A stretch of DNA of 64,000 nucleotides from Candidatus Cloacimonadales bacterium. GTDB taxonomy: Bacteria; Cloacimonadota; Cloacimonadia; Cloacimonadales; JAFGVF01. The position numbers were made by a program, and so were the translations under genes. Position 1 is the first letter of the stretch. Each line of letters opens with the position of its first letter. The notes under the pieces are model-generated. The model ran no database searches and was not told the DNA's origin. It saw only the letters and a program-made list of their open reading frames with translations. The stretch lies in the NCBI GenBank assembly GCA_963667035.1, contig OY762964.1:2752001-2816000 (forward strand). Reading direction: 5' to 3'. This document shows positions 1-64,000 of the stretch, in pieces.

Positions 1-369
1 ATAACTCCAGCTTTAGTTTTTGATATACCAACAGAAACTTTAGGTTTCCATATAAAAACAGAAATGCAGAGAATTGAAAAAGAAAACCAGGGAATTGAAG
101 CTAATCACTGGGAACCACTAATTCAGACTGATGTTAGTTACGGTAATCATTCTATTTCAGTTATTGCAGAAACAAATGTTGAGGAATTTGAGGATGCTAC
201 CGATAGCAGATATTTCCTTAATGCTGAGTTTAGAACAACAATCTATAATAATACTGATGTAGTGCTTTTCGCCGGTAGTGAAAAAGGTGGTAAAGTATGT
301 AGAAATGGTGTCTGCAAGACTAATAAACCTTTTGATGGTGTTAGACTAGAGTTGACAACCAGATTTTAA
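1..369 (+). CDS. 5'-truncated outer-membrane-type protein, probably DUF6029 family
   Basis: Frame is open from base 1 (ITPALVFDIP...). The C-terminus GSEKGGKVCRNGVC...FDGVRLELTTRF ends in Phe like a beta-barrel and resembles DUF6029 ends. Confidence 0.6.
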   Translation: MTPALVFDIPTETLGFHIKTEMQRIEKENQGIEANHWEPLIQTDVSYGNHSISVIAETNVEEFEDATDSRYFLNAEFRTTIYNNTDVVLFAGSEKGGKVCRNGVCKTNKPFDGVRLELTTRF

Positions 370-380
370 AGGAGCTTATA

Positions 381-1133
381 ATGAAAAAAACGATATTGTT
401 ACTTGTTTTTATTGCTGTATTTGCAATGCTTGCAGCAGAACTTGTGGTTGATATCCCATTCTCAACTGAACTTGTTGGGCCGGAACCACATGGCACCACT
501 AATTGGACTTCTGAATACTTTTCTATTACCAATACCGGTGGAGAAGGGATTTATCAGATAGATTTGGTACCGATTAATTTACCAACCGGTTGGGCAGCAA
601 TGTGGTGTAATGAAGGATTATCACCTTTAGTTGCTGATGGATGCCATCATTATGCTTCTCCAGCTTGGGAGTTCACATTCCCTGCCGGAGCAACTCTCAA
701 TCTTGATTTTCAAGCTAGTTATGATAGGACAGGATATTTCTATTTAAACTATGTTATTACTTCTAGCGAGCTAAATGAACCAATGAACTTACCATTCTTG
801 TTTAGAACAGAAGATGCTGTCGCTAATGATGAAGATACTCAACCTATTTTAAAACCAAGTCTGATTAACAATTATCCGAATCCATTCAATCCAACTACTA
901 CTATTAGCTATAATCTTACTAAAGACCAAGCTAGGAATGCTAAAATTGAGATATTCAATATTAGAGGTGAACTTGTACAAGTTTTTACTGGCCTAAAAGT
1001 TAATGAAAACAATGGTTCAGTAGTTTGGAATGGGGAAAATTTAAATGGAAGAATCTCTTCAACCGGAGTTTATTACTATAAACTATCAAGTGGTAAATAT
1101 ACCGAAACAAAGAAAATGTTGATGGTAAAATAA
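381..1133 (+). CDS. Secreted protein with FlgD-Ig/T9SS type A-like C-terminal sorting domain
   Basis: AAGGAG RBS, signal peptide, C-terminal NYPNPFNPTTTISY...WNG...GVYYYKL...KKMLMVK. Confidence 0.8.
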   Translation: MKKTILLLVFIAVFAMLAAELVVDIPFSTELVGPEPHGTTNWTSEYFSITNTGGEGIYQIDLVPINLPTGWAAMWCNEGLSPLVADGCHHYASPAWEFTFPAGATLNLDFQASYDRTGYFYLNYVITSSELNEPMNLPFLFRTEDAVANDEDTQPILKPSLINNYPNPFNPTTTISYNLTKDQARNAKIEIFNIRGELVQVFTGLKVNENNGSVVWNGENLNGRISSTGVYYYKLSSGKYTETKKMLMVK

Positions 1134-1150
1134 CAGATATTTTTAAGGTT

Positions 1151-1180
1151 AAGGGTTGAGTTATACTCAACCCTTTTTTA
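1151..1180 (+). terminator. Intrinsic terminator
   Basis: AAGGGTTGAGT-TAT-ACTCAACCCTT followed by a T-run, just after the 1133 stop. Confidence 0.75.
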
Positions 1181-1281
1181 TTTTGATTCCAGGCATAACT
1201 ACAAGATATCATTATATTCATTGCTTGACTATAAAACCATTAGATTAATGCTATGATTTAAGTGAGGAATGGAGTCGTATT

Positions 1282-2628
1282 TTGGTAATAGAACCCGAAG
1301 AAATATTCACAGTAAGTGAAATTAATAAGCATGTAAAAAATATTATAGAAGGTAATATCTCGAGCCTTTTTATTGAAGGAGAGATAGCAAACTATGTTCA
1401 TCATAGTTCAGGACATATCTATTTTAGCGTTAAAGATACAAGTAGCACACTAAAATGCGTATTCTTTCGTAATGCAAATCGATATCTCGATTTTTCCCCT
1501 AAAAACGGAGATAAAGTAATATTATCTGGAAAATTAACCGTGTATGAACCAAGTGGTCAATATCAATTCAATGTAATGAAAATGTTCTCATCAGGAACAG
1601 GGCTACTTCAATTGGAGTTTGAGAAACTAAAAGTAAAACTTATGACCGAAGGTTTATTTCAAGAAGAGCATAAAAAAGCGATTCCTAAGTATCCTGAAAA
1701 AATTGGAGTGGTAACTTCTCCTTCCGGAGCTGCCTTTCAAGATATATGCAATGTTCTTAAGCGTAGATTTCCCATAGAATTGTTTCTTTATCCTGCTTTA
1801 ACACAAGGAGAAATTGCTCCAGAGACATTGATAAAAGGAATAAGATACTTTAATGAATCTAAATCCGTAGATTTAATACTATTAGGGAGAGGTGGGGGTT
1901 CTCAAGAAGACTTATACTGCTTCAATGATGAAAGGCTTGCTAGGGAAATATATAAATCCAATATACCGATTATTGCAGGTATAGGTCATGAAATTGATTT
2001 TACAATTGCAGATTTTGTTTCTGATTTAAGAGCACCAACACCATCAGCAGCTGCCGAGTTAGCAGTTCCGGATAAAGAATCTCTAATTAGAAACCTTAAA
2101 GATCAGCAATCTAGAATTGATACTGTAATGAAGCGAGAAATCATGAAACTGAGAGTGCTTATAAGTGATTTAAGCCGAAGAACTGAAACACAAAGCCCTG
2201 CCAGAAGGCTCCAAACGCAGCAACAGAGATTAGATGAAGCAGTGCTAAAGCTTTCATATTTTGGAAAAAGAGTTACAAGTAAAAAGGAAAATATTGAATC
2301 AATTGGAAAGCACTTCAAATTGCTAGGATTAAAGGTAGTTGATGCTAGTCTAAAGAAACATGCTTATAGTCTATCAAATCTAAAACAAAGAATTATAAGA
2401 GAAAAGAATGAGATTGTTAAGAATAATCGTATAAAGTTATCCAAACTTGATTCTGAATTACTGTCTCTTTCTCCTCAAAAGGCTTTTGATAGAGGCTTTG
2501 CTATGATTCGTAGCAAGAATAAATTGATGAAATCAATAGATGAAATAAATGTTGGGGAGTCTGTGAGAGTTACATTAAGTGATGGAGAATTAAGTTGTAC
2601 TGTAGATAGTAAGAGTGAGAGGCAATGA
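1282..2628 (+). CDS. xseA: Exodeoxyribonuclease VII large subunit
   Basis: N-terminal OB fold (TVSEIN, SGHIYFS), IGVVTSPSGAAFQD, GRGGGS, GHEIDFTIADFVSDLRAPTPSAAAE, LSPQKAFDRGF. Confidence 0.95.
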   Translation: MVIEPEEIFTVSEINKHVKNIIEGNISSLFIEGEIANYVHHSSGHIYFSVKDTSSTLKCVFFRNANRYLDFSPKNGDKVILSGKLTVYEPSGQYQFNVMKMFSSGTGLLQLEFEKLKVKLMTEGLFQEEHKKAIPKYPEKIGVVTSPSGAAFQDICNVLKRRFPIELFLYPALTQGEIAPETLIKGIRYFNESKSVDLILLGRGGGSQEDLYCFNDERLAREIYKSNIPIIAGIGHEIDFTIADFVSDLRAPTPSAAAELAVPDKESLIRNLKDQQSRIDTVMKREIMKLRVLISDLSRRTETQSPARRLQTQQQRLDEAVLKLSYFGKRVTSKKENIESIGKHFKLLGLKVVDASLKKHAYSLSNLKQRIIREKNEIVKNNRIKLSKLDSELLSLSPQKAFDRGFAMIRSKNKLMKSIDEINVGESVRVTLSDGELSCTVDSKSERQ

Positions 2629-4106
2629 GATTTATTGTACAGATTGTATTTATTCTACTAAGTGTAATGGCAAGCTTAAATCTATATTGTCATGAAATTC
2701 GAGCAGTATGGGCAACTTCATGGGAAATTGATACTCCCGGCAAGATTGATAAATTAGTAGAAGATATGGTATCTAATAATCAGAATACTATTCTTGCTGA
2801 AATACGCTATAGAGCTGATGCTTTATATATACCTAATAAGTCCAATTGCGAATATACAAATCCTGATCCCAGAAGTTATATTCTTGATAATCTAACATTT
2901 GATGCACTGCAATACTTAATTGACTCTGTATCTGGTAAAGATATCTCACTACACGCTTGGCTTCCTGCATATGTAGCTGCACCTGTTGATTTAAGTCGAT
3001 TACCACAATCCCATATCTACTTCACTCATCCTGAATTGTTTACATGTAAGCAGAAAAAAGATTCTGACAATTGTATTAATGATGAAGGATACTTCTTAGA
3101 CCCGGGAAATCCGGAAGTGCTTGAATATCTTAAGAATGTTATTATGGATATTGTTTCAAACTATCCTCAGATTGATGGTGTACACTTAGATTACTTTAGA
3201 TATCCAGGCATAGATTTTGGTTATAATGAAGAAGCATACAAGGGCTGGTTAGATTATAATGAAAGGAAACCAAGCTCCAGTTTTTCAGAATGGAAACGAC
3301 TTCAATTAAACAAATCTTTGAAAGAAATACATAATCAATTATCCATAGTGGATTCTAACAAGGTTTTATCAGTTGCTGTTGTTTCGGATTATCAGAGAGC
3401 AATCACTGATTATTCACAAGATTGGCTTTATTGGCTTGAGAATGATTATATTGACTACGTTTACCCAATGGTTTACTCAACTAATACTATCATAGTATCA
3501 TCATTTTTAAGTAATAAGAATTATCTCGAATACAAAGACAAAGTGGTAATTGGTTTAAGAGCTTTTAACTCATATCCTAAACAAGATTATCCTCTGTTCA
3601 AAATCAAACAAAATATTAATGAAGTTAGGACTAACGGATATGTCGGCATCTCTTTATTTTCATATAGTGAGCTTTTACAGAAGTACTTTACTGACCTGAA
3701 AGAATCATACTATCAACAGGGAGCAATACAACCTATAATTCAACCTCATTCCAAAGATGAAGCAACAACCCAAGAGGTTGAAACAATACTTAAAACCAAA
3801 GAATTAACTCAAATCGATTCAACTGAAGTTGTTTGTGAAGATTTCACTATAAAACTTCAACAGAAAAACAACAAATTTGTTGTTATAATTGAAACAGATA
3901 CAAGTTGTCATATTGAGTGGAAAATAAAGTCAAAGAATGGCTTTACCTTATTCAACAGATTTAGATGGTATTCAAAAGGTAAGACCATTGAGAAATGGGA
4001 TGGACAACTTGATAACTCAGATTATTTGCAATCAGGAGATTACATTCTGACTGCATTTTCTGAATTACATCATAAATCAGTTATCAAAAGAATACGAGTT
4101 AAGTGA
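2625..4106 (+). CDS. Glycosyl hydrolase-like 10 (GHL10/DUF187) family protein with C-terminal FlgD-like domain
   Basis: EIRAVW, LHAW, LDPGNPEV, IDGVHLDYFRYP, QDW..W...YIDYVYPMVY; C-terminal WDG...LQSGDY. Confidence 0.8.
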   Translation: MRFIVQIVFILLSVMASLNLYCHEIRAVWATSWEIDTPGKIDKLVEDMVSNNQNTILAEIRYRADALYIPNKSNCEYTNPDPRSYILDNLTFDALQYLIDSVSGKDISLHAWLPAYVAAPVDLSRLPQSHIYFTHPELFTCKQKKDSDNCINDEGYFLDPGNPEVLEYLKNVIMDIVSNYPQIDGVHLDYFRYPGIDFGYNEEAYKGWLDYNERKPSSSFSEWKRLQLNKSLKEIHNQLSIVDSNKVLSVAVVSDYQRAITDYSQDWLYWLENDYIDYVYPMVYSTNTIIVSSFLSNKNYLEYKDKVVIGLRAFNSYPKQDYPLFKIKQNINEVRTNGYVGISLFSYSELLQKYFTDLKESYYQQGAIQPIIQPHSKDEATTQEVETILKTKELTQIDSTEVVCEDFTIKLQQKNNKFVVIIETDTSCHIEWKIKSKNGFTLFNRFRWYSKGKTIEKWDGQLDNSDYLQSGDYILTAFSELHHKSVIKRIRVK

Positions 4107-5298
4107 AGAAAGGTGCAATAACTCTATCTAAAACTCCATGCAACTTAGATATTGCAATCCCATAGTTTGTGATATTAACTCCTCTTCTTTCACACTCAAG
4201 TATTCGCCTTTTAACTTCCATTCGATTAGTCATACATGCTCCACAATGCATGACAAGGGCATAAGATTCTAAGTCCTCTGGGAAGTCATGACCGGCTGCT
4301 ATGTCGAATTGTATATCTTTACCTGTATATTGTCTAATCCATCTGGGAATTTTAACTCTACCGATATCGTCAGGCTGAACGTGATGTGAGCAGGATTCAG
4401 CAATCAAAACTTTATCACCATCTTTCAAATCGTCAATCTTCTTAGCTCCATCGATTAAGGTCTCGAAATTGCCTTTATATCTAGCAAAAAGAGTTGAAAA
4501 AGTAGTAAGTTTGACATCGCTTTCTAAATCACCTACCACCTTTAATACAACTTGTGAATCAGTAATTACAAGGTCAGGTTTAGCTTTTAAGGCTTGGATT
4601 GATTTTTCAAGCTCACGTTCTTTTACAATTAACCCCATAGCGTCACTATCAAGAACTTCTCTAAGTACTTGAACTTGAGGAAGAATAAGTCTTCCTTTAG
4701 GAGCTGCCAGATCAATTGGAACCACAAGCAGTACTGTTTGTCCGGGACGAATCAAATCACTAACAAGGACTTGTTCATTAAGCATATCAGAAGGAGCAAG
4801 AAACATAAGTTTTTCCTTAAGCATCCTTATTCCACTAACAGTACTACTGGACACAGAGATATGATTGATTTTGTTATCTTTACAGTATTCCTTTGTTTGA
4901 TTAGGTAAAGTATGAATATCAGACTTGTTAAAAACTACAATATAGGGTATTTTTAACTCGGTTATGTCATTAATAATCTTTTGTAAGTCTTTATCAACTT
5001 CCTGTGATTCAGTAACAATGATTGCAATATCTGTTCGAAACAAGATTCTCCTAGTTCTCTTAACCCTTTCTTCTCCAAGCTTTCCTTCATCATCAATACC
5101 TGCTGTATCATAAATCGTCACAGGACCCAATGGAAGTAATTCGTATGATTTTGCAACAGGATCTGTAGTTGTTCCCGGAGTATCTGAGACTATTGAAATG
5201 TCCTGTCCAACCAGTGCATTGATTAAAGAGGACTTGCCTGCATTTCTTTTCCCTATTAATGTGATAACAATACGCTCACCACGTGGTATCTTAGCCAT
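4099..5298 (-). CDS. hydF: [FeFe]-hydrogenase H-cluster maturation GTPase HydF
   Basis: GKRNAGKSS, PGTTTDPV, DTAG, NKSD GTPase motifs; APKGRLILPQVQ; Fe-S ligands ESCSHH...HCGAC. Confidence 0.95.
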   Translation of the reverse strand: MAKIPRGERIVITLIGKRNAGKSSLINALVGQDISIVSDTPGTTTDPVAKSYELLPLGPVTIYDTAGIDDEGKLGEERVKRTRRILFRTDIAIIVTESQEVDKDLQKIINDITELKIPYIVVFNKSDIHTLPNQTKEYCKDNKINHISVSSSTVSGIRMLKEKLMFLAPSDMLNEQVLVSDLIRPGQTVLLVVPIDLAAPKGRLILPQVQVLREVLDSDAMGLIVKERELEKSIQALKAKPDLVITDSQVVLKVVGDLESDVKLTTFSTLFARYKGNFETLIDGAKKIDDLKDGDKVLIAESCSHHVQPDDIGRVKIPRWIRQYTGKDIQFDIAAGHDFPEDLESYALVMHCGACMTNRMEVKRRILECERRGVNITNYGIAISKLHGVLDRVIAPFFT

Positions 5299-5308
5299 TA
5301 TTTATCCT

Positions 5309-6709
5309 TTAAAAACCTAATTTGTACATTCTACCCGGTTCAAACAACTTATCAAGTTCATCTTGAGTGAGTATATTCTTCTCAATTATCAACTCTGTGA
5401 AATCAATACTTCTTTTCTTTGACTCAATAAGTAATTCTTCTACTTTTTTGTATCCCAATTCCGGTACTAATATCGTTGCCATAATTGATCCATTTCGTAA
5501 ATGATTCTCACAATTGATAGCATTTGCTTTAATACCACTAATACAATAATCAGAGAAGATGTTACAACAATTATTAAGAATCTCTGCCGATTCAAGAATC
5601 GAATAGGTTATAAGTGGCAATAGATGATTTAACTCTAAGTTTCCAAGGGCAGCAGCTGTAGATATTATGGAATCATTGCCCATAACTTTTAAAGAAACTT
5701 GTACTACCATTTCAGGAATTACAGGATTTACTTTAGTTGGCATTATTGATGATCCAGCTTGTCTAGGAGGTAACTCAAGCTCTCCCAGACCTCCTTTCGG
5801 ACCCGAAGCCATTATCCTAAGGTCATTAGCAATTTTCATAAGATTTACCGCTAATGCTTTTAACATACCTGAAACTTCTACAAAAGCATCAAGATTCTGC
5901 GTAGTTTCAATCGGGTTTTCACTTCTTGCAATAGTTAACCCGGTTATTTCTTTAAGAGTCTCAACTACTTTAAAAATGTATTCTCTCGGAGCTCCCAAAC
6001 CTGTTCCGATAGCGGTTCCTCCGAGATTTAAAACTTTAATCCTTTCTCTACATTTAAAGACTCTCCATCTGTCTCTAGCCAAGGCTTCAGAATATGCACT
6101 GAATTCTTGCCCCAAAGTCATTGGTACAGCATCTTGAAGTTGAGTTCTTCCAAGCTTCACAATATGATGGAACTCTTGTTCTTTTTCCTGTAAGACTTCT
6201 TGAAGTTTACCGGTAGATAGCTCAAGCTCTTTAAGCATATAAAGCAGTGCTATTTTAGTAGCAGTTGGGAATACATCGTTAGTTGATTGATGCATGTTTA
6301 CATCATGTAATGGATTAACTATTGAATAATCACCTTGCTTTTCTGAAAGGTACTTAATAGCTAAATTTGCTATTACTTCATTCATATTCATATTTAATGA
6401 AGTTCCTGCCCCCCCTTGTAAAGCATCAAGAGTGAACTGTTCTTTATACCTACCTTCGATAATCTCCAAACATGCATAGGAAATTGCTTCATACTTTTCT
6501 TCATCCAGAAAGCCTAATCTATAATTAGTCATAGCTGAAGCCAGTTTAACTTCTGCCATAGACTTATAAAATACTCCAGGAAATCTAAGATTAGAAACTG
6601 CAAAATTCTCAATCGCTCTTTCTGTATTTATTCCCCAAAAACTACCTTTTGATATATATTTCTCACCTAAGGTATCTTCTTCTTTACGCATATTTATAAC
6701 CTTTATCAT
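5309..6709 (-). CDS. aspA: Aspartate ammonia-lyase (fumarase/aspartase family)
   Basis: QGGAGTSLNMN, HQSTNDVFPT, GRTQLQDAVP, GSSIMPTKVNP signature. The real start may be the Met at 6691. Confidence 0.85.
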   Translation of the reverse strand: MIKVINMRKEEDTLGEKYISKGSFWGINTERAIENFAVSNLRFPGVFYKSMAEVKLASAMTNYRLGFLDEEKYEAISYACLEIIEGRYKEQFTLDALQGGAGTSLNMNMNEVIANLAIKYLSEKQGDYSIVNPLHDVNMHQSTNDVFPTATKIALLYMLKELELSTGKLQEVLQEKEQEFHHIVKLGRTQLQDAVPMTLGQEFSAYSEALARDRWRVFKCRERIKVLNLGGTAIGTGLGAPREYIFKVVETLKEITGLTIARSENPIETTQNLDAFVEVSGMLKALAVNLMKIANDLRIMASGPKGGLGELELPPRQAGSSIMPTKVNPVIPEMVVQVSLKVMGNDSIISTAAALGNLELNHLLPLITYSILESAEILNNCCNIFSDYCISGIKANAINCENHLRNGSIMATILVPELGYKKVEELLIESKKRSIDFTELIIEKNILTQDELDKLFEPGRMYKLGF

Positions 6710-6811
6710 TGATAATTACATTTTATTTGCTAATCAATCTCTAACAATATTTTTCTGCTATTTTTTAACTATAAAAGTATCATGATGAATAGATAGTCCC
6801 ACAATGATAAT

Positions 6812-9800
6812 CTATGGTGAAATCACGACTCTTTTAATCAGATAGAATTTTCTATTGTTGATAATAGGATTAACTATATAGTTATCAGTAGTATATTGAT
6901 AGAAGTTAAACTCTTCATAAGGGTTATCACTTGAGTATATTAAGTAATAATCACAAGCAGGATTGCCATTCCAATTCAATTGTAAATTATTAGAATCGAT
7001 TGTAATTAACGGATTATCTATATAATCAAGTTCATTATCAGTAACAACAATATAGTCGAGTAAAGTAAGGGTGTCGCTCCAAGCATCCTTCTCTAAACGC
7101 AGAATCACATCATAACTCCCAGCCACTAAATAAGTATATTCCGGATTGTTTCCTTCTGCATCCCAAATATTGTCACCATCAAAATCCCATTGTATTCGAT
7201 CTGGAACTCCTCCTGATTCATTTATAAATGGAATCCTTAATGGTGCATCCCCAGTAAGATATTGAGCAGAGAAGCTTATGGGATGATGATAATATATAGC
7301 ACCCATATCAGGTATCGTATCATCCGGATCAAGATTATCGTAAACATATCCTGCATCAATACAAGGAGAACCTTCACTCAGAGAATAATTATACTCATTC
7401 GGATTAACAAACATAGGATTAACATCTATGTTCCCATTTCCCGAGTATCCTCCTTGAACATTACTATATTCAATTGTAATATTTGATCCACTACTACTTA
7501 TAGTTCCATTCAATTCTCTTATTATACTGTTTCTAATAAAAAGCTCGGAATTGATTACATTGAAGTTTGCCAAACCATTTCCGTAAAAAGTAAGGTTATC
7601 AATTATCGAGTTAACACCTTCCATGTATAAACCTTCATCGGCAGTTGATGAGCTATTATAAGCAATAACCACTCTATCAATGTCCTGTTCACCGTAATAA
7701 CTATTCAATCCATTATCAGGGCAATTGATAATCATACAGTTAGAGATAGACACAACTGCTGTAGAATCAATCCATATCCCTGAATTCGAGTTTTCTAATA
7801 TACAATATGAGAGTATGTTCCCAATTATCGCTGAATCTCTATAGAAAGTAATATCAACCCAGTCTCCCTCACTATCTGAATCAGTATTATATCCACTGAA
7901 TACTATTGGATTATCTTCAGATCCCTCAGCAGATAAGTTACCATTATCATGAATAAATATTCCTACGTCATCATTTATTCTAATCTCAACACCGGGTTCA
8001 ATATTCAAAGAATTGTTAACAAAAAGATATTTATAGATGTAATAAGGACTATTGGCTACTGTCCAAGTTTCATTTGTAATGACACTTAGCTCTCTGATAT
8101 TTGATAGCATCGAGATAGTTCTTACTAAAGTTCCACTAACACCTGTAATGTTTGAGATTTCTATTGAATATGGAATCCCGTTAGGAATATCTTCCGACAG
8201 AGTAAGAATAATGTCATTTCCAAGAACATTGATTGCTGACACAGGAATCGAGGACGTGTCATTATCCCTTTGACGTACTGTATAGGAACCTGAATATGCT
8301 GAATTATCAGGATTAAAATCTTCAAGATGCAAAGTTATCTCATTATCAAATGTCTGTTCGGCTTTCAATGTTGCTACATTCTTATGAAGAGAAAGAATGG
8401 GGTCTCCTAAAAGGATAAGTTCAAAGTATGTCTGACGCATTGTTCCTACAGTACTAACAAGATCAAGAATGTCTTCCTTTGAATCTGTGTTTGCTCTACC
8501 AATCTCTTCAATACCTTCATAAACTACAGCATCAAAAAACTCTCTGTTGTAAAACTGACTCGGTCCTTGATTGTAAAAGCTACTATAGAATCCGTAGTTA
8601 GTATTTCCAATATAGGCGAAAGCCCCATGAGGATACTTAATCAGAACTTCTCCTATAGCACTAACACCAGCAATATTGGCAGTCCCACAAGCCTGTGTGT
8701 AGATGAAGCAATAATTATCATTTATTAATAGGGTATCAACATCAGATTCGTATATATCCATAACATAAGCACTTCTTCCATGGCCAATATGTGATATTAT
8801 ATTCACACCATTATTGATTAGATTAGTCACCGTTGCTTTACTAAAATTACTCTCTCTTTCATATAGTTTTGTAATGTAAAAATCGTCCAGATAAGTTCCA
8901 ATCTCATTTTGATGACTACTACCCCATATACCGCTTCCGAGATATTCTCCAACTAATCCTACACGTTTTAGATAATTAGCTTCAATAAGACTATTCTCAT
9001 AGTCAATAGTTTTGGAAATCCAATTCTGAAGATAGGTAATACTATCGCAAGAAGCTCTTCCAATAGATAGTTCAGATAGATAATCAGCTTCATCTCCTGC
9101 CATCCCTCCGGCTTCATTATGGATAGAATAATCTCCTTCTCCGAACAGATTGTCTTGATCATTATCCCAATCACCATCAAGTGAAGAATAATAGTGATCA
9201 CTTATCACAGAATTATTATACCATGATGAGTTGTAATATGCTGTAACTTTCATATATCTTTCAGGAATTTGCACTCTATCACCTCCTAATAGTACATATT
9301 GAAGAGGTTCATCTGTACTGGACCAAGTACTGTAAGCGTCGATAATGAAATTTCTTAACTTTTCAGCATTATCCCTACCTGAATAGTTGGAATAAATATC
9401 CGTAGTTACAAACAATCCTACATTTACTCCCATTCCGGTTTTATGGTTGATAAACTCGGTCCATTCATTGCTATAACCTAACGATGATATAATTATGTAC
9501 TCATAAGGGTTTGAGGGGGAGACCAACGAAGTTCTTGGGTTATAAGAAATATTGTCGCGATTAAAATAACTACGTATAACTTCCGGATTAGCCAAGTCCA
9601 TTGAAGCTATGATATTCTGAAGGAAGTTTGGCTTTAATAGCTTCATGCTTTGTTTATTTGCTAATTCTTCATCATAGTTTGTAATAACATTTAGCGATAA
9701 TGATTTATTGATTATTACTTTGTTTTCAATAGGACTATATTGAAATGGGAATAATCTAACAATTGCAATATCTACACCATTTTTCCTATGAACTCCTACT

Positions 9801-10162
9801 ATTTCATAAGGTTTTGCAGGATAGATCTTGTTACTAGAATAGATTTCATTGTTAATTGTATAAGAAATCTGTCCATCGGTGTAAGGGATGTTAGGTTGTA
9901 TAGAGGGAATTTTAAAGGGGATACTAATAGAATCACTAGTCGCTGTATAATCACATTTGCTTATCATGTTACCATAAGGGATTACAATCATTCTGGAGAC
10001 AAAAGGAAGAGCCGGGCTACCAATATCTTCTCGATATTTACAATTCTCTTGAATATCCCTTAAGTCATTTACAGAAAAGTGATTTAAATCAATATCCAAT
10101 TGTATGCCGGAAAGTAAAAGAGTAAGAGAGATTAGACAATGGATTAATATCAGCTTTTTCAT
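6812..10162 (-). CDS. Peptidase C25 (gingipain-like) with propeptide, beta-helix-like region and PKD domain
   Basis: Signal peptide; YVLLGGD, SDHYY, IGRA, catalytic HIGHG and QAC, LLGDP; SPCIDAG..DMGA; WDFDGD...PEYTY..AGSYDV (PKD). Confidence 0.85.
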   Translation of the reverse strand: MKKLILIHCLISLTLLLSGIQLDIDLNHFSVNDLRDIQENCKYREDIGSPALPFVSRMIVIPYGNMISKCDYTATSDSISIPFKIPSIQPNIPYTDGQISYTINNEIYSSNKIYPAKPYEIVGVHRKNGVDIAIVRLFPFQYSPIENKVIINKSLSLNVITNYDEELANKQSMKLLKPNFLQNIIASMDLANPEVIRSYFNRDNISYNPRTSLVSPSNPYEYIIISSLGYSNEWTEFINHKTGMGVNVGLFVTTDIYSNYSGRDNAEKLRNFIIDAYSTWSSTDEPLQYVLLGGDRVQIPERYMKVTAYYNSSWYNNSVISDHYYSSLDGDWDNDQDNLFGEGDYSIHNEAGGMAGDEADYLSELSIGRASCDSITYLQNWISKTIDYENSLIEANYLKRVGLVGEYLGSGIWGSSHQNEIGTYLDDFYITKLYERESNFSKATVTNLINNGVNIISHIGHGRSAYVMDIYESDVDTLLINDNYCFIYTQACGTANIAGVSAIGEVLIKYPHGAFAYIGNTNYGFYSSFYNQGPSQFYNREFFDAVVYEGIEEIGRANTDSKEDILDLVSTVGTMRQTYFELILLGDPILSLHKNVATLKAEQTFDNEITLHLEDFNPDNSAYSGSYTVRQRDNDTSSIPVSAINVLGNDIILTLSEDIPNGIPYSIEISNITGVSGTLVRTISMLSNIRELSVITNETWTVANSPYYIYKYLFVNNSLNIEPGVEIRINDDVGIFIHDNGNLSAEGSEDNPIVFSGYNTDSDSEGDWVDITFYRDSAIIGNILSYCILENSNSGIWIDSTAVVSISNCMIINCPDNGLNSYYGEQDIDRVVIAYNSSSTADEGLYMEGVNSIIDNLTFYGNGLANFNVINSELFIRNSIIRELNGTISSSGSNITIEYSNVQGGYSGNGNIDVNPMFVNPNEYNYSLSEGSPCIDAGYVYDNLDPDDTIPDMGAIYYHHPISFSAQYLTGDAPLRIPFINESGGVPDRIQWDFDGDNIWDAEGNNPEYTYLVAGSYDVILRLEKDAWSDTLTLLDYIVVTDNELDYIDNPLITIDSNNLQLNWNGNPACDYYLIYSSDNPYEEFNFYQYTTDNYIVNPIINNRKFYLIKRVVISP

Positions 10163-10225
10163 ACTACCATCCTTTTGGATATAACAATATGATAGAGAAT
10201 ATTATGCGTCAAGAAAAAGAGGGAT

Positions 10226-10264
10226 AAATAATAAAATCCTCACCCCCGGGGATGGAGATGAGGA
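10226..10264 (-). terminator. Intrinsic terminator on the minus strand
   Basis: Minus strand UCCUCAUCUCC...GGGGGUGAGGA pairs fully with G-U wobbles (mismatches on the plus strand) and is followed by UUUUAUUAUUU. Confidence 0.6.
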
Positions 10265-10674
10265 CTTTAGGAAAGAAAGAACAGCCAGAATGACTGTTAC
10301 AAGGAGGGAAGCGGGTATTTTGGGGTAAAATTTGCGAGGATTACCCTAAATTTATTTTGAAACTTAAAAAACTTAAATCGAAAAGCAATAATGCCTCCTC
10401 TAGTTTCCGGACAATAGAAGGACATTACGCCAAAAAACGAATCATCACCCTTAATTTGTTTTTCCGATAGGGTAAATCGGTACACGATATCATCACTTAT
10501 GCACATTAATTCTGAGGTATAGGGAACCTCATCTATATGGTTTCGTAAAAAACTTTGGTAGCTAATAAGGAATAAACACTTATAATCAATGTATTACATC
10601 TCTAAAGATAATACATCTTTAAAGCACACAAAAAAACAGGGTGCTTAAATCAACACTGAGACCTTAAAGAAATC

Positions 10675-10845
10675 TTACAGAAGTACAAGAGTACAACTAT
10701 CTGAGATAGCTGATGGGAAAAAATCTATTTCGTCGGCATTTAAACGATCGTCTCTAACAAAAAGCAGTTGATTATCCTGCTTACTCCCACAGTCAGATTC
10801 GGTCCAGAATTCAGTATTAAGTTTTTTTACTTCTGCATTTCTCAT
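10675..10845 (-). CDS. Putative 56-aa small protein, below the ORF-track cutoff
   Basis: AAGGAAG-N7-ATG; reads MRNAEVKKLNTEFWTESDCGSKQDNQLLFVRDDRLNADEIDFFPSAISDSCTLVLL*. Lies downstream of the 77-aa ORF on the same strand. Confidence 0.4.
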   Translation of the reverse strand: MRNAEVKKLNTEFWTESDCGSKQDNQLLFVRDDRLNADEIDFFPSAISDSCTLVLL

Positions 10846-10920
10846 TTTACACTTCCTTTAGCTTAAAAATCTTGATTTACGAAACTTCATAAGATGTGCT
10901 ATTTAAGTGATTCTATGGAA

Positions 10921-11154
10921 TTATTTTTCTACTACGTAAATGATTCCATCAACCTCTATGTATTCAACGTCGCCTTCTTCAACTTCGGCTTTGTAGATTA
11001 CTACTTTGTGATCTAAATTTGCGATATCAGCGGTAGTAATTATTGGTGTTGTTTCAACTGCTGCTACTTTTCCGCTAACTGTAGTAAATGTTTGACAAAA
11101 AATTCCACTTACTAAGACTACGACCATTAGGAAAGAAAGAACTAACTTTTTCAT
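10921..11154 (-). CDS. Small secreted protein (77 aa)
   Basis: GAGG RBS before ATG at 11154; signal peptide MKKLVLSFLMVVVLVSGIFC; acidic beta-type C-terminus. Confidence 0.65.
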   Translation of the reverse strand: MKKLVLSFLMVVVLVSGIFCQTFTTVSGKVAAVETTPIITTADIANLDHKVVIYKAEVEEGDVEYIEVDGIIYVVEK

Positions 11155-11224
11155 TTTAAACCTCGCTTTTCGATTAAGTTTCATAAAGTAAGACTGAGTT
11201 TTTTTAAAACGGGGACGCAAAGTA

Positions 11225-12211
11225 ATGAATAAAATTGATTTTACTACTGTTCAGAATGTAGCTTTTCGTATAGCTTACAAGAAGTTAGGAACAAAAGAAG
11301 ACGCCGAGGACATAGCTCAAATTGTTTTAATGAAACTCTATTTGAACATAGAGAAGGTTAAACCTGAAGCTATCAAGTCCTGGGTTACCAGAGTAGCCAA
11401 CAACGAAATTGCTGATTTTTGTAAGAATAATAATATTGCTCTTACAGGTCAGGATTTCGATGTGATTCCTGATGCCTATCTTCCTGAGATACATGATCAA
11501 AAGAAAAAACAGGATCCCATTCTGAATGATATTATTGATACATTACCTCCTGAGCAAAAGCGATTAATAAATATATACTTCTCGACAGGCGAAAAAATAA
11601 GAACGATTGCAGAGCGAGAAGGCATTGGATATGACAAATTAAAGAAATTATTGTATCGTGTCAAAAAAGATATTTTTGCTGAGTACCATATTAGGACTGG
11701 TTATAACTGCTCTAAAGAGATTGTTAGTTCCAAATTGAATGAGAATATCCAACGCTTTATGAAGAAGTTCAAGAAATGTGTAGAAACGGACTCTTTAGAA
11801 AAAATGAGGATATATTTCGGCAAAAAAATTTCTTCCGAGGAGATTCCAAAACTCAATATCAGATCAATTCACGACTACACAATCAGACTTCTTGAGAAAG
11901 ACTTGTATAGATTAACAATGATTTTCTTTGAAAAGGACAAACCAAGTCCCAGCTTTCTTTTCATGGAGTTTGAGATAACGGATTCAGGGAACATCAAAGT
12001 AGTAAAACTTCCTTTTGTCCCTTCCAGAGTTACCGCCTGTAATCCTGAAAAACTACCTAACAACGTTGCCGATCTGGTTACTAAGAGAGAGAAGGGTAGA
12101 CCGGTGATTACCGATGCCCAATTCAGCGATATTGCTAAAACCTACGGTACCCCTGTACCCCCGACTGCAGCAACAGAGATTAATAAAGAAGAAGATAAGA
12201 ATAAAAAATAA
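11225..12211 (+). CDS. ECF-type sigma-70 factor with long C-terminal extension
   Basis: Region 2 (DAEDIAQIVLMKL, KSWVTRVANNEIAD) and region 4 HTH (LPPEQKRLI...IRTIAEREGI), then about 170 extra aa. Confidence 0.8.
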   Translation: MNKIDFTTVQNVAFRIAYKKLGTKEDAEDIAQIVLMKLYLNIEKVKPEAIKSWVTRVANNEIADFCKNNNIALTGQDFDVIPDAYLPEIHDQKKKQDPILNDIIDTLPPEQKRLINIYFSTGEKIRTIAEREGIGYDKLKKLLYRVKKDIFAEYHIRTGYNCSKEIVSSKLNENIQRFMKKFKKCVETDSLEKMRIYFGKKISSEEIPKLNIRSIHDYTIRLLEKDLYRLTMIFFEKDKPSPSFLFMEFEITDSGNIKVVKLPFVPSRVTACNPEKLPNNVADLVTKREKGRPVITDAQFSDIAKTYGTPVPPTAATEINKEEDKNKK

Positions 12212-12261
12212 TAAAAAGGGACAGCTTTACACTATCCCTTGTATATAATACTTATGTTTAT

Positions 12262-13188
12262 TTACTTGTTAACTTGGAAGGTTGTATCACCTCTTTCGAA
12301 ATAAGCAATTATCTGTTTAATTGCAGCCATTCCGGCATTGAAATTAGCCTCGCTTGTTTGAGCACCCATTTTCTTAGGAGTAAACAGTACTCTATCAGCA
12401 AATTTAGCTTCAATCTCTTCTTTGCATGCAGGTGCAATGTCAGATAAATATTTGAAATCGTTTCTTTCTTCCATAACCCTTAAGAGGTCTTCTTCATGAA
12501 TAACTTCTTTACGAGCAGTATTTACTAAAACAGCATTCTTTGGCATAGAATTAAGAAGAGTGTAATTAATAGATTCTTTAGTCTTCGCATTTGCCGGTAA
12601 ATGAAGAGAAATATACTGACAAGTTGAATAAAGTTCTTCAACAGAACTTACCGGAATAACATTATCCTCTTTCATTATACAGTCGCATACAAATGGGTCG
12701 TATGCATAAACTTTCATACCGAATCCATGTGCTATTTGAGCAATCAAGCGTCCGATATTACCATAAGCGTGAATACCTAGAGTTTTTTCTCTAAGCTCTG
12801 TTCCTGCTTTTGGAGTAAGCTTATTACGGGCCATAAACAGCATCATACCGAAAGCAAGCTCTGCTACAGCATTTGAGTTTTGTCCCGGAGTATTCATAAC
12901 AACAATACCCTTCTCATTAGCTGCATCAAGGTTCACATTGTCATATCCTGCACCGCCACGAACAACTATCTTCAGATTTTCTGCTTTTGCAATAACTTCA
13001 GGGGTAACCTTATCCGATCTGATGATTAAAGCATCAACATCTTTCACTGCATCCAAAAACTGGGCATTGTCTTCATATTTCTCTAACAATACAAGCTCAT
13101 AACCTGCTTCTTGGCATTCTTTCTCAATAGCAACTACCGTGTCTTTTGAGAAAGGCTTTTCTGTCGCAACAAGTACTTTTTTAGACAT
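12262..13188 (-). CDS. serA: D-3-phosphoglycerate dehydrogenase, short type III-like
   Basis: RGGAGYDNV, NTPGQNSNAVAE, HAYGNIG, LVNTAR, TPKKMGAQT; no ACT domain. Confidence 0.8.
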   Translation of the reverse strand: MSKKVLVATEKPFSKDTVVAIEKECQEAGYELVLLEKYEDNAQFLDAVKDVDALIIRSDKVTPEVIAKAENLKIVVRGGAGYDNVNLDAANEKGIVVMNTPGQNSNAVAELAFGMMLFMARNKLTPKAGTELREKTLGIHAYGNIGRLIAQIAHGFGMKVYAYDPFVCDCIMKEDNVIPVSSVEELYSTCQYISLHLPANAKTKESINYTLLNSMPKNAVLVNTARKEVIHEEDLLRVMEERNDFKYLSDIAPACKEEIEAKFADRVLFTPKKMGAQTSEANFNAGMAAIKQIIAYFERGDTTFQVNK

Positions 13189-13333
13189 AACGTCCTCCTG
13201 TTTCTATTTTATAATTTATGTGTTTGAAATAAGCAAATTGTTCTTTCATGTCAAACAATTTAGTGAGGAGATATTCTTTTATTTGTTTATAATATCCTTA
13301 ATAGGTTAATATCAGTAACCGGAAAGTATTGGA

Positions 13334-15067
13334 TTACATATCTTCAAAGAATGGATTCATCTGATCAATTTCTTCATTCTGAAGAATTTCAAAGACTTCT
13401 TCGGCACTCTTGGATTCTATAATCTGGTTTTTAATCTGTTGATTGTGTCCAAATATCCTTGATATTGTAGCCAAGGCTTTAAGATGGTATTTATAATGCT
13501 TCTGAGGAGTTGCAATTAGAATGATGATATGAACGGGTTTATCGTCCAATGATTCGAAATCAATTCCTTTTCGAGAGACACCGATAACGCCCTGAATTGT
13601 GGGGCCTCCCTCAATAATTGCATGAGGAATAGCAATGTTATTACCTATACCGGTAGACATTTCACTCTCTCTTTTCTTAACTCCCTCTTTAAGTTTCTGG
13701 AGGGAAATAGATCTTATATGGTGAGTTTTATGCATCAATTCGGTTAACTTATCCAATGTCTCCCACTTATTCATATTCTCAAGATCAAGCATAATGTACT
13801 CTTCTTGCAGGAAATCTAGAAGTCTTAATCGGTCTTTATTAACTTCACCTGTTTTCTTAAGTATCCATGAAGTACATAAAGGTCCTAAGAAATCAAATAC
13901 TATGATTGCAGTAAGAGTTATTGAGTTAATCTCCTTAGCATATTGATGGAACGACGGTTCATTTTGAGTGAGTGTAACAAGACCTAGAGACAAAGCAGCC
14001 ATGGGAAAAAGAGCATATCCGATGTTATTCTTAATTGTATTAGCCGATCCGGCAATTACAGCCCCTAATCTAGCTCCGGTAAATTTACCTATCAGCCTTA
14101 CCAAGATTACTACAATTCCTATTAGTCCGGTAATTTTAAATATTTCAATATCAAAATGCACACCTGCAATAACAAAGAACACATAGAAAATCTCTTTTTC
14201 TATCTCTGATAAAGCATTAAAAATCTCATTCTTATAACGTGATTTATTAGTGAGTATAACACCTAATATCAGTGTTGAAAGAATACTTGAAAAGTGGAAT
14301 GTCTCAGAAATTCCAACAGTTATGAGAATAGCAATAAGTACCATTCCTGTAAAAGAGGAAGGTTTAATCTTTCTTTTATTAAGCTTTATAAGAAGATATC
14401 CGGTCACTCCTCCTATTAAGACGGATTCAAGTATCATCAGCACCGGTTTTATCAATTGGTGAAGTAAATCTGTTTCCTGATTCAAGTGACTAACAATATA
14501 ACTATAGGCGAAATAAAAGATAGTTATAATGACAACATTGTTAAGAGCTATACTTGATAACACAGTCTTCGTTAGAATGCCTTTAGCTCTTTCTTTTCTA
14601 ACCTCATGGATGATCGATTCAGGAGACGTTGCACTTATTATCACAGACACAATTAAAGAGATTTCGACCGGTTGTTTCAATATCCAGTGCATTACGGTAA
14701 AAGTCAAGCCGCTTACAATGAATATATCGGAAAAAGTAATCCAGAAGATTCGTTTACCGGCATTGTGTAATCTATTATAATCCAAATGACTACCTATAAT
14801 AAGACCAAACAGTCCAATTGCAAAGTTAGTTATGGGATTAATTGCTTCAAAGTATTCTTCGGAAAAGATGTTTAAAATGTATTTACCAATAGCTATTCCA
14901 CCAAGAATCAAAGCAATTTCGGTTGGTACCTTAATTTTCTTCGCCACCCATGAGAAGACTATTCCTGTTATTAGAATAATTGACAGAACCAACAAGCTAT
15001 TGGGATGCTCAACTAGCGGTCTCTGATGCTTGATATAGTTCATGGCTGTATAAAGAAATCCATCCAT
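13334..15067 (-). CDS. Cation:proton antiporter (CPA2/Kef-like) fused to a PTS EIIA (Ntr/Fru-type) domain
   Basis: Many TM helices, SATSP and FFVIAG motifs, RLIGKFTG; C-terminal RESEMSTGIGNNIAIPHA...GIDFESLDDKPVHII. Confidence 0.85.
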   Translation of the reverse strand: MDGFLYTAMNYIKHQRPLVEHPNSLLVLSIILITGIVFSWVAKKIKVPTEIALILGGIAIGKYILNIFSEEYFEAINPITNFAIGLFGLIIGSHLDYNRLHNAGKRIFWITFSDIFIVSGLTFTVMHWILKQPVEISLIVSVIISATSPESIIHEVRKERAKGILTKTVLSSIALNNVVIITIFYFAYSYIVSHLNQETDLLHQLIKPVLMILESVLIGGVTGYLLIKLNKRKIKPSSFTGMVLIAILITVGISETFHFSSILSTLILGVILTNKSRYKNEIFNALSEIEKEIFYVFFVIAGVHFDIEIFKITGLIGIVVILVRLIGKFTGARLGAVIAGSANTIKNNIGYALFPMAALSLGLVTLTQNEPSFHQYAKEINSITLTAIIVFDFLGPLCTSWILKKTGEVNKDRLRLLDFLQEEYIMLDLENMNKWETLDKLTELMHKTHHIRSISLQKLKEGVKKRESEMSTGIGNNIAIPHAIIEGGPTIQGVIGVSRKGIDFESLDDKPVHIIILIATPQKHYKYHLKALATISRIFGHNQQIKNQIIESKSAEEVFEILQNEEIDQMNPFFEDM

Positions 15068-15224
15068 TACTTGTTACTCCTTTGATTATGGGATTTATTA
15101 TAAAAACTATTGGTATTAATATGTACTGATTAATTTTACGGTTCAAGATTTATGTTGTCAATATATAAATCTGCAGTAGCGAAACTGCTTAGTCTAATTT
15201 CTCGGTAAACTTCTCTATTCATTC

Positions 15225-15521
15225 TGTAGTGTCCTGAATAAGTTTACCATAGTTTTAGTTACTCAGTTTACTTCATTTGATTGAAATAATTCTATCTTTT
15301 CTAAATTGATTAACTACGAAGCATATACACTTTCCGGAGTGTTGTAGTCAAGTGAAGAATGATATCTTTTGTTATTATATATATCTATTGCTTCTTCTGT
15401 TGCTTGTAAAGCAACTTTCTTGTTTGGGAATTTCAATATCATTCCCGGATCATGCTTCAATGTTCTATTTACTCATCATTTCTCCTGTTCCTTTTTAGGG
15501 TAACCTATCCAGGACAGTACA
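15225..15521 (-). mobile_element. 297-bp internally deleted IS3-family element (MITE-like)
   Basis: TG...CA ends with imperfect terminal IRs (TGTAGTGTCCTGAATAAGTTTACC vs reverse complement TGTACTGTCCTGGATAGGTTACCC); contains the 3' end of a transposase. Confidence 0.8.
15314..15472 (-). pseudogene. IS3-family transposase (integrase core) C-terminal fragment
   Basis: Translates as VNRTLKHDPGMILKFPNKKVALQATEEAIDIYNNKRYHSSLDYNTPESVYAS*, matching the N..LK...YN..R.HSSL.Y.TP end of IS3 OrfB; preceded by in-frame stops. Confidence 0.8.
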
Positions 15522-15546
15522 ACCTCTTTTTGCTCGGTTAATCAAC

Positions 15547-15643
15547 GCACTGCGTTCGCACTGTGTCTGCAGTGTGAATGCATTGTCAACCCACTGATTC
15601 ACCGGGTTCATAGTGCGGGTACAGTGGAAAAACAGTGGGATGA
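15547..15643. repeat. 11-bp-period degenerate repeat array with inverted halves
   Basis: gcactgcgttc/gcactgtgtct/gcagtgtgaat/gcattgtcaac/ccactgattca, then tagtgcgggta/cagtggaaaaa/cagtgggatga. Confidence 0.6.
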
Positions 15644-15686
15644 TTATGCTTTGATGGAGTTTGCCATGAAACCTTCACGTTATTAT

Positions 15687-15847
15687 CTCCCGTTTTGCCC
15701 GTGATTAACAAGCACAAAATCGAGGCATGCATGTCACAAAAAACTCGCATCGTTCTTGCATAGTTATGCAAGATTTATGCAAGGGTTATGCAAGAGTCTC
15801 GTAAGTTGGATGTGGTTATTTGTCATGAGAGAATCTGGAGATTGGAG
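15687..15847. repeat. Dispersed intergenic element copy A, with TTATGCAAG x3 at 11-bp spacing
   Basis: Shares CCGTTTT..C.CGTGATT and GTCATGAGAG flanks with 35779-35964; TTATGCAAG at 15764, 15775 and 15786. Confidence 0.6.
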
Positions 15848-16053
15848 GGTTACCTCCCATGTAATACTCCCAATGGGAGTAAAAAGAAAAGCAAGAGCAT
15901 AGTTTTAAGAGCTGTGTGAGTAAAAAATGTAATGCTTATGATAGTTATTGGATTAACTCTTCAGAATAGTATAATTGTTAACTACCTGAAAAAACTTGCC
16001 AAGAATTTGAAAGCGATAATAGCTTGGCTCAACTATTTGAAAGAGGTAAAAGT

Positions 16054-16758
16054 ATGAAAAAAATCATAATTATTATGATACTAGTATCTGTTGGATTATT
16101 ACTTGCAGAAGGATTCTCAATAAACACACCCGGTGGTTCAATTTCAATGACTGTCACTGATGATGCTTCCGGCACCAGTATCTCATCAAAAACCGTCTCG
16201 GTTGAATCATTAATTTCAGAGATTGTGAAAGAACTCGAAAGCCTTGAAAGAATACACTCAAAACTAAACAAGTTTGATCAGAGAAAAGCCCAAAACATAA
16301 TCAACGACATATATGAAAAACTTGCTATGTTACCGGATGATGGAGCAATCACTATCAATGCTAAAGTTACAGATTCTCCTCAAGCTTCAGATGCAAATGT
16401 AAGCATAAATGTTAATGTCACTGGTGACGTTAATGAAACTGTAACTCCCAGACCAGAACCGGTTGAAGATAGGCACGTACCGATGAATAGAATCGATTTT
16501 AACAGTTGGAAAAAGAAAATTGCTAATGAGAGTTTTGCCGATGATCAGTTACGCATAGTTAAAATGGGTGCTAAAAATGGTTGGTTTGACTGTGGACAAG
16601 TAAAAGAAATTCTTAGTCTTTTCAACTTTGCAGACGATAAATTGAGTGCCTTAAGAATTATGTGGCCTAGAGTTACAGACAAAGAGAATAGTTATTCTGT
16701 TATAGATAGCTTTGAGTTCTCAGACGATAAGGAAGATGCTGAGACAATCATGCAATAA
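16054..16758 (+). CDS. Secreted protein with C-terminal DUF4476-like domain
   Basis: GAGG RBS and signal peptide from 16054; C-terminal PM...F...I.NESF.DD.L...F...QV..I..LF.F.DDKL...D.EN. Confidence 0.7.
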   Translation: MKKIIIIMILVSVGLLLAEGFSINTPGGSISMTVTDDASGTSISSKTVSVESLISEIVKELESLERIHSKLNKFDQRKAQNIINDIYEKLAMLPDDGAITINAKVTDSPQASDANVSINVNVTGDVNETVTPRPEPVEDRHVPMNRIDFNSWKKKIANESFADDQLRIVKMGAKNGWFDCGQVKEILSLFNFADDKLSALRIMWPRVTDKENSYSVIDSFEFSDDKEDAETIMQ

Positions 16759-16776
16759 ATAAAACACTTGATTTTA

Positions 16777-16812
16777 AAAGACTGTTGACTAGCTCAGCAG
16801 TCTTTCTTTTTA
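16777..16812 (+). terminator. Intrinsic terminator
   Basis: AAAGACTGTTGA-CTAGC-TCAGCAGTCTTT plus T-run. Confidence 0.6.
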
Positions 16813-16820
16813 TAGGTTTT

Positions 16821-17852
16821 ATGAAGATAAACGGAATAGAAACCAGAACAGTTTATTGCAAAGACAATAAGTTGGTAATTATTAATCAGAATAAACTTCC
16901 TTTTGAAGTAGAATTTCTGGAGTTAGAGAAGATTGAAGAAGTTTTGCATGCCATTAGTACAATGCAAGTTCGCGGTGCACCTGCAATAGGAGCAACCGGA
17001 GCATTTGGTCTACTTATAGCACTCAATAATATTGATAAAAGCAATTGGAAAATTGAACTGCAAAAGGCCTATAACTCCTTATTGGCAACTAGACCTACCG
17101 CTATAGATTTAAAAAACTGTATGGACATAGCAATGGACTCTGTCAAAGAAATTTCTGACTATGATACAGCAATGGAGATACTAAACTTAACGTCTAATCA
17201 TATTGCTGACAGTAGCGTTGCAGCATGCAGAAAGATAGGTATGTTTGGCAATTATCTTATAAAAGACGGAGAAAGAATATTAACTCATTGTAATGCCGGA
17301 GCATTGGCGACAGTTGATTATGGTACTGCTTTAGCTCCTATTAGGCAAGCTTTTTATGAAGATAAGAATATCTTTGTCTATGTTGATGAGACAAGACCAA
17401 GATTACAGGGTGCCAGATTAACTGCTTTTGAATTAAGTCAGGAAGGTATAGATTATAATCTAATCGCTGATAATGCTGCAGGTTATTTCATGCAGAAAGG
17501 TAAAATATCAATGGTAATAACAGGAGCCGATAGGATTGCTTTAAACGGTGATGCTGCGAATAAAATCGGAACTTATACCAAAGCCGTTCTTGCAAAGGAA
17601 AACGGAATTCCCTTCTATATAGCCGCTCCCTTAACAACATTTGATTTATCATTAGAAAGCGGAAAGGATATTCCAATCGAAGAGAGAGATGGAAAAGAAC
17701 TTATTGAAGTAGGAAATGCAAAGCTGACCTTTGATAATGCAAAGACGGCTAATCCCGCTTTCGATGTCACACCTGCACAATATATAACAGGTTATATCAC
17801 TGAGATAGGAGTTATTCCATCCGGTGAGATAGTAAATATTAAAAAGAGTTAG
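16821..17852 (+). CDS. mtnA: S-methyl-5-thioribose-1-phosphate isomerase
   Basis: MQVRGAPAIG, ATRPTAIDL, LTHCNAGALAT, DETRPRLQGARLT, GDAANKIGTY, NPAFDVTP. ATG at 16821 preferred over TTG at 16785. Confidence 0.93.
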   Translation: MKINGIETRTVYCKDNKLVIINQNKLPFEVEFLELEKIEEVLHAISTMQVRGAPAIGATGAFGLLIALNNIDKSNWKIELQKAYNSLLATRPTAIDLKNCMDIAMDSVKEISDYDTAMEILNLTSNHIADSSVAACRKIGMFGNYLIKDGERILTHCNAGALATVDYGTALAPIRQAFYEDKNIFVYVDETRPRLQGARLTAFELSQEGIDYNLIADNAAGYFMQKGKISMVITGADRIALNGDAANKIGTYTKAVLAKENGIPFYIAAPLTTFDLSLESGKDIPIEERDGKELIEVGNAKLTFDNAKTANPAFDVTPAQYITGYITEIGVIPSGEIVNIKKS

Positions 17853-18253
17853 CGAGCTTTAAAATCTGCTAAAACCTCTGAAATAGCTTTAAACAATTGT
17901 TCTTTGTAAAATGGTTTGGTTAGATAATAATCCATACCTACGTCAAAACATTTATCTTGGTCGTATTTCTCTGCTTGAGCTGTAAGGGCAATAATAGGAG
18001 TATAGACATTCAATTCTTTCTCCAATTCACGAATCTTTATGGTTGCCATAATGCCGTCCATAATAGGCATTTGCAAGTCCATGAAAATAATATCATACTT
18101 ATCTTGTTGATATTTCTCACAGCCTTCAAGACCATTCTTAGCCCAATCAATGAACGCTGCATATTCATTTAGATAGCTTTTAGTAAGCTTCATATTGATT
18201 TTATTGTCTTCGACGATCAGTATTTTCAAAGTAGACGTATCAAAACTCCCCAT
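17849..18253 (-). CDS. Stand-alone receiver-domain response regulator
   Basis: LIVEDN, FMDLQMPIMDG, IIALTA, KPF; no output domain. Confidence 0.9.
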   Translation of the reverse strand: MGSFDTSTLKILIVEDNKINMKLTKSYLNEYAAFIDWAKNGLEGCEKYQQDKYDIIFMDLQMPIMDGIMATIKIRELEKELNVYTPIIALTAQAEKYDQDKCFDVGMDYYLTKPFYKEQLFKAISEVLADFKAR

Positions 18254-18499
18254 GATTATTCTTCTTATTATCAGTCTCCCTGAATAATGTGAATATTTAT
18301 GCAGATATGAAATAATCTGTCAATCTAAAATTGTAAAAGAAGTATTCATGGCATTCTAATTAGTATTCTTAGTATAATATTGTGAATAAGTTAGTAAAAA
18401 TTCTAACAGATAATTGATTTGGAATTAATTCAAAGCTTTTAAACATTGCCAAAAATAACCGAAATATCAATATGTGATTATCTTTGATACTGGAGATTT

Positions 18500-21124
18500 A
18501 TGATGAAAAAAACTTCTTTATTGATTGTTTTAACAATCTTTCTTATGTCGCTGAATGCAGTTTCCTCAGATACTATTAAACGTATTGAACAATACTCAGG
18601 AAAGAATGCATTAGAGCTTATTGAATACGCAAACAGTCTTTCCGGTGATAAGGAAAAGTATTGTGATTTCTTGTTAGAGAATAGTTCTGACGGAGATTTA
18701 GCCGCTATTACTCCCGGATTTCTTGATGAAAATCTGGAATATGCTATACTTGCTAAGGATTTGCCATTTAACGAAAATGTATCGGAAGAACTATTTTTGC
18801 ATTATGTGTTACCTCCACGTATAAGCCAAGAACCCTTTGAACAGTGGAGAAAGCAATTTTATGAGACATTATATCCCAGAATAAAAGATTGCGAAACAAT
18901 CAGAGAAGCTATTTTAGAAGTAGATTTGTGGTATAATGAAGGAATCTATTTTAAACAAACAAGCGGCAGAGATATGCCACCATTATCATGTATAAAATGG
19001 AGTTGGGGCAGATGTGAAGAGATGATGATTCTCTTTATGGCTGCTGCACGATCTGTAGGTATACCGGTAAGATCCGTATCAGCTCCATATTGGAGTTTCA
19101 CAGATAGCAACCATGCCTGGGTTGAAGTATGGACAGAAGATGGCTGGAGAGTTACGGAAGAAGGTTATCCTCTTGAATATGGACAAACAAACTGGGTTAC
19201 GGACACGGCTTTAAGAGCTCCAATAGTAACATCAAGATGCTTTGGTGATCTTGAGCATGAACAAACTATTAGTATTAATGAACATGCAACAAAGCTTAAC
19301 ATAACTTCAAATTACGGTCAAACTTCAAAGGTAACAATTACTTTACATGATGAATCGGGTAATCCTGTTGATGATGCTACTATTAGTCTTTATGCGACGA
19401 CATTTGGCGGATTGTTTAGTTTCTATCAGGATGATTCTGATGAACAAGGTAAGGTTGAAGTTGAATTAGGCAGAACTACTGTATGGGTAACAGCCAGAAA
19501 AGATTCATTATTCGGAACAGGACTTGTCTCAACTGTAAAAGGTGAAAGTGAGTTAGTTATAACAATGAAGAACAACTATTATCTGGATGAATCATTTGTT
19601 AACTATTTCCCTTTAGCAGGTCATAAAGAGCGTAATTTTAAGAAAGATGAAGCCATGATAAAAAGACTTCAAGAAAGAAGAGAATTAGCAAACTTAAGAC
19701 GTCAAAAACGTTATCTTGAGAACGGTAAAACCGATAGCTTTATAAAGTATTATCCTTTACCTGAAGAGGGTGAAGATATTGAGAAATATAATCTACGTCG
19801 GGACAAGTATATAGAAAACAGTAGTGATATTTGTGATAATGCATCTGCATTTCTATATGTGTATGATAAGATTAAGTCCGAAGAGGACGGTGACGTAAAA
19901 CAAAATGTGCTGACAGCAATGATTACGTTATGGAATTCAAAGGACTTAGCCGAGATGCCTGATACTACTTCAATCATAGAAACGGTTAACGCTTTTTCCG
20001 AGCGTAAAATAGCTTTTGAATCCGCTGTGTCAGATTCTATATGGAGAAGACATGTGGTACAGCCTTGCTTCGGTAGTAAAATAGTTCCTGAAAATGGATG
20101 GGAAGGTGAGCTTTATGAAATGCTTAAGCCTATACTTGCAGACGACATTGAAACTACTTATCAAAATGTAACCGATTGGCTTAATAAAGTTATTGTGATA
20201 GACGATTCAACTTCAATGAGCTACTTCTCAGGTTCTTTAAATCCTGTGCAAATACTCAATAAACGCAATATAAACGGTTATCATAAAACCGTTCTGTATG
20301 ATTCGGTTTATCGATTAGCAGGTATTCCTCTTTCATGGAAAGGATTTATGGAATATTACGATGGTGAAAAATGGAATCAAATAAAAATAAATGTTGATGA
20401 AGACGAAGAAGAAAGCACTACTCCAATTGAGATGGAAATAACTCTGGAAATCATACAAGATGGTTCTCAAGTTAAAGCAGACCCATATAAAAACTTCTTA
20501 CTGGCATCAATGCGTGAAAACGGAGACATTGATAATTGTTACTTTGATAGCACACCGGATGGTAATAAAGCTAGTATTAAATGGTTTAAATCTAATCCCG
20601 ATATTCCTTACTATCTGGTAAGCTTTATTAGGAATGAGAATGGTGATGCGGATGTACGAGTGAAAAGCGTTACTGATGACATAAATGATTATGTGTTGGA
20701 ACTGAATACTCCTAATCCTCTTTTTGACTTGAGTGCTGCTTGGAGTAAGAAAACTAAGAAAGAGCTGAAGAAGCTAATCAAGGATTCTGACTCTAATGAT
20801 AGATACACTCTTGTTTTTGTAAGAGGCAAACTAGGTACTGAACCACAGGAGAGAATGGTTGAACAACTGTTCAACAGAAAGAATAATTTCTTTAAGAAAA
20901 AAGCTAATATAATAATTGCTACCGAGTATAGAGATAACAAAGATCTGGATCTTTATGAAAAAGAAGGTGTCAAGATAATAGAAGCTAAGAAGATTATTCA
21001 CGAAGATTTCCAAGCTGCTGATTATCCATGCATATTCCTTGTTAATAAGAAAGGAAAGATTGTTAGTTCTAGTAAAGGTTATAACCTGAGCATTATCGAG
21101 TATATGCCTAAATTAATTAAATAG
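18500..21124 (+). CDS. Secreted transglutaminase-like domain protein
   Basis: Signal peptide; F.HYVLPPRI..EP, GRCEE, ARSVGIP.R, NHAWVEVW..DGW. Confidence 0.8.
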   Translation: MMKKTSLLIVLTIFLMSLNAVSSDTIKRIEQYSGKNALELIEYANSLSGDKEKYCDFLLENSSDGDLAAITPGFLDENLEYAILAKDLPFNENVSEELFLHYVLPPRISQEPFEQWRKQFYETLYPRIKDCETIREAILEVDLWYNEGIYFKQTSGRDMPPLSCIKWSWGRCEEMMILFMAAARSVGIPVRSVSAPYWSFTDSNHAWVEVWTEDGWRVTEEGYPLEYGQTNWVTDTALRAPIVTSRCFGDLEHEQTISINEHATKLNITSNYGQTSKVTITLHDESGNPVDDATISLYATTFGGLFSFYQDDSDEQGKVEVELGRTTVWVTARKDSLFGTGLVSTVKGESELVITMKNNYYLDESFVNYFPLAGHKERNFKKDEAMIKRLQERRELANLRRQKRYLENGKTDSFIKYYPLPEEGEDIEKYNLRRDKYIENSSDICDNASAFLYVYDKIKSEEDGDVKQNVLTAMITLWNSKDLAEMPDTTSIIETVNAFSERKIAFESAVSDSIWRRHVVQPCFGSKIVPENGWEGELYEMLKPILADDIETTYQNVTDWLNKVIVIDDSTSMSYFSGSLNPVQILNKRNINGYHKTVLYDSVYRLAGIPLSWKGFMEYYDGEKWNQIKINVDEDEEESTTPIEMEITLEIIQDGSQVKADPYKNFLLASMRENGDIDNCYFDSTPDGNKASIKWFKSNPDIPYYLVSFIRNENGDADVRVKSVTDDINDYVLELNTPNPLFDLSAAWSKKTKKELKKLIKDSDSNDRYTLVFVRGKLGTEPQERMVEQLFNRKNNFFKKKANIIIATEYRDNKDLDLYEKEGVKIIEAKKIIHEDFQAADYPCIFLVNKKGKIVSSSKGYNLSIIEYMPKLIK

Positions 21125-21131
21125 AAATTAC

Positions 21132-21160
21132 AAGGGAAGCAATCGCTTCCCTTCCTTTTT
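21132..21160 (+). terminator. Intrinsic terminator-like hairpin
   Basis: AAGGGAAGC-AATC-GCTTCCCTT followed by CCTTTTT. Confidence 0.6.
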
Positions 21161-21163
21161 ATC

Positions 21164-21733
21164 ATGAATAAAATACTTCTGGTAGACAACTACGATTCTT
21201 TCACTTATAATCTTTTACACTTGGTCCAAGAAGAGTATGATGGAATTGTTGACGTGATTCGAAATGATTCAATTGATAGATATAACTTATATAAGTATGA
21301 AGCTGTAGTTATTTCACCCGGACCTGGAAGACCTGAAACAACACCTTATACAATGGGAATAATACATGAGTGCTATGGAAAAATCCCTATTCTTGGAGAG
21401 TGTTTAGGAATGCAATGCCTGAATGAGTATAAAGGTGGCAAAACGGTTCCCGCTCCATATCCTGTACACGGTAAACGATGTAAGATAGACGTTGTTTCAA
21501 AGAATAGCATTTTATTTGATAAACTACCTACATCATTCTATGTTGGAAGATATCATTCTTTACAGTGCTCAGATATTCCTACTTGCTTTTCAGTTATAAG
21601 TATCACTAAAGATAATATTCCTATGGCAATTGAGGATAAGGATAATAAAGTCTTTGCAGTACAGTTTCATCCCGAGTCATTTCTCTCGGATAATGGTGCC
21701 ATAATAGTTAGGAATTTTCTGGAGCAGTTGTGA
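21164..21733 (+). CDS. pabA: Aminodeoxychorismate synthase component II (glutamine amidotransferase)
   Basis: DNYDSFTYNL, SPGPG, GECLGMQ, RYHSL, QFHPES; adjacent to pabB and pabC. Confidence 0.85.
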   Translation: MNKILLVDNYDSFTYNLLHLVQEEYDGIVDVIRNDSIDRYNLYKYEAVVISPGPGRPETTPYTMGIIHECYGKIPILGECLGMQCLNEYKGGKTVPAPYPVHGKRCKIDVVSKNSILFDKLPTSFYVGRYHSLQCSDIPTCFSVISITKDNIPMAIEDKDNKVFAVQFHPESFLSDNGAIIVRNFLEQL

Positions 21734-23088
21734 TGAAGATACTTTCGGTTAACATAGTTCCTATTGCATATTGCGAGCCTATTGATTACTATAAGAATCA
21801 AATTACATCAGTCCCATCAATATTATATACCGGCAAAGGAGAGAAAGATTTATCCGAGTTTTCTCTGATAGGATGTACTCCAGTAGCAATTATTGAGCTA
21901 TCTCCGGGCAGAAGCTGTCTGAAAACACAGAGCTATGAGAAAAGTATTGAATTTAGACCTTGGGACGAGTTGTCGAAACTTATTACAGACTTAAAATTCG
22001 ATAAATATGAATATCCAGCTAACAAATGTGGTGTTTGTGGATTTTGGAGCTATGAGTTAAGGCACACTTTAGAATCGCTTCCAAAACTTAATAAGAATAG
22101 CTACTCCTTGCCTGATGCAATTTATACCTTATTCTCTAACTTCTATTACTTTGACCACGACAGTAAGCGATCTTGGAAAATAGATTTTGAATACAACTTA
22201 TCTCCTATACATGGTATTCAACAATGTAACGATAACCATTATAACATCACTAATCTCAGAGCAAATTTCAGTAAAGAAGAATACTGTGATAAAGTAAATA
22301 GGGTAAGAGATTATATTTACTCCGGAGAAGTGTACGAAGTTAATTTATCACAACAGTTTGAAGCAGATTTTGAAGGTAACTCTCTCCAGTACTTTTTAGA
22401 TTTATATCATAGGAATCCTGCACCTTTTTCTGCTTTTATGAATTATAGTGATTACCAAATTCTATCTCTTTCTCCGGAACAATTTATTAAATGTGAAGGG
22501 GATAGAGTTGAAACAAGACCAATTAAGGGTACTGCTCCTAGGTATGCCGATAAATTAAAGGATAAACAATCTAAAGAAAACCTGATCAACTCAGAAAAAG
22601 ATAAAGCAGAGTTGCATATGATAGTTGATCTTCTTAGAAATGACCTTTCGAAGAGTTGCAGAGTAGGATCCGTAGATGTTGTAAATCCCCATAGGCTTGA
22701 AAAGTATGAGAATGTATGGCATCTTGTTGCAATTATAAAAGGACTACTTGATACAGATTCAAGCTATATAGATATTGTTAAAGGAGCTTTTCCGGGAGGT
22801 TCAATAACCGGATGCCCAAAGATTCGCTCTATGGAGATTATTGAAGAGTTGGAAGTGAGCCAACGAAATCTATACACGGGTTCCATTTTCATCGTCAATA
22901 AAGCATTTCTACAATCTAGTATTGTAATAAGAACAGGTATTATCACAGAAAGTTTGACAACAAATAACAGAAAGCTATTTTTTAATAGTGGAGGAGCGGT
23001 AACTATTGATTCTGTTCCTGAATCTGAATACGATGAGATTATTCAAAAAGTAACTCACTTTATTGCAAGTGAGAAGGAGGACAAATGA
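21730..23088 (+). CDS. pabB: Aminodeoxychorismate synthase component I
   Basis: GEVYEVNLSQ, NPAPF, SPE, PIKGT (PabB-type rather than TrpE PIAGT), MIVDLLRNDL, FPGGSITGCPK. Confidence 0.85.
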   Translation: MMKILSVNIVPIAYCEPIDYYKNQITSVPSILYTGKGEKDLSEFSLIGCTPVAIIELSPGRSCLKTQSYEKSIEFRPWDELSKLITDLKFDKYEYPANKCGVCGFWSYELRHTLESLPKLNKNSYSLPDAIYTLFSNFYYFDHDSKRSWKIDFEYNLSPIHGIQQCNDNHYNITNLRANFSKEEYCDKVNRVRDYIYSGEVYEVNLSQQFEADFEGNSLQYFLDLYHRNPAPFSAFMNYSDYQILSLSPEQFIKCEGDRVETRPIKGTAPRYADKLKDKQSKENLINSEKDKAELHMIVDLLRNDLSKSCRVGSVDVVNPHRLEKYENVWHLVAIIKGLLDTDSSYIDIVKGAFPGGSITGCPKIRSMEIIEELEVSQRNLYTGSIFIVNKAFLQSSIVIRTGIITESLTTNNRKLFFNSGGAVTIDSVPESEYDEIIQKVTHFIASEKEDK

Positions 23089-23843
23089 TCTGGTTCATAG
23101 ACGGCATGTATGCTAGTCCCGAGAATGCTGGATATAACCTCAACAATAGCGGATTCTTGCATGGTTATGGTGTCTTTACTACTTTACTTTATTCAAATAG
23201 TTGCAGAATACCATTCTATTATCATCTTGAAAGATTGAGAAATGCTTGTAAAAAGTTTAATCTACTATTCCCTGAAATAGACTATCGAATGATAATGAGA
23301 AAACTATTGGAATACAATAAAGTAAACTTGTTACGAATTAGAATCATCTTACAAAAATCTGAAGATAGAACTACGAAGGTGATAGTAACTGCCGATAATT
23401 TTAGTCCCCAGAAGAAGAGATTCAAGCTGGTTTCATGTAGCGAACCGAGACATTGTAGTGTTCTTAATAAATATAAAACGACTAACTACATGTTACCAAT
23501 GTATTATAAGCAAGTTGCAATGGAAAATGGATTTGATGAAATGCTGTTTCATGATTGTGAGGGAAATGTATTGGAAACTTGTTTTGCAAATGTTTTCTTT
23601 GTTAGAAACAGACATATCTACACTCCTCCGGTAACAAACGAAATATTAGCAGGTACTGCAAGAAGAACCATTCTTGAGAAAGGTGAAATCGAAGGTTTTC
23701 AAGTTACTGAAGCAAACATTTCAATGAAAGAGATTGGAGATTTTGAATCTGTTTTTCTGACAAATGCAGTTCATGGAGTAATGCAAGTAGATTCAATTGA
23801 TAATATTAAGTACACTCCGATAAGTTTTACAGTTAAGTTATAG
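23085..23843 (+). CDS. pabC: Class IV aminotransferase, probable 4-amino-4-deoxychorismate lyase
   Basis: GYGVFTT, HLERL, KTTNY, LET..ANVF, LAGTAR, FLTNA; pabAB context. Confidence 0.75.
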   Translation: MIWFIDGMYASPENAGYNLNNSGFLHGYGVFTTLLYSNSCRIPFYYHLERLRNACKKFNLLFPEIDYRMIMRKLLEYNKVNLLRIRIILQKSEDRTTKVIVTADNFSPQKKRFKLVSCSEPRHCSVLNKYKTTNYMLPMYYKQVAMENGFDEMLFHDCEGNVLETCFANVFFVRNRHIYTPPVTNEILAGTARRTILEKGEIEGFQVTEANISMKEIGDFESVFLTNAVHGVMQVDSIDNIKYTPISFTVKL

Positions 23844-23874
23844 AAAAAGGCAGTTGGATTAACCAACTGCCTTT
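23844..23874. terminator. Bidirectional terminator between pabC and purB
   Basis: AAAGGCAGTTGG-ATTAA-CCAACTGCCTTT between convergent genes. Confidence 0.8.
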
Positions 23875-23879
23875 AATAA

Positions 23880-25175
23880 TTAAATTATCCCGCATCTTTT
23901 CATGATAAAATCGACATTTTTCAAGTAGCGTTCATAAGAAAAAATCTCATCAATTTCATTTCTTTCCAATATGTTGCAAATATCTTCATCAGCAAGAATG
24001 AGCTCTTTGAATGGCTGTTTAGTCTGCCAGCATGTCAATGCATTTTTCTGCACCATTGCATAAGCCTGTTCTCTTGATATTCCTTTATTTGCTAGATGTA
24101 GTAGAATAACTTGAGAGAATACTAACCCATTCGTTAGTTCAAGATTTCGTTCAATATTTTCAGGATATACAGTCAGATTATCAATAAGACGCGTCATCTT
24201 CTTAAGCATATAATGCATAAGAATGCTAGAGTCAGGAAGAATAATTCTTTCAACGGAACTGTGACTAATATCTCTTTCATGCCAAAGAGCATTATTCTCG
24301 CAAGCAGCCAATGCATTAGTTCTCAATAATCTGGCAAGTCCGCTCATCTGTTCACTAACAATAGGATTCTTTTTGTGGGGCATTGCGGAAGATCCTTTCT
24401 GACCTTTAGAGAAGTTCTCTTCGGCCTCTAAGACTTCAGTTCGTTGTAAATGCCTAATCTCAATAGCAACCTTCTCAATTGTTGCACCTGTCAAAGCAAT
24501 AACGTTCATATATTCTGCATGTCTATCTCTTTGAATTACTTGAGTAGCAATATTAACAGGTTTAAGACCTAAGAAACCACATGCCAATTCTTCGATTTGA
24601 GGAGATAAATGAGCGTAGTTACCAACAGCTCCTGATATCTGTCCGACACTTACAGTATTTAAAGCTGCTTCCATCCTTTTGATGTTTCTATTCATCTCAT
24701 CATACCATAGGGCAAACTTTAAACCGAATGATGTAGGTTCTGCATGTATCCCATGTGATCTACCAATGCAAAGTGTATCTTTATACTGTTTAGCTTTATC
24801 TTTTAAGACCACACTGAACTCTTTCATCTCTTGGAGAATTAACTCAGCAGCTTGTTTCATTTGTAAAGCTGAGGCCGTATCCAGTACATCAGAAGAAGTC
24901 ATTCCATAATGAATCCAACGAGAAGATGGTCCAACATATTCAGCAACATTCGTTAAGAAAGCAATAATATCGTGTTTTGTAACGAGTTCAATCTCATCAA
25001 CACGTTGAGCATCAAAATCTGCTTTCGCAACTATATTTTTAAGGTCTTCATCCGGAATTATACCAAGCTTATTCATTGCTTTACAAGCAGCTATTTCAAC
25101 ATCAAGCCAACATTGATAACGGTTTTGTTGACTCCAAATATCACCCATTTCCTTGAGAGTATAACGACTAATCAT
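23880..25175 (-). CDS. purB: Adenylosuccinate lyase
   Basis: MISRY, HYGMTSSD, GRSHGIHAEP, GSSAMPHKKNP, WHERDISHSSVER. Confidence 0.97.
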   Translation of the reverse strand: MISRYTLKEMGDIWSQQNRYQCWLDVEIAACKAMNKLGIIPDEDLKNIVAKADFDAQRVDEIELVTKHDIIAFLTNVAEYVGPSSRWIHYGMTSSDVLDTASALQMKQAAELILQEMKEFSVVLKDKAKQYKDTLCIGRSHGIHAEPTSFGLKFALWYDEMNRNIKRMEAALNTVSVGQISGAVGNYAHLSPQIEELACGFLGLKPVNIATQVIQRDRHAEYMNVIALTGATIEKVAIEIRHLQRTEVLEAEENFSKGQKGSSAMPHKKNPIVSEQMSGLARLLRTNALAACENNALWHERDISHSSVERIILPDSSILMHYMLKKMTRLIDNLTVYPENIERNLELTNGLVFSQVILLHLANKGISREQAYAMVQKNALTCWQTKQPFKELILADEDICNILERNEIDEIFSYERYLKNVDFIMKRCGII

Positions 25176-25186
25176 ATTTCTTACCT

Positions 25187-25798
25187 TTATCTCTTTTTAT
25201 AATTATCTATATCTATTACCAAAAACTCTGTATTATCAATTACAAGAGTAATCTTTTGAGGCTCTCCATTAAGTTTATATTCAAATAGGACTTTGTTTTC
25301 ATCAGTATTACTAATTGAAGCCAATTGCATTTTATCGTTAAAGGCAAAGTCCAAACCAAGTTTGTTAACTGATCTGTTCATAAATATTTCTTCCGAGTGA
25401 GGAAGCAAATATTTCGAAAGTGAGAGATCATATTGTATATCATCCAGAAGCATATTAGATGGGATTAAACTGTCTGCACCGGCAAAACCACTAGCATCAA
25501 CAGTTAGTGAGTCATCATAACTAATTGAGACCAGAGGCTTTGGGTTCAAACCCATTAATCCGGAATTAAGGACTTTAAAGTTAAATCGGTTACCGTCCTT
25601 ATGCATAACGAAATTCTTTCTAAAGCTAAAAGCTTTATAATGAATTTCAACAATACCTTGCATATTGAAATTATCCCATAATGATAAATTTGATTCAAGA
25701 GCTTTATAGCTGGCTTTGTTCCCTGTTGAAAATACTGAACAACCGTTTACTATAACTAATACAAGGATTACAATTGCTATAAATATATTTCTTTTCAT
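25187..25798 (-). CDS. Hypothetical lipoprotein
   Basis: GGAG RBS; lipobox-like IVNGC after a hydrophobic stretch; beta-rich mature part. Confidence 0.65.
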   Translation of the reverse strand: MKRNIFIAIVILVLVIVNGCSVFSTGNKASYKALESNLSLWDNFNMQGIVEIHYKAFSFRKNFVMHKDGNRFNFKVLNSGLMGLNPKPLVSISYDDSLTVDASGFAGADSLIPSNMLLDDIQYDLSLSKYLLPHSEEIFMNRSVNKLGLDFAFNDKMQLASISNTDENKVLFEYKLNGEPQKITLVIDNTEFLVIDIDNYKKR

Positions 25799-25850
25799 AA
25801 TCTCTCCTCAAATCTACAATTTAACGAAACTGATAATTGTAAACTGATTT

Positions 25851-28193
25851 TTATAAGTTGAATTTCTGCAATCTTCTAGTCATTGCACTAGGCGTTATTC
25901 CAAGCATTGCTGCGGCTTTACTCTTCTTATTCCCAGAAAGCTCAAGAGCTTTCTTTATTGCCATCAACTCCAAATCCTCCAAGTTTAGTTTATCAGTTGA
26001 AATCAATGCTGATTCATTTATTTGTACTTTAGCATATTCATTGTCTGACTTTAATCCTGAGTTTGAAAGTGCATTTAGAAGATTCAATCCATTTCTTAGG
26101 AATAAAGTAGCTCTTTCAATTATGTTTCTTAATTCTCTTACATTTCCCGGATACGAATATGACTTGATCATCTCCATAGCTTCTTCCGATATGTCAGGTT
26201 TAATAATACCCATTCTAGTGCAATACTTATCCAGATAGTATTCTGCAATTACTGCAATATCTGAATGACGTTCACGTAAAGGTGGAATTTCTATGATAAA
26301 TGTATTAATTCTGTTGTAGAAATCTAATCTGAAATCACCTGAACTAATTAACTCTTCAAGGTTACGGTGTGTTGCACATATTACTCTGAAGTCTGTTGTC
26401 TCAGGTTTGTTAGAACCAAGAGGAGTAAAATTCTTATTCTCAAGAACTTTTAGAAGCTTTGCTTGAAGAGAAACAGGCATATCTCCGATTTCATCTAAGA
26501 AAAGTGTACCTGAATCAGCTTCTTTAAGAAATCCCGGATTATCTTTTACCGCTCCGGTAAAAGCACCTTTTTTATATCCGAAAAACTCACTTTCAGCCAT
26601 ACCTTCCGGGATCGCAGAACAATTAACCTCACATAAAGTGCCATCTTTTCTTTTGCTGTTTTTATGAATCATATCAGCAATGATTTGCTTACCGGTTCCG
26701 CTCTCGCCTAGAATCAAAACATTTATATCAGAATGTTGTGCAGCCATTTCAACTTTACTCAGTACAGCTTTTATTTTTCGGCTAACACCTATAAATCCTG
26801 ATTCTGTACTACTCTCTAGTTTTCTATTTATTGAAGATATTCTGCGGTCCCTTTCAACAAGTTTTCGTTTATCATTAGCAATTTCTTGCTCTAGTGTTTT
26901 GACTTTTTTCTCTAATTCGGATTTTTGGATAATTGATTCAAGCTCTCTAATCTTTTCAGCAATATCTAAGGCTTCTTTATACCTCTCTTGGCTTTTAAGA
27001 ATCTTATAATAAAAACTGTATGTCTTAGTAATATAGAAATATGAAGTATCATCTTTAAACAACTCTATGTTATGTAAGAGAATCTCTTCGGCAATATCTA
27101 TCTTCTCCAGACTCATGAAGAAATCTGCAACTTCATCTGTTAGAGCTATGATCTGTTCTTTAGTTCCATGTTCTCTTATATGATTCAAAGCTTCGAGATA
27201 TGATTTTTCAGCTCCCTCCTGATTGCCTGTCAACTGCAAGTAGTTTGCTCTTCGCTTTAAATACAATGAAGTGATATAGGGATTTTTTTGATGAGTACTA
27301 ACTAATTTTAAGATTTTGAGATATTTATCCATTGTAGAATCATCTCTATCGTATAAGGCATAAATTATCAAAGTAGATAATGATGTTACAAAACAGCTAA
27401 TACCGAATTTATCAAGTTGTTTCCATTCTTTCAAACTAGCATTTTCTTGTAGGAATTTAACAGCTTTTTCTCTATTCCCAATCTCTGAATACATTTTCCC
27501 AATATTCATATTTACAACTATTAGTCCTGAATAATCAGGTTTGATTGTAAACTCTTTTGATTGGAAGTAGCAATCAAGAGCTTTATCTATTTTGCCCTGT
27601 TTACTGTATAAATTTCCAAGGTGCAGTAGGAGCTTACCTTCTACAACCAAATCAACTTTATTGTTAATAGATAATCCCATTAACAAAAATCTTTCTGCTT
27701 CTTCAAATTGATTTGACCTCTCTAAAGCAAGACCTAGGTTAGAATAAAGGAATTTCATACTATCAGGTAAGTCATTTTCTTCAATGTGCTCTATTGCTCT
27801 CAGACCTGCCTGAGCTGCATTGCTATTCTGTCCAATGGAAGTGTATAGTACAGTTAACAAGTACTCCATGTAAGCTTGGGTCATTTTTTTCCCATTTCTG
27901 TTAACAAAAGAACGGTAATCATTAAGTGCATCAAAATCAATTTGTTTAACATCATGCATCATGATTTGAATCTTACTACAATAGCATTTAGCAATGGCAT
28001 CCTTTATTTCTTCCTTAGGATTGGATTCGTAGTTAAGATATTCGTTATAATACCCAATGGCTATATCTATATAGTTTGATGCTTTCTTACGTTCATTAAG
28101 TCCCATTTTAGACACTTCATCTACAATAATGATTATTCTATCAAGTTTAGACAGATTCTGTAGATGCTTGTCCAGTTTTGTAAAATTATACAT
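25851..28193 (-). CDS. Sigma-54-dependent enhancer-binding protein with N-terminal TPR region and Fis-type HTH
   Basis: GESGTGK, GAFTGA, LFLDEIG, FRLDFYNR, YPGNVREL, C-terminal HTH; TPR-like repeats (YSNLGLAL, HLGNLY, NIGKMY). Confidence 0.92.
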   Translation of the reverse strand: MYNFTKLDKHLQNLSKLDRIIIIVDEVSKMGLNERKKASNYIDIAIGYYNEYLNYESNPKEEIKDAIAKCYCSKIQIMMHDVKQIDFDALNDYRSFVNRNGKKMTQAYMEYLLTVLYTSIGQNSNAAQAGLRAIEHIEENDLPDSMKFLYSNLGLALERSNQFEEAERFLLMGLSINNKVDLVVEGKLLLHLGNLYSKQGKIDKALDCYFQSKEFTIKPDYSGLIVVNMNIGKMYSEIGNREKAVKFLQENASLKEWKQLDKFGISCFVTSLSTLIIYALYDRDDSTMDKYLKILKLVSTHQKNPYITSLYLKRRANYLQLTGNQEGAEKSYLEALNHIREHGTKEQIIALTDEVADFFMSLEKIDIAEEILLHNIELFKDDTSYFYITKTYSFYYKILKSQERYKEALDIAEKIRELESIIQKSELEKKVKTLEQEIANDKRKLVERDRRISSINRKLESSTESGFIGVSRKIKAVLSKVEMAAQHSDINVLILGESGTGKQIIADMIHKNSKRKDGTLCEVNCSAIPEGMAESEFFGYKKGAFTGAVKDNPGFLKEADSGTLFLDEIGDMPVSLQAKLLKVLENKNFTPLGSNKPETTDFRVICATHRNLEELISSGDFRLDFYNRINTFIIEIPPLRERHSDIAVIAEYYLDKYCTRMGIIKPDISEEAMEMIKSYSYPGNVRELRNIIERATLFLRNGLNLLNALSNSGLKSDNEYAKVQINESALISTDKLNLEDLELMAIKKALELSGNKKSKAAAMLGITPSAMTRRLQKFNL

Positions 28194-28257
28194 TTGTATC
28201 TCCTCAATAAGCTAAGACCAAAAAAGAACTAATAGTCATCTATTTCAAGTTAATTCT

Positions 28258-28271
28258 TTGCGAAAACGCAA
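28258..28271. promoter_or_regulatory. Palindrome TTGCG-AAAA-CGCAA, candidate enhancer (UAS) for the adjacent activator
   Basis: Perfect 5-bp arms about 130 bp upstream of a candidate -24/-12 site; a further TTCGCAA half-site near 28297. Confidence 0.45.
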
Positions 28272-28399
28272 TTTTATTCTCAAAATTAGTATCAACTTCG
28301 CAAATACGTTTTGTTGAAATCTCATAATTGGAAATAAATCCAACCCGTATTCGGCTGTATAACAATGTTTTAGCATTATCTTATGAATATCTAATCATG

Positions 28400-28415
28400 T
28401 GGAACACAAAATGGT
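28400..28415 (+). promoter_or_regulatory. Candidate sigma-54 (-24/-12) promoter
   Basis: TGGAACACAAAATGGT vs consensus TGGCACNNNNNTTGCW; correct spacing, but GG instead of GC at -12. Confidence 0.4.
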
Positions 28416-28458
28416 AATAATAGATAATAGATTTCGAAAATATGTTTATGGAGAATTG

Positions 28459-29838
28459 ATGAAGAGACTGTTATTTGTTGTTACATTTTTGATGCTTATA
28501 GGTTTGCTTTCTTCAGCACCTATAAAGGGACTATTAAATTCAGGGAAAGCTTCCAATAGTGGAAGTTACTTTGATCAATCTAAGTTAAAACAAATTAGTA
28601 ATACAACTGAAGTTGGGAAAGTTCCTAACTCATCACCGTTAAAACAAGCTAAAAACTGGATTTTAATAAAAGAAGAATCCTTCGAAGGAGTCTGGCCAAA
28701 TCAATGGAATTGTTACTCTAAGACAGATGTTGATGCATATTGGTCTGACAACAATGATATGGCTTATGAAGGGAATTGGAGTGGTCACTGTTGCGATGGT
28801 GGAGAGGACTCTATTGAGAATGGTTATCAGAATAACATGGAAACATGGATGGTTTACGGTCCTTTTAGCCTTGCAGACTGTGCTGATGCCGAGTTAAACT
28901 ACAACGTTTGGTATCATACCGAGTCTGATTACGATTACTTTAAAGTCTACGCATCTATTAATGGTTCATCATATTGGGGTTATCGCTATGACGGTCAAAG
29001 TAATGGTTGGGAGTCAAAATCTTTTGATTTAACAGATGTTTACGAGATTGGTAACGTAACAGGAAAGAATAACGTTTGGATTGCTTTTGTATTTACAAGC
29101 GATTTGTCTAACACATACGAGGGAGCTTATATTGATAATATAAACCTTACCAGAAACTATGTTGCTCCTGATGCATATGTTTCTCCGGTAATGTTTAACT
29201 CCTACATAGCTGATGAAATAGATAGTAATCAAGACGGATATTACGAATCCCTTAACTTGCTTGTTGATGTTGATGCACAAAGTCCGAGTTTGAAAGATGT
29301 AATAAGAGCTCAAGACTGCACTATCAATGTATACAACCATGCTACCGATGAAATGATTTGTTCAGGAGGACCATTTCACTTCACAGGTTCTTCAACGGAA
29401 GACAATGCAATAGTTGGTCCAATCACTATGCAGGAATGGGATGATAATGACGAGTTTGTTCTTAGAGTGGAAGTTAGTAACGAGTTTGGTTCTGACACAA
29501 AAACGCAAGTTGTGTCTTTACAGGGACTCTATACTCCAAATGCTGATAATGTAAATCAAGTTATCAAAACTGATTTAAACAACTACCCTAATCCATTCAA
29601 TCCTGAGACAACTATCTCTTTTACATTAAAAAAGAGAGAAAGAGCTACACTAGAAATCTTCAATATGAGAGGGCAATCGATAAATAGACTTATATCTGAA
29701 GAACTAAGTGTAGGCTCCCATCATGTTGTTTGGGACGGAAATGATAGTAATGGAAAATCCGTTGCTACAGGTGTGTATTTCTATAGGCTAATTACACCGA
29801 CAATGTCTCAAGCAAAAAGAATGCTCCTAATGAAGTAG
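28459..29838 (+). CDS. Secreted protein with jelly-roll-like domain and FlgD/T9SS-like C-terminal sorting domain
   Basis: GGAG RBS before ATG 28459, signal peptide; ESFEG..P..W, TESDYD, G.YIDNI; NYPNPFNPETTISF...WDGND...GVYFY. Confidence 0.8.
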   Translation: MKRLLFVVTFLMLIGLLSSAPIKGLLNSGKASNSGSYFDQSKLKQISNTTEVGKVPNSSPLKQAKNWILIKEESFEGVWPNQWNCYSKTDVDAYWSDNNDMAYEGNWSGHCCDGGEDSIENGYQNNMETWMVYGPFSLADCADAELNYNVWYHTESDYDYFKVYASINGSSYWGYRYDGQSNGWESKSFDLTDVYEIGNVTGKNNVWIAFVFTSDLSNTYEGAYIDNINLTRNYVAPDAYVSPVMFNSYIADEIDSNQDGYYESLNLLVDVDAQSPSLKDVIRAQDCTINVYNHATDEMICSGGPFHFTGSSTEDNAIVGPITMQEWDDNDEFVLRVEVSNEFGSDTKTQVVSLQGLYTPNADNVNQVIKTDLNNYPNPFNPETTISFTLKKRERATLEIFNMRGQSINRLISEELSVGSHHVVWDGNDSNGKSVATGVYFYRLITPTMSQAKRMLLMK

Positions 29839-29869
29839 TTACCCAAAACTACTCACCAATAAGCTCATC

Positions 29870-29901
29870 GCCCGATTAAGATAAATCGGGCTTTGTTTTT
29901 T
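29870..29901 (+). terminator. Intrinsic terminator
   Basis: GCCCGATT...AATCGGGC plus TTTGTTTTTT. Confidence 0.65.
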
Positions 29902-30006
29902 GTTAGCAATTAGTAATTATATCTATTAAAAGGCTTACCTCTCTAAAATATTTGACTATTTGAGAGCTGACTTTTAATTTGTATCAAAAATCTTAAGGAG
30001 TTTTCA

Positions 30007-30330
30007 ATGTTCCAAGGTGGACCAAATATGAAAGATCTGATGCGTAAAGCTCAGAAAATGCAACAGGATTTGTTAAAGGCTCAAGAAGATCTAGCTAACC
30101 AGGTTGTTGAAACACAAGCAGGTGGCGGAATGGTTAAAGTAGAAATGAATGGACGTTATGAGATTAAATCACTTAAGATTGATCCGGAAGTAGTAGATTC
30201 TGATGACGTTGAGATGCTTGAAGACCTTATTATTGCCGCTTTTAAAGAAGCACTTGAGAAGATTGGTAAGAATAGCGAAGAAAGTATGAGTAGCCTTACA
30301 GGCGGAATGAAAATTCCAGGTCTATTTTAA
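30007..30330 (+). CDS. ybaB: YbaB/EbfC nucleoid-associated protein
   Basis: MKDLMRKAQKMQ, AGGGMVKV, DVEMLEDLI, GGMKIPGLF; directly upstream of recR. Confidence 0.93.
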   Translation: MFQGGPNMKDLMRKAQKMQQDLLKAQEDLANQVVETQAGGGMVKVEMNGRYEIKSLKIDPEVVDSDDVEMLEDLIIAAFKEALEKIGKNSEESMSSLTGGMKIPGLF

Positions 30331-30335
30331 ACTGA

Positions 30336-30929
30336 ATGCTCAGTCCTAAATTTAAAAAACTGGAAGAAAATCTATCTACTTTACCGGGTATAGGTAAAAA
30401 GACTGCATCAAGACTTGCTATGCATCTCATTACACAGAATAGAGCTAACTCCATTGAGCTTTCTGAGTCTATCGTTGACGCTGTGAGTTCAATTAGATCT
30501 TGCTCAATTTGCAACATGTTATCAGAGGAAGATCCTTGTCCTGTATGTCTAGATAGTGGTAGAGATAATCATATTCTATGTGTTGTTGAGAATACGCAAG
30601 ATGTCTTTATCTTTGAGGAGTTACACTCTTTTAAAGGTAGGTACTTTGTACTTGGACATCTGCTTTCTCCAATGCACGGGATTGGGCCTGATGAGATTAA
30701 TTATAATCTTTTACTGGATTTTCTTAGTGAATATCCTGTACAAGAAGTTATCCTTGCTCTCAGCCCTTCAGTTGAAGGGGAAACAACTATCAGTTTTCTT
30801 GCTGAGCAGCTTGAGGACAGAGGATTAAAGATATCAAGACTTTCGACAGGATTACCTTTCGGAACCAATCTCGAGTATGCCAACAATATCACCCTTGCCA
30901 ATGCTTTTAAAAACAGGACTAATATCTAA
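30336..30929 (+). CDS. recR: Recombination protein RecR
   Basis: LPGIGKKTA.RLA, C4 zinc finger CSIC...CPVC, Toprim CVVE...LSP..GIGP...EGETT. Confidence 0.95.
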   Translation: MLSPKFKKLEENLSTLPGIGKKTASRLAMHLITQNRANSIELSESIVDAVSSIRSCSICNMLSEEDPCPVCLDSGRDNHILCVVENTQDVFIFEELHSFKGRYFVLGHLLSPMHGIGPDEINYNLLLDFLSEYPVQEVILALSPSVEGETTISFLAEQLEDRGLKISRLSTGLPFGTNLEYANNITLANAFKNRTNI

Positions 30930-32209
30930 TGAGATTCTTTAAAGCTCTATTTGTTTCAACGACACTTCTTTTTATCTTTGCTTGTGGAAGCAAGGATACC
31001 CTTACAGGAGGTCCTGAGGATACTGTAAAACCTGAAATAGTTTCGGTATATCCTGAGGAGAAAGAGAATATAAGCAACGGTGAAATAGAGTTAGTATTCA
31101 ATAAGAATCTTGATAAGGCTAGTGTAGAGAGAAGTATCTATTTCTATCCTGCAGTTGAAGACTTAAGAATTAAGACATCCAAATCTGTAGTAAGCATTAC
31201 TTTTAATCCCGATACACTGGAAGACACCAATTATTTTCTTACGATAAACAAAAGTCTTAAAGACATTCGTAATAATAATATGTTGGAGAATCAGACTTTA
31301 ATCTATAGTAAAGGTATTCTAAATAAATACAAGATACGGGGAGTAATTGAATATGAAGATGATGTTGAAAAAGGACACAATACATATCTCACTGTTCTTA
31401 CTGCAGATTCACTCTATATTTTCTCTAAGAAACTTACAAGAGATAGATTCGAGGTATCCAATCTCAATCCCTCTGATTATTTTTTGAGAGCATATTCCGA
31501 TATAAATGACAACGATAAGTATGATTTTGGTAAGGATCCATACTTTGAAGGACCATTTACTCAAAAAATGAGATCCGTTAAACTTGAAATGGCTGTTGCT
31601 GATTCAACTCTGCCAAAACTAAGAAGTGGGAGATTTAAATATGATAACCAACTTAGTTTAAACATGAGTGAAGAGCTTAAGCGTTTTGAGAGTATTTCAA
31701 TAATAGCTGTTGAGGATAGCACAGAAGTTCCCTATACGTATTTTGATATAGATGGCAGTAATGTTAACCTGATTACAGAGTCAGTAGATACACTTACTTA
31801 TAAGGTTATCATTGAGAACATGGAGGACCTTAAGGGTAATATAAGAGAAAGGATGGCGGTAGAAGTTCAAGGAATAGTTAAACCTGACACACTTGCTCCC
31901 ATAGTAGTAGAGACTATTCCACAAGATGGTCGTACAATCAAGACATTGAATCCTGAGATTGAGATTACTTTCTCTGAGATAATTCCTAAATCATATTTGG
32001 TTTGTAAACTTGTTGAAGTTGAATCGGGTAGAGAGATTAAGTTAACCAATCTTGGTAAAGATAGTCATAAAGCAGTGTTCATGCCTACTCAAAAACTAAG
32101 ACCCTATTATTCATATAAATTTATAGTCAGTAAATCAACAGCTGATGCTAAATTCAACTTCTTGAAAGAGGATTACATAATCAATTTCTTACCGGTTGCT
32201 GAAGAATAG
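30929..32209 (+). CDS. Lipoprotein with bacterial Ig-like (Big_5/SbsA-like) domains
   Basis: Lipobox IFAC, GGPED..KPEIVSVYP, second DTLAPIVVETIP.DG...IEITFSE repeat. Confidence 0.75.
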   Translation: MRFFKALFVSTTLLFIFACGSKDTLTGGPEDTVKPEIVSVYPEEKENISNGEIELVFNKNLDKASVERSIYFYPAVEDLRIKTSKSVVSITFNPDTLEDTNYFLTINKSLKDIRNNNMLENQTLIYSKGILNKYKIRGVIEYEDDVEKGHNTYLTVLTADSLYIFSKKLTRDRFEVSNLNPSDYFLRAYSDINDNDKYDFGKDPYFEGPFTQKMRSVKLEMAVADSTLPKLRSGRFKYDNQLSLNMSEELKRFESISIIAVEDSTEVPYTYFDIDGSNVNLITESVDTLTYKVIIENMEDLKGNIRERMAVEVQGIVKPDTLAPIVVETIPQDGRTIKTLNPEIEITFSEIIPKSYLVCKLVEVESGREIKLTNLGKDSHKAVFMPTQKLRPYYSYKFIVSKSTADAKFNFLKEDYIINFLPVAEE

Positions 32210-32226
32210 ATACTTCAATTACAAAG

Positions 32227-32258
32227 AAAAAAGGTCATCGGAATTCACCGAAGACCTT
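32227..32258. terminator. Terminator between convergent genes
   Basis: AAGGTC.TCGG...CCGA.GACCTT preceded by an A-run. Confidence 0.6.
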
Positions 32259-32281
32259 AAAGATTTTTCTGGATTAACTTA

Positions 32282-33520
32282 TCAATTCAATTGCATCATC
32301 ATTTCTTCGTATCTTCTACTGTGATACAGTAGGTTCGCTGGAGGAGATATCTTGGATATAGATCTGTCAATTGCACCTAATCTTCTTTGTGAAATGTTAC
32401 CTTTACTAAAATGTTTATTAGATGCATCGTTAATCTGAGCCTGTATTTTTAATAGCATTGATTTGTATCCGTCAGGGCTATAACCTGCTCTTACAGTAAA
32501 TATTGCGCCAAGATAATCAGCTTCTATCTCAAATTCATCCAGCATACCATCAACAAGTAGATTGAAGTATTTTTGAGTATCAGCAGTAAGTTCTTTTTCA
32601 ATCCTATCAGAATCGTCATTAACTCCAAAGTTACTTTCCATTTCCATATCTAATCTGCTAAAGGCATCTTGAGCAGAATTATTTGATTCTTCCATTTCAT
32701 AATGTGACATACCGTGCTTTCTTGATATGTGGGCGACTTCATGAGCAAGTACACATGCTAACTCTGCTTCATTACTTAGAAGAGATAGTAGTCCCTCAGT
32801 AATGAACACATATCCTCCCGGACATGACCAAGCTCCGAGTTTACTGCTACTCAAGATAAAGAATCTAACTCTTTGATTAGGAATATCGGAAGCATCAACA
32901 ATACTATTACCAACAAAGTTTATATATTCATTTACAGCATAGTTTTTGTTTAATCCCATTCCGGCTAAGTGTCCTGCAACTGCTAATCCGAATCCCTCTT
33001 CTGTTTTACTGAATGTTACTGAGCAATTACGTGGAGGAATAGTTACGCTTTTTCTAATACGCTTGAGATTGATTCCTTTATAGGTTTTCTTGCAGAATTT
33101 CTTATACTCTTTCGGGTCTATGTTAAAACCCGCTAGGTAGTCTATTTCATGAATATCGGTATTGTACATCTTACTGAAACTATTGGCTAAACCTTTGATT
33201 CCAACAGATTCAGATGCCGGAGATGTTATCATGTCCGTTTTAGCTTCTGCTAATTGACTTATCGAGCTGCTCATTTCAGTCATGGGAACTAACGCATTAT
33301 CAGCAATAAAGCCTTCAAGTCCTAAGCTTGTAATTTTTAACCAATTATCTTCAGTAGCTATCACATCAATCGAAGAACCATCCTGTAATTCCTTGATTGC
33401 CTGATAATAAGAACCGGGACCATCTCTTAGGATAACCCCTGCTCTTTCAATAGTTGCTTTATAAGCAAATAATGATAGAGTTAAAATTAATAATAGTAAT
33501 GATATATTTAACTTCTTCAT
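32282..33520 (-). CDS. M48 family metallopeptidase with N-terminal SH3b domain
   Basis: Signal peptide; LRDGPG...W (SH3b); PGGYVFITEGLL, EAELACVLAHEVAH, EIEAD, AGYSP. Confidence 0.85.
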   Translation of the reverse strand: MKKLNISLLLLILTLSLFAYKATIERAGVILRDGPGSYYQAIKELQDGSSIDVIATEDNWLKITSLGLEGFIADNALVPMTEMSSSISQLAEAKTDMITSPASESVGIKGLANSFSKMYNTDIHEIDYLAGFNIDPKEYKKFCKKTYKGINLKRIRKSVTIPPRNCSVTFSKTEEGFGLAVAGHLAGMGLNKNYAVNEYINFVGNSIVDASDIPNQRVRFFILSSSKLGAWSCPGGYVFITEGLLSLLSNEAELACVLAHEVAHISRKHGMSHYEMEESNNSAQDAFSRLDMEMESNFGVNDDSDRIEKELTADTQKYFNLLVDGMLDEFEIEADYLGAIFTVRAGYSPDGYKSMLLKIQAQINDASNKHFSKGNISQRRLGAIDRSISKISPPANLLYHSRRYEEMMMQLN

Positions 33521-35631
33521 TTAACCTCCATGGTATAAATACCGTCCCACTCCCCGGGAGGGCTGTTAATTAAGCTCTCACATCTATTCAACATAATTCT
33601 TGAAGGTTTATCATTGATAGAATTGCTAAGCCTTTTAAAAATATATGAAGCTTTATGAAACTCACTGTTGAAATACAGTTTAAGAGCTTCTTCGTAATCT
33701 TTTATCCATTTATATTCATCTTGAAAATCAATACTTTTATTGTCAATAAGTTCATAGATTGTGACAGCTTTTGACTTACCCTTTAACCTGATTCTATCTA
33801 GCTTACGACAAATAAAATCATTTGTAGCTAGTCTATGTACATTTTCACAGATTATGATATTGGTCTTATAGTATTTATTAATACTTTCGAGTCGAGAGGC
33901 AACATTAACAGGATCACCAATTACGGTATAATCCATTCTAGTTGGAGAACCTATGTTACCTGCTATCACACTTCCTGTAGCGATACCGATTCTAGTGTTG
34001 AGATGTAGTTCCTCAACCGGGTTTATATCTTTCTTTTCAATAATCCTTTTATTGTATTTGTTATGTTCCAATGCCATCTTGCAAGCATTAAGGACATATT
34101 CGGAAGAATTACTAGGCTGAACCGGAATTCCAAAAACTGCCAGAATCCCATCACCAAGATATGCTTCCAGCAAACCCTTATTACCTGTAATAAACTCACT
34201 CATAACAGTGAAATATGCGTTTAAATTCTCCACCAATTTCTTAGGATTGGTTTTCTCTGCAATACTAGTGAAATCATATATATCACTAAACATTACCGCA
34301 GCTTCTACTTCTTCTCCCCCTAAATCAATAAGGTTAGGATTCTTCTCAAGCTCTTTCAGAATCTCTTTACTTATATATCGACTGAACATGTTCCTGATTC
34401 TAAGTCTTTCGTTGTACTCTTTAGCAAAAGAGAGAAATATGTAGCTGAGAGTATAGCAAAGGTAGGTGAAAATAACTAGCATAATAGGCATAACAAGACA
34501 AAGCTTAATCCATATTAGATAAAAAATAGCTATAGTCAAAAGAGTAATACTTATGCTTATGAATAAAGTCTTAACAAAACCTTCACGATTAGTTATAAAG
34601 ACAAGAGCAAAGAGGAATAAAGACGTTAAAATTACTGTCAGAAATGGAGACAGAAATCTCACGTGGTCATTAGTGATTAGGTTAGTATATAACGTTGCCC
34701 AAGCCTCAATTCCAGGTCTCTGAGAACCTACAGGTGTATGTTTGATATTATTTAAACCGTCTGCTGTTGCACCAATCATTACAATAGCATCTTTAAAATA
34801 ACCGGAGGGGATTGTTGCCTCTCCTCCATATTTCATAGCAATTGAACTTTGTAAAACAGCTTTTATAGGACAGTAAATAAACTCTTCATTGTACCAATTA
34901 AGATGATACAATCCGTCCGTTAGGGGAATTGCCATGATTTGGTCTACTCCAATCTGATTCTCTACTAACTTTATCGGATAAGATGGTATCATGTAACTTT
35001 GCCCACCACTTTTTAAAACGTTATACACAGGTATTTTACGCAAGATTCCGTCCTCATCACTTTGAACATTGATTGCTACCGTACCTGTAACTGCATTATA
35101 AAGAGTATCTGTCGGCATGTTCACACTATAGAATTCAGGATAGTTGTTTAGATTACTTTCAATCTTGCTGTATTGATCTAGAGGTGCTTCTGTTTCTTTC
35201 TCCTCTTTTGATAACTGAGTTGCAATATATACATTACCATGTTTGCGTATGGAATTTGCGAGAATACTGTCATATTCACCTCCGACAGCTTCCGAAGATT
35301 CTCTGCTTCTATCATGGAATAGAATATCAAATAGAATAGCTTTGCTTCCTTCAGTAGTAAGATAATCAACTATGTGAGCATAGAAATCTCTAGGCCATGG
35401 ATACGAATATCCGGTGTTTTTTCTTACATAATCCAGACTGCTGTTGTCGATTGTAGCAATAATCACTTTTGATGAGTCCGGTATGTTATGATGTCTCATT
35501 CTCTGAAGTAAATCAGCTTCAGAGTTTTTTATGGAATTGTTTAATCCAAATCCGAAAAGGAGTAATAAAACTCCAATAGTTATCTGTAACGCTCTAACGT
35601 TTATGTGCTTTATCTTAGTTTTTTCCACCAT
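33517..35631 (-). CDS. CHASE2-domain class III nucleotide cyclase
   Basis: CHASE2 (IDNSS, YPWPR, FDILF, DEDGILR), three TMs, cyclase motifs VMFSDI..FT, YLGDG, RIGI.TG, DYTVIGDPVNVASRLES, KGK. Confidence 0.9.
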   Translation of the reverse strand: MVEKTKIKHINVRALQITIGVLLLLFGFGLNNSIKNSEADLLQRMRHHNIPDSSKVIIATIDNSSLDYVRKNTGYSYPWPRDFYAHIVDYLTTEGSKAILFDILFHDRSRESSEAVGGEYDSILANSIRKHGNVYIATQLSKEEKETEAPLDQYSKIESNLNNYPEFYSVNMPTDTLYNAVTGTVAINVQSDEDGILRKIPVYNVLKSGGQSYMIPSYPIKLVENQIGVDQIMAIPLTDGLYHLNWYNEEFIYCPIKAVLQSSIAMKYGGEATIPSGYFKDAIVMIGATADGLNNIKHTPVGSQRPGIEAWATLYTNLITNDHVRFLSPFLTVILTSLFLFALVFITNREGFVKTLFISISITLLTIAIFYLIWIKLCLVMPIMLVIFTYLCYTLSYIFLSFAKEYNERLRIRNMFSRYISKEILKELEKNPNLIDLGGEEVEAAVMFSDIYDFTSIAEKTNPKKLVENLNAYFTVMSEFITGNKGLLEAYLGDGILAVFGIPVQPSNSSEYVLNACKMALEHNKYNKRIIEKKDINPVEELHLNTRIGIATGSVIAGNIGSPTRMDYTVIGDPVNVASRLESINKYYKTNIIICENVHRLATNDFICRKLDRIRLKGKSKAVTIYELIDNKSIDFQDEYKWIKDYEEALKLYFNSEFHKASYIFKRLSNSINDKPSRIMLNRCESLINSPPGEWDGIYTMEVK

Positions 35632-35778
35632 AACTACTCAATAAATGACTCACATTTAAATGGCAATCTTTTTTAGTTAAGTTGATGATATTATATTATG
35701 TAATCCCAGTAGTATTTTTTAGGTAAAGTTTTGACTGTCCTAGGGTGGATACTTTTAAGGGTGACTTGCAAAAGAATT

Positions 35779-35964
35779 CTTCCGTTTTTGTCTCGTGATT
35801 CTCTCATGACTAACAAACAAATAATTAATATTAATAGGTCACTTTCATCTTACTAAATTTTCACTTCTCAAGTGGGTGTTGAGTAAGTGTTGAGTAAGTG
35901 TTAAGTGGGGATTATGTAAATATTATGCGTTCGTTGGTCATGAGAGTGACGAGGGAGTGGAGAG
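35779..35964. repeat. Dispersed intergenic element copy B, with inverted arms and GTTGAGTAAGT 11-bp repeats
   Basis: CTCTCATGACTAAC (35801-35814) is inverted against GTTGGTCATGAGAG (35933-35946); 11-bp units at 35867-35910; flanks shared with copy A. Confidence 0.6.
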
Positions 35965-36049
35965 ATAAATATTGAAATCCGTTATTCTAGATTTCGGGTT
36001 AGTCTGAATCCATGATGTAGAAGTTAATGATGTTTACTCACTATAAAGT

Positions 36050-36081
36050 AAAACCGCTCCTAAATTAGGAACGGTTTTTTA
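36050..36081. terminator. Terminator hairpin
   Basis: AAAACCG.TCCTA-AAT-TAGGA.CGGTTTT downstream of the 36110 stop. Confidence 0.65.
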
Positions 36082-36109
36082 TTTAAGGTTAACAATATGT
36101 AATCAACTA

Positions 36110-39100
36110 TTACTTGCTTTTATCTATTAATTTGCTCAATCCAAAAGTTGCCAAGATTACAGCGATAGCACCTAGTAAGAAATACATTTTTGCACCAACA
36201 AAACTATCACTCATAGACATTTTCAGTACTTTAAATGTAACATAAAGTCCAGCTATCCAGATTAAAGATAATCTATTTGTAGCGACTAGTTTCTTAACAA
36301 ATATATGAACAATAACTGTCATAACAACTGTTACAACAAGCCAAGTTATGATTTGTGTGGAATCTAGGTACAAGAAAGTCGATTTCATTGATAGTGATGC
36401 TGTCAAAAGAAGCAACATTATAAACATTAGAATATTTCTTTTCTTAAAGCCATCCGTAATTTTGTCGATAACAATAAAAACCGGCATAATGAGTGTTAAT
36501 GAACGCACAAACATCTTTAATGAATCTATTATCGCTCCAATAATTGGTACACTATTTACCATTACCGATGAATCAGGAATAGAGGCAGTAATCTTAGGTA
36601 ATAGTTCCATTACAAGCAGATAGAATCCTATTGCAATGAAACCTATACTGATACTGTTTAATAATGTACCGGAAACATTTTTATCCTTAGCATAGTAAGC
36701 CATAACGATACTAACAAAGAAACCGACGACAACAGTTATTAGGATTGTTACGAGAATGCTCATTACATTTTGGTTACCAAGGGGTTGTGAAGTTGAATAA
36801 CCCATTTTCATATTACTGTATTCCAATCCAAAACCAATGAAAAATATAATTAATATGAGAATGAGCAGTATAAAAAATACTTTCATATTCAACAGCTTCT
36901 TGGTCCAGGCAATGATGATAACAATTAATGCTCCTAAGTACGGTAGCATTGTGACAATGTCAAGGATGCTGAAGATTGCTTCTCTAGTTCTATAGCTATT
37001 CCAAAACCTTAAAGACTCTTTTTCGGGAAGCTTAATTCCCTTGTAAATAGTGCTTAGCTCATCTCCTGCAAACCCGATTCCATAGTTTATATAGTTATCC
37101 CCTAAGCTATAATTCACAGTATCTTTGTACGTAAAATACCAGTCTGTTCTATTATCTCTAAGAGAAGGAATAGCTTTTACAAGAGTTAAGTCATTGAAGT
37201 CAATCTGATGAATCTTCTCCAATTGTTCTTTTGCTAGTACAGTAGCTTCAGGTTCCGTTAAGTTTACTCCTTCACTCTCTTCATGAAAATCATGCCTATA
37301 GTTTTGTAGCATTCCATCTTTAGTGTAGGTAACCGAGAATTCTTCTGCTCTTTCTTGTAGGTCTCCTTGGAATTTTGCAAAACGAACAGCAATAGCATTA
37401 CATTTTACAAAATTGTCAGAGAGATTGTTAAAGTTTTCTTCACCAAGAAAATGCCAAATCTGACTAACAACAATTTTATGCCCATTTTGAGCTTCCGTCA
37501 TTACCTCGTACTGATCAAGATCTTCTACACCTAATGATTCAATGAATTCAGTTGCTTTAGCAATTGCCTCTTCATTCGTAATTTCAAGTTTGGACGCATT
37601 GTAGTTAACCCTGAAGAATAACAATGCCAGAATCAATCCTACTATACCAAGAATTGGGATTATCTTTCCAAGTTGTTTTGAATTATCATTCCGGACTACA
37701 GATTTACTTATGGTAGATACTTTTTTTATCTCCGGTTGCCAGTCTTCATTGTAAGATCCTGATAAATCGTCTTGGCACTTTCTCTCCCTTACTCTTCTGT
37801 AGACAAGAATTAGAATCGGGAAAAGCATTACAAGTACAAATAGTACTTTATTACCAATCATCTCATTTGATTCAACCATCCAGATAGGAAGCCCCATTAA
37901 AACAGCATCAAATACAAAATGAATCATCACACCTGTTATAAGACCGAATCTAACATAAGCTACTGCAAAAACAAGTGACGGGAGAATTAGCTCAATTACT
38001 CTTGCATAAGATGGTTGAGCAGCGTAATTAGCGTGTCCCATACCGAAAATTATGACTTGTACTATCATTCCTATCCAAAAGAAAAGCTTCTCTTTGCCAA
38101 GTTTTCTACCTATTAAGACAGCACCGGCAATCGGAATTGCTCTAAATAGACATTCTTCCCAAAATCCGGCATGTAATGCCCTTGCAATAGATCCCAACCA
38201 AGGAAATGATGTTGCTAATGTGTTTGGATCTACACTAAGAGATGAAGAATTCCACCAACCAAAGTACTTGGTAGTAATCATATAAAAAACAAGTATATAT
38301 GTTAAAGAAATGGGTACCCATAGATAACCACCTATTGTATTGCCTAGCAACTTCTTTGAGTTAGCTACCCCGGGGCTCCAGCTCTTCCATAACTGAGTAT
38401 GTTTACCAAAAGCTTTCCTTGTGAAACCTTCAGCAACCATAAAAGACGCAGAAAGTATAATCGTATTTGAGAAAAAATTGACAAGTGAAGATGAAACATA
38501 ACCGAAAATATGCTCATTGACAGATGATGATGTTTGATACCATAACCAGGAAAGGGATAAGTCATTAAAAGATGCAATAAACTCTAGCAGAGCAACAAGT
38601 ATACCCCAAAATAAAGCTCTCTTCCAGAGTAACCATTTGATTTTAATAAGAAAAAAAGCCCCTACAACTATTCCCAGTGCTCCGTATAAAATTATCATAA
38701 GCACAGAACCAACTCCGGCAATTGTGTTATTAGCAGAGCGCATCTCGGAATATCTTCTTTGGAAAGCTTCAGGCGTCTTAAGCGAATGGTATAATCCGGT
38801 AAACTTATTGCCTCTAACAGATAGATTTATTCGGAACTTAGCTTTTGCTATTTTCTTGTCTGTTCTTTCGAAAATGAAAGTGTAATCTTTTCTACCTTTA
38901 GGAGTAGTAACTAATTTAGTATCATTTAGTTTATATGGTGTGAAATCAATCCCCCAGTCAGTTTCAGCTCTTGTTTTTGCTAGCTCTAAAGCTTCCTCAG
39001 AGGTTAGATTCGGTAGTTCAAGATCTTCAGGAAGCTTTATGTCAAAACCATAAGGTTCTCCTGTTGGTTTGAAATAAGTATCGGATTCGAGTATCTCTCC

Positions 39101-39424
39101 CGGTTTATAACTTCTTACCTTCCATATATAATAAGAGTAGAAGTCACTTTTTAACAGCTCATTAAAGGCTTCCTTACCCCCTCCTTCTAACTCAATATAA
39201 GTTTGACCGCTAGAACCTCCGAACATAGCAACTTGCCTGAAATCATCTAATCCCCAGTCGTATTTTACAGATAACTCTTTCGTCTTTTCGAATGCCTCTT
39301 CTCTGTTCATCGTAATATCAATATTAATAAATGACATTACTTTAGGGAAATAGTTAACAATAAAAAAAAGAGATGAGATTGAAATAAGTGTAAACACTAT
39401 CCAAAACCACATTTTCTTGAACAT
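36110..39424 (-). CDS. Large CPBP (CAAX/Abi) family intramembrane glutamic endopeptidase with duplicated extracytoplasmic domains
   Basis: WEECLFR, FGMGH, IHFVFD motifs; many TMs; two similar soluble regions (..EEAL.LAK.. / ..EPEATVLAK..). Confidence 0.85.
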   Translation of the reverse strand: MFKKMWFWIVFTLISISSLFFIVNYFPKVMSFINIDITMNREEAFEKTKELSVKYDWGLDDFRQVAMFGGSSGQTYIELEGGGKEAFNELLKSDFYSYYIWKVRSYKPGEILESDTYFKPTGEPYGFDIKLPEDLELPNLTSEEALELAKTRAETDWGIDFTPYKLNDTKLVTTPKGRKDYTFIFERTDKKIAKAKFRINLSVRGNKFTGLYHSLKTPEAFQRRYSEMRSANNTIAGVGSVLMIILYGALGIVVGAFFLIKIKWLLWKRALFWGILVALLEFIASFNDLSLSWLWYQTSSSVNEHIFGYVSSSLVNFFSNTIILSASFMVAEGFTRKAFGKHTQLWKSWSPGVANSKKLLGNTIGGYLWVPISLTYILVFYMITTKYFGWWNSSSLSVDPNTLATSFPWLGSIARALHAGFWEECLFRAIPIAGAVLIGRKLGKEKLFFWIGMIVQVIIFGMGHANYAAQPSYARVIELILPSLVFAVAYVRFGLITGVMIHFVFDAVLMGLPIWMVESNEMIGNKVLFVLVMLFPILILVYRRVRERKCQDDLSGSYNEDWQPEIKKVSTISKSVVRNDNSKQLGKIIPILGIVGLILALLFFRVNYNASKLEITNEEAIAKATEFIESLGVEDLDQYEVMTEAQNGHKIVVSQIWHFLGEENFNNLSDNFVKCNAIAVRFAKFQGDLQERAEEFSVTYTKDGMLQNYRHDFHEESEGVNLTEPEATVLAKEQLEKIHQIDFNDLTLVKAIPSLRDNRTDWYFTYKDTVNYSLGDNYINYGIGFAGDELSTIYKGIKLPEKESLRFWNSYRTREAIFSILDIVTMLPYLGALIVIIIAWTKKLLNMKVFFILLILILIIFFIGFGLEYSNMKMGYSTSQPLGNQNVMSILVTILITVVVGFFVSIVMAYYAKDKNVSGTLLNSISIGFIAIGFYLLVMELLPKITASIPDSSVMVNSVPIIGAIIDSLKMFVRSLTLIMPVFIVIDKITDGFKKRNILMFIMLLLLTASLSMKSTFLYLDSTQIITWLVVTVVMTVIVHIFVKKLVATNRLSLIWIAGLYVTFKVLKMSMSDSFVGAKMYFLLGAIAVILATFGLSKLIDKSK

Positions 39425-39640
39425 TATACCTCCGATTAGTTTTGCTAGTCACATAAAACCATAAATAAACCTTTTCATGTTCATCTTTTCTGATTAAGTT
39501 TTTAGTAATCAAGCTTTTTCTACAAATCGTTAGCATTTTAACGAGGTGATGCTTGATTTTGCTACTTAGCTGTTAAGAAAAGACTTTGACAAAAGAACTA
39601 GTAGTTTACAATAGAAATTGAAACTCGTTCCGGAGGAAAA

Positions 39641-40312
39641 ATGAAACGTTTGTTAATGATTATAACAGTATTGTATTTAATGTTATCAGGCTGTACTGAA
39701 GACATAGATAAGATTGACTATACTATGCTTGAAGATGAAATATTCTTTCAACTTGATGAGATTTACAAGAATCCAGAATTGGAGAAAAATATTCCTAATG
39801 ATAATTTCGAACATCTCTTAAGTCAGAAAAGAGTAAAACTGTTTTCAAAAAGATTTGAAGCACTCCAAAAAGCAAACAACAAAATTGGTGCATTTTACGA
39901 GGAATACTACTACAATAGATTTGGTGAACTATTCGGAAATAACTATCCTTTAGAAAGCTATGAGCTGAAATCCTTTGTGAGACTTAGGGAATCAGAACTT
40001 GGTTTGGCTGAATATGATAATGTTACTGAAGCAGTAGTTGCAGAAGAAACAAAGAAAGACTTCGAGACAGGACATGCAGAGTATAGGCTCGAGACTAATG
40101 ATGAATATGTTGTTTACATGACTACTGACGATAATACTGTTTTTAGAGATGATGAAAACTATTATTATACCGGACACATATATTTTGGTGGAATACCTAA
40201 TCCGGTAGGCATGAGAGTAAGAATTCACTATAACAACATATCTGTGTATGACGAAGACAATGAAAAAGTAATCAAAGCATTATTAATAGAGCAACTTGAC
40301 CCTAAAAAATAG
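39641..40312 (+). CDS. Hypothetical lipoprotein
   Basis: GGAGG RBS, lipobox LSGC. Confidence 0.7.
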   Translation: MKRLLMIITVLYLMLSGCTEDIDKIDYTMLEDEIFFQLDEIYKNPELEKNIPNDNFEHLLSQKRVKLFSKRFEALQKANNKIGAFYEEYYYNRFGELFGNNYPLESYELKSFVRLRESELGLAEYDNVTEAVVAEETKKDFETGHAEYRLETNDEYVVYMTTDDNTVFRDDENYYYTGHIYFGGIPNPVGMRVRIHYNNISVYDEDNEKVIKALLIEQLDPKK

Positions 40313-40334
40313 CTACAAGTCAATTAGGTTATTT

Positions 40335-41798
40335 TTACTCTTTAAAAACTGCTTTCAATTCAGGATTGTTAGGATCAATAGCCTTTGCTATTTTCCAATT
40401 ATCGTAGGCTTTTTTACTATCTCCCATTCTGTAGTATATGGAACCTAACTTGATATAGGCTAGAGCCATATTGGGTGCTAAACGGATTGCTGCCTTGCAC
40501 TCTAGAACAGCTTCTTCAAGCTTGCTTTGATAGTAGTATTTAGTTGCTTTAGTTATATGAATCAAAGCTTCATTTAAGTCCTTGTAATCCTTTAGCTCAA
40601 GCCGAACTGCATCAAGCTCTTTTGATTTTCTTAAATACTCATCCGTTGAAATGCCTGTAAACACTTTAAGTGTGTCTACGACATAAATAGTATCTTTGAT
40701 AATCTTCTCAACTTCAATATAAAGAGTGTCCATTGAAACCGGTTGCATTGACTCAACAACCTTCATAGGTTCTCTGATAATTTCTCTTTGAACTCTTGGA
40801 GGTATATGAGATGCAAGTTTATATTCCTCTGTTGTTGAATTACCGAGTTTAACTTCAAGTCCAATGAAGTGATTGCCATATGGAATCTCTAAATCAGAAA
40901 AGAGGGGGTAACTAAAGCCGTAATCAAGAGAAAGGTCTATTGATTTGGTATTTATCATTTCTCTATTGTTTAACGGATTTCTATACTTCTGAATATACTC
41001 TTTCCGTAGAACTAATAGACCTAATCCAAAACTCATTTCATTGTTATTTACACCACTTCTAAAAGCTAGATTTTCAGTAAGTCTATATTCTGTGCCTAAT
41101 GAATACGTAAAATCATTGAAGTCTTTTTCCTTGTAGCTGTTGTACGTTACATCAGAGGCTATTAACCATTGAGGAATAATGTTATACGTTGCACCTAATC
41201 CAAACTCTCTTGGCAGGGCATCATCTGCCTCTATTGCTAACTTTGTTTGAAATATATTCCTACTAACAAATCCCATTTGAAAACCGGTTGAGACCAGATA
41301 TGCTACCCCGAAGTCCATATCAATAGCGGATTTACTTGTGTCATTGTTCACAAAGAAAGGATCATTAGCTGTATATTCATTTGTTCCGTAGTCGATGTTA
41401 TATAGATTAAGTCCAAAACCAGCTTTCAGTTTGTCACCAAATAGATACGAACCAGCATGAAGGCCTACATGGATTTCGTTATATAAATCCGATTGGAAAA
41501 TAGATGAACTGAATGCCGTACTGAATTGATTGCCAATAGGGATTGTTAGAATAACAGCATTGTAATCCAAATTGTCGTTTTCGATACCATAAAGATATGC
41601 TCTATTATCTGTTAATAGCGAGAAGTCACTCAAATGAGCCAGTAAAGCAGGATTATAGACAGAAGCAGAACCATCATAGGATTGAGAGATTCCTGTTTTT
41701 CCCATAGAAAAATTTCTTATTCCGGCTTTCTCAAAAGTATAAGCTATTAGGTTAGAAATGATAAACAAAGCAGAAATTATTATTACTATTCTTTTCAT
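40335..41798 (-). CDS. PorV/PorQ-like outer-membrane beta-barrel with C-terminal coiled coil and TPR
   Basis: Signal peptide from 41798; AGIRNFSMG...DGSASVYNPALL (PorV/FadL-like N-terminus); amphipathic strands (DMDFGVAY, LGTEY, LAFRSG, LDYGF); TPR (ALAYIKLGSIYYRMG...AIDPNN). Confidence 0.7.
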   Translation of the reverse strand: MKRIVIIISALFIISNLIAYTFEKAGIRNFSMGKTGISQSYDGSASVYNPALLAHLSDFSLLTDNRAYLYGIENDNLDYNAVILTIPIGNQFSTAFSSSIFQSDLYNEIHVGLHAGSYLFGDKLKAGFGLNLYNIDYGTNEYTANDPFFVNNDTSKSAIDMDFGVAYLVSTGFQMGFVSRNIFQTKLAIEADDALPREFGLGATYNIIPQWLIASDVTYNSYKEKDFNDFTYSLGTEYRLTENLAFRSGVNNNEMSFGLGLLVLRKEYIQKYRNPLNNREMINTKSIDLSLDYGFSYPLFSDLEIPYGNHFIGLEVKLGNSTTEEYKLASHIPPRVQREIIREPMKVVESMQPVSMDTLYIEVEKIIKDTIYVVDTLKVFTGISTDEYLRKSKELDAVRLELKDYKDLNEALIHITKATKYYYQSKLEEAVLECKAAIRLAPNMALAYIKLGSIYYRMGDSKKAYDNWKIAKAIDPNNPELKAVFKE

Positions 41799-41808
41799 CA
41801 CTTCCTCC

Positions 41809-44800
41809 CTACTTTGCAACCGTTATTGTGTTTAGATGAACTTTGCCATTAACTTTTACCTGACACAGATAGATTCCCGGAGAAACTAATTTCCCACTTT
41901 GATTTACTCCTTCCCAAACTGCTGATTTGCAGTTATAAGTCTGATTAGTTTCAGGATTTATATAATTGTATGTGCTACAGGATAACTTCTTAACCTTCTT
42001 ACCACTACGATTAAAAACTATACAATCAACCTTATCATTCTGAGAATCAACCGGGATTATTATGCGAGCCTGATCGTTGTAACCATCCCAATTAGGAGTT
42101 ATTATATCCGGTATTACTGTTACTCTATCAATATCAGTATTTTTAAAAATGTTTATCGAGAACTGAGCCTCAGCTCCTAATGGTTCAGGCTTTGATTTAT
42201 CATGGGCCGCAATATCAATACTTAATTGTTGTCCCTCATAGTAATAGTTATCAATTATATAAGTTAACAGATAGCCTAAAGAATCAGGATTTGAATTATA
42301 AGTAGAATTATCAAGATTAAAACTGTTTATGTCTCGGTTGTTAATTTTAAGACTAATCGAGGTTGAGTCTATTCCAGTTCCTTTATCTAGGATAGCTATT
42401 TCTAAAGACTCATTAATCTTAATTTCGCTTTCAGGATATTTAAGTATAAAATATGGTTCAAACTCATCCTCTATTAAGTTAAAACTATACTTATCTTCAA
42501 GAAGATTACCTATATTATCAGCAATAGAATATGAGACTTCAACGGTTTCAGCCCCATTCAAATCATCTGTAATATAGCGTATTTTACACCCATTGTCTGA
42601 TAACTCTGTATAAAAATCAAAAATCGGTGTACTATTGATGTTGAAGGAAATGTTGTTTGGATTAACACCGGAAAGGTCATCGTAAAAGTGGAGATATATA
42701 AGAGAGAAAGGATATCCAAACTCTCCTTCGGCAGGATTAGACATTACAAGATAAGGAGGATCAATATCATTGATTGTAGTAAAGTGGTAATTAATGCTAG
42801 CTTCATTATGATTTGAAGAGTTGTCTATAGCATAAATCTGAATATTGACTGTCTGATTATAATTGAATTTTGATTCCGGTGTGTAGAGAATGGAGTAACC
42901 TGTTGCTTCATTTTCTATAACTTCCTCAATCAGATAATCCTCAATCTGTTGATTATTGATATTAAATAGGATGGAGTTTGGATTTACTCCTGTTTCTGTA
43001 TCCATGATTCTGAAAGATATAGAAGTATCAATAGGTATTCCAATGCTTTGTTGAGCAGGATTAAAGCTTTCAAAATACGGTGGAATCATATCATCATCTG
43101 CAACTACAAAACTAAAATTATAATTAGAGAGTGAATTAGGTATCGGAGCAAGGTCGGAAACAGAAACAACTATTGTGACAGTTTCACCATATTCATACGG
43201 CTCATGATTCCATGTAATCCTATAATTACTTTCATTTTCTATTTGCTCTGTTACAGGTATAATCTCAACGTTATTCTCATGAATAACTAAAGAATTAATA
43301 TCCACACCTAATCCTGAATCATGAATCTCAAATGACACATTCTCTGTTGCCGGAACTCCAATATCATTATTCTCCGGATGTAAGTTGCTAAGAAACGGTG
43401 GTTCAATATCAGGTATTACTCTAAAAGAGTATGAAGTATCCATAGAATTGGGAACAGAAGCCAAGTCTTCACAAATAACTCTTACTGTAACCCATTGGTT
43501 GAAATCAAAATTGACACTTGATGTGTATAGAACATCGACTTGCTCTATGGTTTCATTAACTATTATGTACTCGGTAATATCATTTTCATTTATATATAAT
43601 CTAACGGATTTAGGATTGACACCGGTTAACTCGTCTTTCAAAGATAAGGTAATATCTGTATTAGGCAATACGTTTAACTCTTGGTCTGCCGGTGATGTTG
43701 AAGAAATGTATGGTGTTCCCAAATCTTGAATACAGGTAAAAGTGTATTCTTCCATATTCATAACATTTGCAGGTATATTATAATCTGATGCATTAATTTG
43801 TACTGTGACAATATTGCTATAATAGTTCTCAGGAGTATGAGAGATTCTATATCCATTTGTGATTTCATCTACCTTTGTTGAGTTCAATCCAATAATCTCT
43901 ACTCCATTAATTCTAATAGAGACGGTTTCTAAATCAATTCCTGAAAGAGTATCAATAATATCTACACTAAATGATGTGTTTTCAGGATTGTCCATACTGA
44001 ACTTCTCCGGATGATGATTCATAGTATAAGGAGGTTCCAGATCAGCTTCTACAGTAAATACGGAAAGAGTATCGATTGAATTTTTTAATGCAGACCTGTC
44101 TTCAATATAAAAGTGTATTAAATGTTCTCCAATCTCAAATATATTATCTGGCATTGGATTCCATGATAATCTTATTCCTTTATCACTCTGAATAGGTATT
44201 ATCTCAGTTTCATTGATAATTGAATTGTTATCAAGCTCTAGGATTAGGGAATCTATATTCAAGCCTGATTCATAATCGACAATCTCTATGGTGACGGGAT
44301 GATTTCTTGCAATTACTTCCTCATAGGTTGGATCAATATACAAAATAACTGGAGATGAAATATCCTCTAAACATTGAAAAGAGTAAGCAAAAGTACTCAT
44401 AGCATTCGGACTTTCAGCAAAATCAGAAGCACTAATTAAAACATTTACCGTTTGTTCATAAGCGAAGTTTGCTGAGGGATTGATTTCGATAAAGTAATCG
44501 TTAGGAGTTCCATAATAAGAAAATTCAGAATCATCCTGAGTATAAATATTCCCATCAATATTGACTTTGATAGTAGATAAATCTACTCCTTCACCTAAAT
44601 CTAAAATATGGAATGATATATTTGTATCTACACTTACGTCAGTATCTCCCGGAGCCGGATTCCATGTACTAGTATAAGGAGGATCCGTATCCTGACGAGT
44701 AAAAAAACGATAAGCTGTTGTAGGAATTGTGAAGCCATCATTATCATTCGCTACAACAGAGACATCAATAACTTGATTGTAACCAAAGAATTCTTCAGGA

Positions 44801-46470
44801 TTTATAGCAATTCTATAACTATTTAGAGCTCCTGAGTAAGTGAGATTAGGAGAGTTTATGTCATAGATTGTTCCTGCAATGACTACTCTTATTGAGTTGA
44901 TATCTATCTCTTCATCATCTGTTAATGAAAATGATACTGGCTGAGCAATATCTACATCACTAGCTCCATTTGATGGAGTTGGATTGCTAAAGTAGGGAAT
45001 CCCTCCAAGTATTGTTGTGGCACTTCCAAAGTTATTATATCCTTGAGGTGCAGCAATAGTGATGTCCATCTTGTCATCATTATTAAAGTCATGAACTACA
45101 AAATCAGAACCAAGCCTATCATCTACAGAGTTTCCAATTATCCTCATATCAGGATTACTATCTTCTATGTTAATGTTTATAGGAGGATTGTCTTGACCAT
45201 AAAGAATATCAACTTTACCACTTCCAATACCATTTATTGTTGTTGCCCCAGAAGTTCCGATTATTAAATCTTGAATTTGGTCTCCTGATAAGTCTTTAAT
45301 TAACAAAGTACTTCCAAAATTATCATCAGTTTCTTCTGCCGTTATAACCATATTGGCATTATTCTGATTCAATTCAATACTTGAGGGTAGAGAGTTACTA
45401 CCAAACAACAGATAGATTCTACCCCGTTCCAGATCTGTAGAAAAATCCGTGATTACTAAATCATCGTTGTTATCATGGTTATAATCTCCACAAGCCATTG
45501 AATTCCCAAAACGGGAATTCTGCTCTCGTGCCTTTATCGTTAGATTAACATAATTGGAATTACCAAGTGATATCTCTTGGTATGGCATACTGGTTCTACC
45601 ATAAACAACATATATAGCACCACTATTATTGTATATACCATTATCATAACCCGGAGCAGATACTAAAAGATCATTAAATAAATCATTGTTTATATTACCG
45701 CTAGAAAAAGAAAATGAGGAATTGTCATTAGAGTTTAAACCTAGAAATACAGTTATGTTATCCAACTCATTAATAGTACTTTGTTGAGGATAAGTGGAAT
45801 TGCTCCACAGAATATAAGTCTTTCCGCAATTATTTGCTACATTACTATCAGCAGTCGGAGCACCAATAATTATTTCGGATTGTGAGTCATTATTTATATC
45901 TGTTAGTATTAGACTTGAGCCAATTAAGTCATTTTGAGAAGAGCCGATAAAAGTTTGAGTTTCGTATTCAGCCAAATCAATAAGTGAAGGAAGTTGATTA
46001 CTTCCCTTTATAACATAGACTTTTCCAGTTTGGTCCAGTATATCAGTGCCTGCATAAGGTGCTCCAATAACCAGGTCTGAATATATATCCGAATCAATGA
46101 GGCCGGAATCTATTGATTTTCCCAATTGATCGTTGTTTTCTGCTCCGACTATAGTTACATCTGCATTTGAGATTGATAGATTAATGTATTCGTAATTAGG
46201 AATTGATTCATTACCAAAAAAAATGTAAACAGCACCGGCTGAATTCCTTCCTTGAAAATCAGAAAAAGGAGCAGAGCATATCAAGTCGCTTATTCCATCA
46301 CCATTAATATCACCACTACAAATATCGTAAGAAAAGAAATCAAAGGCTGTGTCTCCAGATACGCAATGGTTACCATTCCATTGTGATAAGTCATAATTTA
46401 CAAATGAATCCAAATCAAGTAAAGCTATGAATACGATAAATATAAGTGCGTAAACTTTTTTTGTGCTCAT
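41809..46470 (-). CDS. Giant surface adhesin-like protein: 7 FG-GAP repeats, 9 Ig-like repeats, gliding-motility-type C-terminal domain
   Basis: Signal peptide; seven GD.N.D...DL.IGAP-type repeats; nine D..PP....P...ISF.I.D...GV repeats of about 105-115 aa; C-terminal PDIITPNWDGYND...WEG.N..GK.V.PGIY. Confidence 0.85.
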   Translation of the reverse strand: MSTKKVYALIFIVFIALLDLDSFVNYDLSQWNGNHCVSGDTAFDFFSYDICSGDINGDGISDLICSAPFSDFQGRNSAGAVYIFFGNESIPNYEYINLSISNADVTIVGAENNDQLGKSIDSGLIDSDIYSDLVIGAPYAGTDILDQTGKVYVIKGSNQLPSLIDLAEYETQTFIGSSQNDLIGSSLILTDINNDSQSEIIIGAPTADSNVANNCGKTYILWSNSTYPQQSTINELDNITVFLGLNSNDNSSFSFSSGNINNDLFNDLLVSAPGYDNGIYNNSGAIYVVYGRTSMPYQEISLGNSNYVNLTIKAREQNSRFGNSMACGDYNHDNNDDLVITDFSTDLERGRIYLLFGSNSLPSSIELNQNNANMVITAEETDDNFGSTLLIKDLSGDQIQDLIIGTSGATTINGIGSGKVDILYGQDNPPININIEDSNPDMRIIGNSVDDRLGSDFVVHDFNNDDKMDITIAAPQGYNNFGSATTILGGIPYFSNPTPSNGASDVDIAQPVSFSLTDDEEIDINSIRVVIAGTIYDINSPNLTYSGALNSYRIAINPEEFFGYNQVIDVSVVANDNDGFTIPTTAYRFFTRQDTDPPYTSTWNPAPGDTDVSVDTNISFHILDLGEGVDLSTIKVNIDGNIYTQDDSEFSYYGTPNDYFIEINPSANFAYEQTVNVLISASDFAESPNAMSTFAYSFQCLEDISSPVILYIDPTYEEVIARNHPVTIEIVDYESGLNIDSLILELDNNSIINETEIIPIQSDKGIRLSWNPMPDNIFEIGEHLIHFYIEDRSALKNSIDTLSVFTVEADLEPPYTMNHHPEKFSMDNPENTSFSVDIIDTLSGIDLETVSIRINGVEIIGLNSTKVDEITNGYRISHTPENYYSNIVTVQINASDYNIPANVMNMEEYTFTCIQDLGTPYISSTSPADQELNVLPNTDITLSLKDELTGVNPKSVRLYINENDITEYIIVNETIEQVDVLYTSSVNFDFNQWVTVRVICEDLASVPNSMDTSYSFRVIPDIEPPFLSNLHPENNDIGVPATENVSFEIHDSGLGVDINSLVIHENNVEIIPVTEQIENESNYRITWNHEPYEYGETVTIVVSVSDLAPIPNSLSNYNFSFVVADDDMIPPYFESFNPAQQSIGIPIDTSISFRIMDTETGVNPNSILFNINNQQIEDYLIEEVIENEATGYSILYTPESKFNYNQTVNIQIYAIDNSSNHNEASINYHFTTINDIDPPYLVMSNPAEGEFGYPFSLIYLHFYDDLSGVNPNNISFNINSTPIFDFYTELSDNGCKIRYITDDLNGAETVEVSYSIADNIGNLLEDKYSFNLIEDEFEPYFILKYPESEIKINESLEIAILDKGTGIDSTSISLKINNRDINSFNLDNSTYNSNPDSLGYLLTYIIDNYYYEGQQLSIDIAAHDKSKPEPLGAEAQFSINIFKNTDIDRVTVIPDIITPNWDGYNDQARIIIPVDSQNDKVDCIVFNRSGKKVKKLSCSTYNYINPETNQTYNCKSAVWEGVNQSGKLVSPGIYLCQVKVNGKVHLNTITVAK

Positions 46471-46595
46471 GATAACTCCTTAAAAACGACTTTAATAAGT
46501 CCTGGAATGCATAAAGTCAAACAAAAAAAATATTAATTTTTTACTTGCCACATAAAAGAGAATTGAATTTAATCCAATTATCTTGGGAGGATTGG

Positions 46596-47975
46596 ATGAT
46601 AAGGAAAACTGTTATTTACTTGTTGATTATCTCTGTGCTCTGTTGTGTCGTTGAGTTATATTCAGAAACAACAAGCTCTTTAGCAGAGTTAAAAGCTGAA
46701 ACTGAACTTGCAAAACGCATTGAAGACCTAGTGAAACCATTTACTGAAAAAGTTATTGTTGGAGTTGATCTTGATTTAAGATATAATCTATTTGAGACTA
46801 ACACTTCAGATTTCAAGTTCGATCCCAATATGAGCCTACCCGGTTTACCGGTAGGTAAAACAGATAATAGAATAGTTGAGAATGATCTTGAAGATGTAGT
46901 ACCAACTGAAATATTAAGAAAGAAAATTAGTATTAAAGTTCCATTAGATACTTCCAAAGAAGTAATCGAATTTCTCAATCAAGAAATACATAATATTATT
47001 ACAATAGATGAGAATAAAGGGGATATATTGCAGATAACCCCTGAATCTAATCTAACCAAGTATATCCGTTCAAAGAATAACAGGTTACAGACTTACTTTT
47101 TTCTCACCTTAATTGCAGTTATGATTTTAATGCTGAATAATATACGTAGCGGTATGAGAATAATTGCCAAGTCAATGAGAAAAATCAAAATCACTAACCT
47201 TGAAGTTCTAAATAAATCAAAAACACCGGAGATAATTAATAATAGTACTTCTGAACAAACTCATCCCAGAATTCCTCTTGAACCTATAAAAGTAAAAGTT
47301 CTTCAAGATGAAGAAGAAGATTTGATGCCAACGAGATTCGATTTCTTAGAAGATCTTTCGGATGCTAACTTGTTAGAAGTTTTAAGAGAAGAGAATCCCG
47401 AGGATATAGCATTTATTGTTTCTCAAATCTCTCCAGAAAAAGCAGGAGCTGTTTTCCAGAATCTAAAAGAGAATAAAGAACAAGTAATAAATGCAATGTT
47501 AGAAAATCAATCAAAGCTGAAGCTAGACCTTAAAATCCTAGTTGTTAATTTATATAATAAGTATCTGGAAATTATGGAGAAAGAAGCAATTCAGTTAGAG
47601 GGTGTAGGTCTACTCGCAAAAATAATAAACAGTTCGGATTATGAGAGTTCTAACATTCTATATGAATCCATAAATAATCTTGATAAAGATAAGGCTAAAG
47701 AGATTGCGAAAAAGATATTCTTATTGGATGATGTCTTATTGCTGTCTAATATTCAAATTGAACAGATTTCTCTTGAATTTACTCATCTAGAGTTAGTTAA
47801 ATTCTTAGCCTGTGTGAATACAAGAATAAAGAACAAATTCTTCTCTCAACTTTCGGAAAGAGCAACAATGATTTTTAAAGAGGACATAGAATCTCTAGGT
47901 AAGCTTTCGGAAGGAGAAAAGAGAGTTATATTGAATCACTCATTGAGAAAAATTCGTAATATTCTAAATTTCTAA
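46596..47975 (+). CDS. FliF ring-domain/TM/FliG middle+C-terminal fusion protein (putative rotor)
   Basis: GGGAGG RBS before ATG 46596; N-terminal signal/TM; FliF-C-like segment; second TM; FliG-M-like FDFL...EENPEDIAFIVS; FliG-C-like GVGLLAKIIN...IFLLDD...LSERATMIFKEDIE. Confidence 0.75.
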   Translation: MIRKTVIYLLIISVLCCVVELYSETTSSLAELKAETELAKRIEDLVKPFTEKVIVGVDLDLRYNLFETNTSDFKFDPNMSLPGLPVGKTDNRIVENDLEDVVPTEILRKKISIKVPLDTSKEVIEFLNQEIHNIITIDENKGDILQITPESNLTKYIRSKNNRLQTYFFLTLIAVMILMLNNIRSGMRIIAKSMRKIKITNLEVLNKSKTPEIINNSTSEQTHPRIPLEPIKVKVLQDEEEDLMPTRFDFLEDLSDANLLEVLREENPEDIAFIVSQISPEKAGAVFQNLKENKEQVINAMLENQSKLKLDLKILVVNLYNKYLEIMEKEAIQLEGVGLLAKIINSSDYESSNILYESINNLDKDKAKEIAKKIFLLDDVLLLSNIQIEQISLEFTHLELVKFLACVNTRIKNKFFSQLSERATMIFKEDIESLGKLSEGEKRVILNHSLRKIRNILNF

Positions 47976-47985
47976 AAGGTTTTTT

Positions 47986-48723
47986 ATGAAAATAAGTACA
48001 CTATTAGGTATAGTTTTAAGTATAGTGATTATTGTTTTTGCCATTAATGCAAAAGGTAGTTTAGTAGAATACTTTGATCCAATAGCTTTGATGGTAACAT
48101 TAGGGGGAACTGTTTCAGCTCTTTTGGCAACTTACTCGTTTTCTAGCCTTAAAGATGCAATAGAATCGTTGAAAGTAGTTTATTTTACACCGCCCATACC
48201 GCATGACGATATGGTCGAGATAATGATTGGAGTGAGTAAGGATTCTCGTTCATTAAGTTTTATGGAAATTCAAAGCTATGAAGAAGTGCAAAATATCCCA
48301 TTTCTTAAAACAACTATTACAATGTTAGCTGATAATCTTCCCAAAGACAAAATTACTGATTTTCTTGAGTCTGAAAGTAGATCAATACTTAGAAGAAGAA
48401 TTCGTTCAGCTAAGATATTCGGAGTTGCTGGAAATCTGTCACCAATGTTTGGTATGATTGGTACAGTAATTGGACTAATAGCTATGCTTGGCAATATGAG
48501 TGATCCTTCTGTTGTCCCTAGAGCTATGAGTCTTGCTCTCGTTACAACTCTATATGGATTAATTCTATCTGTGATAATTTTTAGACCAATAGCAGGTAAG
48601 ATATCTTCAGGAGCAGAATATGACTATATCAACAGAGAAATCATTATTCAAGGTATCTCAGGAATTATTGAAAAACGCAACTCGGAGATAATTAAGACTG
48701 AGTTGACTAAAATTTATGCATAA
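47986..48723 (+). CDS. motA: MotA/PomA-family stator subunit
   Basis: D..ALMVTLGGT, GNLSPMFGMIGTVIGLI.ML, MSLALVTTLYG, FRPIAGK, EIIIQGI..I. Confidence 0.88.
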   Translation: MKISTLLGIVLSIVIIVFAINAKGSLVEYFDPIALMVTLGGTVSALLATYSFSSLKDAIESLKVVYFTPPIPHDDMVEIMIGVSKDSRSLSFMEIQSYEEVQNIPFLKTTITMLADNLPKDKITDFLESESRSILRRRIRSAKIFGVAGNLSPMFGMIGTVIGLIAMLGNMSDPSVVPRAMSLALVTTLYGLILSVIIFRPIAGKISSGAEYDYINREIIIQGISGIIEKRNSEIIKTELTKIYA

Positions 48724-49372
48724 TAAAGACAACAATAAAGTTAATCAAGTTTTGTCTGATATCGAGGATAGCCTCATAAATACTCCAGACAATGATTTCT
48801 CAGGATTTTATTCAGCTTTAGTTCCTTATGCTGATATGATGACTTTACTACTCATTTTCTTCGTTTTCTATTTTGTCATAGGAGATACAGAAACAGGGTG
48901 GAAGGCTATTGCCGAGATACAAAAGAAGAAACTTAATAACAATATCCAATCAGAATCCATAGCAGAAACTGAGATGTATGAAGGTGATATTAGCGAAAAG
49001 GTAATATCAATACCGGGGAATATCCTCTTTGAATCTGGTGAGGCAAACCTTAGATGGTTGTCTCAAGATACACTTATTAAAATTGCTATGGATATAAAGA
49101 AGATCGTTAAAGACGATGATAGCTGGCAAATTCGTATAGAAGGACACACAGACAATGTTCCTATTGCCAATAATAAATATGCTTCAAACTGGGAGCTTTC
49201 TACAGCAAGAGCTTTGAGCATTGTGAAGTTTTTTATTAGAAATGGCTACTTTACTGCAGATCAACTACAGATTATGGGGTATGGAGAATTCAAACCTCTA
49301 GTACCAAATGATACAGAAGAGAATCGAAATAGAAACAGACGCGTTGAGATTAAAATCAGTCAGAAAAGATAG
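48716..49372 (+). CDS. motB: MotB/PomB-family stator subunit with OmpA-like peptidoglycan-binding domain
   Basis: PYADMMTLLLIFFV (catalytic Asp kept), LFESG.A.L, IEGHTDNVPI, SNWELSTARA, GYGEFKP, NRRVEI. Confidence 0.9.
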   Translation: MHNKDNNKVNQVLSDIEDSLINTPDNDFSGFYSALVPYADMMTLLLIFFVFYFVIGDTETGWKAIAEIQKKKLNNNIQSESIAETEMYEGDISEKVISIPGNILFESGEANLRWLSQDTLIKIAMDIKKIVKDDDSWQIRIEGHTDNVPIANNKYASNWELSTARALSIVKFFIRNGYFTADQLQIMGYGEFKPLVPNDTEENRNRNRRVEIKISQKR

Positions 49373-49380
49373 GAGGGATA

Positions 49381-50217
49381 TTGATAGATTATTATAGTTT
49401 TTGGGATATCAAAGAACCACCTTTTGAAGATAACAATGATCCTAAGTTTTTCTATAAAAGTATAGATCATTATGAAGCACTTGAAAGACTGAAGTATGTA
49501 ATTAACTCAAGAAGCATGAACATTGGACTGCTTAGTGGAGAAATAGGAACCGGAAAAACCATTACAAAAATGGTTTTGATTTCTGAACTTAAGAAACAAA
49601 ACCCACATAATGTTATTGTAAACATTAACTCATCCTTGTTCACTTTTAATGAGATTATTACAGAAATACTCTCTCAAATCATGGATATAGATCCAATAAA
49701 TTTACCAACTAAGAGATACTATTTGTTTAAGAAACTTGAAAGATATATTGAAGACGAGTTATTATACACTAAAGGATTAATTTACATATTTTTAGATGAA
49801 GCTCAGAAGATTACTCCTAAAGACTTGGATTTACTAAAAGATTTAACTAACATTAACTATAATTATTTCTGTCCTGTAAAGCTAATGCTTATTGGACAAC
49901 CGGCTATATTGAGAAATGTGAAAAAACTTCCACAAGTTGATCAAAGAATTGGTATAAGATTTCATCTAAACAATATGAATGAGGAAGATACTAATGCATA
50001 TATTGATTACAGGCTTAAAGTATCCGGATCTCAAAAAAAGATTTTTAGTGATAGTGCCCTATCTTTAGTTTATAAAAAAACTTCAGGAATTCCAAGAGAA
50101 ATTAACAGAGCATGCAAAATTGCAATGGATGTAGCCTCTGCTGAAAAAGAAAGCCTCATATCAGGAGAAGTTATGGAAATGGTTTTTAATGATTTATCTT
50201 ACCATGGAAGAGAATGA
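49381..50217 (+). CDS. ExeA/PrsA-like AAA ATPase
   Basis: AGGAGG plus TTG start; Y..FW....PF....DP.FFY, GEIGTGKT, FLDEAQ, LIGQP, QRI, SGIPREIN. Confidence 0.85.
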   Translation: MIDYYSFWDIKEPPFEDNNDPKFFYKSIDHYEALERLKYVINSRSMNIGLLSGEIGTGKTITKMVLISELKKQNPHNVIVNINSSLFTFNEIITEILSQIMDIDPINLPTKRYYLFKKLERYIEDELLYTKGLIYIFLDEAQKITPKDLDLLKDLTNINYNYFCPVKLMLIGQPAILRNVKKLPQVDQRIGIRFHLNNMNEEDTNAYIDYRLKVSGSQKKIFSDSALSLVYKKTSGIPREINRACKIAMDVASAEKESLISGEVMEMVFNDLSYHGRE

Positions 50218-52775
50218 TAATGCCTAAGAAAAGACTCTCTATTTCAAATATTAGAAGTAAGAAAAGCGAGAATGAATCAACTGAAGTTATACTTCCTGAG
50301 TTAGAAGATAATCAGGCTGATTCCGACACTAAACTTGTTAAAGAAATTCCTAAATCAGCAAACCAAGGTGATGGGAATATCGATAATCCAAGAGTGAAAA
50401 CAGAAACTCAAGATGATCTAAAATCATTAAAGCATAATCCAACAGGATTTATCTCTAATCACAATGAGGAAAGCGAACCTTCGCTACTAGAATATCTTGA
50501 AGTTGGATACCGAAACAAATGGTTAATTCTAATCATTACTCTTTTGTGTATTATTGGGGCATATGTTTTACACATTAGAAAAGTTCCTTTATTTAGAACT
50601 AGAACTAAAATATTCATCCATGATGATTCAATGGAGCTGGAAGTAATTAATAATAAGCCATTCATAAAAGGGAAAATGGATGTTGCTACTTGGATGGAAA
50701 TACTAAAGACTAGAGATGTCTGTAAAAGAGTCTCTGCATACATGAATAATACTATATCTCCCCAAGAAGCTAAGTTGATGATTAACTGTACTAGCTCAAA
50801 AAATGAAGAAAACATCATTTCAATCACCTCAACTAATCCTAATCCAGTTATAGCTACGGACGTTGCTAATAATTTCTATCGTGCACTTAGAGATTATGAT
50901 ACGGAAGCCAACAAGCGTAACATTAACAAAACCATAGATTATCTTGAGCATCAACTAAGAGACAAAAATCACGAGCTTGATTCCTTAAACACAGCAGTAA
51001 AAGCTCTTTATGCTAATATAGATTTTAAAAACTACGGTGATAATTTGCATGAAAACTTAAAGCGTTTAAATGCTTTCAAACATAATTTAACAACTGTAGA
51101 AGTAGAGTTAGAAGCTGAGAATGCAAACATAAAAGTTTTGAACTCCAAGCTTAAAGAGGAAGATTCAACCTATATTACTGAAACAACTTATAGTGAACCA
51201 CTTAAAATTAAACTGATGAATCTTGAAGTTGATTTAGCTAGAGCTTTAACTACCTATGGGGAGAATCATCCAAAAGTTATAAGTCTACGTACTAACATAG
51301 CAAACATTAAGAAACTTATTTCAGATGGTGTTGAAGAAAGCATTCAAATGAGGAGTATTGGTCAAAATCCGTTAAAACAACAGATTCTAAAGGATCTCGT
51401 TGAATCTCAGACCAGGTCAATATCTTTAACCCAAAAACGTAATGCTTTGAGAAAAGTAATAAAAGAAATGGAGTTGTCTCCTAAAGATAACTCTATGCTG
51501 GTAAATAAGCAAAGAGAGAAAGATGCTTTAATACTTACCATCACTAACCTTCAAAACCAGATTAATAAAGTCAGATTGAATGCTAACATAGATTTTAACA
51601 GAATAGTTCAATTGGAAGAGGCAACTATTCCGCAGAAACCAATTGGTAAAAATCTACTCTTAATGCTTCTTAATGGATTAGGATTGGGTGTTGCTTTAAG
51701 TAGCATCTTAGTTTTTTTACTTACTAGGTTTGATAACAAGATTAATACTATTAATAAACTTCTTCATGTTTATCCGAACATTCCTATCATAGGTACAATA
51801 CCTAGGTTCAAGTTTAGTCCTATTAAGATTGATGCTCAAACTTCTAATCTAACAGAAGAGGAATTACAGAACAAGGATTTGGTAAACAGTGTTTTCAATG
51901 AAATTGCTTTAAATTTCCGATACCTGATTCTTAACAAAAGGAATAATGCTATTGCAGTGGTGAGTTCTTTAAAAGGCGAAGGCAAATCAACTATAACGAA
52001 CTATTTAGCAGTTGCTTTAGCTAATAATAATACTAAGACTCTTCTTGTTGATGCAGATTTCTATAATCCTCAGATATCTCGATATTACAGTAAAACTAAA
52101 GCATTCGGATTCTCCGAAGTTCTATCTGAACAAATACCATTGCATGAAGTGATAATAAATACTAAAATTGATAATCTTATGATACTGCCATCAGGCAAGT
52201 GTCCTCCAAGTGTTGGACATCTTTATCACAGTGACAGATTTAAAGAGATTATACAAGAAGTAAAGTCTGTTTGCGATATCATAATTATTGATACTCCTGC
52301 TTCAATGTATTTCCCGGAGACATCAGTACTTGTTAATGAGATGGATTGTGTTCTCCTAACTGCAAAGATGGGATTTACTACAACAATCAGTTGTAAAAAA
52401 TTACTAAAGAAGATACAAATCCTAGATACCAAAATTGGGGGAGTAATTGCAAATTCAATGTTAAAAGAGGTTTTCGATAAAACCTATAGTGATTACTACA
52501 ATTATAGTTATGAATATTACTCCCGATACCATAACTACACAAACAATCAAAAGCAGAATTCTTTAACAAAACATATACCTACAGATTTGTTTAAAGTAGT
52601 AAAAAAGAAGGATAAGTTGGAAAGAACATTCTTGCAGGAAGGTGAAATTCTAGACTATGAAGCTCAATCTGAAACAAATTTCGGAAGAATAAATAAAGAT
52701 AAAACCTTTGGGCTATTTCTAAAAAAATTAAAACGTTTCCTTGGTCTTGATGATGACTTTGATTTAGGAGAATAG
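50214..52775 (+). CDS. wzc: Wzc/GumC-like polysaccharide co-polymerase with tyrosine autokinase domain
   Basis: Two TMs around a coiled coil with YGENHPKV; Walker A KGEGKST, A' LLVDAD, B IIIDTP; Tyr cluster YSDYYNYSYEYYSRY. Confidence 0.88.
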   Translation: MIMPKKRLSISNIRSKKSENESTEVILPELEDNQADSDTKLVKEIPKSANQGDGNIDNPRVKTETQDDLKSLKHNPTGFISNHNEESEPSLLEYLEVGYRNKWLILIITLLCIIGAYVLHIRKVPLFRTRTKIFIHDDSMELEVINNKPFIKGKMDVATWMEILKTRDVCKRVSAYMNNTISPQEAKLMINCTSSKNEENIISITSTNPNPVIATDVANNFYRALRDYDTEANKRNINKTIDYLEHQLRDKNHELDSLNTAVKALYANIDFKNYGDNLHENLKRLNAFKHNLTTVEVELEAENANIKVLNSKLKEEDSTYITETTYSEPLKIKLMNLEVDLARALTTYGENHPKVISLRTNIANIKKLISDGVEESIQMRSIGQNPLKQQILKDLVESQTRSISLTQKRNALRKVIKEMELSPKDNSMLVNKQREKDALILTITNLQNQINKVRLNANIDFNRIVQLEEATIPQKPIGKNLLLMLLNGLGLGVALSSILVFLLTRFDNKINTINKLLHVYPNIPIIGTIPRFKFSPIKIDAQTSNLTEEELQNKDLVNSVFNEIALNFRYLILNKRNNAIAVVSSLKGEGKSTITNYLAVALANNNTKTLLVDADFYNPQISRYYSKTKAFGFSEVLSEQIPLHEVIINTKIDNLMILPSGKCPPSVGHLYHSDRFKEIIQEVKSVCDIIIIDTPASMYFPETSVLVNEMDCVLLTAKMGFTTTISCKKLLKKIQILDTKIGGVIANSMLKEVFDKTYSDYYNYSYEYYSRYHNYTNNQKQNSLTKHIPTDLFKVVKKKDKLERTFLQEGEILDYEAQSETNFGRINKDKTFGLFLKKLKRFLGLDDDFDLGE

Positions 52776-53857
52776 TGAAGATAAAAAAAGATAGAATTAA
52801 GCGTAAGCATATATATGCTATAACATATCTTTTGATTATAATAGCTACAATCATTATACTTTTATTATTACCTAGGTCATGTAGCTATTCAGGTACTATT
52901 TATGCCGGAGTCGGAGGATGTGTTTATGATCCCGGTGTATATCCTATGTACAAAGGTATGACTTTATACGAGTTGATTCGTAAAGCAGATGGTATGAAAC
53001 CTAATGCTGACTTAGATCGCTTTAATCCGGATATGATTATTGAGCCATGGGAATCATATTGTATTCCCTGCAAAATAAAAAAAGACCCTCCTGTTAAACA
53101 AATTATTGCAGAAGTAGCTCCTTATGCCCCTAAACGAGAGCTTAATGATGTAGACCGCTTCACGATTATCTATGCAGGTTTACCAAGAACTTTTATACTT
53201 CTAGATGTTTATCCGAATTACGGACTCATATCAGCAACACATATTCCTTGGTTTACAGCAGTACATGATTTAGTCGGAAATGTAAAGACTCTCTATGAAA
53301 TGTATTTAATCGGAGGAACTGAAGCATTGGTAAGGTCAGTGTCTGATGTTACCCAGACAAATATTGACTACTACTTCGCTCAGGATAGACCTGCTTGGAT
53401 TAAATTTATTGATTATCTTGGTGGAGTAAAAGTAGACATTCCGGTTGAATTTGCAAAGCAATACAGAGTAAATAGTGGTATTCATATAATTGATGGATAC
53501 ACTTCTTGGTTCTATATTACCTTTATTTCCAAAGAAATGAGAAGAATAGATTATAAAACCGGCTCAATGAATAGAATCACTCGTCAAAAACTTTTTATGG
53601 AAGAGCTATATGCCAAATTTAAGAATCTGGATTTCTTTAGAAGTAGTCAGATTGGAAAATCCATATTAACAGATGCTGAAACGAATCTCTCTGCAGCTCA
53701 AGCCATAGAACTATCAAACAAAGTCAGGAAGATGTCTTCAAACAATCTAAAGCTTTTCACTTATCCGGGCGTTATCATTAATTATAATGGAGAGAACTAT
53801 TGGGAAGTTAATCCTATCAGATATAAAAATAAAATCTTTAATGAGATAAATAATTGA
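52775..53857 (+). CDS. SLBB plus LytR-CpsA-Psr (LCP)-like membrane protein, catalytic motifs degenerate
   Basis: N-terminal TM; GCVYDPGVY...LYELIRKADG (SLBB); GG..AL..SV...TNIDYY, FIDYLGGVKVD, G...IDG, R..RQK.F (LCP). Confidence 0.75.
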   Translation: MKIKKDRIKRKHIYAITYLLIIIATIIILLLLPRSCSYSGTIYAGVGGCVYDPGVYPMYKGMTLYELIRKADGMKPNADLDRFNPDMIIEPWESYCIPCKIKKDPPVKQIIAEVAPYAPKRELNDVDRFTIIYAGLPRTFILLDVYPNYGLISATHIPWFTAVHDLVGNVKTLYEMYLIGGTEALVRSVSDVTQTNIDYYFAQDRPAWIKFIDYLGGVKVDIPVEFAKQYRVNSGIHIIDGYTSWFYITFISKEMRRIDYKTGSMNRITRQKLFMEELYAKFKNLDFFRSSQIGKSILTDAETNLSAAQAIELSNKVRKMSSNNLKLFTYPGVIINYNGENYWEVNPIRYKNKIFNEINN

Positions 53858-53864
53858 GGTATTC

Positions 53865-54587
53865 ATGCGTATTATTCTTGTTACTTTACTTTTTTTAACT
53901 ACATTTTCGGTATTTGCCCAACAAACTTATATTCCCCGTATGGCAAAAGATGACTTTTTTAACGGTGAAACTGATCTATCTAACATACCTGATTCGCTAT
54001 TGGTCAGTACAGAAGATGAATACATTCTTAGAAAAGGTGACAGAATATCAATTTATGTAATGGATCATTTAGAGTTCTCAAAGCCTCAAATAATGATATT
54101 ACCTGACGGAAGTATTGAGTATCCTTTGATAGGAACTCTGAGAGTTGCAGGACTTAACTCTGCTCAACTAAGGGCTATTATTGAAGAACGTTTACGTCCT
54201 TACGTGACTATACCCATTGTTACTATCTATATTGAAAAAATATTCGGAGAGAAACTCAATATAATTGGCTATGTTAATGGACCTGGAGAATATCAGCTTT
54301 ACGAACCTATAAGAATCACTGATGCTATTGCAATGGCAAAAGGTATTATAAACATTAGAGAAGTTAAAACTATAAGAGTTATTCGTAAAGATGGAGACGT
54401 GTTTAACGTAAGCCTTAAACATATATGGTTTAATGATGATGATGAGACAAACTACAGAGAAAATCTTCTTCTTAATCCGGGAGATACGCTTATTGTACCT
54501 CCTCCTCGAAGATTTAACTGGAGAATGTATACTGCAATAATTGCAACTCTATCACTTATTCTTCAGATATATATAGCTACTAACTAA
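53865..54587 (+). CDS. Wza/OPX-like polysaccharide export protein
   Basis: YILRKGDRISI.V, PDGSIEYPLIG...VAGL (Poly_export), GYVNGPG.Y...AIAMAKG, LNPGDTLIVP; hydrophobic C-terminal helix. Confidence 0.85.
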   Translation: MRIILVTLLFLTTFSVFAQQTYIPRMAKDDFFNGETDLSNIPDSLLVSTEDEYILRKGDRISIYVMDHLEFSKPQIMILPDGSIEYPLIGTLRVAGLNSAQLRAIIEERLRPYVTIPIVTIYIEKIFGEKLNIIGYVNGPGEYQLYEPIRITDAIAMAKGIINIREVKTIRVIRKDGDVFNVSLKHIWFNDDDETNYRENLLLNPGDTLIVPPPRRFNWRMYTAIIATLSLILQIYIATN

Positions 54588-55926
54588 AGTTTTTTATTCT
54601 TTTCATATAACTAATCGTCATAGCTAATGAAAGAATGAATGATCCTGCATCAGCAATTGGGAAACTCCACCAAACACCGTTTAACCCAAGAATTCTTGGA
54701 AGTATAAGTATGAGAGGTATCATGAACATTATCTGTCTGGCAATTGATAATACGAAAGAGGGAGCGGCTTTTCCTATGGCTTGGAAAAATGATCCTGACA
54801 TTACTTGAAATCCTACTAAGAAGAAAGCTGTAACTATAATCCTAAATGCTGTTGAACCTAAAGCAAGCACTTGTAAATCAGTAGTAAACATTCGAATCAA
54901 AAAAGATGGAATAGCTAAAACAACTAACATTCCTGTTATAGATATAATAGAGGCTCCTATTGTCGCATCTTTCATAACCTTTCTAACCAAATCATGTCTT
55001 TTCCTTCCATAGTTAAATCCTACAATAGGTTGCAGTCCCTGACCAACACCAAACATAGGCATCATCATGAATGACATAGCTCTGTTGATAACTCCATAGG
55101 CAGCTATTGCTAAATCTCCACTATATGTTTTTAAAGTTTGATTGATAATAGCTATCAGAACGGATCCTCCAATTTGTCTTACAAATGAAGGCATTCCAAT
55201 AATTATAACTTCTTTAAAAATCTGTGGATTCCATCTATATTGCTTAAACTTAAGTTTGAAAATACTTCTACCACTTATGTAATAGTAAAACAGATATATA
55301 ACTGTACATATCTGGGATATAACTGTTGCAATTGCAGCTCCTTTAATTCCCATATTAAAAACGAATATGAATATCGGATCAAGAATAATATTCATACCTG
55401 CAGCTAATAGCATACTTATCATTGCCCATTTAGCATTACCTTCAGCTCTAACGACGTTGTTGTTGACCTGCATAAAAGTTAAGAACAAGGTTCCCATAAA
55501 GATAACCCTCATATATTCTTTAGCATAAGGCATGATTGCCTCAGTTGCTCCAAAGACTTTTAATATAGGCTCAAGAAATAGTTGTCCGCAGATAACAACA
55601 ATTGTAGTAAAGAAAAGGACACTTATATGAATAGTATAAAGGGTTAATTCCGCTTTCTTAAAGTTATTCTCACCCAAAGAGCGGGATATAAGTGAAGCTC
55701 CTCCCATTCCAAATACGAAAGAAAATGCCATTATAGCCATCTGTATGGGGAAAGCTATTGTCAGTCCGGCTAAACCCATTGTTCCTACTCCGTGTCCAAT
55801 GAAAATGGCATCAACAACATTGAAGAGGGCCATTACTATCATTCCCGTCATTGCGGGAACAGAAAGTCTTATAAGCAATCTACCAACATGTTCATCTGCT
55901 AATATATGTGTATCGTTTTGTTTCAT
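54580..55926 (-). CDS. MATE family efflux transporter (MepA-like)
   Basis: LSVPAM, NVVDAIFIG, RAEGN, NIILDPIFI, GIKGAAIAT, QPIVGFNYG. Confidence 0.92.
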   Translation of the reverse strand: MKQNDTHILADEHVGRLLIRLSVPAMTGMIVMALFNVVDAIFIGHGVGTMGLAGLTIAFPIQMAIMAFSFVFGMGGASLISRSLGENNFKKAELTLYTIHISVLFFTTIVVICGQLFLEPILKVFGATEAIMPYAKEYMRVIFMGTLFLTFMQVNNNVVRAEGNAKWAMISMLLAAGMNIILDPIFIFVFNMGIKGAAIATVISQICTVIYLFYYYISGRSIFKLKFKQYRWNPQIFKEVIIIGMPSFVRQIGGSVLIAIINQTLKTYSGDLAIAAYGVINRAMSFMMMPMFGVGQGLQPIVGFNYGRKRHDLVRKVMKDATIGASIISITGMLVVLAIPSFLIRMFTTDLQVLALGSTAFRIIVTAFFLVGFQVMSGSFFQAIGKAAPSFVLSIARQIMFMIPLILILPRILGLNGVWWSFPIADAGSFILSLAMTISYMKRIKNFS

Positions 55927-56157
55927 TACGTTCCTTAATCACTTTATTTAAGCTCAGACAGATTAAAGTCAATTATCCTGCAAGCAAAAAGAAAACTTTA
56001 GATTGTTTAGGGAGAAATATACAATAGGTATGATTCTATTGTCTACTCCAACGCTATCAATTGTTATTGATTTAATTAGCAATGTTTAATTAGGATACAA
56101 ATCCTATAATCTCTTGCCAAGAATAAATCTTCTATTTTACTTGAAATTAACAAAATC

Positions 56158-57891
56158 ATGGAGAGAGAAATGAAAAAGGTTTTAATTATTACCGGAATTG
56201 TAGTCGTAGCGATAGTTCTAATTGTAGTACTTGGAGGCTATTTCACCGCTAATCGCTTCTTTAATGCCAAAAGCGGTTTCTCATTAAGATCAACTTTAAC
56301 CGAATCAATGGGTAAGAGAGTTGATTATACAGATTTAAAAGTTAAATTGGGATTAGGAGTCAAAGTAGAAATTAATGGTTTCTCAATAGTTGATTCAGAT
56401 TATCCGGATAAACCTTTGATTCATGCCGGTAAAGTTTATGCTGATATGAAACTACTTCCTCTTCTTTCTAAAAAAATTGAAGTCGTTAGGATAACTATAG
56501 ACAATCCTGAAATATATTGGAATGATAAGATTAAGTTTGAACAAAAAGAAAAAAAGCCTAACTCAACGACAAAGAGTAGTAAACCCGAAAAATCCAAAAA
56601 AGAAAGTGCTATGTTTAGTTTATCAGTTCCTGAAATTGGAATCAATAAGGGTAAGTTTACCTTTGAAACTGAAACTGATACACTTTTAGTAGAAAACATT
56701 AATCTAAACCTTCAAGTAAGTGTTAATAACTTGGATAAGGATAAAGAAGATTATTCCGGAACGTTAGAAATAAAGAATATTGATGGCTCCTATGGGCCCT
56801 ATAACTGGCAGAGAGCATCAGGTTCAATATCATTGAATCAGGACAAATTATCGTGTGATGAATTGATATTTGCTACATCGCTTGGTAGATATTGGATGAA
56901 GGTTGATTTGTCTGATTGGAGTCACTTTGGTGTTAAAGATGTTACTCGTCCTAAACTTACATTCCATGTTATCTCTCCTCTTGCTGATTTTTCTAAGCTT
57001 CCAAAACAGGAAAAAGCAAATACGGAACCGGATAGTCTAATCGCAATGGAAGAGATTGAAGTTGAGCAAAAATCAGACATCAATAACGATAAGCTAGAAC
57101 TTCCTTTGGATGTCCAAGGCATAATAGATTTTAAGAAAGTAAAAACAGAATTCATTGAAATTAATAGTCTTAAAACCCTTATTGGGGCAAACAACGACAA
57201 AATATATCTCAATGTTGAGACATCAATTGCAGGTGGAAGAGTTAATCTGGAAACTACTCTGATCAACGGTAAAACAAAATCATTGAAAGATTTAGGATAT
57301 AAGGGAGAATTAACTATAAGTCATATGAGCTTACAGGAAGTCTCAAAATCTCTTATCAAAGATGATTTCTTAGAGGGTAATCTTTATGCCTCTTTTGATG
57401 TACAAGGGACAGGTGTGAGTTTACAAGATATGGTTAGCACTATGGAAGGTCAGGGTACAATATCTTTAAAAGAAGGTTACTTCTATTTACCTGATAATGT
57501 AAGAGAGTTTGGTAAATATGCTAAGACTCTTAAGAATGATAAGATTAAGGTAAATGTAGAAAATACTTCTACATACAAGAAAGGTATTCTAAAGCTCGAT
57601 AATCTTGTTGCTGAATCTGATGTGGCTGATGCTACAATATCCGGTTATATTAAACTTACTGGTTACATCAATACAAAGATAGTAGGAAAAGTCTCAAGAC
57701 AAGTTAGTAAAGAGCTAAAAATACCTGGAAAACAAATGTTCTTTGATGAAGAGAAGAGACTTGGATTTAAAGTTACTGTAAAAGGCTCGTTTGAAGAACC
57801 TGAGGTTAAGTTCTATTGGGCTAAACTCACAGGACAGATATGGAAGAATGTAAAAAGGGGAGTTGGTAGCTTAATAAAAGGATTATTCTAG
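56158..57891 (+). CDS. AsmA family protein
   Basis: N-terminal TM, LLPLLSKKIEV..I.IDNPEI, beta-taco-like repeats, C-terminal VKGSFEEP...GLF. Confidence 0.7.
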   Translation: MEREMKKVLIITGIVVVAIVLIVVLGGYFTANRFFNAKSGFSLRSTLTESMGKRVDYTDLKVKLGLGVKVEINGFSIVDSDYPDKPLIHAGKVYADMKLLPLLSKKIEVVRITIDNPEIYWNDKIKFEQKEKKPNSTTKSSKPEKSKKESAMFSLSVPEIGINKGKFTFETETDTLLVENINLNLQVSVNNLDKDKEDYSGTLEIKNIDGSYGPYNWQRASGSISLNQDKLSCDELIFATSLGRYWMKVDLSDWSHFGVKDVTRPKLTFHVISPLADFSKLPKQEKANTEPDSLIAMEEIEVEQKSDINNDKLELPLDVQGIIDFKKVKTEFIEINSLKTLIGANNDKIYLNVETSIAGGRVNLETTLINGKTKSLKDLGYKGELTISHMSLQEVSKSLIKDDFLEGNLYASFDVQGTGVSLQDMVSTMEGQGTISLKEGYFYLPDNVREFGKYAKTLKNDKIKVNVENTSTYKKGILKLDNLVAESDVADATISGYIKLTGYINTKIVGKVSRQVSKELKIPGKQMFFDEEKRLGFKVTVKGSFEEPEVKFYWAKLTGQIWKNVKRGVGSLIKGLF

Positions 57892-59232
57892 CTCTTGTAA
57901 AACCTTCTTATCAAGCATAAACACTCTATCTGATATAGATTTAACAAATGGCATGTCATGACTAACAATTATTATGGCATGCCCTTTCCTTTTCATTTCA
58001 ATAATGATATCCAAGAGTTTTAACTTGTTATTATAGTCTTGTCCAAAAGTTGGCTCATCCAATAGAATCAACGATCTATTCATAGATTGTACAATTGCTA
58101 GTGAAAGTCTTCGTTTTTCTCCAACAGATAAAGTAAAAGGATTTTGCTCTTTTTGTTCATCTAGATCTATCATTTTAAGTAATGAGATATCTCCATTAAC
58201 TTCATCGATTACTCTAGGATAAATGAAGTGGTTTTCAGGGTTCTGGAATAGAAGAGCAATTTCCATAAAGAGTTTCTTTCGTTTCATTCTAACTATATCG
58301 GTATCTTGAATACGAACATATCCGTTGTATCCCTTCTGTAATCCTGATATTATTCTTAATAATGTGCTTTTCCCTACACCATTACTGCCTATTATAGTAA
58401 TTATCTCACCTTTATGGAGATTAAGGTTGAGGTTTTCATACAAAGTTTTTTGCTTGAATCCAAAACTTAAATTCTCAATTGATAAAAATTTCATGCTTCC
58501 TGGTTTTTGCTCAAGTTGTGGGAATTCTTGTTCCCACTTTATATTATTTAATCCTGATTCAGTCAAAAAACCATTATCATCAATTGAGATTACTCTGTTT
58601 ATATAAGGTCTAAAATATTGTAGATTATGTTCTACAATGATAACAGTCTTATTCTCTACTTGCTTGCTAATAATGTTTAACAATTCTTCAGCTGATTGCG
58701 GGTCCAGAAAAGCTGTAGGCTCATCAAGAAGTAGTATAGACGGATTTGTTATGAGTATTGATAATAGAGCAACTTTTTGTTTTTCACCACCTGATAAGGA
58801 TAATACTTCACGCTCAAGCAAGCTTTCTATTCCATGTTGTTTTGCCAGTTCTATGATACAATCTTTGATTGTATCAGGTTCATATCTAAGGTTCTCCAAT
58901 CCAAATGCCAGTTCTTGCTTAACCGTCTGGTGAATCATTTGAGAAGAAGGATTCTGAAACAGTAATCCGGATTCTATTTTCTCTCTTTCCGAAAGTTCAG
59001 AAACGGATTTACCTCTATACTCAATTACTCCCGAAAGAGTGCCGTTTATTTGTTCGGGGATTAGTCCTTTAAGTGCATATAAAAGGGTTGTTTTACCTGA
59101 TCCTGAATTCCCTTTTAAGAGAATGAAGTCACCCTGATTAATCTTAAGTTCACCCTTCCAGCCAATACCGTTCTGTTGAAACGGGTAGTTAAAAGAAAAA
59201 TCTTTTATCCTGTATATTAATTCTCTTTGCAA
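57883..59232 (-). CDS. Fused tandem ABC ATPase of ECF-transporter type
   Basis: Two NBDs: GNSGSGKTT/FQNP/LSGGEKQK/LDEPT/VEH and GSNGVGKST/FQNP/PFTLSVGEKRR/DEPTFGQD/SHD. Confidence 0.88.
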   Translation of the reverse strand: MQRELIYRIKDFSFNYPFQQNGIGWKGELKINQGDFILLKGNSGSGKTTLLYALKGLIPEQINGTLSGVIEYRGKSVSELSEREKIESGLLFQNPSSQMIHQTVKQELAFGLENLRYEPDTIKDCIIELAKQHGIESLLEREVLSLSGGEKQKVALLSILITNPSILLLDEPTAFLDPQSAEELLNIISKQVENKTVIIVEHNLQYFRPYINRVISIDDNGFLTESGLNNIKWEQEFPQLEQKPGSMKFLSIENLSFGFKQKTLYENLNLNLHKGEIITIIGSNGVGKSTLLRIISGLQKGYNGYVRIQDTDIVRMKRKKLFMEIALLFQNPENHFIYPRVIDEVNGDISLLKMIDLDEQKEQNPFTLSVGEKRRLSLAIVQSMNRSLILLDEPTFGQDYNNKLKLLDIIIEMKRKGHAIIIVSHDMPFVKSISDRVFMLDKKVLQELE

Positions 59233-59243
59233 TTACCAATCCT

Positions 59244-60143
59244 TTATAGATTCATTCCTTGATAAACATCATCTTTGTACAAACGTTCTAACAGCTTATT
59301 TAGCCACAACTTCTTATCTCCATTTATGTTTGTGGCAATTCCGTTTCTTTGTAGATTTGATGTAAAAAGTCTACTGACGGTTTTTTTTAGAGAAAGCTTC
59401 TTCAGAATTTCAATCAGCACGTCAATATACTCATCTATGTTTAACAATTTCACATTCAAATCTGCTAGTTTTGAGCCTTTAAAAGCTACAAGATTATGAA
59501 ACTTAACATCAGTTATAACTCTTTGACTATTGATATATTCGATTGTTAGAAGCATATCATCGTAAGTTTCGTTTGGAATCCCGATTATCAGATGTACTCC
59601 GGCCGTCAAATTTTTGTCTGCAATTCTTTTTAGTGCATCTTCTACTTGAATAAAGCTATGATTTCTATTGAGAAATATAAGACTTTTATCGTTTATAGTT
59701 TGTAGCCCAAGCTCTAAATGTACATTAAATTTCTTGCAAAGCTCCAAGAACTGATCTGAGCAATAGTCAGGTCGTGTGGAAACAATTATTCCTTTTACTT
59801 TTTTTTCGGAATAAACTGTCTCAAACGCTTGTTCTAGTATTTCTAAAGGAACAGCTCCAGTTGTTTCATCCTGAAAATATGCAAGATAACTCAATTCTTT
59901 TCCTACCCCTTTACTAACTTTCCTTATACCGATATCCAATTGCTCTTTTATCGGAATAAAGCTATGATTTTCCGTGAAAGTCGAAGGAAGGCAAAAGATA
60001 CATCCGTTTCTTGCTCTGTTTGGGCATTGCAGACCAAGAGATAAACCTACTTTAAAGGTTTTACCGTCGTATTTTCTCTTGGCGTACTCACTCCAAAGAT
60101 TTATTCTATATTCGAGTCTTTTCCCCTGTCCTTTAACAAGCAC
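59244..60143 (-). CDS. Radical SAM protein, TIGR01212/YhcC-like
   Basis: CPNR...GCIFC, YLAYFQ..T, STRPD, ELGLQT, NRNH, HLIIGIP, VKFHNL. Start revised to GTG 60143 (GGAGG-N8-GTG); the ORF-track extension is read-through of the upstream gene's tail. Confidence 0.82.
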   Translation of the reverse strand: MLVKGQGKRLEYRINLWSEYAKRKYDGKTFKVGLSLGLQCPNRARNGCIFCLPSTFTENHSFIPIKEQLDIGIRKVSKGVGKELSYLAYFQDETTGAVPLEILEQAFETVYSEKKVKGIIVSTRPDYCSDQFLELCKKFNVHLELGLQTINDKSLIFLNRNHSFIQVEDALKRIADKNLTAGVHLIIGIPNETYDDMLLTIEYINSQRVITDVKFHNLVAFKGSKLADLNVKLLNIDEYIDVLIEILKKLSLKKTVSRLFTSNLQRNGIATNINGDKKLWLNKLLERLYKDDVYQGMNL

Positions 60144-61788
60144 CTGCAGATCCTCCACCTGCAGATCCTCCACCTGCAGAACCTGAGCTTGAACCTGATG
60201 CACTACCTCTGGAACCAGATAGATGGGATATAAAAATTGCATAGAAAGCTGAGAACTCAGCAAAGTCCTTGAAGTTAAGTTCAGAAAGTATATTCGGAAG
60301 CTCTATTTTCTCTTTTTTACAATATCTTATGAGTTTGTCATTCAGTCCCAAGACTGAAAAATAAGGGAACACATCTTTTACATAATCTTCATCCACTACG
60401 AGACTCTTATCTCTTATGGAAGATGAGATAAAGTGTTTATAAGCTCTCCATGTTGCTTTCACGTTCTTGCCTTCCGGAGATAAAGTGTTGATGAGAGAGG
60501 CAAACATAAGAGAAAGAAAAGCAGTATCAAATATTAATATAGGTGGTATAAAGCTCCATCCGGTTCCTTTTTCCCACAATATCAACATTGGTATAAAGAG
60601 GATTATGGAAAAAATCAATGTTATGGAAGAAAGAATAAGCTTTCTATTTAATGTTTTTGTCAGCTCTTCATATCCAAGTCCTTCATTAAAAAACTCTTCG
60701 TGAAGCAGTTTTCCAAGAGTCGCCTTGCTATCCTGAGTCATTAGTTTCACAGTGGAAAGTAGAGGTTTCTGTTTCTCTTCTTTCAGTTTCCTGAGCTTAT
60801 CAACAAACTCCATATCAATAGTGTTATCAAGTTTGATTGATTCAACAATATGCCAATCGTAGTCTTTCTTAAATGCTGATTTTATCTGACCATCCACAAC
60901 AACAACCTTCTTCCAAATCAAGTTTAGGAGTTCTCCTCCATAATTATATTCTCTGGATGTCGGGTAATAGATAGTTTTCCATATTAAAAGGGGGTGAATA
61001 CTCTCAGGTAAGTCTTGTGATTCATAAGGTAGTTTCTTGTCTCTGTATACAACTAATGCAAGAACAGTAAAGACTGATCCGAGAATTAATATCACTGAAC
61101 CGAAACCCAAGATTGCATAAAGAGTAGTAAACTCAGACTGGATTAGTTTTATTTTGCCATGCTCCGATTGAGGTAAATGAATAACTTCTTGTGGTAAATC
61201 CAGATTGACTGTGAAGTTCTTTTCTTTTAAATTATTAAATGAGTATATGTAGTTTTTACCATCTTCCGATAGTACAGGATTAAACCTTTTGTTACCCTTG
61301 GTACTAATTCTAGTGTGATCAGATTGGTTGATAATCTTTACTGTCCCTTTTTTAATAATGAAATCATATTCGTCCGGTAACGGTGTCCAACTGAGAATAA
61401 CGGTATCATCTTTAATTATATAAGGTTTGTTAATTAGATAACGCCATACAACAGTTGTTTTTCTATCGTAATAATCGGATAGAAAAACAGCCATCTCTAA
61501 GTCTTTTTTATCTTTAACTTCACATAATTGCGGATTATTAGGATTTAAAAACTCTCCATCATGAATAATCTCAATAAACCTTATCCCATCACTATGCTTA
61601 TCTGGAACCTCTCTGTATAGTTTTCGAAAAGGACCACCCTCTAAATTATATGTCCATTCCTCTTCAATAAGTAAATCGCCGCTTGGCTTTAACTCCGCTT
61701 GTATTTTTAAGTTCTCAATATCGTAAGATTTAGCGTAAACTGAAGCTAATGTCATCAACGTAAGTAGTAATGGTAGTATTTTTTTCAT
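60133..61788 (-). CDS. DUF2207 family membrane protein
   Basis: AAGGAGG plus ATG 61788, signal peptide, AKSY.IE...A.L..SGDL.IEE..TY, TMs, W.AYK.F, FPY...LG, Gly/Ser-rich tail. Confidence 0.8.
   Translation of the reverse strand: MKKILPLLLTLMTLASVYAKSYDIENLKIQAELKPSGDLLIEEEWTYNLEGGPFRKLYREVPDKHSDGIRFIEIIHDGEFLNPNNPQLCEVKDKKDLEMAVFLSDYYDRKTTVVWRYLINKPYIIKDDTVILSWTPLPDEYDFIIKKGTVKIINQSDHTRISTKGNKRFNPVLSEDGKNYIYSFNNLKEKNFTVNLDLPQEVIHLPQSEHGKIKLIQSEFTTLYAILGFGSVILILGSVFTVLALVVYRDKKLPYESQDLPESIHPLLIWKTIYYPTSREYNYGGELLNLIWKKVVVVDGQIKSAFKKDYDWHIVESIKLDNTIDMEFVDKLRKLKEEKQKPLLSTVKLMTQDSKATLGKLLHEEFFNEGLGYEELTKTLNRKLILSSITLIFSIILFIPMLILWEKGTGWSFIPPILIFDTAFLSLMFASLINTLSPEGKNVKATWRAYKHFISSSIRDKSLVVDEDYVKDVFPYFSVLGLNDKLIRYCKKEKIELPNILSELNFKDFAEFSAFYAIFISHLSGSRGSASGSSSGSAGGGSAGGGSAGAC
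60141..60180. repeat. 15-bp tandem repeat (CACCTGCAGATCCTC x2.7) encoding the SAGGG tail
   Basis: Directly visible in the sequence. Confidence 0.85.
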
Positions 61789-62032
61789 AAACACCTCCTT
61801 TATTTTCATTACTTCATTACTTCATCACAATAGTAATGTCAAGTTCAAACAGAATTTTAATGTGTTAAGATTATGGTATATCATATAAGTACATTGAAAC
61901 CTAATATAATTAGCTAATCTATAGCAGATTTTGTTATGTAAAATTGCTTATTATTTGTCTCTATGCTCTGTCACAATTGATAAATGTAACATAAGAATTG
62001 ATTCAGAATTACATGTCCATTTCTTGATAATT

Positions 62033-62076
62033 TGCTCAAGTGTTACTCAAGTGTTACTCAAGGAATTCTCAGGTTA
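62033..62076. repeat. 11-bp-period repeat (TACTCAAGTGT)
   Basis: tgctcaagtgt/tactcaagtgt/tactcaaggaa/ttctcaggtta. Confidence 0.7.
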
Positions 62077-62549
62077 TGAACAGGAATTGTAATAGAGTAA
62101 ACAAAGTGTAATGTTTCTGCCATAATTTAGATAGTATTAAGACAGCAACCGGATTGTTAAAAGGGTATCTAAGGTTAATGTAACAGTTGATCTATAAATC
62201 AATGTTAGCATTTTACCTGCATAAAATCTAAAATAAGGAAAGAATTGGTAAGCTGTTTATTCAATAACTGAGAATTGAATAAGATTGCATTTTAATCAAG
62301 TAAAATGCTTTGAGTTATCTGAATAAGTCAATAGGCTAGAGGTAAAGATTATTTTTATTTGACATAAGATTTTAGAATTCTTTAAATTGCATCAGTGCTA
62401 ACCTGCTAAAAGAGGTAGGATGCTTTATTGCAGGTTATCATGGGAAGCAGTATGATATTGATAATTTTAAAAAGTAAAGGGGACTAAAGCTTTTTAAGCT
62501 TTAATTATCATTGAATAACATTTACTAATTCCATACAAGGAGTTTCCGA

Positions 62550-64000
62550 ATGAAACAATTAACAATTATTGTGTTAATGTTTCTGGCTCTGAGCAGTTTG
62601 ATAGCTGTAACAGAAACAGAACCAAACAACACATGGAACGCTACAGGCGTTCTCACAATTATTGATGGCGATCATGACGGTAGCATTAGCAGCAATGATC
62701 ACGATTATTGGAAGTTCTGGTCAGTTGCAGGGGATAACTTAGATATCAACTGCCTAAACACTTCTACTTCTTTCGACACTTATTTATATCTTTACGATTC
62801 TACCGGAACTAATCAGTTAGCATCAAACGATGATGCCGGTGGAACAGCTCAATCTCAAATCATTTTCACAACTGTAACAACCGGATGGCATTACATCGAT
62901 ATGAGAGGTTATTCTGCAACATCAATAGGTTCATACTTGATGACATTAAGCGGATCAACCCCTAATGACCCTAACATGCCAGGCTTACCTCATACTCCAA
63001 CACCGGCACATAATGAGCTGAATGTTGTGATTACCAATAATGTTCTATCTTGGCAATGGGGTGCTAACACAGAAACCTATGATTTGTATTTCGGAGCTAA
63101 CGCTCTGCCGGCAACTCCGACTGTGGCTGATGCTGTTGCGGATACTGTTAACGGAAATACGTTCAACGCAGGTCAGCTGGAATATGCCACAACTTATTAC
63201 TGGCAGATTGTTGCTAAAAATGCAAACAGTATTTATACAAACACAGCAACATGGTCCTTCCAAACCGAGCTTGGAGCAAGCACTATTCAAATCGGTGACG
63301 GAACAGTAGTAGATCAGCATACTCCTATCGAACCTTATAGTGAATATACTTACTCCCAGGTAATATATCTTCAGTCTGAAATCAATATGCCAACTCAAAG
63401 AATTGAAAAAGTGTATTATCATTATACTGGCAATGGAACACTTACAAGTAGTTTAGATTGGACTATTTATATGGGACACACAAATCAGACTTCTTTTATG
63501 GGAACTGATAGTTGGATTCCATCAAGTTCGTTAACTACAGTATTCGATGGTACCCTCACAACTCCAATGGGTGAAGGGTGGATTGAGATTAACCTCCAAA
63601 CTCCATTTGTATATAACAACTCAGACAATCTCGTTATAGCCATAATGGAAGACACTCCAGGCAGAGCTACAACAAATGAAGACTTCTATTGCGAAACCAC
63701 TTTAGCTACAAGAAGTTTAACTTATTATGATAATACAAATGCTCCTGACCCAATGAATTTACCAACAGGTGAATTAATGAGTAGTATCCCGGAAACCAGA
63801 CTTTTCTTTGGTAATTTACCTACTACTCCTGAATTATCTTATTTCCCTGCTTCATGGGATTTCGGTACAATATTCTGTGACCAAGCTTCTAATCCTACAT
63901 TATGTACTGCACAAAATACAGGAACCGGTATTTTAAATGTTCAATCTATAAGCATTAACGATGCAACAAACTTTACTTTAGTAGATAATAATACGTATCC
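62550..64000 (+). CDS. 3'-truncated large secreted protein (PPC-like domain, FN3-like domain, start of an Ig-like ASH/choice-of-anchor D domain); absent from the ORF track
   Basis: AAGGAG RBS, ATG 62550, MKQLTIIVLMFLALSSLIA signal; ETEPNN...DYW.F...DTYLYLYD...ASNDDAG; YDLYFG...TTYYWQIVAKN...WSFQT; WDFG...NTGTG.L; open to the window end. Confidence 0.88.
   Translation, partial: MKQLTIIVLMFLALSSLIAVTETEPNNTWNATGVLTIIDGDHDGSISSNDHDYWKFWSVAGDNLDINCLNTSTSFDTYLYLYDSTGTNQLASNDDAGGTAQSQIIFTTVTTGWHYIDMRGYSATSIGSYLMTLSGSTPNDPNMPGLPHTPTPAHNELNVVITNNVLSWQWGANTETYDLYFGANALPATPTVADAVADTVNGNTFNAGQLEYATTYYWQIVAKNANSIYTNTATWSFQTELGASTIQIGDGTVVDQHTPIEPYSEYTYSQVIYLQSEINMPTQRIEKVYYHYTGNGTLTSSLDWTIYMGHTNQTSFMGTDSWIPSSSLTTVFDGTLTTPMGEGWIEINLQTPFVYNNSDNLVIAIMEDTPGRATTNEDFYCETTLATRSLTYYDNTNAPDPMNLPTGELMSSIPETRLFFGNLPTTPELSYFPASWDFGTIFCDQASNPTLCTAQNTGTGILNVQSISINDATNFTLVDNNTY

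Follow-up and report, generated by a model that had tools for sequence, protein, structure and literature searches.

Nine clustered genes in a 64-kb window (64,000 nucleotides, the whole stretch of DNA that was analysed) of a Cloacimonadales genome probably encode, at a probability of roughly 0.55, a flagellum-independent, flagellum-derived rotary envelope module working on a barrel-adhesin complex of the outer membrane. Its composition, folds, residue conservation, synteny and flagellum independence were established by the comparisons presented below, and a literature search found no description of such a system.

Organisation of the gene cluster

An ORF check confirmed all nine genes at positions 40335-54587 with the spacing given in the first-pass annotation, namely seven plus-strand genes with small gaps or overlaps, located 125 bp from a divergent pair. 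The features are listed below.

40335-41819, minus strand: predicted FadL/PorV-like barrel with a TPR tail (ORF); the likely true start is the invariant Met 8, at ca. 41798
41809-46470, minus strand: giant adhesin of 1553 aa (ORF), directly upstream of the barrel gene
46471-46595, no strand: divergent intergenic region of 125 bp, separating the motor operon from the adhesin-barrel pair
46596-47975, plus strand: FliF/FliG-like fusion rotor of 459 aa, with FliG_M, FliG_C and a FliF RBM3 fold
47986-48723, plus strand: MotA, a MotA/PomA-type stator A subunit, 10-bp gap after the fusion
48716-49372, plus strand: MotB, with plug, channel Asp and OmpA-like domain, 8-bp overlap with MotA
49381-50217, plus strand: ExeA-like AAA_22 ATPase, 8-bp gap after MotB
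50214-52775, plus strand: Wzc-like co-polymerase with a tyrosine autokinase domain, 4-bp overlap with the ATPase gene
52775-53857, plus strand: SLBB-LCP protein, membrane-anchored, 1-bp overlap with the Wzc-like gene
53865-54587, plus strand: short Wza-like export protein, 7-bp gap after the SLBB-LCP gene

The start of the fusion at 46596 matches the annotated start and that of its relatives, while a longer TTG start at 46545 was unsupported. Promoters presumably lie in the 125-bp divergent region; since a consensus promoter scan over the whole region gave matches at chance level, none was assigned in 46471-46595.

The fusion protein and its stator

The reading of the first plus-strand gene as a FliF/FliG-like fusion is borne out both by fold matches to FliF and by sequence intermediates carrying YscJ_FliF_C. 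The protein begins with a signal peptide or N-terminal anchor, followed by a periplasmic domain (residues 28-156), a TM helix (ca. 163-190) and the FliG middle and C-terminal domains (ca. 247-456); FliG_N is missing. FliG_M (30.5 bits) and FliG_C (51 bits) each exceeded the Pfam cut-off, and a PDB profile search aligned residues 247-456 with residues 110-320 of FliG (3hjl_A, E 6e-32). R422 of the torque helix is invariant, and E429 and D430 are nearly so. An AF2 model of residues 1-205 (pLDDT 75.5) has the topology alpha-beta-(loop)-beta-alpha-beta, with the inserted collar-like loop (residues 63-104), which carries an invariant SLPGLPV motif, modelled at low confidence (pLDDT 45-62). The top 18 Foldseek matches of the periplasmic domain were all FliF RBM3/S-ring, and alignment to FliF with VIA-align gave Z scores of 13.2, 13.1 and 12.1 with an rmsd of 2.0 Å (Z 13.2 over 91 residues), the next fold being SpoIIIAG (Z 8.9). 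Distant members of the fusion family exceeded the Pfam cut-off for YscJ_FliF_C (P0142, 40.7 bits; P0105, 62.7 bits). A tree built on the FliG M and C region grouped 26 short fusions apart from 35 canonical FliG rows, with an SH-aLRT support of 95 for the separating branch; the fusions represent one lineage distinct from canonical FliG. The fusion is a natural, single-polypeptide, cut-down flagellar rotor, which would form a ring and rotate.

MotA matched MotA_ExbB in Pfam (84.5 bits), and its best NCBIfam matches, at full length, were MotP (148 bits) and PomA (144 bits) as against 15.9 bits for TolQ. It aligned end to end with PomA (8brd, E 1e-32, residues 1-240 on 1-238), and a basic residue occupies the position of PomA R88 in 14/14 MotA orthologues. 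MotB carries MotB_plug (29.8 bits) and OmpA (66.4 bits) and matched the NCBIfam MotD/MotB models at 122-140 bits. The TM channel Asp is kept in 13 of the 16 MotB-like sequences of the system and replaced by Ser in the MotB of genome G024 (locus L028).

Absence of a flagellum

The source genome is one contig of 3.1 Mb (98.2% complete). The first-pass annotation had noted missing flagellar and chemotaxis genes within the 64 kb, and the same is true of the whole genome: a profile search of it gave no match to FHIPEP, Flagellin_N, Flg_bb_rod, YscJ_FliF, FliMN_C or CheW, while in the positive controls 4 to 8 of 14 reference genomes gave a match. No gene for FlhA, flagellin, rod/hook, FliF, FliM/N or CheW, and so no complete flagellar set, is present in this genome, in which FliG_C occurs exactly once. 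The fusion was found in 46 of the 203 genomes of the order Cloacimonadales, and FHIPEP was absent from 43 of these 46, in agreement with the proposal of a flagellum-independent motor. Flagellated families do exist in the order (FHIPEP in 22/203 genomes), and two fusion carriers, G012 and G024, encode a full-length FlhA, a canonical FliG and a second MotA. The stator next to the fusion is read from these sequences as a dedicated paralogue, because both of these flagellated carriers have the second MotA elsewhere (fusion-adjacent copy, 33-35% identity; other copy, 26%), whereas the flagellated, fusion-less G031 has a single MotA gene.

The barrel-adhesin pair and the conserved core

The barrel protein is predicted to comprise a 14-strand outer-membrane beta-barrel, a periplasmic linker and a C-terminal TPR domain; in the AF2 model (pLDDT 74.9), these correspond to residues 66-331, a low-confidence linker at 338-395 and TPR helices at 392-493. 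Three DT(V/I)(Y/F) repeats in the linker are conserved in 19/19 orthologues. Foldseek matched the barrel to FadL (E 1e-11) and to PorV of the T9SS translocon (8gl6_F, E 3e-10, TMt 0.55). In the Pfam and NCBIfam scans, TPR_2 scored 33 bits and the PorV/PorQ family (PorV_fam) only 32 bits against a cut-off of 90, and the barrel reached no NCBIfam cut-off for a PorV, PorP or PorQ family. The earlier label of a PorV-like barrel can, by the modelled fold, be kept as membership of the FadL/PorV/PorP superfamily, here with a TPR tail, but not as identity with PorV. The adhesin contains FG-GAP (118 bits) and Big_5 Ig-like (60 bits) domains. Its C-terminal 120 aa, scanned alone, matched the T9SS-type sorting domain CHU_C at 31.5 bits (cut-off, 27), a match that is unspecific, as the model matches 99 places in the source genome.

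The whole cluster is syntenic in 8/8 other genomes of the source family at 40-82% protein identity, and is therefore not a chance arrangement. Its core, consisting of the adhesin, barrel-TPR, fusion, MotA and MotB genes, was present in 9/9 loci of the source family, in 14/18 loci of the Cloacimonadales families f2 and f12, where all five genes lie on one strand, and in two of four Elusimicrobia loci (L048 and L050). Adhesin orthologues precede the barrel gene in 8/8 source-family loci and 14/18 other loci of the order. The Elusimicrobia 546-aa barrel-TPR protein and fusion are full-length homologues (hhalign probability 99.2, E 3.5e-19, and 99.0, respectively). The remaining two Elusimicrobia loci have unrelated genes upstream, and at 4/18 loci of the other families fusion-MotA-MotB is accompanied by a free TPR protein, with no barrel or adhesin nearby; this protein showed no specific homology to the barrel TPR (hhalign probability 16.5%). 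No other feature of the system is as well conserved as the link of motor, adhesin and barrel, which was already suspected from the window and crosses phyla.

Polysaccharide-export genes

The ATPase matched AAA_22 (51.3 bits) and is most like the PEP-CTERM-locus ATPase, its best NCBIfam match being TIGR03015 (141 bits, positions 2-267 of 269), which missed the cut-off of 324. The Wzc-like protein carries Wzz (33.9 bits) and AAA_31 (48.7 bits) and exceeded the cut-off of the tyrosine kinase model TIGR01007 (112.9 bits; cut-off, 108). The product of 52775-53857, with LytR_cpsA_psr at 51.2 bits and SLBB at 23.5 bits, the latter below the cut-off, is probably an LCP (LytR-CpsA-Psr) glycopolymer transferase-like protein with SLBB. 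The Wza-like protein matched Poly_export (69 bits) and SLBB_2 (30.8 bits), and TIGR03027 at 80 bits, below the cut-off of 180.

In 9/9 source-family loci, drawn from three genera (42-77% identity), the genes from MotB through ATPase, Wzc, LCP and Wza are joined, and the spacing at their junctions runs from an 8-nt gap to a 4-nt overlap. The ExeA-like, Wzc, LCP and Wza genes were found at 0/18 fusion loci of f2 and f12 and at 0/3 Pfam-scanned Elusimicrobia loci with the fusion-MotAB core. The export genes belong to the motor operon only in the family of the source genome. Consequently, among the partners first listed around the fusion and motAB, the adhesin and barrel recur and Wzc, Wza and ExeA are confined to one family, and the idea of a polysaccharide-export scaffold as a general part of the machine had to be dropped.

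Discussion

The module resembles the flagellar motor in its FliF RBM3/collar fold, the torque charges of FliG M and C, and a stator of PomA-like MotA with MotB. It differs in that the source genome lacks FliG_N, FliF RBM1/RBM2, FlhA, FliM/N, rod, hook, filament and chemotaxis genes, and in that the fusion is natural, of ca. 460-500 aa, with its own lineage and with a barrel-TPR and an adhesin as neighbours. FliF-FliG fusions made by engineering reportedly assemble into rings and have served for structure determination (8z4d; PMC6079021). With Bacteroidota gliding and the T9SS (GldLM, SprB, SprF), the module shares an ion-driven envelope motor linked genetically to a giant CTD-bearing adhesin, a FadL/PorV/PorP-superfamily barrel gene just downstream of the adhesin gene, and, in the source genome, a SprA homologue and ca. 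99 CTD-like matches. One account describes PorP-like barrels as the surface anchors of T9SS cargo (SprB-SprF and PG1035-PorP-PorE), with type B cargo binding to such barrels (PMC9143113). In contrast to GldLM/GldKN, MotAB and a FliF/FliG-type rotor are found here, the barrel has its own TPR tail, and the phyla concerned are Cloacimonadota and Elusimicrobiota rather than Bacteroidota. The 5:2 motors Tol-Pal, ExbBD-TonB and AglRQS-Glt (see also PMC9389320) likewise act on the outer membrane and use TPR or peptidoglycan-binding accessories plus an outer-membrane protein. They resemble the module in combining an ion-driven inner-membrane stator family with periplasm-spanning partners, but belong to the ExbB/TolQ branch and are not known to have a FliG-type rotor, unlike the present stator (PomA/MotP, 144-148 bits; TolQ, 15.9). 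The export genes recall Wza/Wzc (OPX/PCP) and PEP-CTERM EPS loci in their Wzz-tyrosine-kinase, Poly_export-SLBB and AAA_22 ATPase components, with XrtA/PEP-CTERM models as best NCBIfam matches; however, all PEP-CTERM equivalog scores were below cut-off, an LCP-domain protein is inserted, adjacent glycosyltransferases are missing, and the genes are attached to a motor operon in one family only.

It is possible, though rather unlikely, that MotAB and the fusion act as a Tol/Ton-like energiser. Ion-motive energy would then reach the barrel-TPR through the periplasm and power a one-off or cyclic step, for instance the insertion, anchoring, extension, retraction or release of the adhesin, with neither sustained rotation nor movement of the cell. 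The anatomy would be identical to that of the rotary module. Tol-Pal with CpoB is a comparable partnership of a TPR protein, a peptidoglycan-binding subunit and an outer-membrane partner. Such a combination also recalls PorE-PorP (PMC9143113), and the subfamily with only a free downstream TPR protein indicates that the module does not need an adhesin next to it in order to work. However, no FliG-type rotor is known to accompany the ExbB/TolQ/GldL-type stators of the Tol/Ton/Gld energisers, and the retention of the ring-building RBM3 domain and the charged FliG torque helix across two phyla speaks for a rotor that does turn. A motor that powers or gates polymer export through the Wzc/Wza of the same operon would fit the tight MotB-to-Wza junctions, which suggest co-transcription in the source family; this is improbable, since the EPS genes are missing from the core loci of the other families and of Elusimicrobia, so that the export scaffold is not the conserved partner of the motor, and neither a glycosyltransferase nor a polymerase gene adjoins the module within the window.

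The distribution makes it very unlikely that the module is the general type IX secretion motor of the order in place of GldL/GldM. GldL (TIGR03513) and GldM (TIGR03517, PF12081) were found in 0/41 genomes in searches run without a positive control, and SprA_N accompanies the CTD-like matches in the source genome, yet SprA_N was present in 40/41 genomes including family f4 (4/4), in which the fusion was found in 0/98 genomes; T9SS-like secretion in f4 is therefore independent of the module. Loss of a flagellum in families f1 and f12 is plausible because the order contains flagellated families, but the view of the locus as a decaying, functionless remnant of that flagellum is close to refuted. 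The reading frames are intact across families and phyla at 27-45% identity, conservation covers the torque helix, the residues of the stator and the periplasmic motif, the fixed architecture is unlike canonical FliF plus FliG, and the fusions are a clade apart from canonical FliG and coexist with flagellar genes in G012 and G024.

In the favoured reading of a flagellum-derived rotary module, the rotor would consist of a FliF RBM3/collar-like ring-building domain, one TM helix and a FliG middle/C-terminal part with a charged torque helix, on which a PomAB/MotAB-type stator, held to peptidoglycan via MotB, would turn ion flow into torque. Ion flux would drive MotA rotation and so set the fusion ring moving within the inner membrane, and this movement may be passed through the periplasmic collar loop (SLPGLPV) to the TPR/linker of the barrel. 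We infer that the barrel-bound surface adhesin would then be moved or actuated, resulting in gliding-type motility or dynamic adhesion. In the source family only, the addition of the ExeA-like ATPase, Wzc, LCP and Wza to the operon would most likely mean that the adhesin motor is co-expressed with a route for exporting slime or matrix. The occurrence of this gene set in two phyla, without a flagellum, points to an undescribed envelope motor.

Organisation of the locus

The genome that carries the window (G000:C1:2752001-2816000) consists of one contig of 3.10 Mb; it is 98.2% complete and has a G+C content of ca. 34%. A first-pass annotation had described nine genes at 40335..54587 as a candidate flagellum-independent rotary motor tied to a giant adhesin and a polysaccharide-export scaffold. 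The ORF coordinates and spacing placed all nine genes where it had put them, and its domain labels were all confirmed by Pfam and NCBIfam.

Genes of the locus (window coordinates, strand, description)
40335-41819, minus strand: barrel gene (494 aa), downstream of the adhesin gene
41809-46470, minus strand: adhesin gene (1553 aa), preceding the barrel gene
46596-54587, plus strand: seven motor and export genes, 125 bp from the minus-strand pair
46596-47975, plus strand: first of the seven, encoding the putative rotor protein ("fusion")
47986-48723, plus strand: MotA gene

Between the seven plus-strand genes, gaps were at most 10 nt and overlaps at most 8 nt. The fusion gene starts at 46596, and gene callers give a product of 459 aa; an upstream TTG was rejected as the start, since a stop codon occurs at that place in the closest relative. 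Scans for consensus promoters (85 found vs 80 ± 9 expected) and terminators (7 found vs 6.3 ± 2.6 expected) were both at chance. The locus stretch was present in three sequencing runs of one study, of DNA or unknown type, and in no listed RNA run.

The four export genes encode an AAA_22 ATPase, a protein with Wzz and tyrosine kinase domains, an LCP protein with a weak SLBB match, and a protein with Poly_export and SLBB domains (Pfam, NCBIfam). Both pairs of domains typical of Wzc/Wza (PCP-2a/OPX) export are thus found at the locus: Wzz with a C-terminal tyrosine autokinase in the Wzc-like protein (Wzz 33.9; TIGR01007 112.9, above the cut-off of 108.05), and Poly_export (69) with SLBB_2 (30.8) in the Wza-like protein. 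The ATPase is closest to the PEP-CTERM-locus ATPase. The equivalog level of the XrtA/PEP-CTERM exopolysaccharide locus was, however, missed by every model: TIGR03015 (141 vs 324), TIGR03018 (114 vs 231), TIGR03007 (79.5 vs 279) and TIGR03027 (80 vs 180).

Three other genes lie in the surroundings, the first two of them 11-20 kb upstream; the activator and the cyclase are possible regulators of the system.

25851-28193, minus strand: TPR-containing sigma-54 activator
33517-35631, minus strand: CHASE2-adenylate/guanylate cyclase
56158-57891, plus strand: AsmA-like protein, the C-terminal part of which weakly resembles a Leptospira-type GspN model (28 bits, below the cut-off of 50)

Absence of flagellar genes and distribution of the fusion

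The complete genome had no match to FHIPEP (FlhA, the type III export gate), a model that matched in 4 of 14 reference genomes used as controls. Flg_bb_rod (rod/hook) and Flagellin_N were likewise without a match genome-wide, with their controls matched, and so were YscJ_FliF, FliMN_C and CheW, for each of which control genomes matched. FliG_C was found exactly once, at this locus, and five further genes of the MotA/ExbB/TolQ family lie elsewhere in the genome. The export gate, the axial parts (rod/hook, flagellin) and the switch proteins FliM/FliN of the bacterial flagellum are therefore all absent.

A profile built from 11 fusion orthologues (A1) matched 64 of the 203 genomes of the order, 46 of which carry the fusion and 18 a canonical FliG of ca. 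350 aa only. Carriers belong to the family of the window (f1, 9/12 genomes including the window's), f12 (34/62) and f2 (3/8), with none in f4 (0/98). Of the 203 genomes, 22 have FHIPEP, and they all belong to f2, f5, f6, f7, f10, f11 and f13; it was absent from f1 (0/12) and f12 (0/62), and from 43 of the 46 carriers of the fusion. Together with the whole-genome search, these counts bear out the proposal that the motor is independent of a flagellum.

Among 1.84 billion representative proteins, the profile search returned 5159 FliG-like proteins at E <= 1e-3, and the best 32 of these (E <= 2e-61) were all of the fusion architecture or fragments thereof. Atlas has its nearest cluster in Cloacimonadota, and similar FliG-domain clusters of ca. 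500-700 aa in Elusimicrobiota, Bdellovibrionota and Bacteroidota. For a quick maximum-likelihood tree (short search, unrooted), the FliG M+C region of 62 chosen sequences was used, namely 14 fusions from the loci, 13 representatives of ca. 480-550 aa, 34 proteins of canonical length and one 774-aa full FliF-FliG fusion. In this unrooted tree, 26 short fusions fell on one side of a branch with an SH-aLRT value of 95, and two long fusions were placed among canonical FliG. The multi-domain public proteins P0050, P0052, P0056 and P0058 were left out of the tree. Unusually long FliG-domain proteins of 645-701 aa were seen in the public set, two of them (P0050 and P0052) with two FliG_C stretches; a 996-aa FliM-DUF4116-FliG fusion belongs to the group left out, and Atlas clusters of 578-717 aa occur in Bdellovibrionota.

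The putative rotor protein is a natural mini FliF-FliG fusion

The cytoplasmic part of the fusion was recognised by FliG_M (30.5, cut-off 25) and FliG_C (51, cut-off 23.3). Against solved structures, the A1 profile matched FliG over residues 247-456, best with Aquifex FliG (3hjl_A, residues 110-320, E 6e-32), a match that comprises the middle and C-terminal domains and does not include FliG_N. No FliG_N match was found in the fusion, and TIGR00207 reached 75.6 bits vs a cut-off of 226.7, over model positions 104-301 only. The charges of the torque helix are kept, R422 being invariant and E429 and D430 nearly so. At the position of the EHPQR motif of FliG_M, the fusion reads E-N-P-E.

A model of the first 205 residues, built from 23 orthologues (mean pLDDT 75.5), contains a signal-peptide-like helix, an alpha-beta-[42-residue loop]-beta-alpha-beta domain and then a long TM helix; the collar-like loop is poorly predicted. 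When the periplasmic domain was compared with the PDB by Foldseek, the first 18 matches were all FliF RBM3/collar (S-ring) structures (E 3e-5 to 4e-3). An independent all-against-all aligner also gave the top three ranks to FliF entries (Z 13.2, 13.1 and 12.1; rmsd 2.0 A over ca. 90 residues), placing the domain on FliF 235-438, followed by SpoIIIAG (Z 8.9) and PrgK (8.3). PF08345 did not match the fusion of the window itself at E <= 0.01. Sequence backs the FliF-like fold: in distant members of ca. 500 aa, whose alignment to A1 runs from end to end, YscJ_FliF_C exceeds its cut-off (P0142, 40.7 bits; P0105, 62.7 bits). An SLPGLPV motif in the inserted loop is invariant and is retained in the distant members too. 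Since most orthologues start with a typical cleavable signal peptide, the mature fusion probably consists of a periplasmic RBM3-like domain, one TM helix and a cytoplasmic FliG M+C part.

The first plus-strand gene, which had been annotated as a FliF/FliG-like fusion, is thus a natural mini FliF-FliG fusion, as both the fold match and the YscJ_FliF_C-bearing relatives indicate. On the FliF side it contains RBM3 with the inserted collar beside the second TM helix, but lacks RBM1/RBM2 (YscJ_FliF matched neither the fusion nor any other protein of the genome); its periplasmic part has only ca. 130 residues. In flagellar FliF, RBM1/RBM2 house the export gate. On the FliG side the M and C domains with the charged torque helix are present, whereas FliG_N and a full-length equivalog score are absent. 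FliG_N binds the FliF C-terminus in flagella; this joint is missing here and is made unnecessary by the natural fusion.

The stator

The best models for MotA were MotP/PomA (144-148 bits, vs 16 for TolQ; NCBIfam), with a MotA_ExbB domain in Pfam; the scores stayed below the NCBIfam equivalog cut-offs (148 vs 394). Residues 1-240 aligned with residues 1-238 of Vibrio PomA (8brd, E 1e-32), and the four-TM architecture, the cytoplasmic torque loop and the TM3/TM4 motifs of MotA/PomA were all matched. A basic residue at the position of PomA R88, together with the TM3/TM4 motifs, was found in 14 of 14 MotA sequences of the system. MotB has the plug (MotB_plug 29.8), the TM Asp and the OmpA-like peptidoglycan-binding domain (OmpA 66.4) of MotB/PomB, and the window protein retains the channel Asp, as do 13 of 16 MotB-like sequences of the system. 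The TM3 and TM4 Thr residues of the window MotA (47986-48723, plus strand) are as in the PomA alignment; such PomA-type residues are a mark of Na+-coupled stators, a hint that sodium may drive the motor.

In each of two flagellated fusion carriers, G024 and G012, one MotA gene is adjacent to the fusion (33-35% identity to that of the window) and a second lies elsewhere (26%). A flagellated genome without the fusion (G031) has only the non-adjacent kind, a non-flagellated carrier (G040) only the fusion-adjacent kind, and a genome with neither flagellum nor fusion (G014) has no MotA. The separate fusion-adjacent MotA of the flagellated carriers, and the presence of the other kind only in the flagellated non-carrier, indicate that the stator is dedicated to the fusion system.

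Variation at the channel position was seen in MotB. The MotB adjoining the fusion in the flagellated carrier G024 (locus L028, 9149-9733) has Ser in place of Asp, and Elusimicrobia loci contain two tandem MotB paralogues, the second of which has Asn at this position in two loci. Such variation may point to heteromeric or regulatory B subunits.

L047, 10976-11668: second MotB, Asn at the channel position
L048, 10925-11638: second MotB, Asn at the channel position

Conservation of gene order

The locus proved to be conserved. All nine genes occur in identical layout in eight other f1 loci, and the junction between motB and the export genes is tight in 9 of 9 f1 loci. Outside f1, 14 of 18 f2/f12 loci carry, on a single strand, the genes for adhesin, barrel-TPR, fusion, MotA and MotB in this sequence. 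In the remaining four, fusion, MotA and MotB are followed by a free TPR protein of ca. 375 aa, with neither barrel nor adhesin. Genes for the ATPase, Wzc, LCP and Wza were found in none of the 18 within the fetched flanks. One of the four barrel-less loci (L040 9986-18472, in G150) has two tandem fusion-MotA-MotB-TPR copies, and one genome (G192) carries both subfamilies, one locus with barrel and adhesin and one with the free TPR protein (L035 and L043). That the free TPR protein is a detached TPR tail of the barrel was unsupported (hhalign probability 16.5%, generic repeat similarity only).

A search of genome contigs with the single fusion protein as query found no relative. A three-sequence distant alignment searched against species-representative genomes retrieved four loci in Elusimicrobia MAGs, one in Margulisiibacteriota and one in UBP8; the taxonomic assignments follow Atlas and the titles of the MAGs. 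Two Elusimicrobia loci (L048 and L050) encode a giant surface protein (BNR/fn3) whose C-terminus is T9SS-like, followed by a 546-548-aa TPR-ended protein and then the fusion; MotA, MotB and a second MotB follow the fusion in L048 and are convergent just downstream in L050. The TPR-ended protein and the fusion are full-length homologues of those in Cloacimonadota (hhalign probability 99.2 and 99.0, respectively). The remaining two have unrelated upstream genes and then, by ORF layout, the fusion and three stator-sized genes; Pfam confirmed fusion-MotA-MotB-MotB in L047, the one scanned. In the Margulisiibacteriota locus, the fusion is accompanied by a TPR protein, and no stator lies nearby.

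The linkage proposed by the first-pass annotation therefore held in part: that to the adhesin and barrel is conserved across families and phyla, whereas that to the export scaffold is not found in the f2/f12 loci. Since the core occurs without the export genes outside f1, the interpretation of the system was changed.

Adhesin, barrel and T9SS

The adhesin contains FG-GAP, Big_5 and C-terminal CHU_C domains (Pfam, NCBIfam). When the C-termini of 17 adhesins were scanned alone, CHU_C was found in 16 and exceeded its cut-off in 6. The model matches 99 places in the genome, and CHU_C was thus dropped as a mark of special type B cargo; the C-terminus is safely called a T9SS-type sorting domain, not type B.

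The barrel protein gave weak PorV/PorQ, FadL and TraF matches and has a C-terminal TPR; PorV_fam scored 32 vs a cut-off of 90, and the PorP_SprF cut-off was reached only by the orthologue in L028. Its model (pLDDT 74.9) shows ca. 14 strands, a low-confidence linker of ca. 60 residues and five TPR-type helices. Its fold was closest to FadL/TodX (E 1e-11) and to PorV from the T9SS translocon (8gl6_F, E 3e-10), the latter with the highest target-normalised TM-score (0.55). Three DT(V/I)(Y/F) repeats in the linker are conserved in 19 of 19 orthologues. A complex prediction of the periplasmic domain of the fusion (24-160) with the linker and TPR of the barrel (335-494) scored 0.18 against a mark of 0.32 and speaks neither for nor against their binding.

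Of the T9SS gliding apparatus (GldKLMN, SprA, SprB/SprF), the SprA/Sov translocon is present: SprA_N scored 51.4 bits in a 2063-aa frame of the genome and was found in 40 of 41 relatives. No GldL/GldM match was obtained with TIGR03513 (0/41 genomes), TIGR03517 (0/41) or PF12081 (0/1), models that matched no control genome either. The order of adhesin and then barrel mirrors sprB-sprF. Binding of type B cargo to PorP-like barrels, and of PorP to the periplasmic protein PorE, was reported in PMC9143113. Other candidate T9SS-related proteins are encoded in the window; the size and family of the first listed would suit either a T9SS sortase of the PorU type or a protease resembling gingipains.

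6812-10162, minus strand: 1116-aa protein with Peptidase_C25 (184 bits) and its propeptide domain
381-1133, plus strand: protein with a Por_Secre_tail/FlgD_ig C-terminus
28399-29838, plus strand: protein with a Por_Secre_tail/FlgD_ig C-terminus

Discussion

The torque surface of this system is of the FliG type and is fused to a FliF-type ring-building domain. Its stator is dedicated, of flagellar type and apparently competent, and the pair is genetically linked to a giant surface protein and to an outer-membrane barrel whose tail is periplasmic, a linkage conserved in genomes without flagella. We propose that the fusion forms a ring, that the stators turn it, that the collar loop in the periplasm contacts either the tail of the barrel or a TPR adaptor, and that the adhesin would thereby be moved or actuated; we assign this reading a probability of roughly 0.55. 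That the system is an unrecognised surface engine, in which a ring of FliF(RBM3)-FliG(M+C) fusions turned by its own MotAB passes torque across the periplasm to an outer-membrane barrel holding a giant, T9SS-delivered adhesin, with no export apparatus, rod, hook or filament, is put forward tentatively and is rather doubtful in this full form.

The main rival is a Tol/Ton-like role, in which the pair energises an outer-membrane process without sustained rotation; we consider it unlikely, yet a serious candidate. A motor for polysaccharide would agree with the export genes of f1, but is improbable because these genes are linked in only one family. Since the motB-export junction is tight in 9 of 9 f1 loci, it would most simply mean that a slime or matrix route is co-expressed with the adhesin motor, which would suit surface movement or attachment. 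A general T9SS motor of the order was rejected on distribution, and is very improbable, because SprA occurs in 40/41 genomes, among them those of family f4, in which the fusion is absent (0/98). A flagellar relic is scarcely credible in view of the distribution and conservation.

To our knowledge, FliG-type rotors and MotAB/PomAB-type stators work only inside flagella. Full-text searches, which did not cover most subscription journals, turned up no account of a non-flagellar FliF/FliG-MotAB system, and none appeared in passages of papers on the phylogeny of MotAB, on flagellar genes across bacteria and on gliding, the last a review of 2026 (PMC12505986, PMC13277936, PMC13104615).

In at least two phyla, selection has maintained in flagellum-free genomes a torque-generating pair whose rotor is one protein and which is connected to a giant adhesin and a barrel of the outer membrane. 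Should the pair rotate, no simpler natural rotor-stator pair would be known, and it would be attractive for structural and single-molecule work. The system is a data point on the long-standing question of flagellar origins, whether a minimal MS-ring/FliG/stator core can function alone; if the engine reading is true, this core works as a stand-alone machine, which bears on the origin of the flagellar motor. Even without a motility output, a flagellar-type branch would be added to the ion-driven outer-membrane machines (Tol, Ton, Gld, Agl and Zor). For anaerobes that are abundant but uncultured in digesters, sediments and groundwater, the system is a candidate mechanism of surface movement or adhesion, and the engine reading, if true, would give non-flagellated Cloacimonadota and Elusimicrobiota gliding or adhesin-driven movement.
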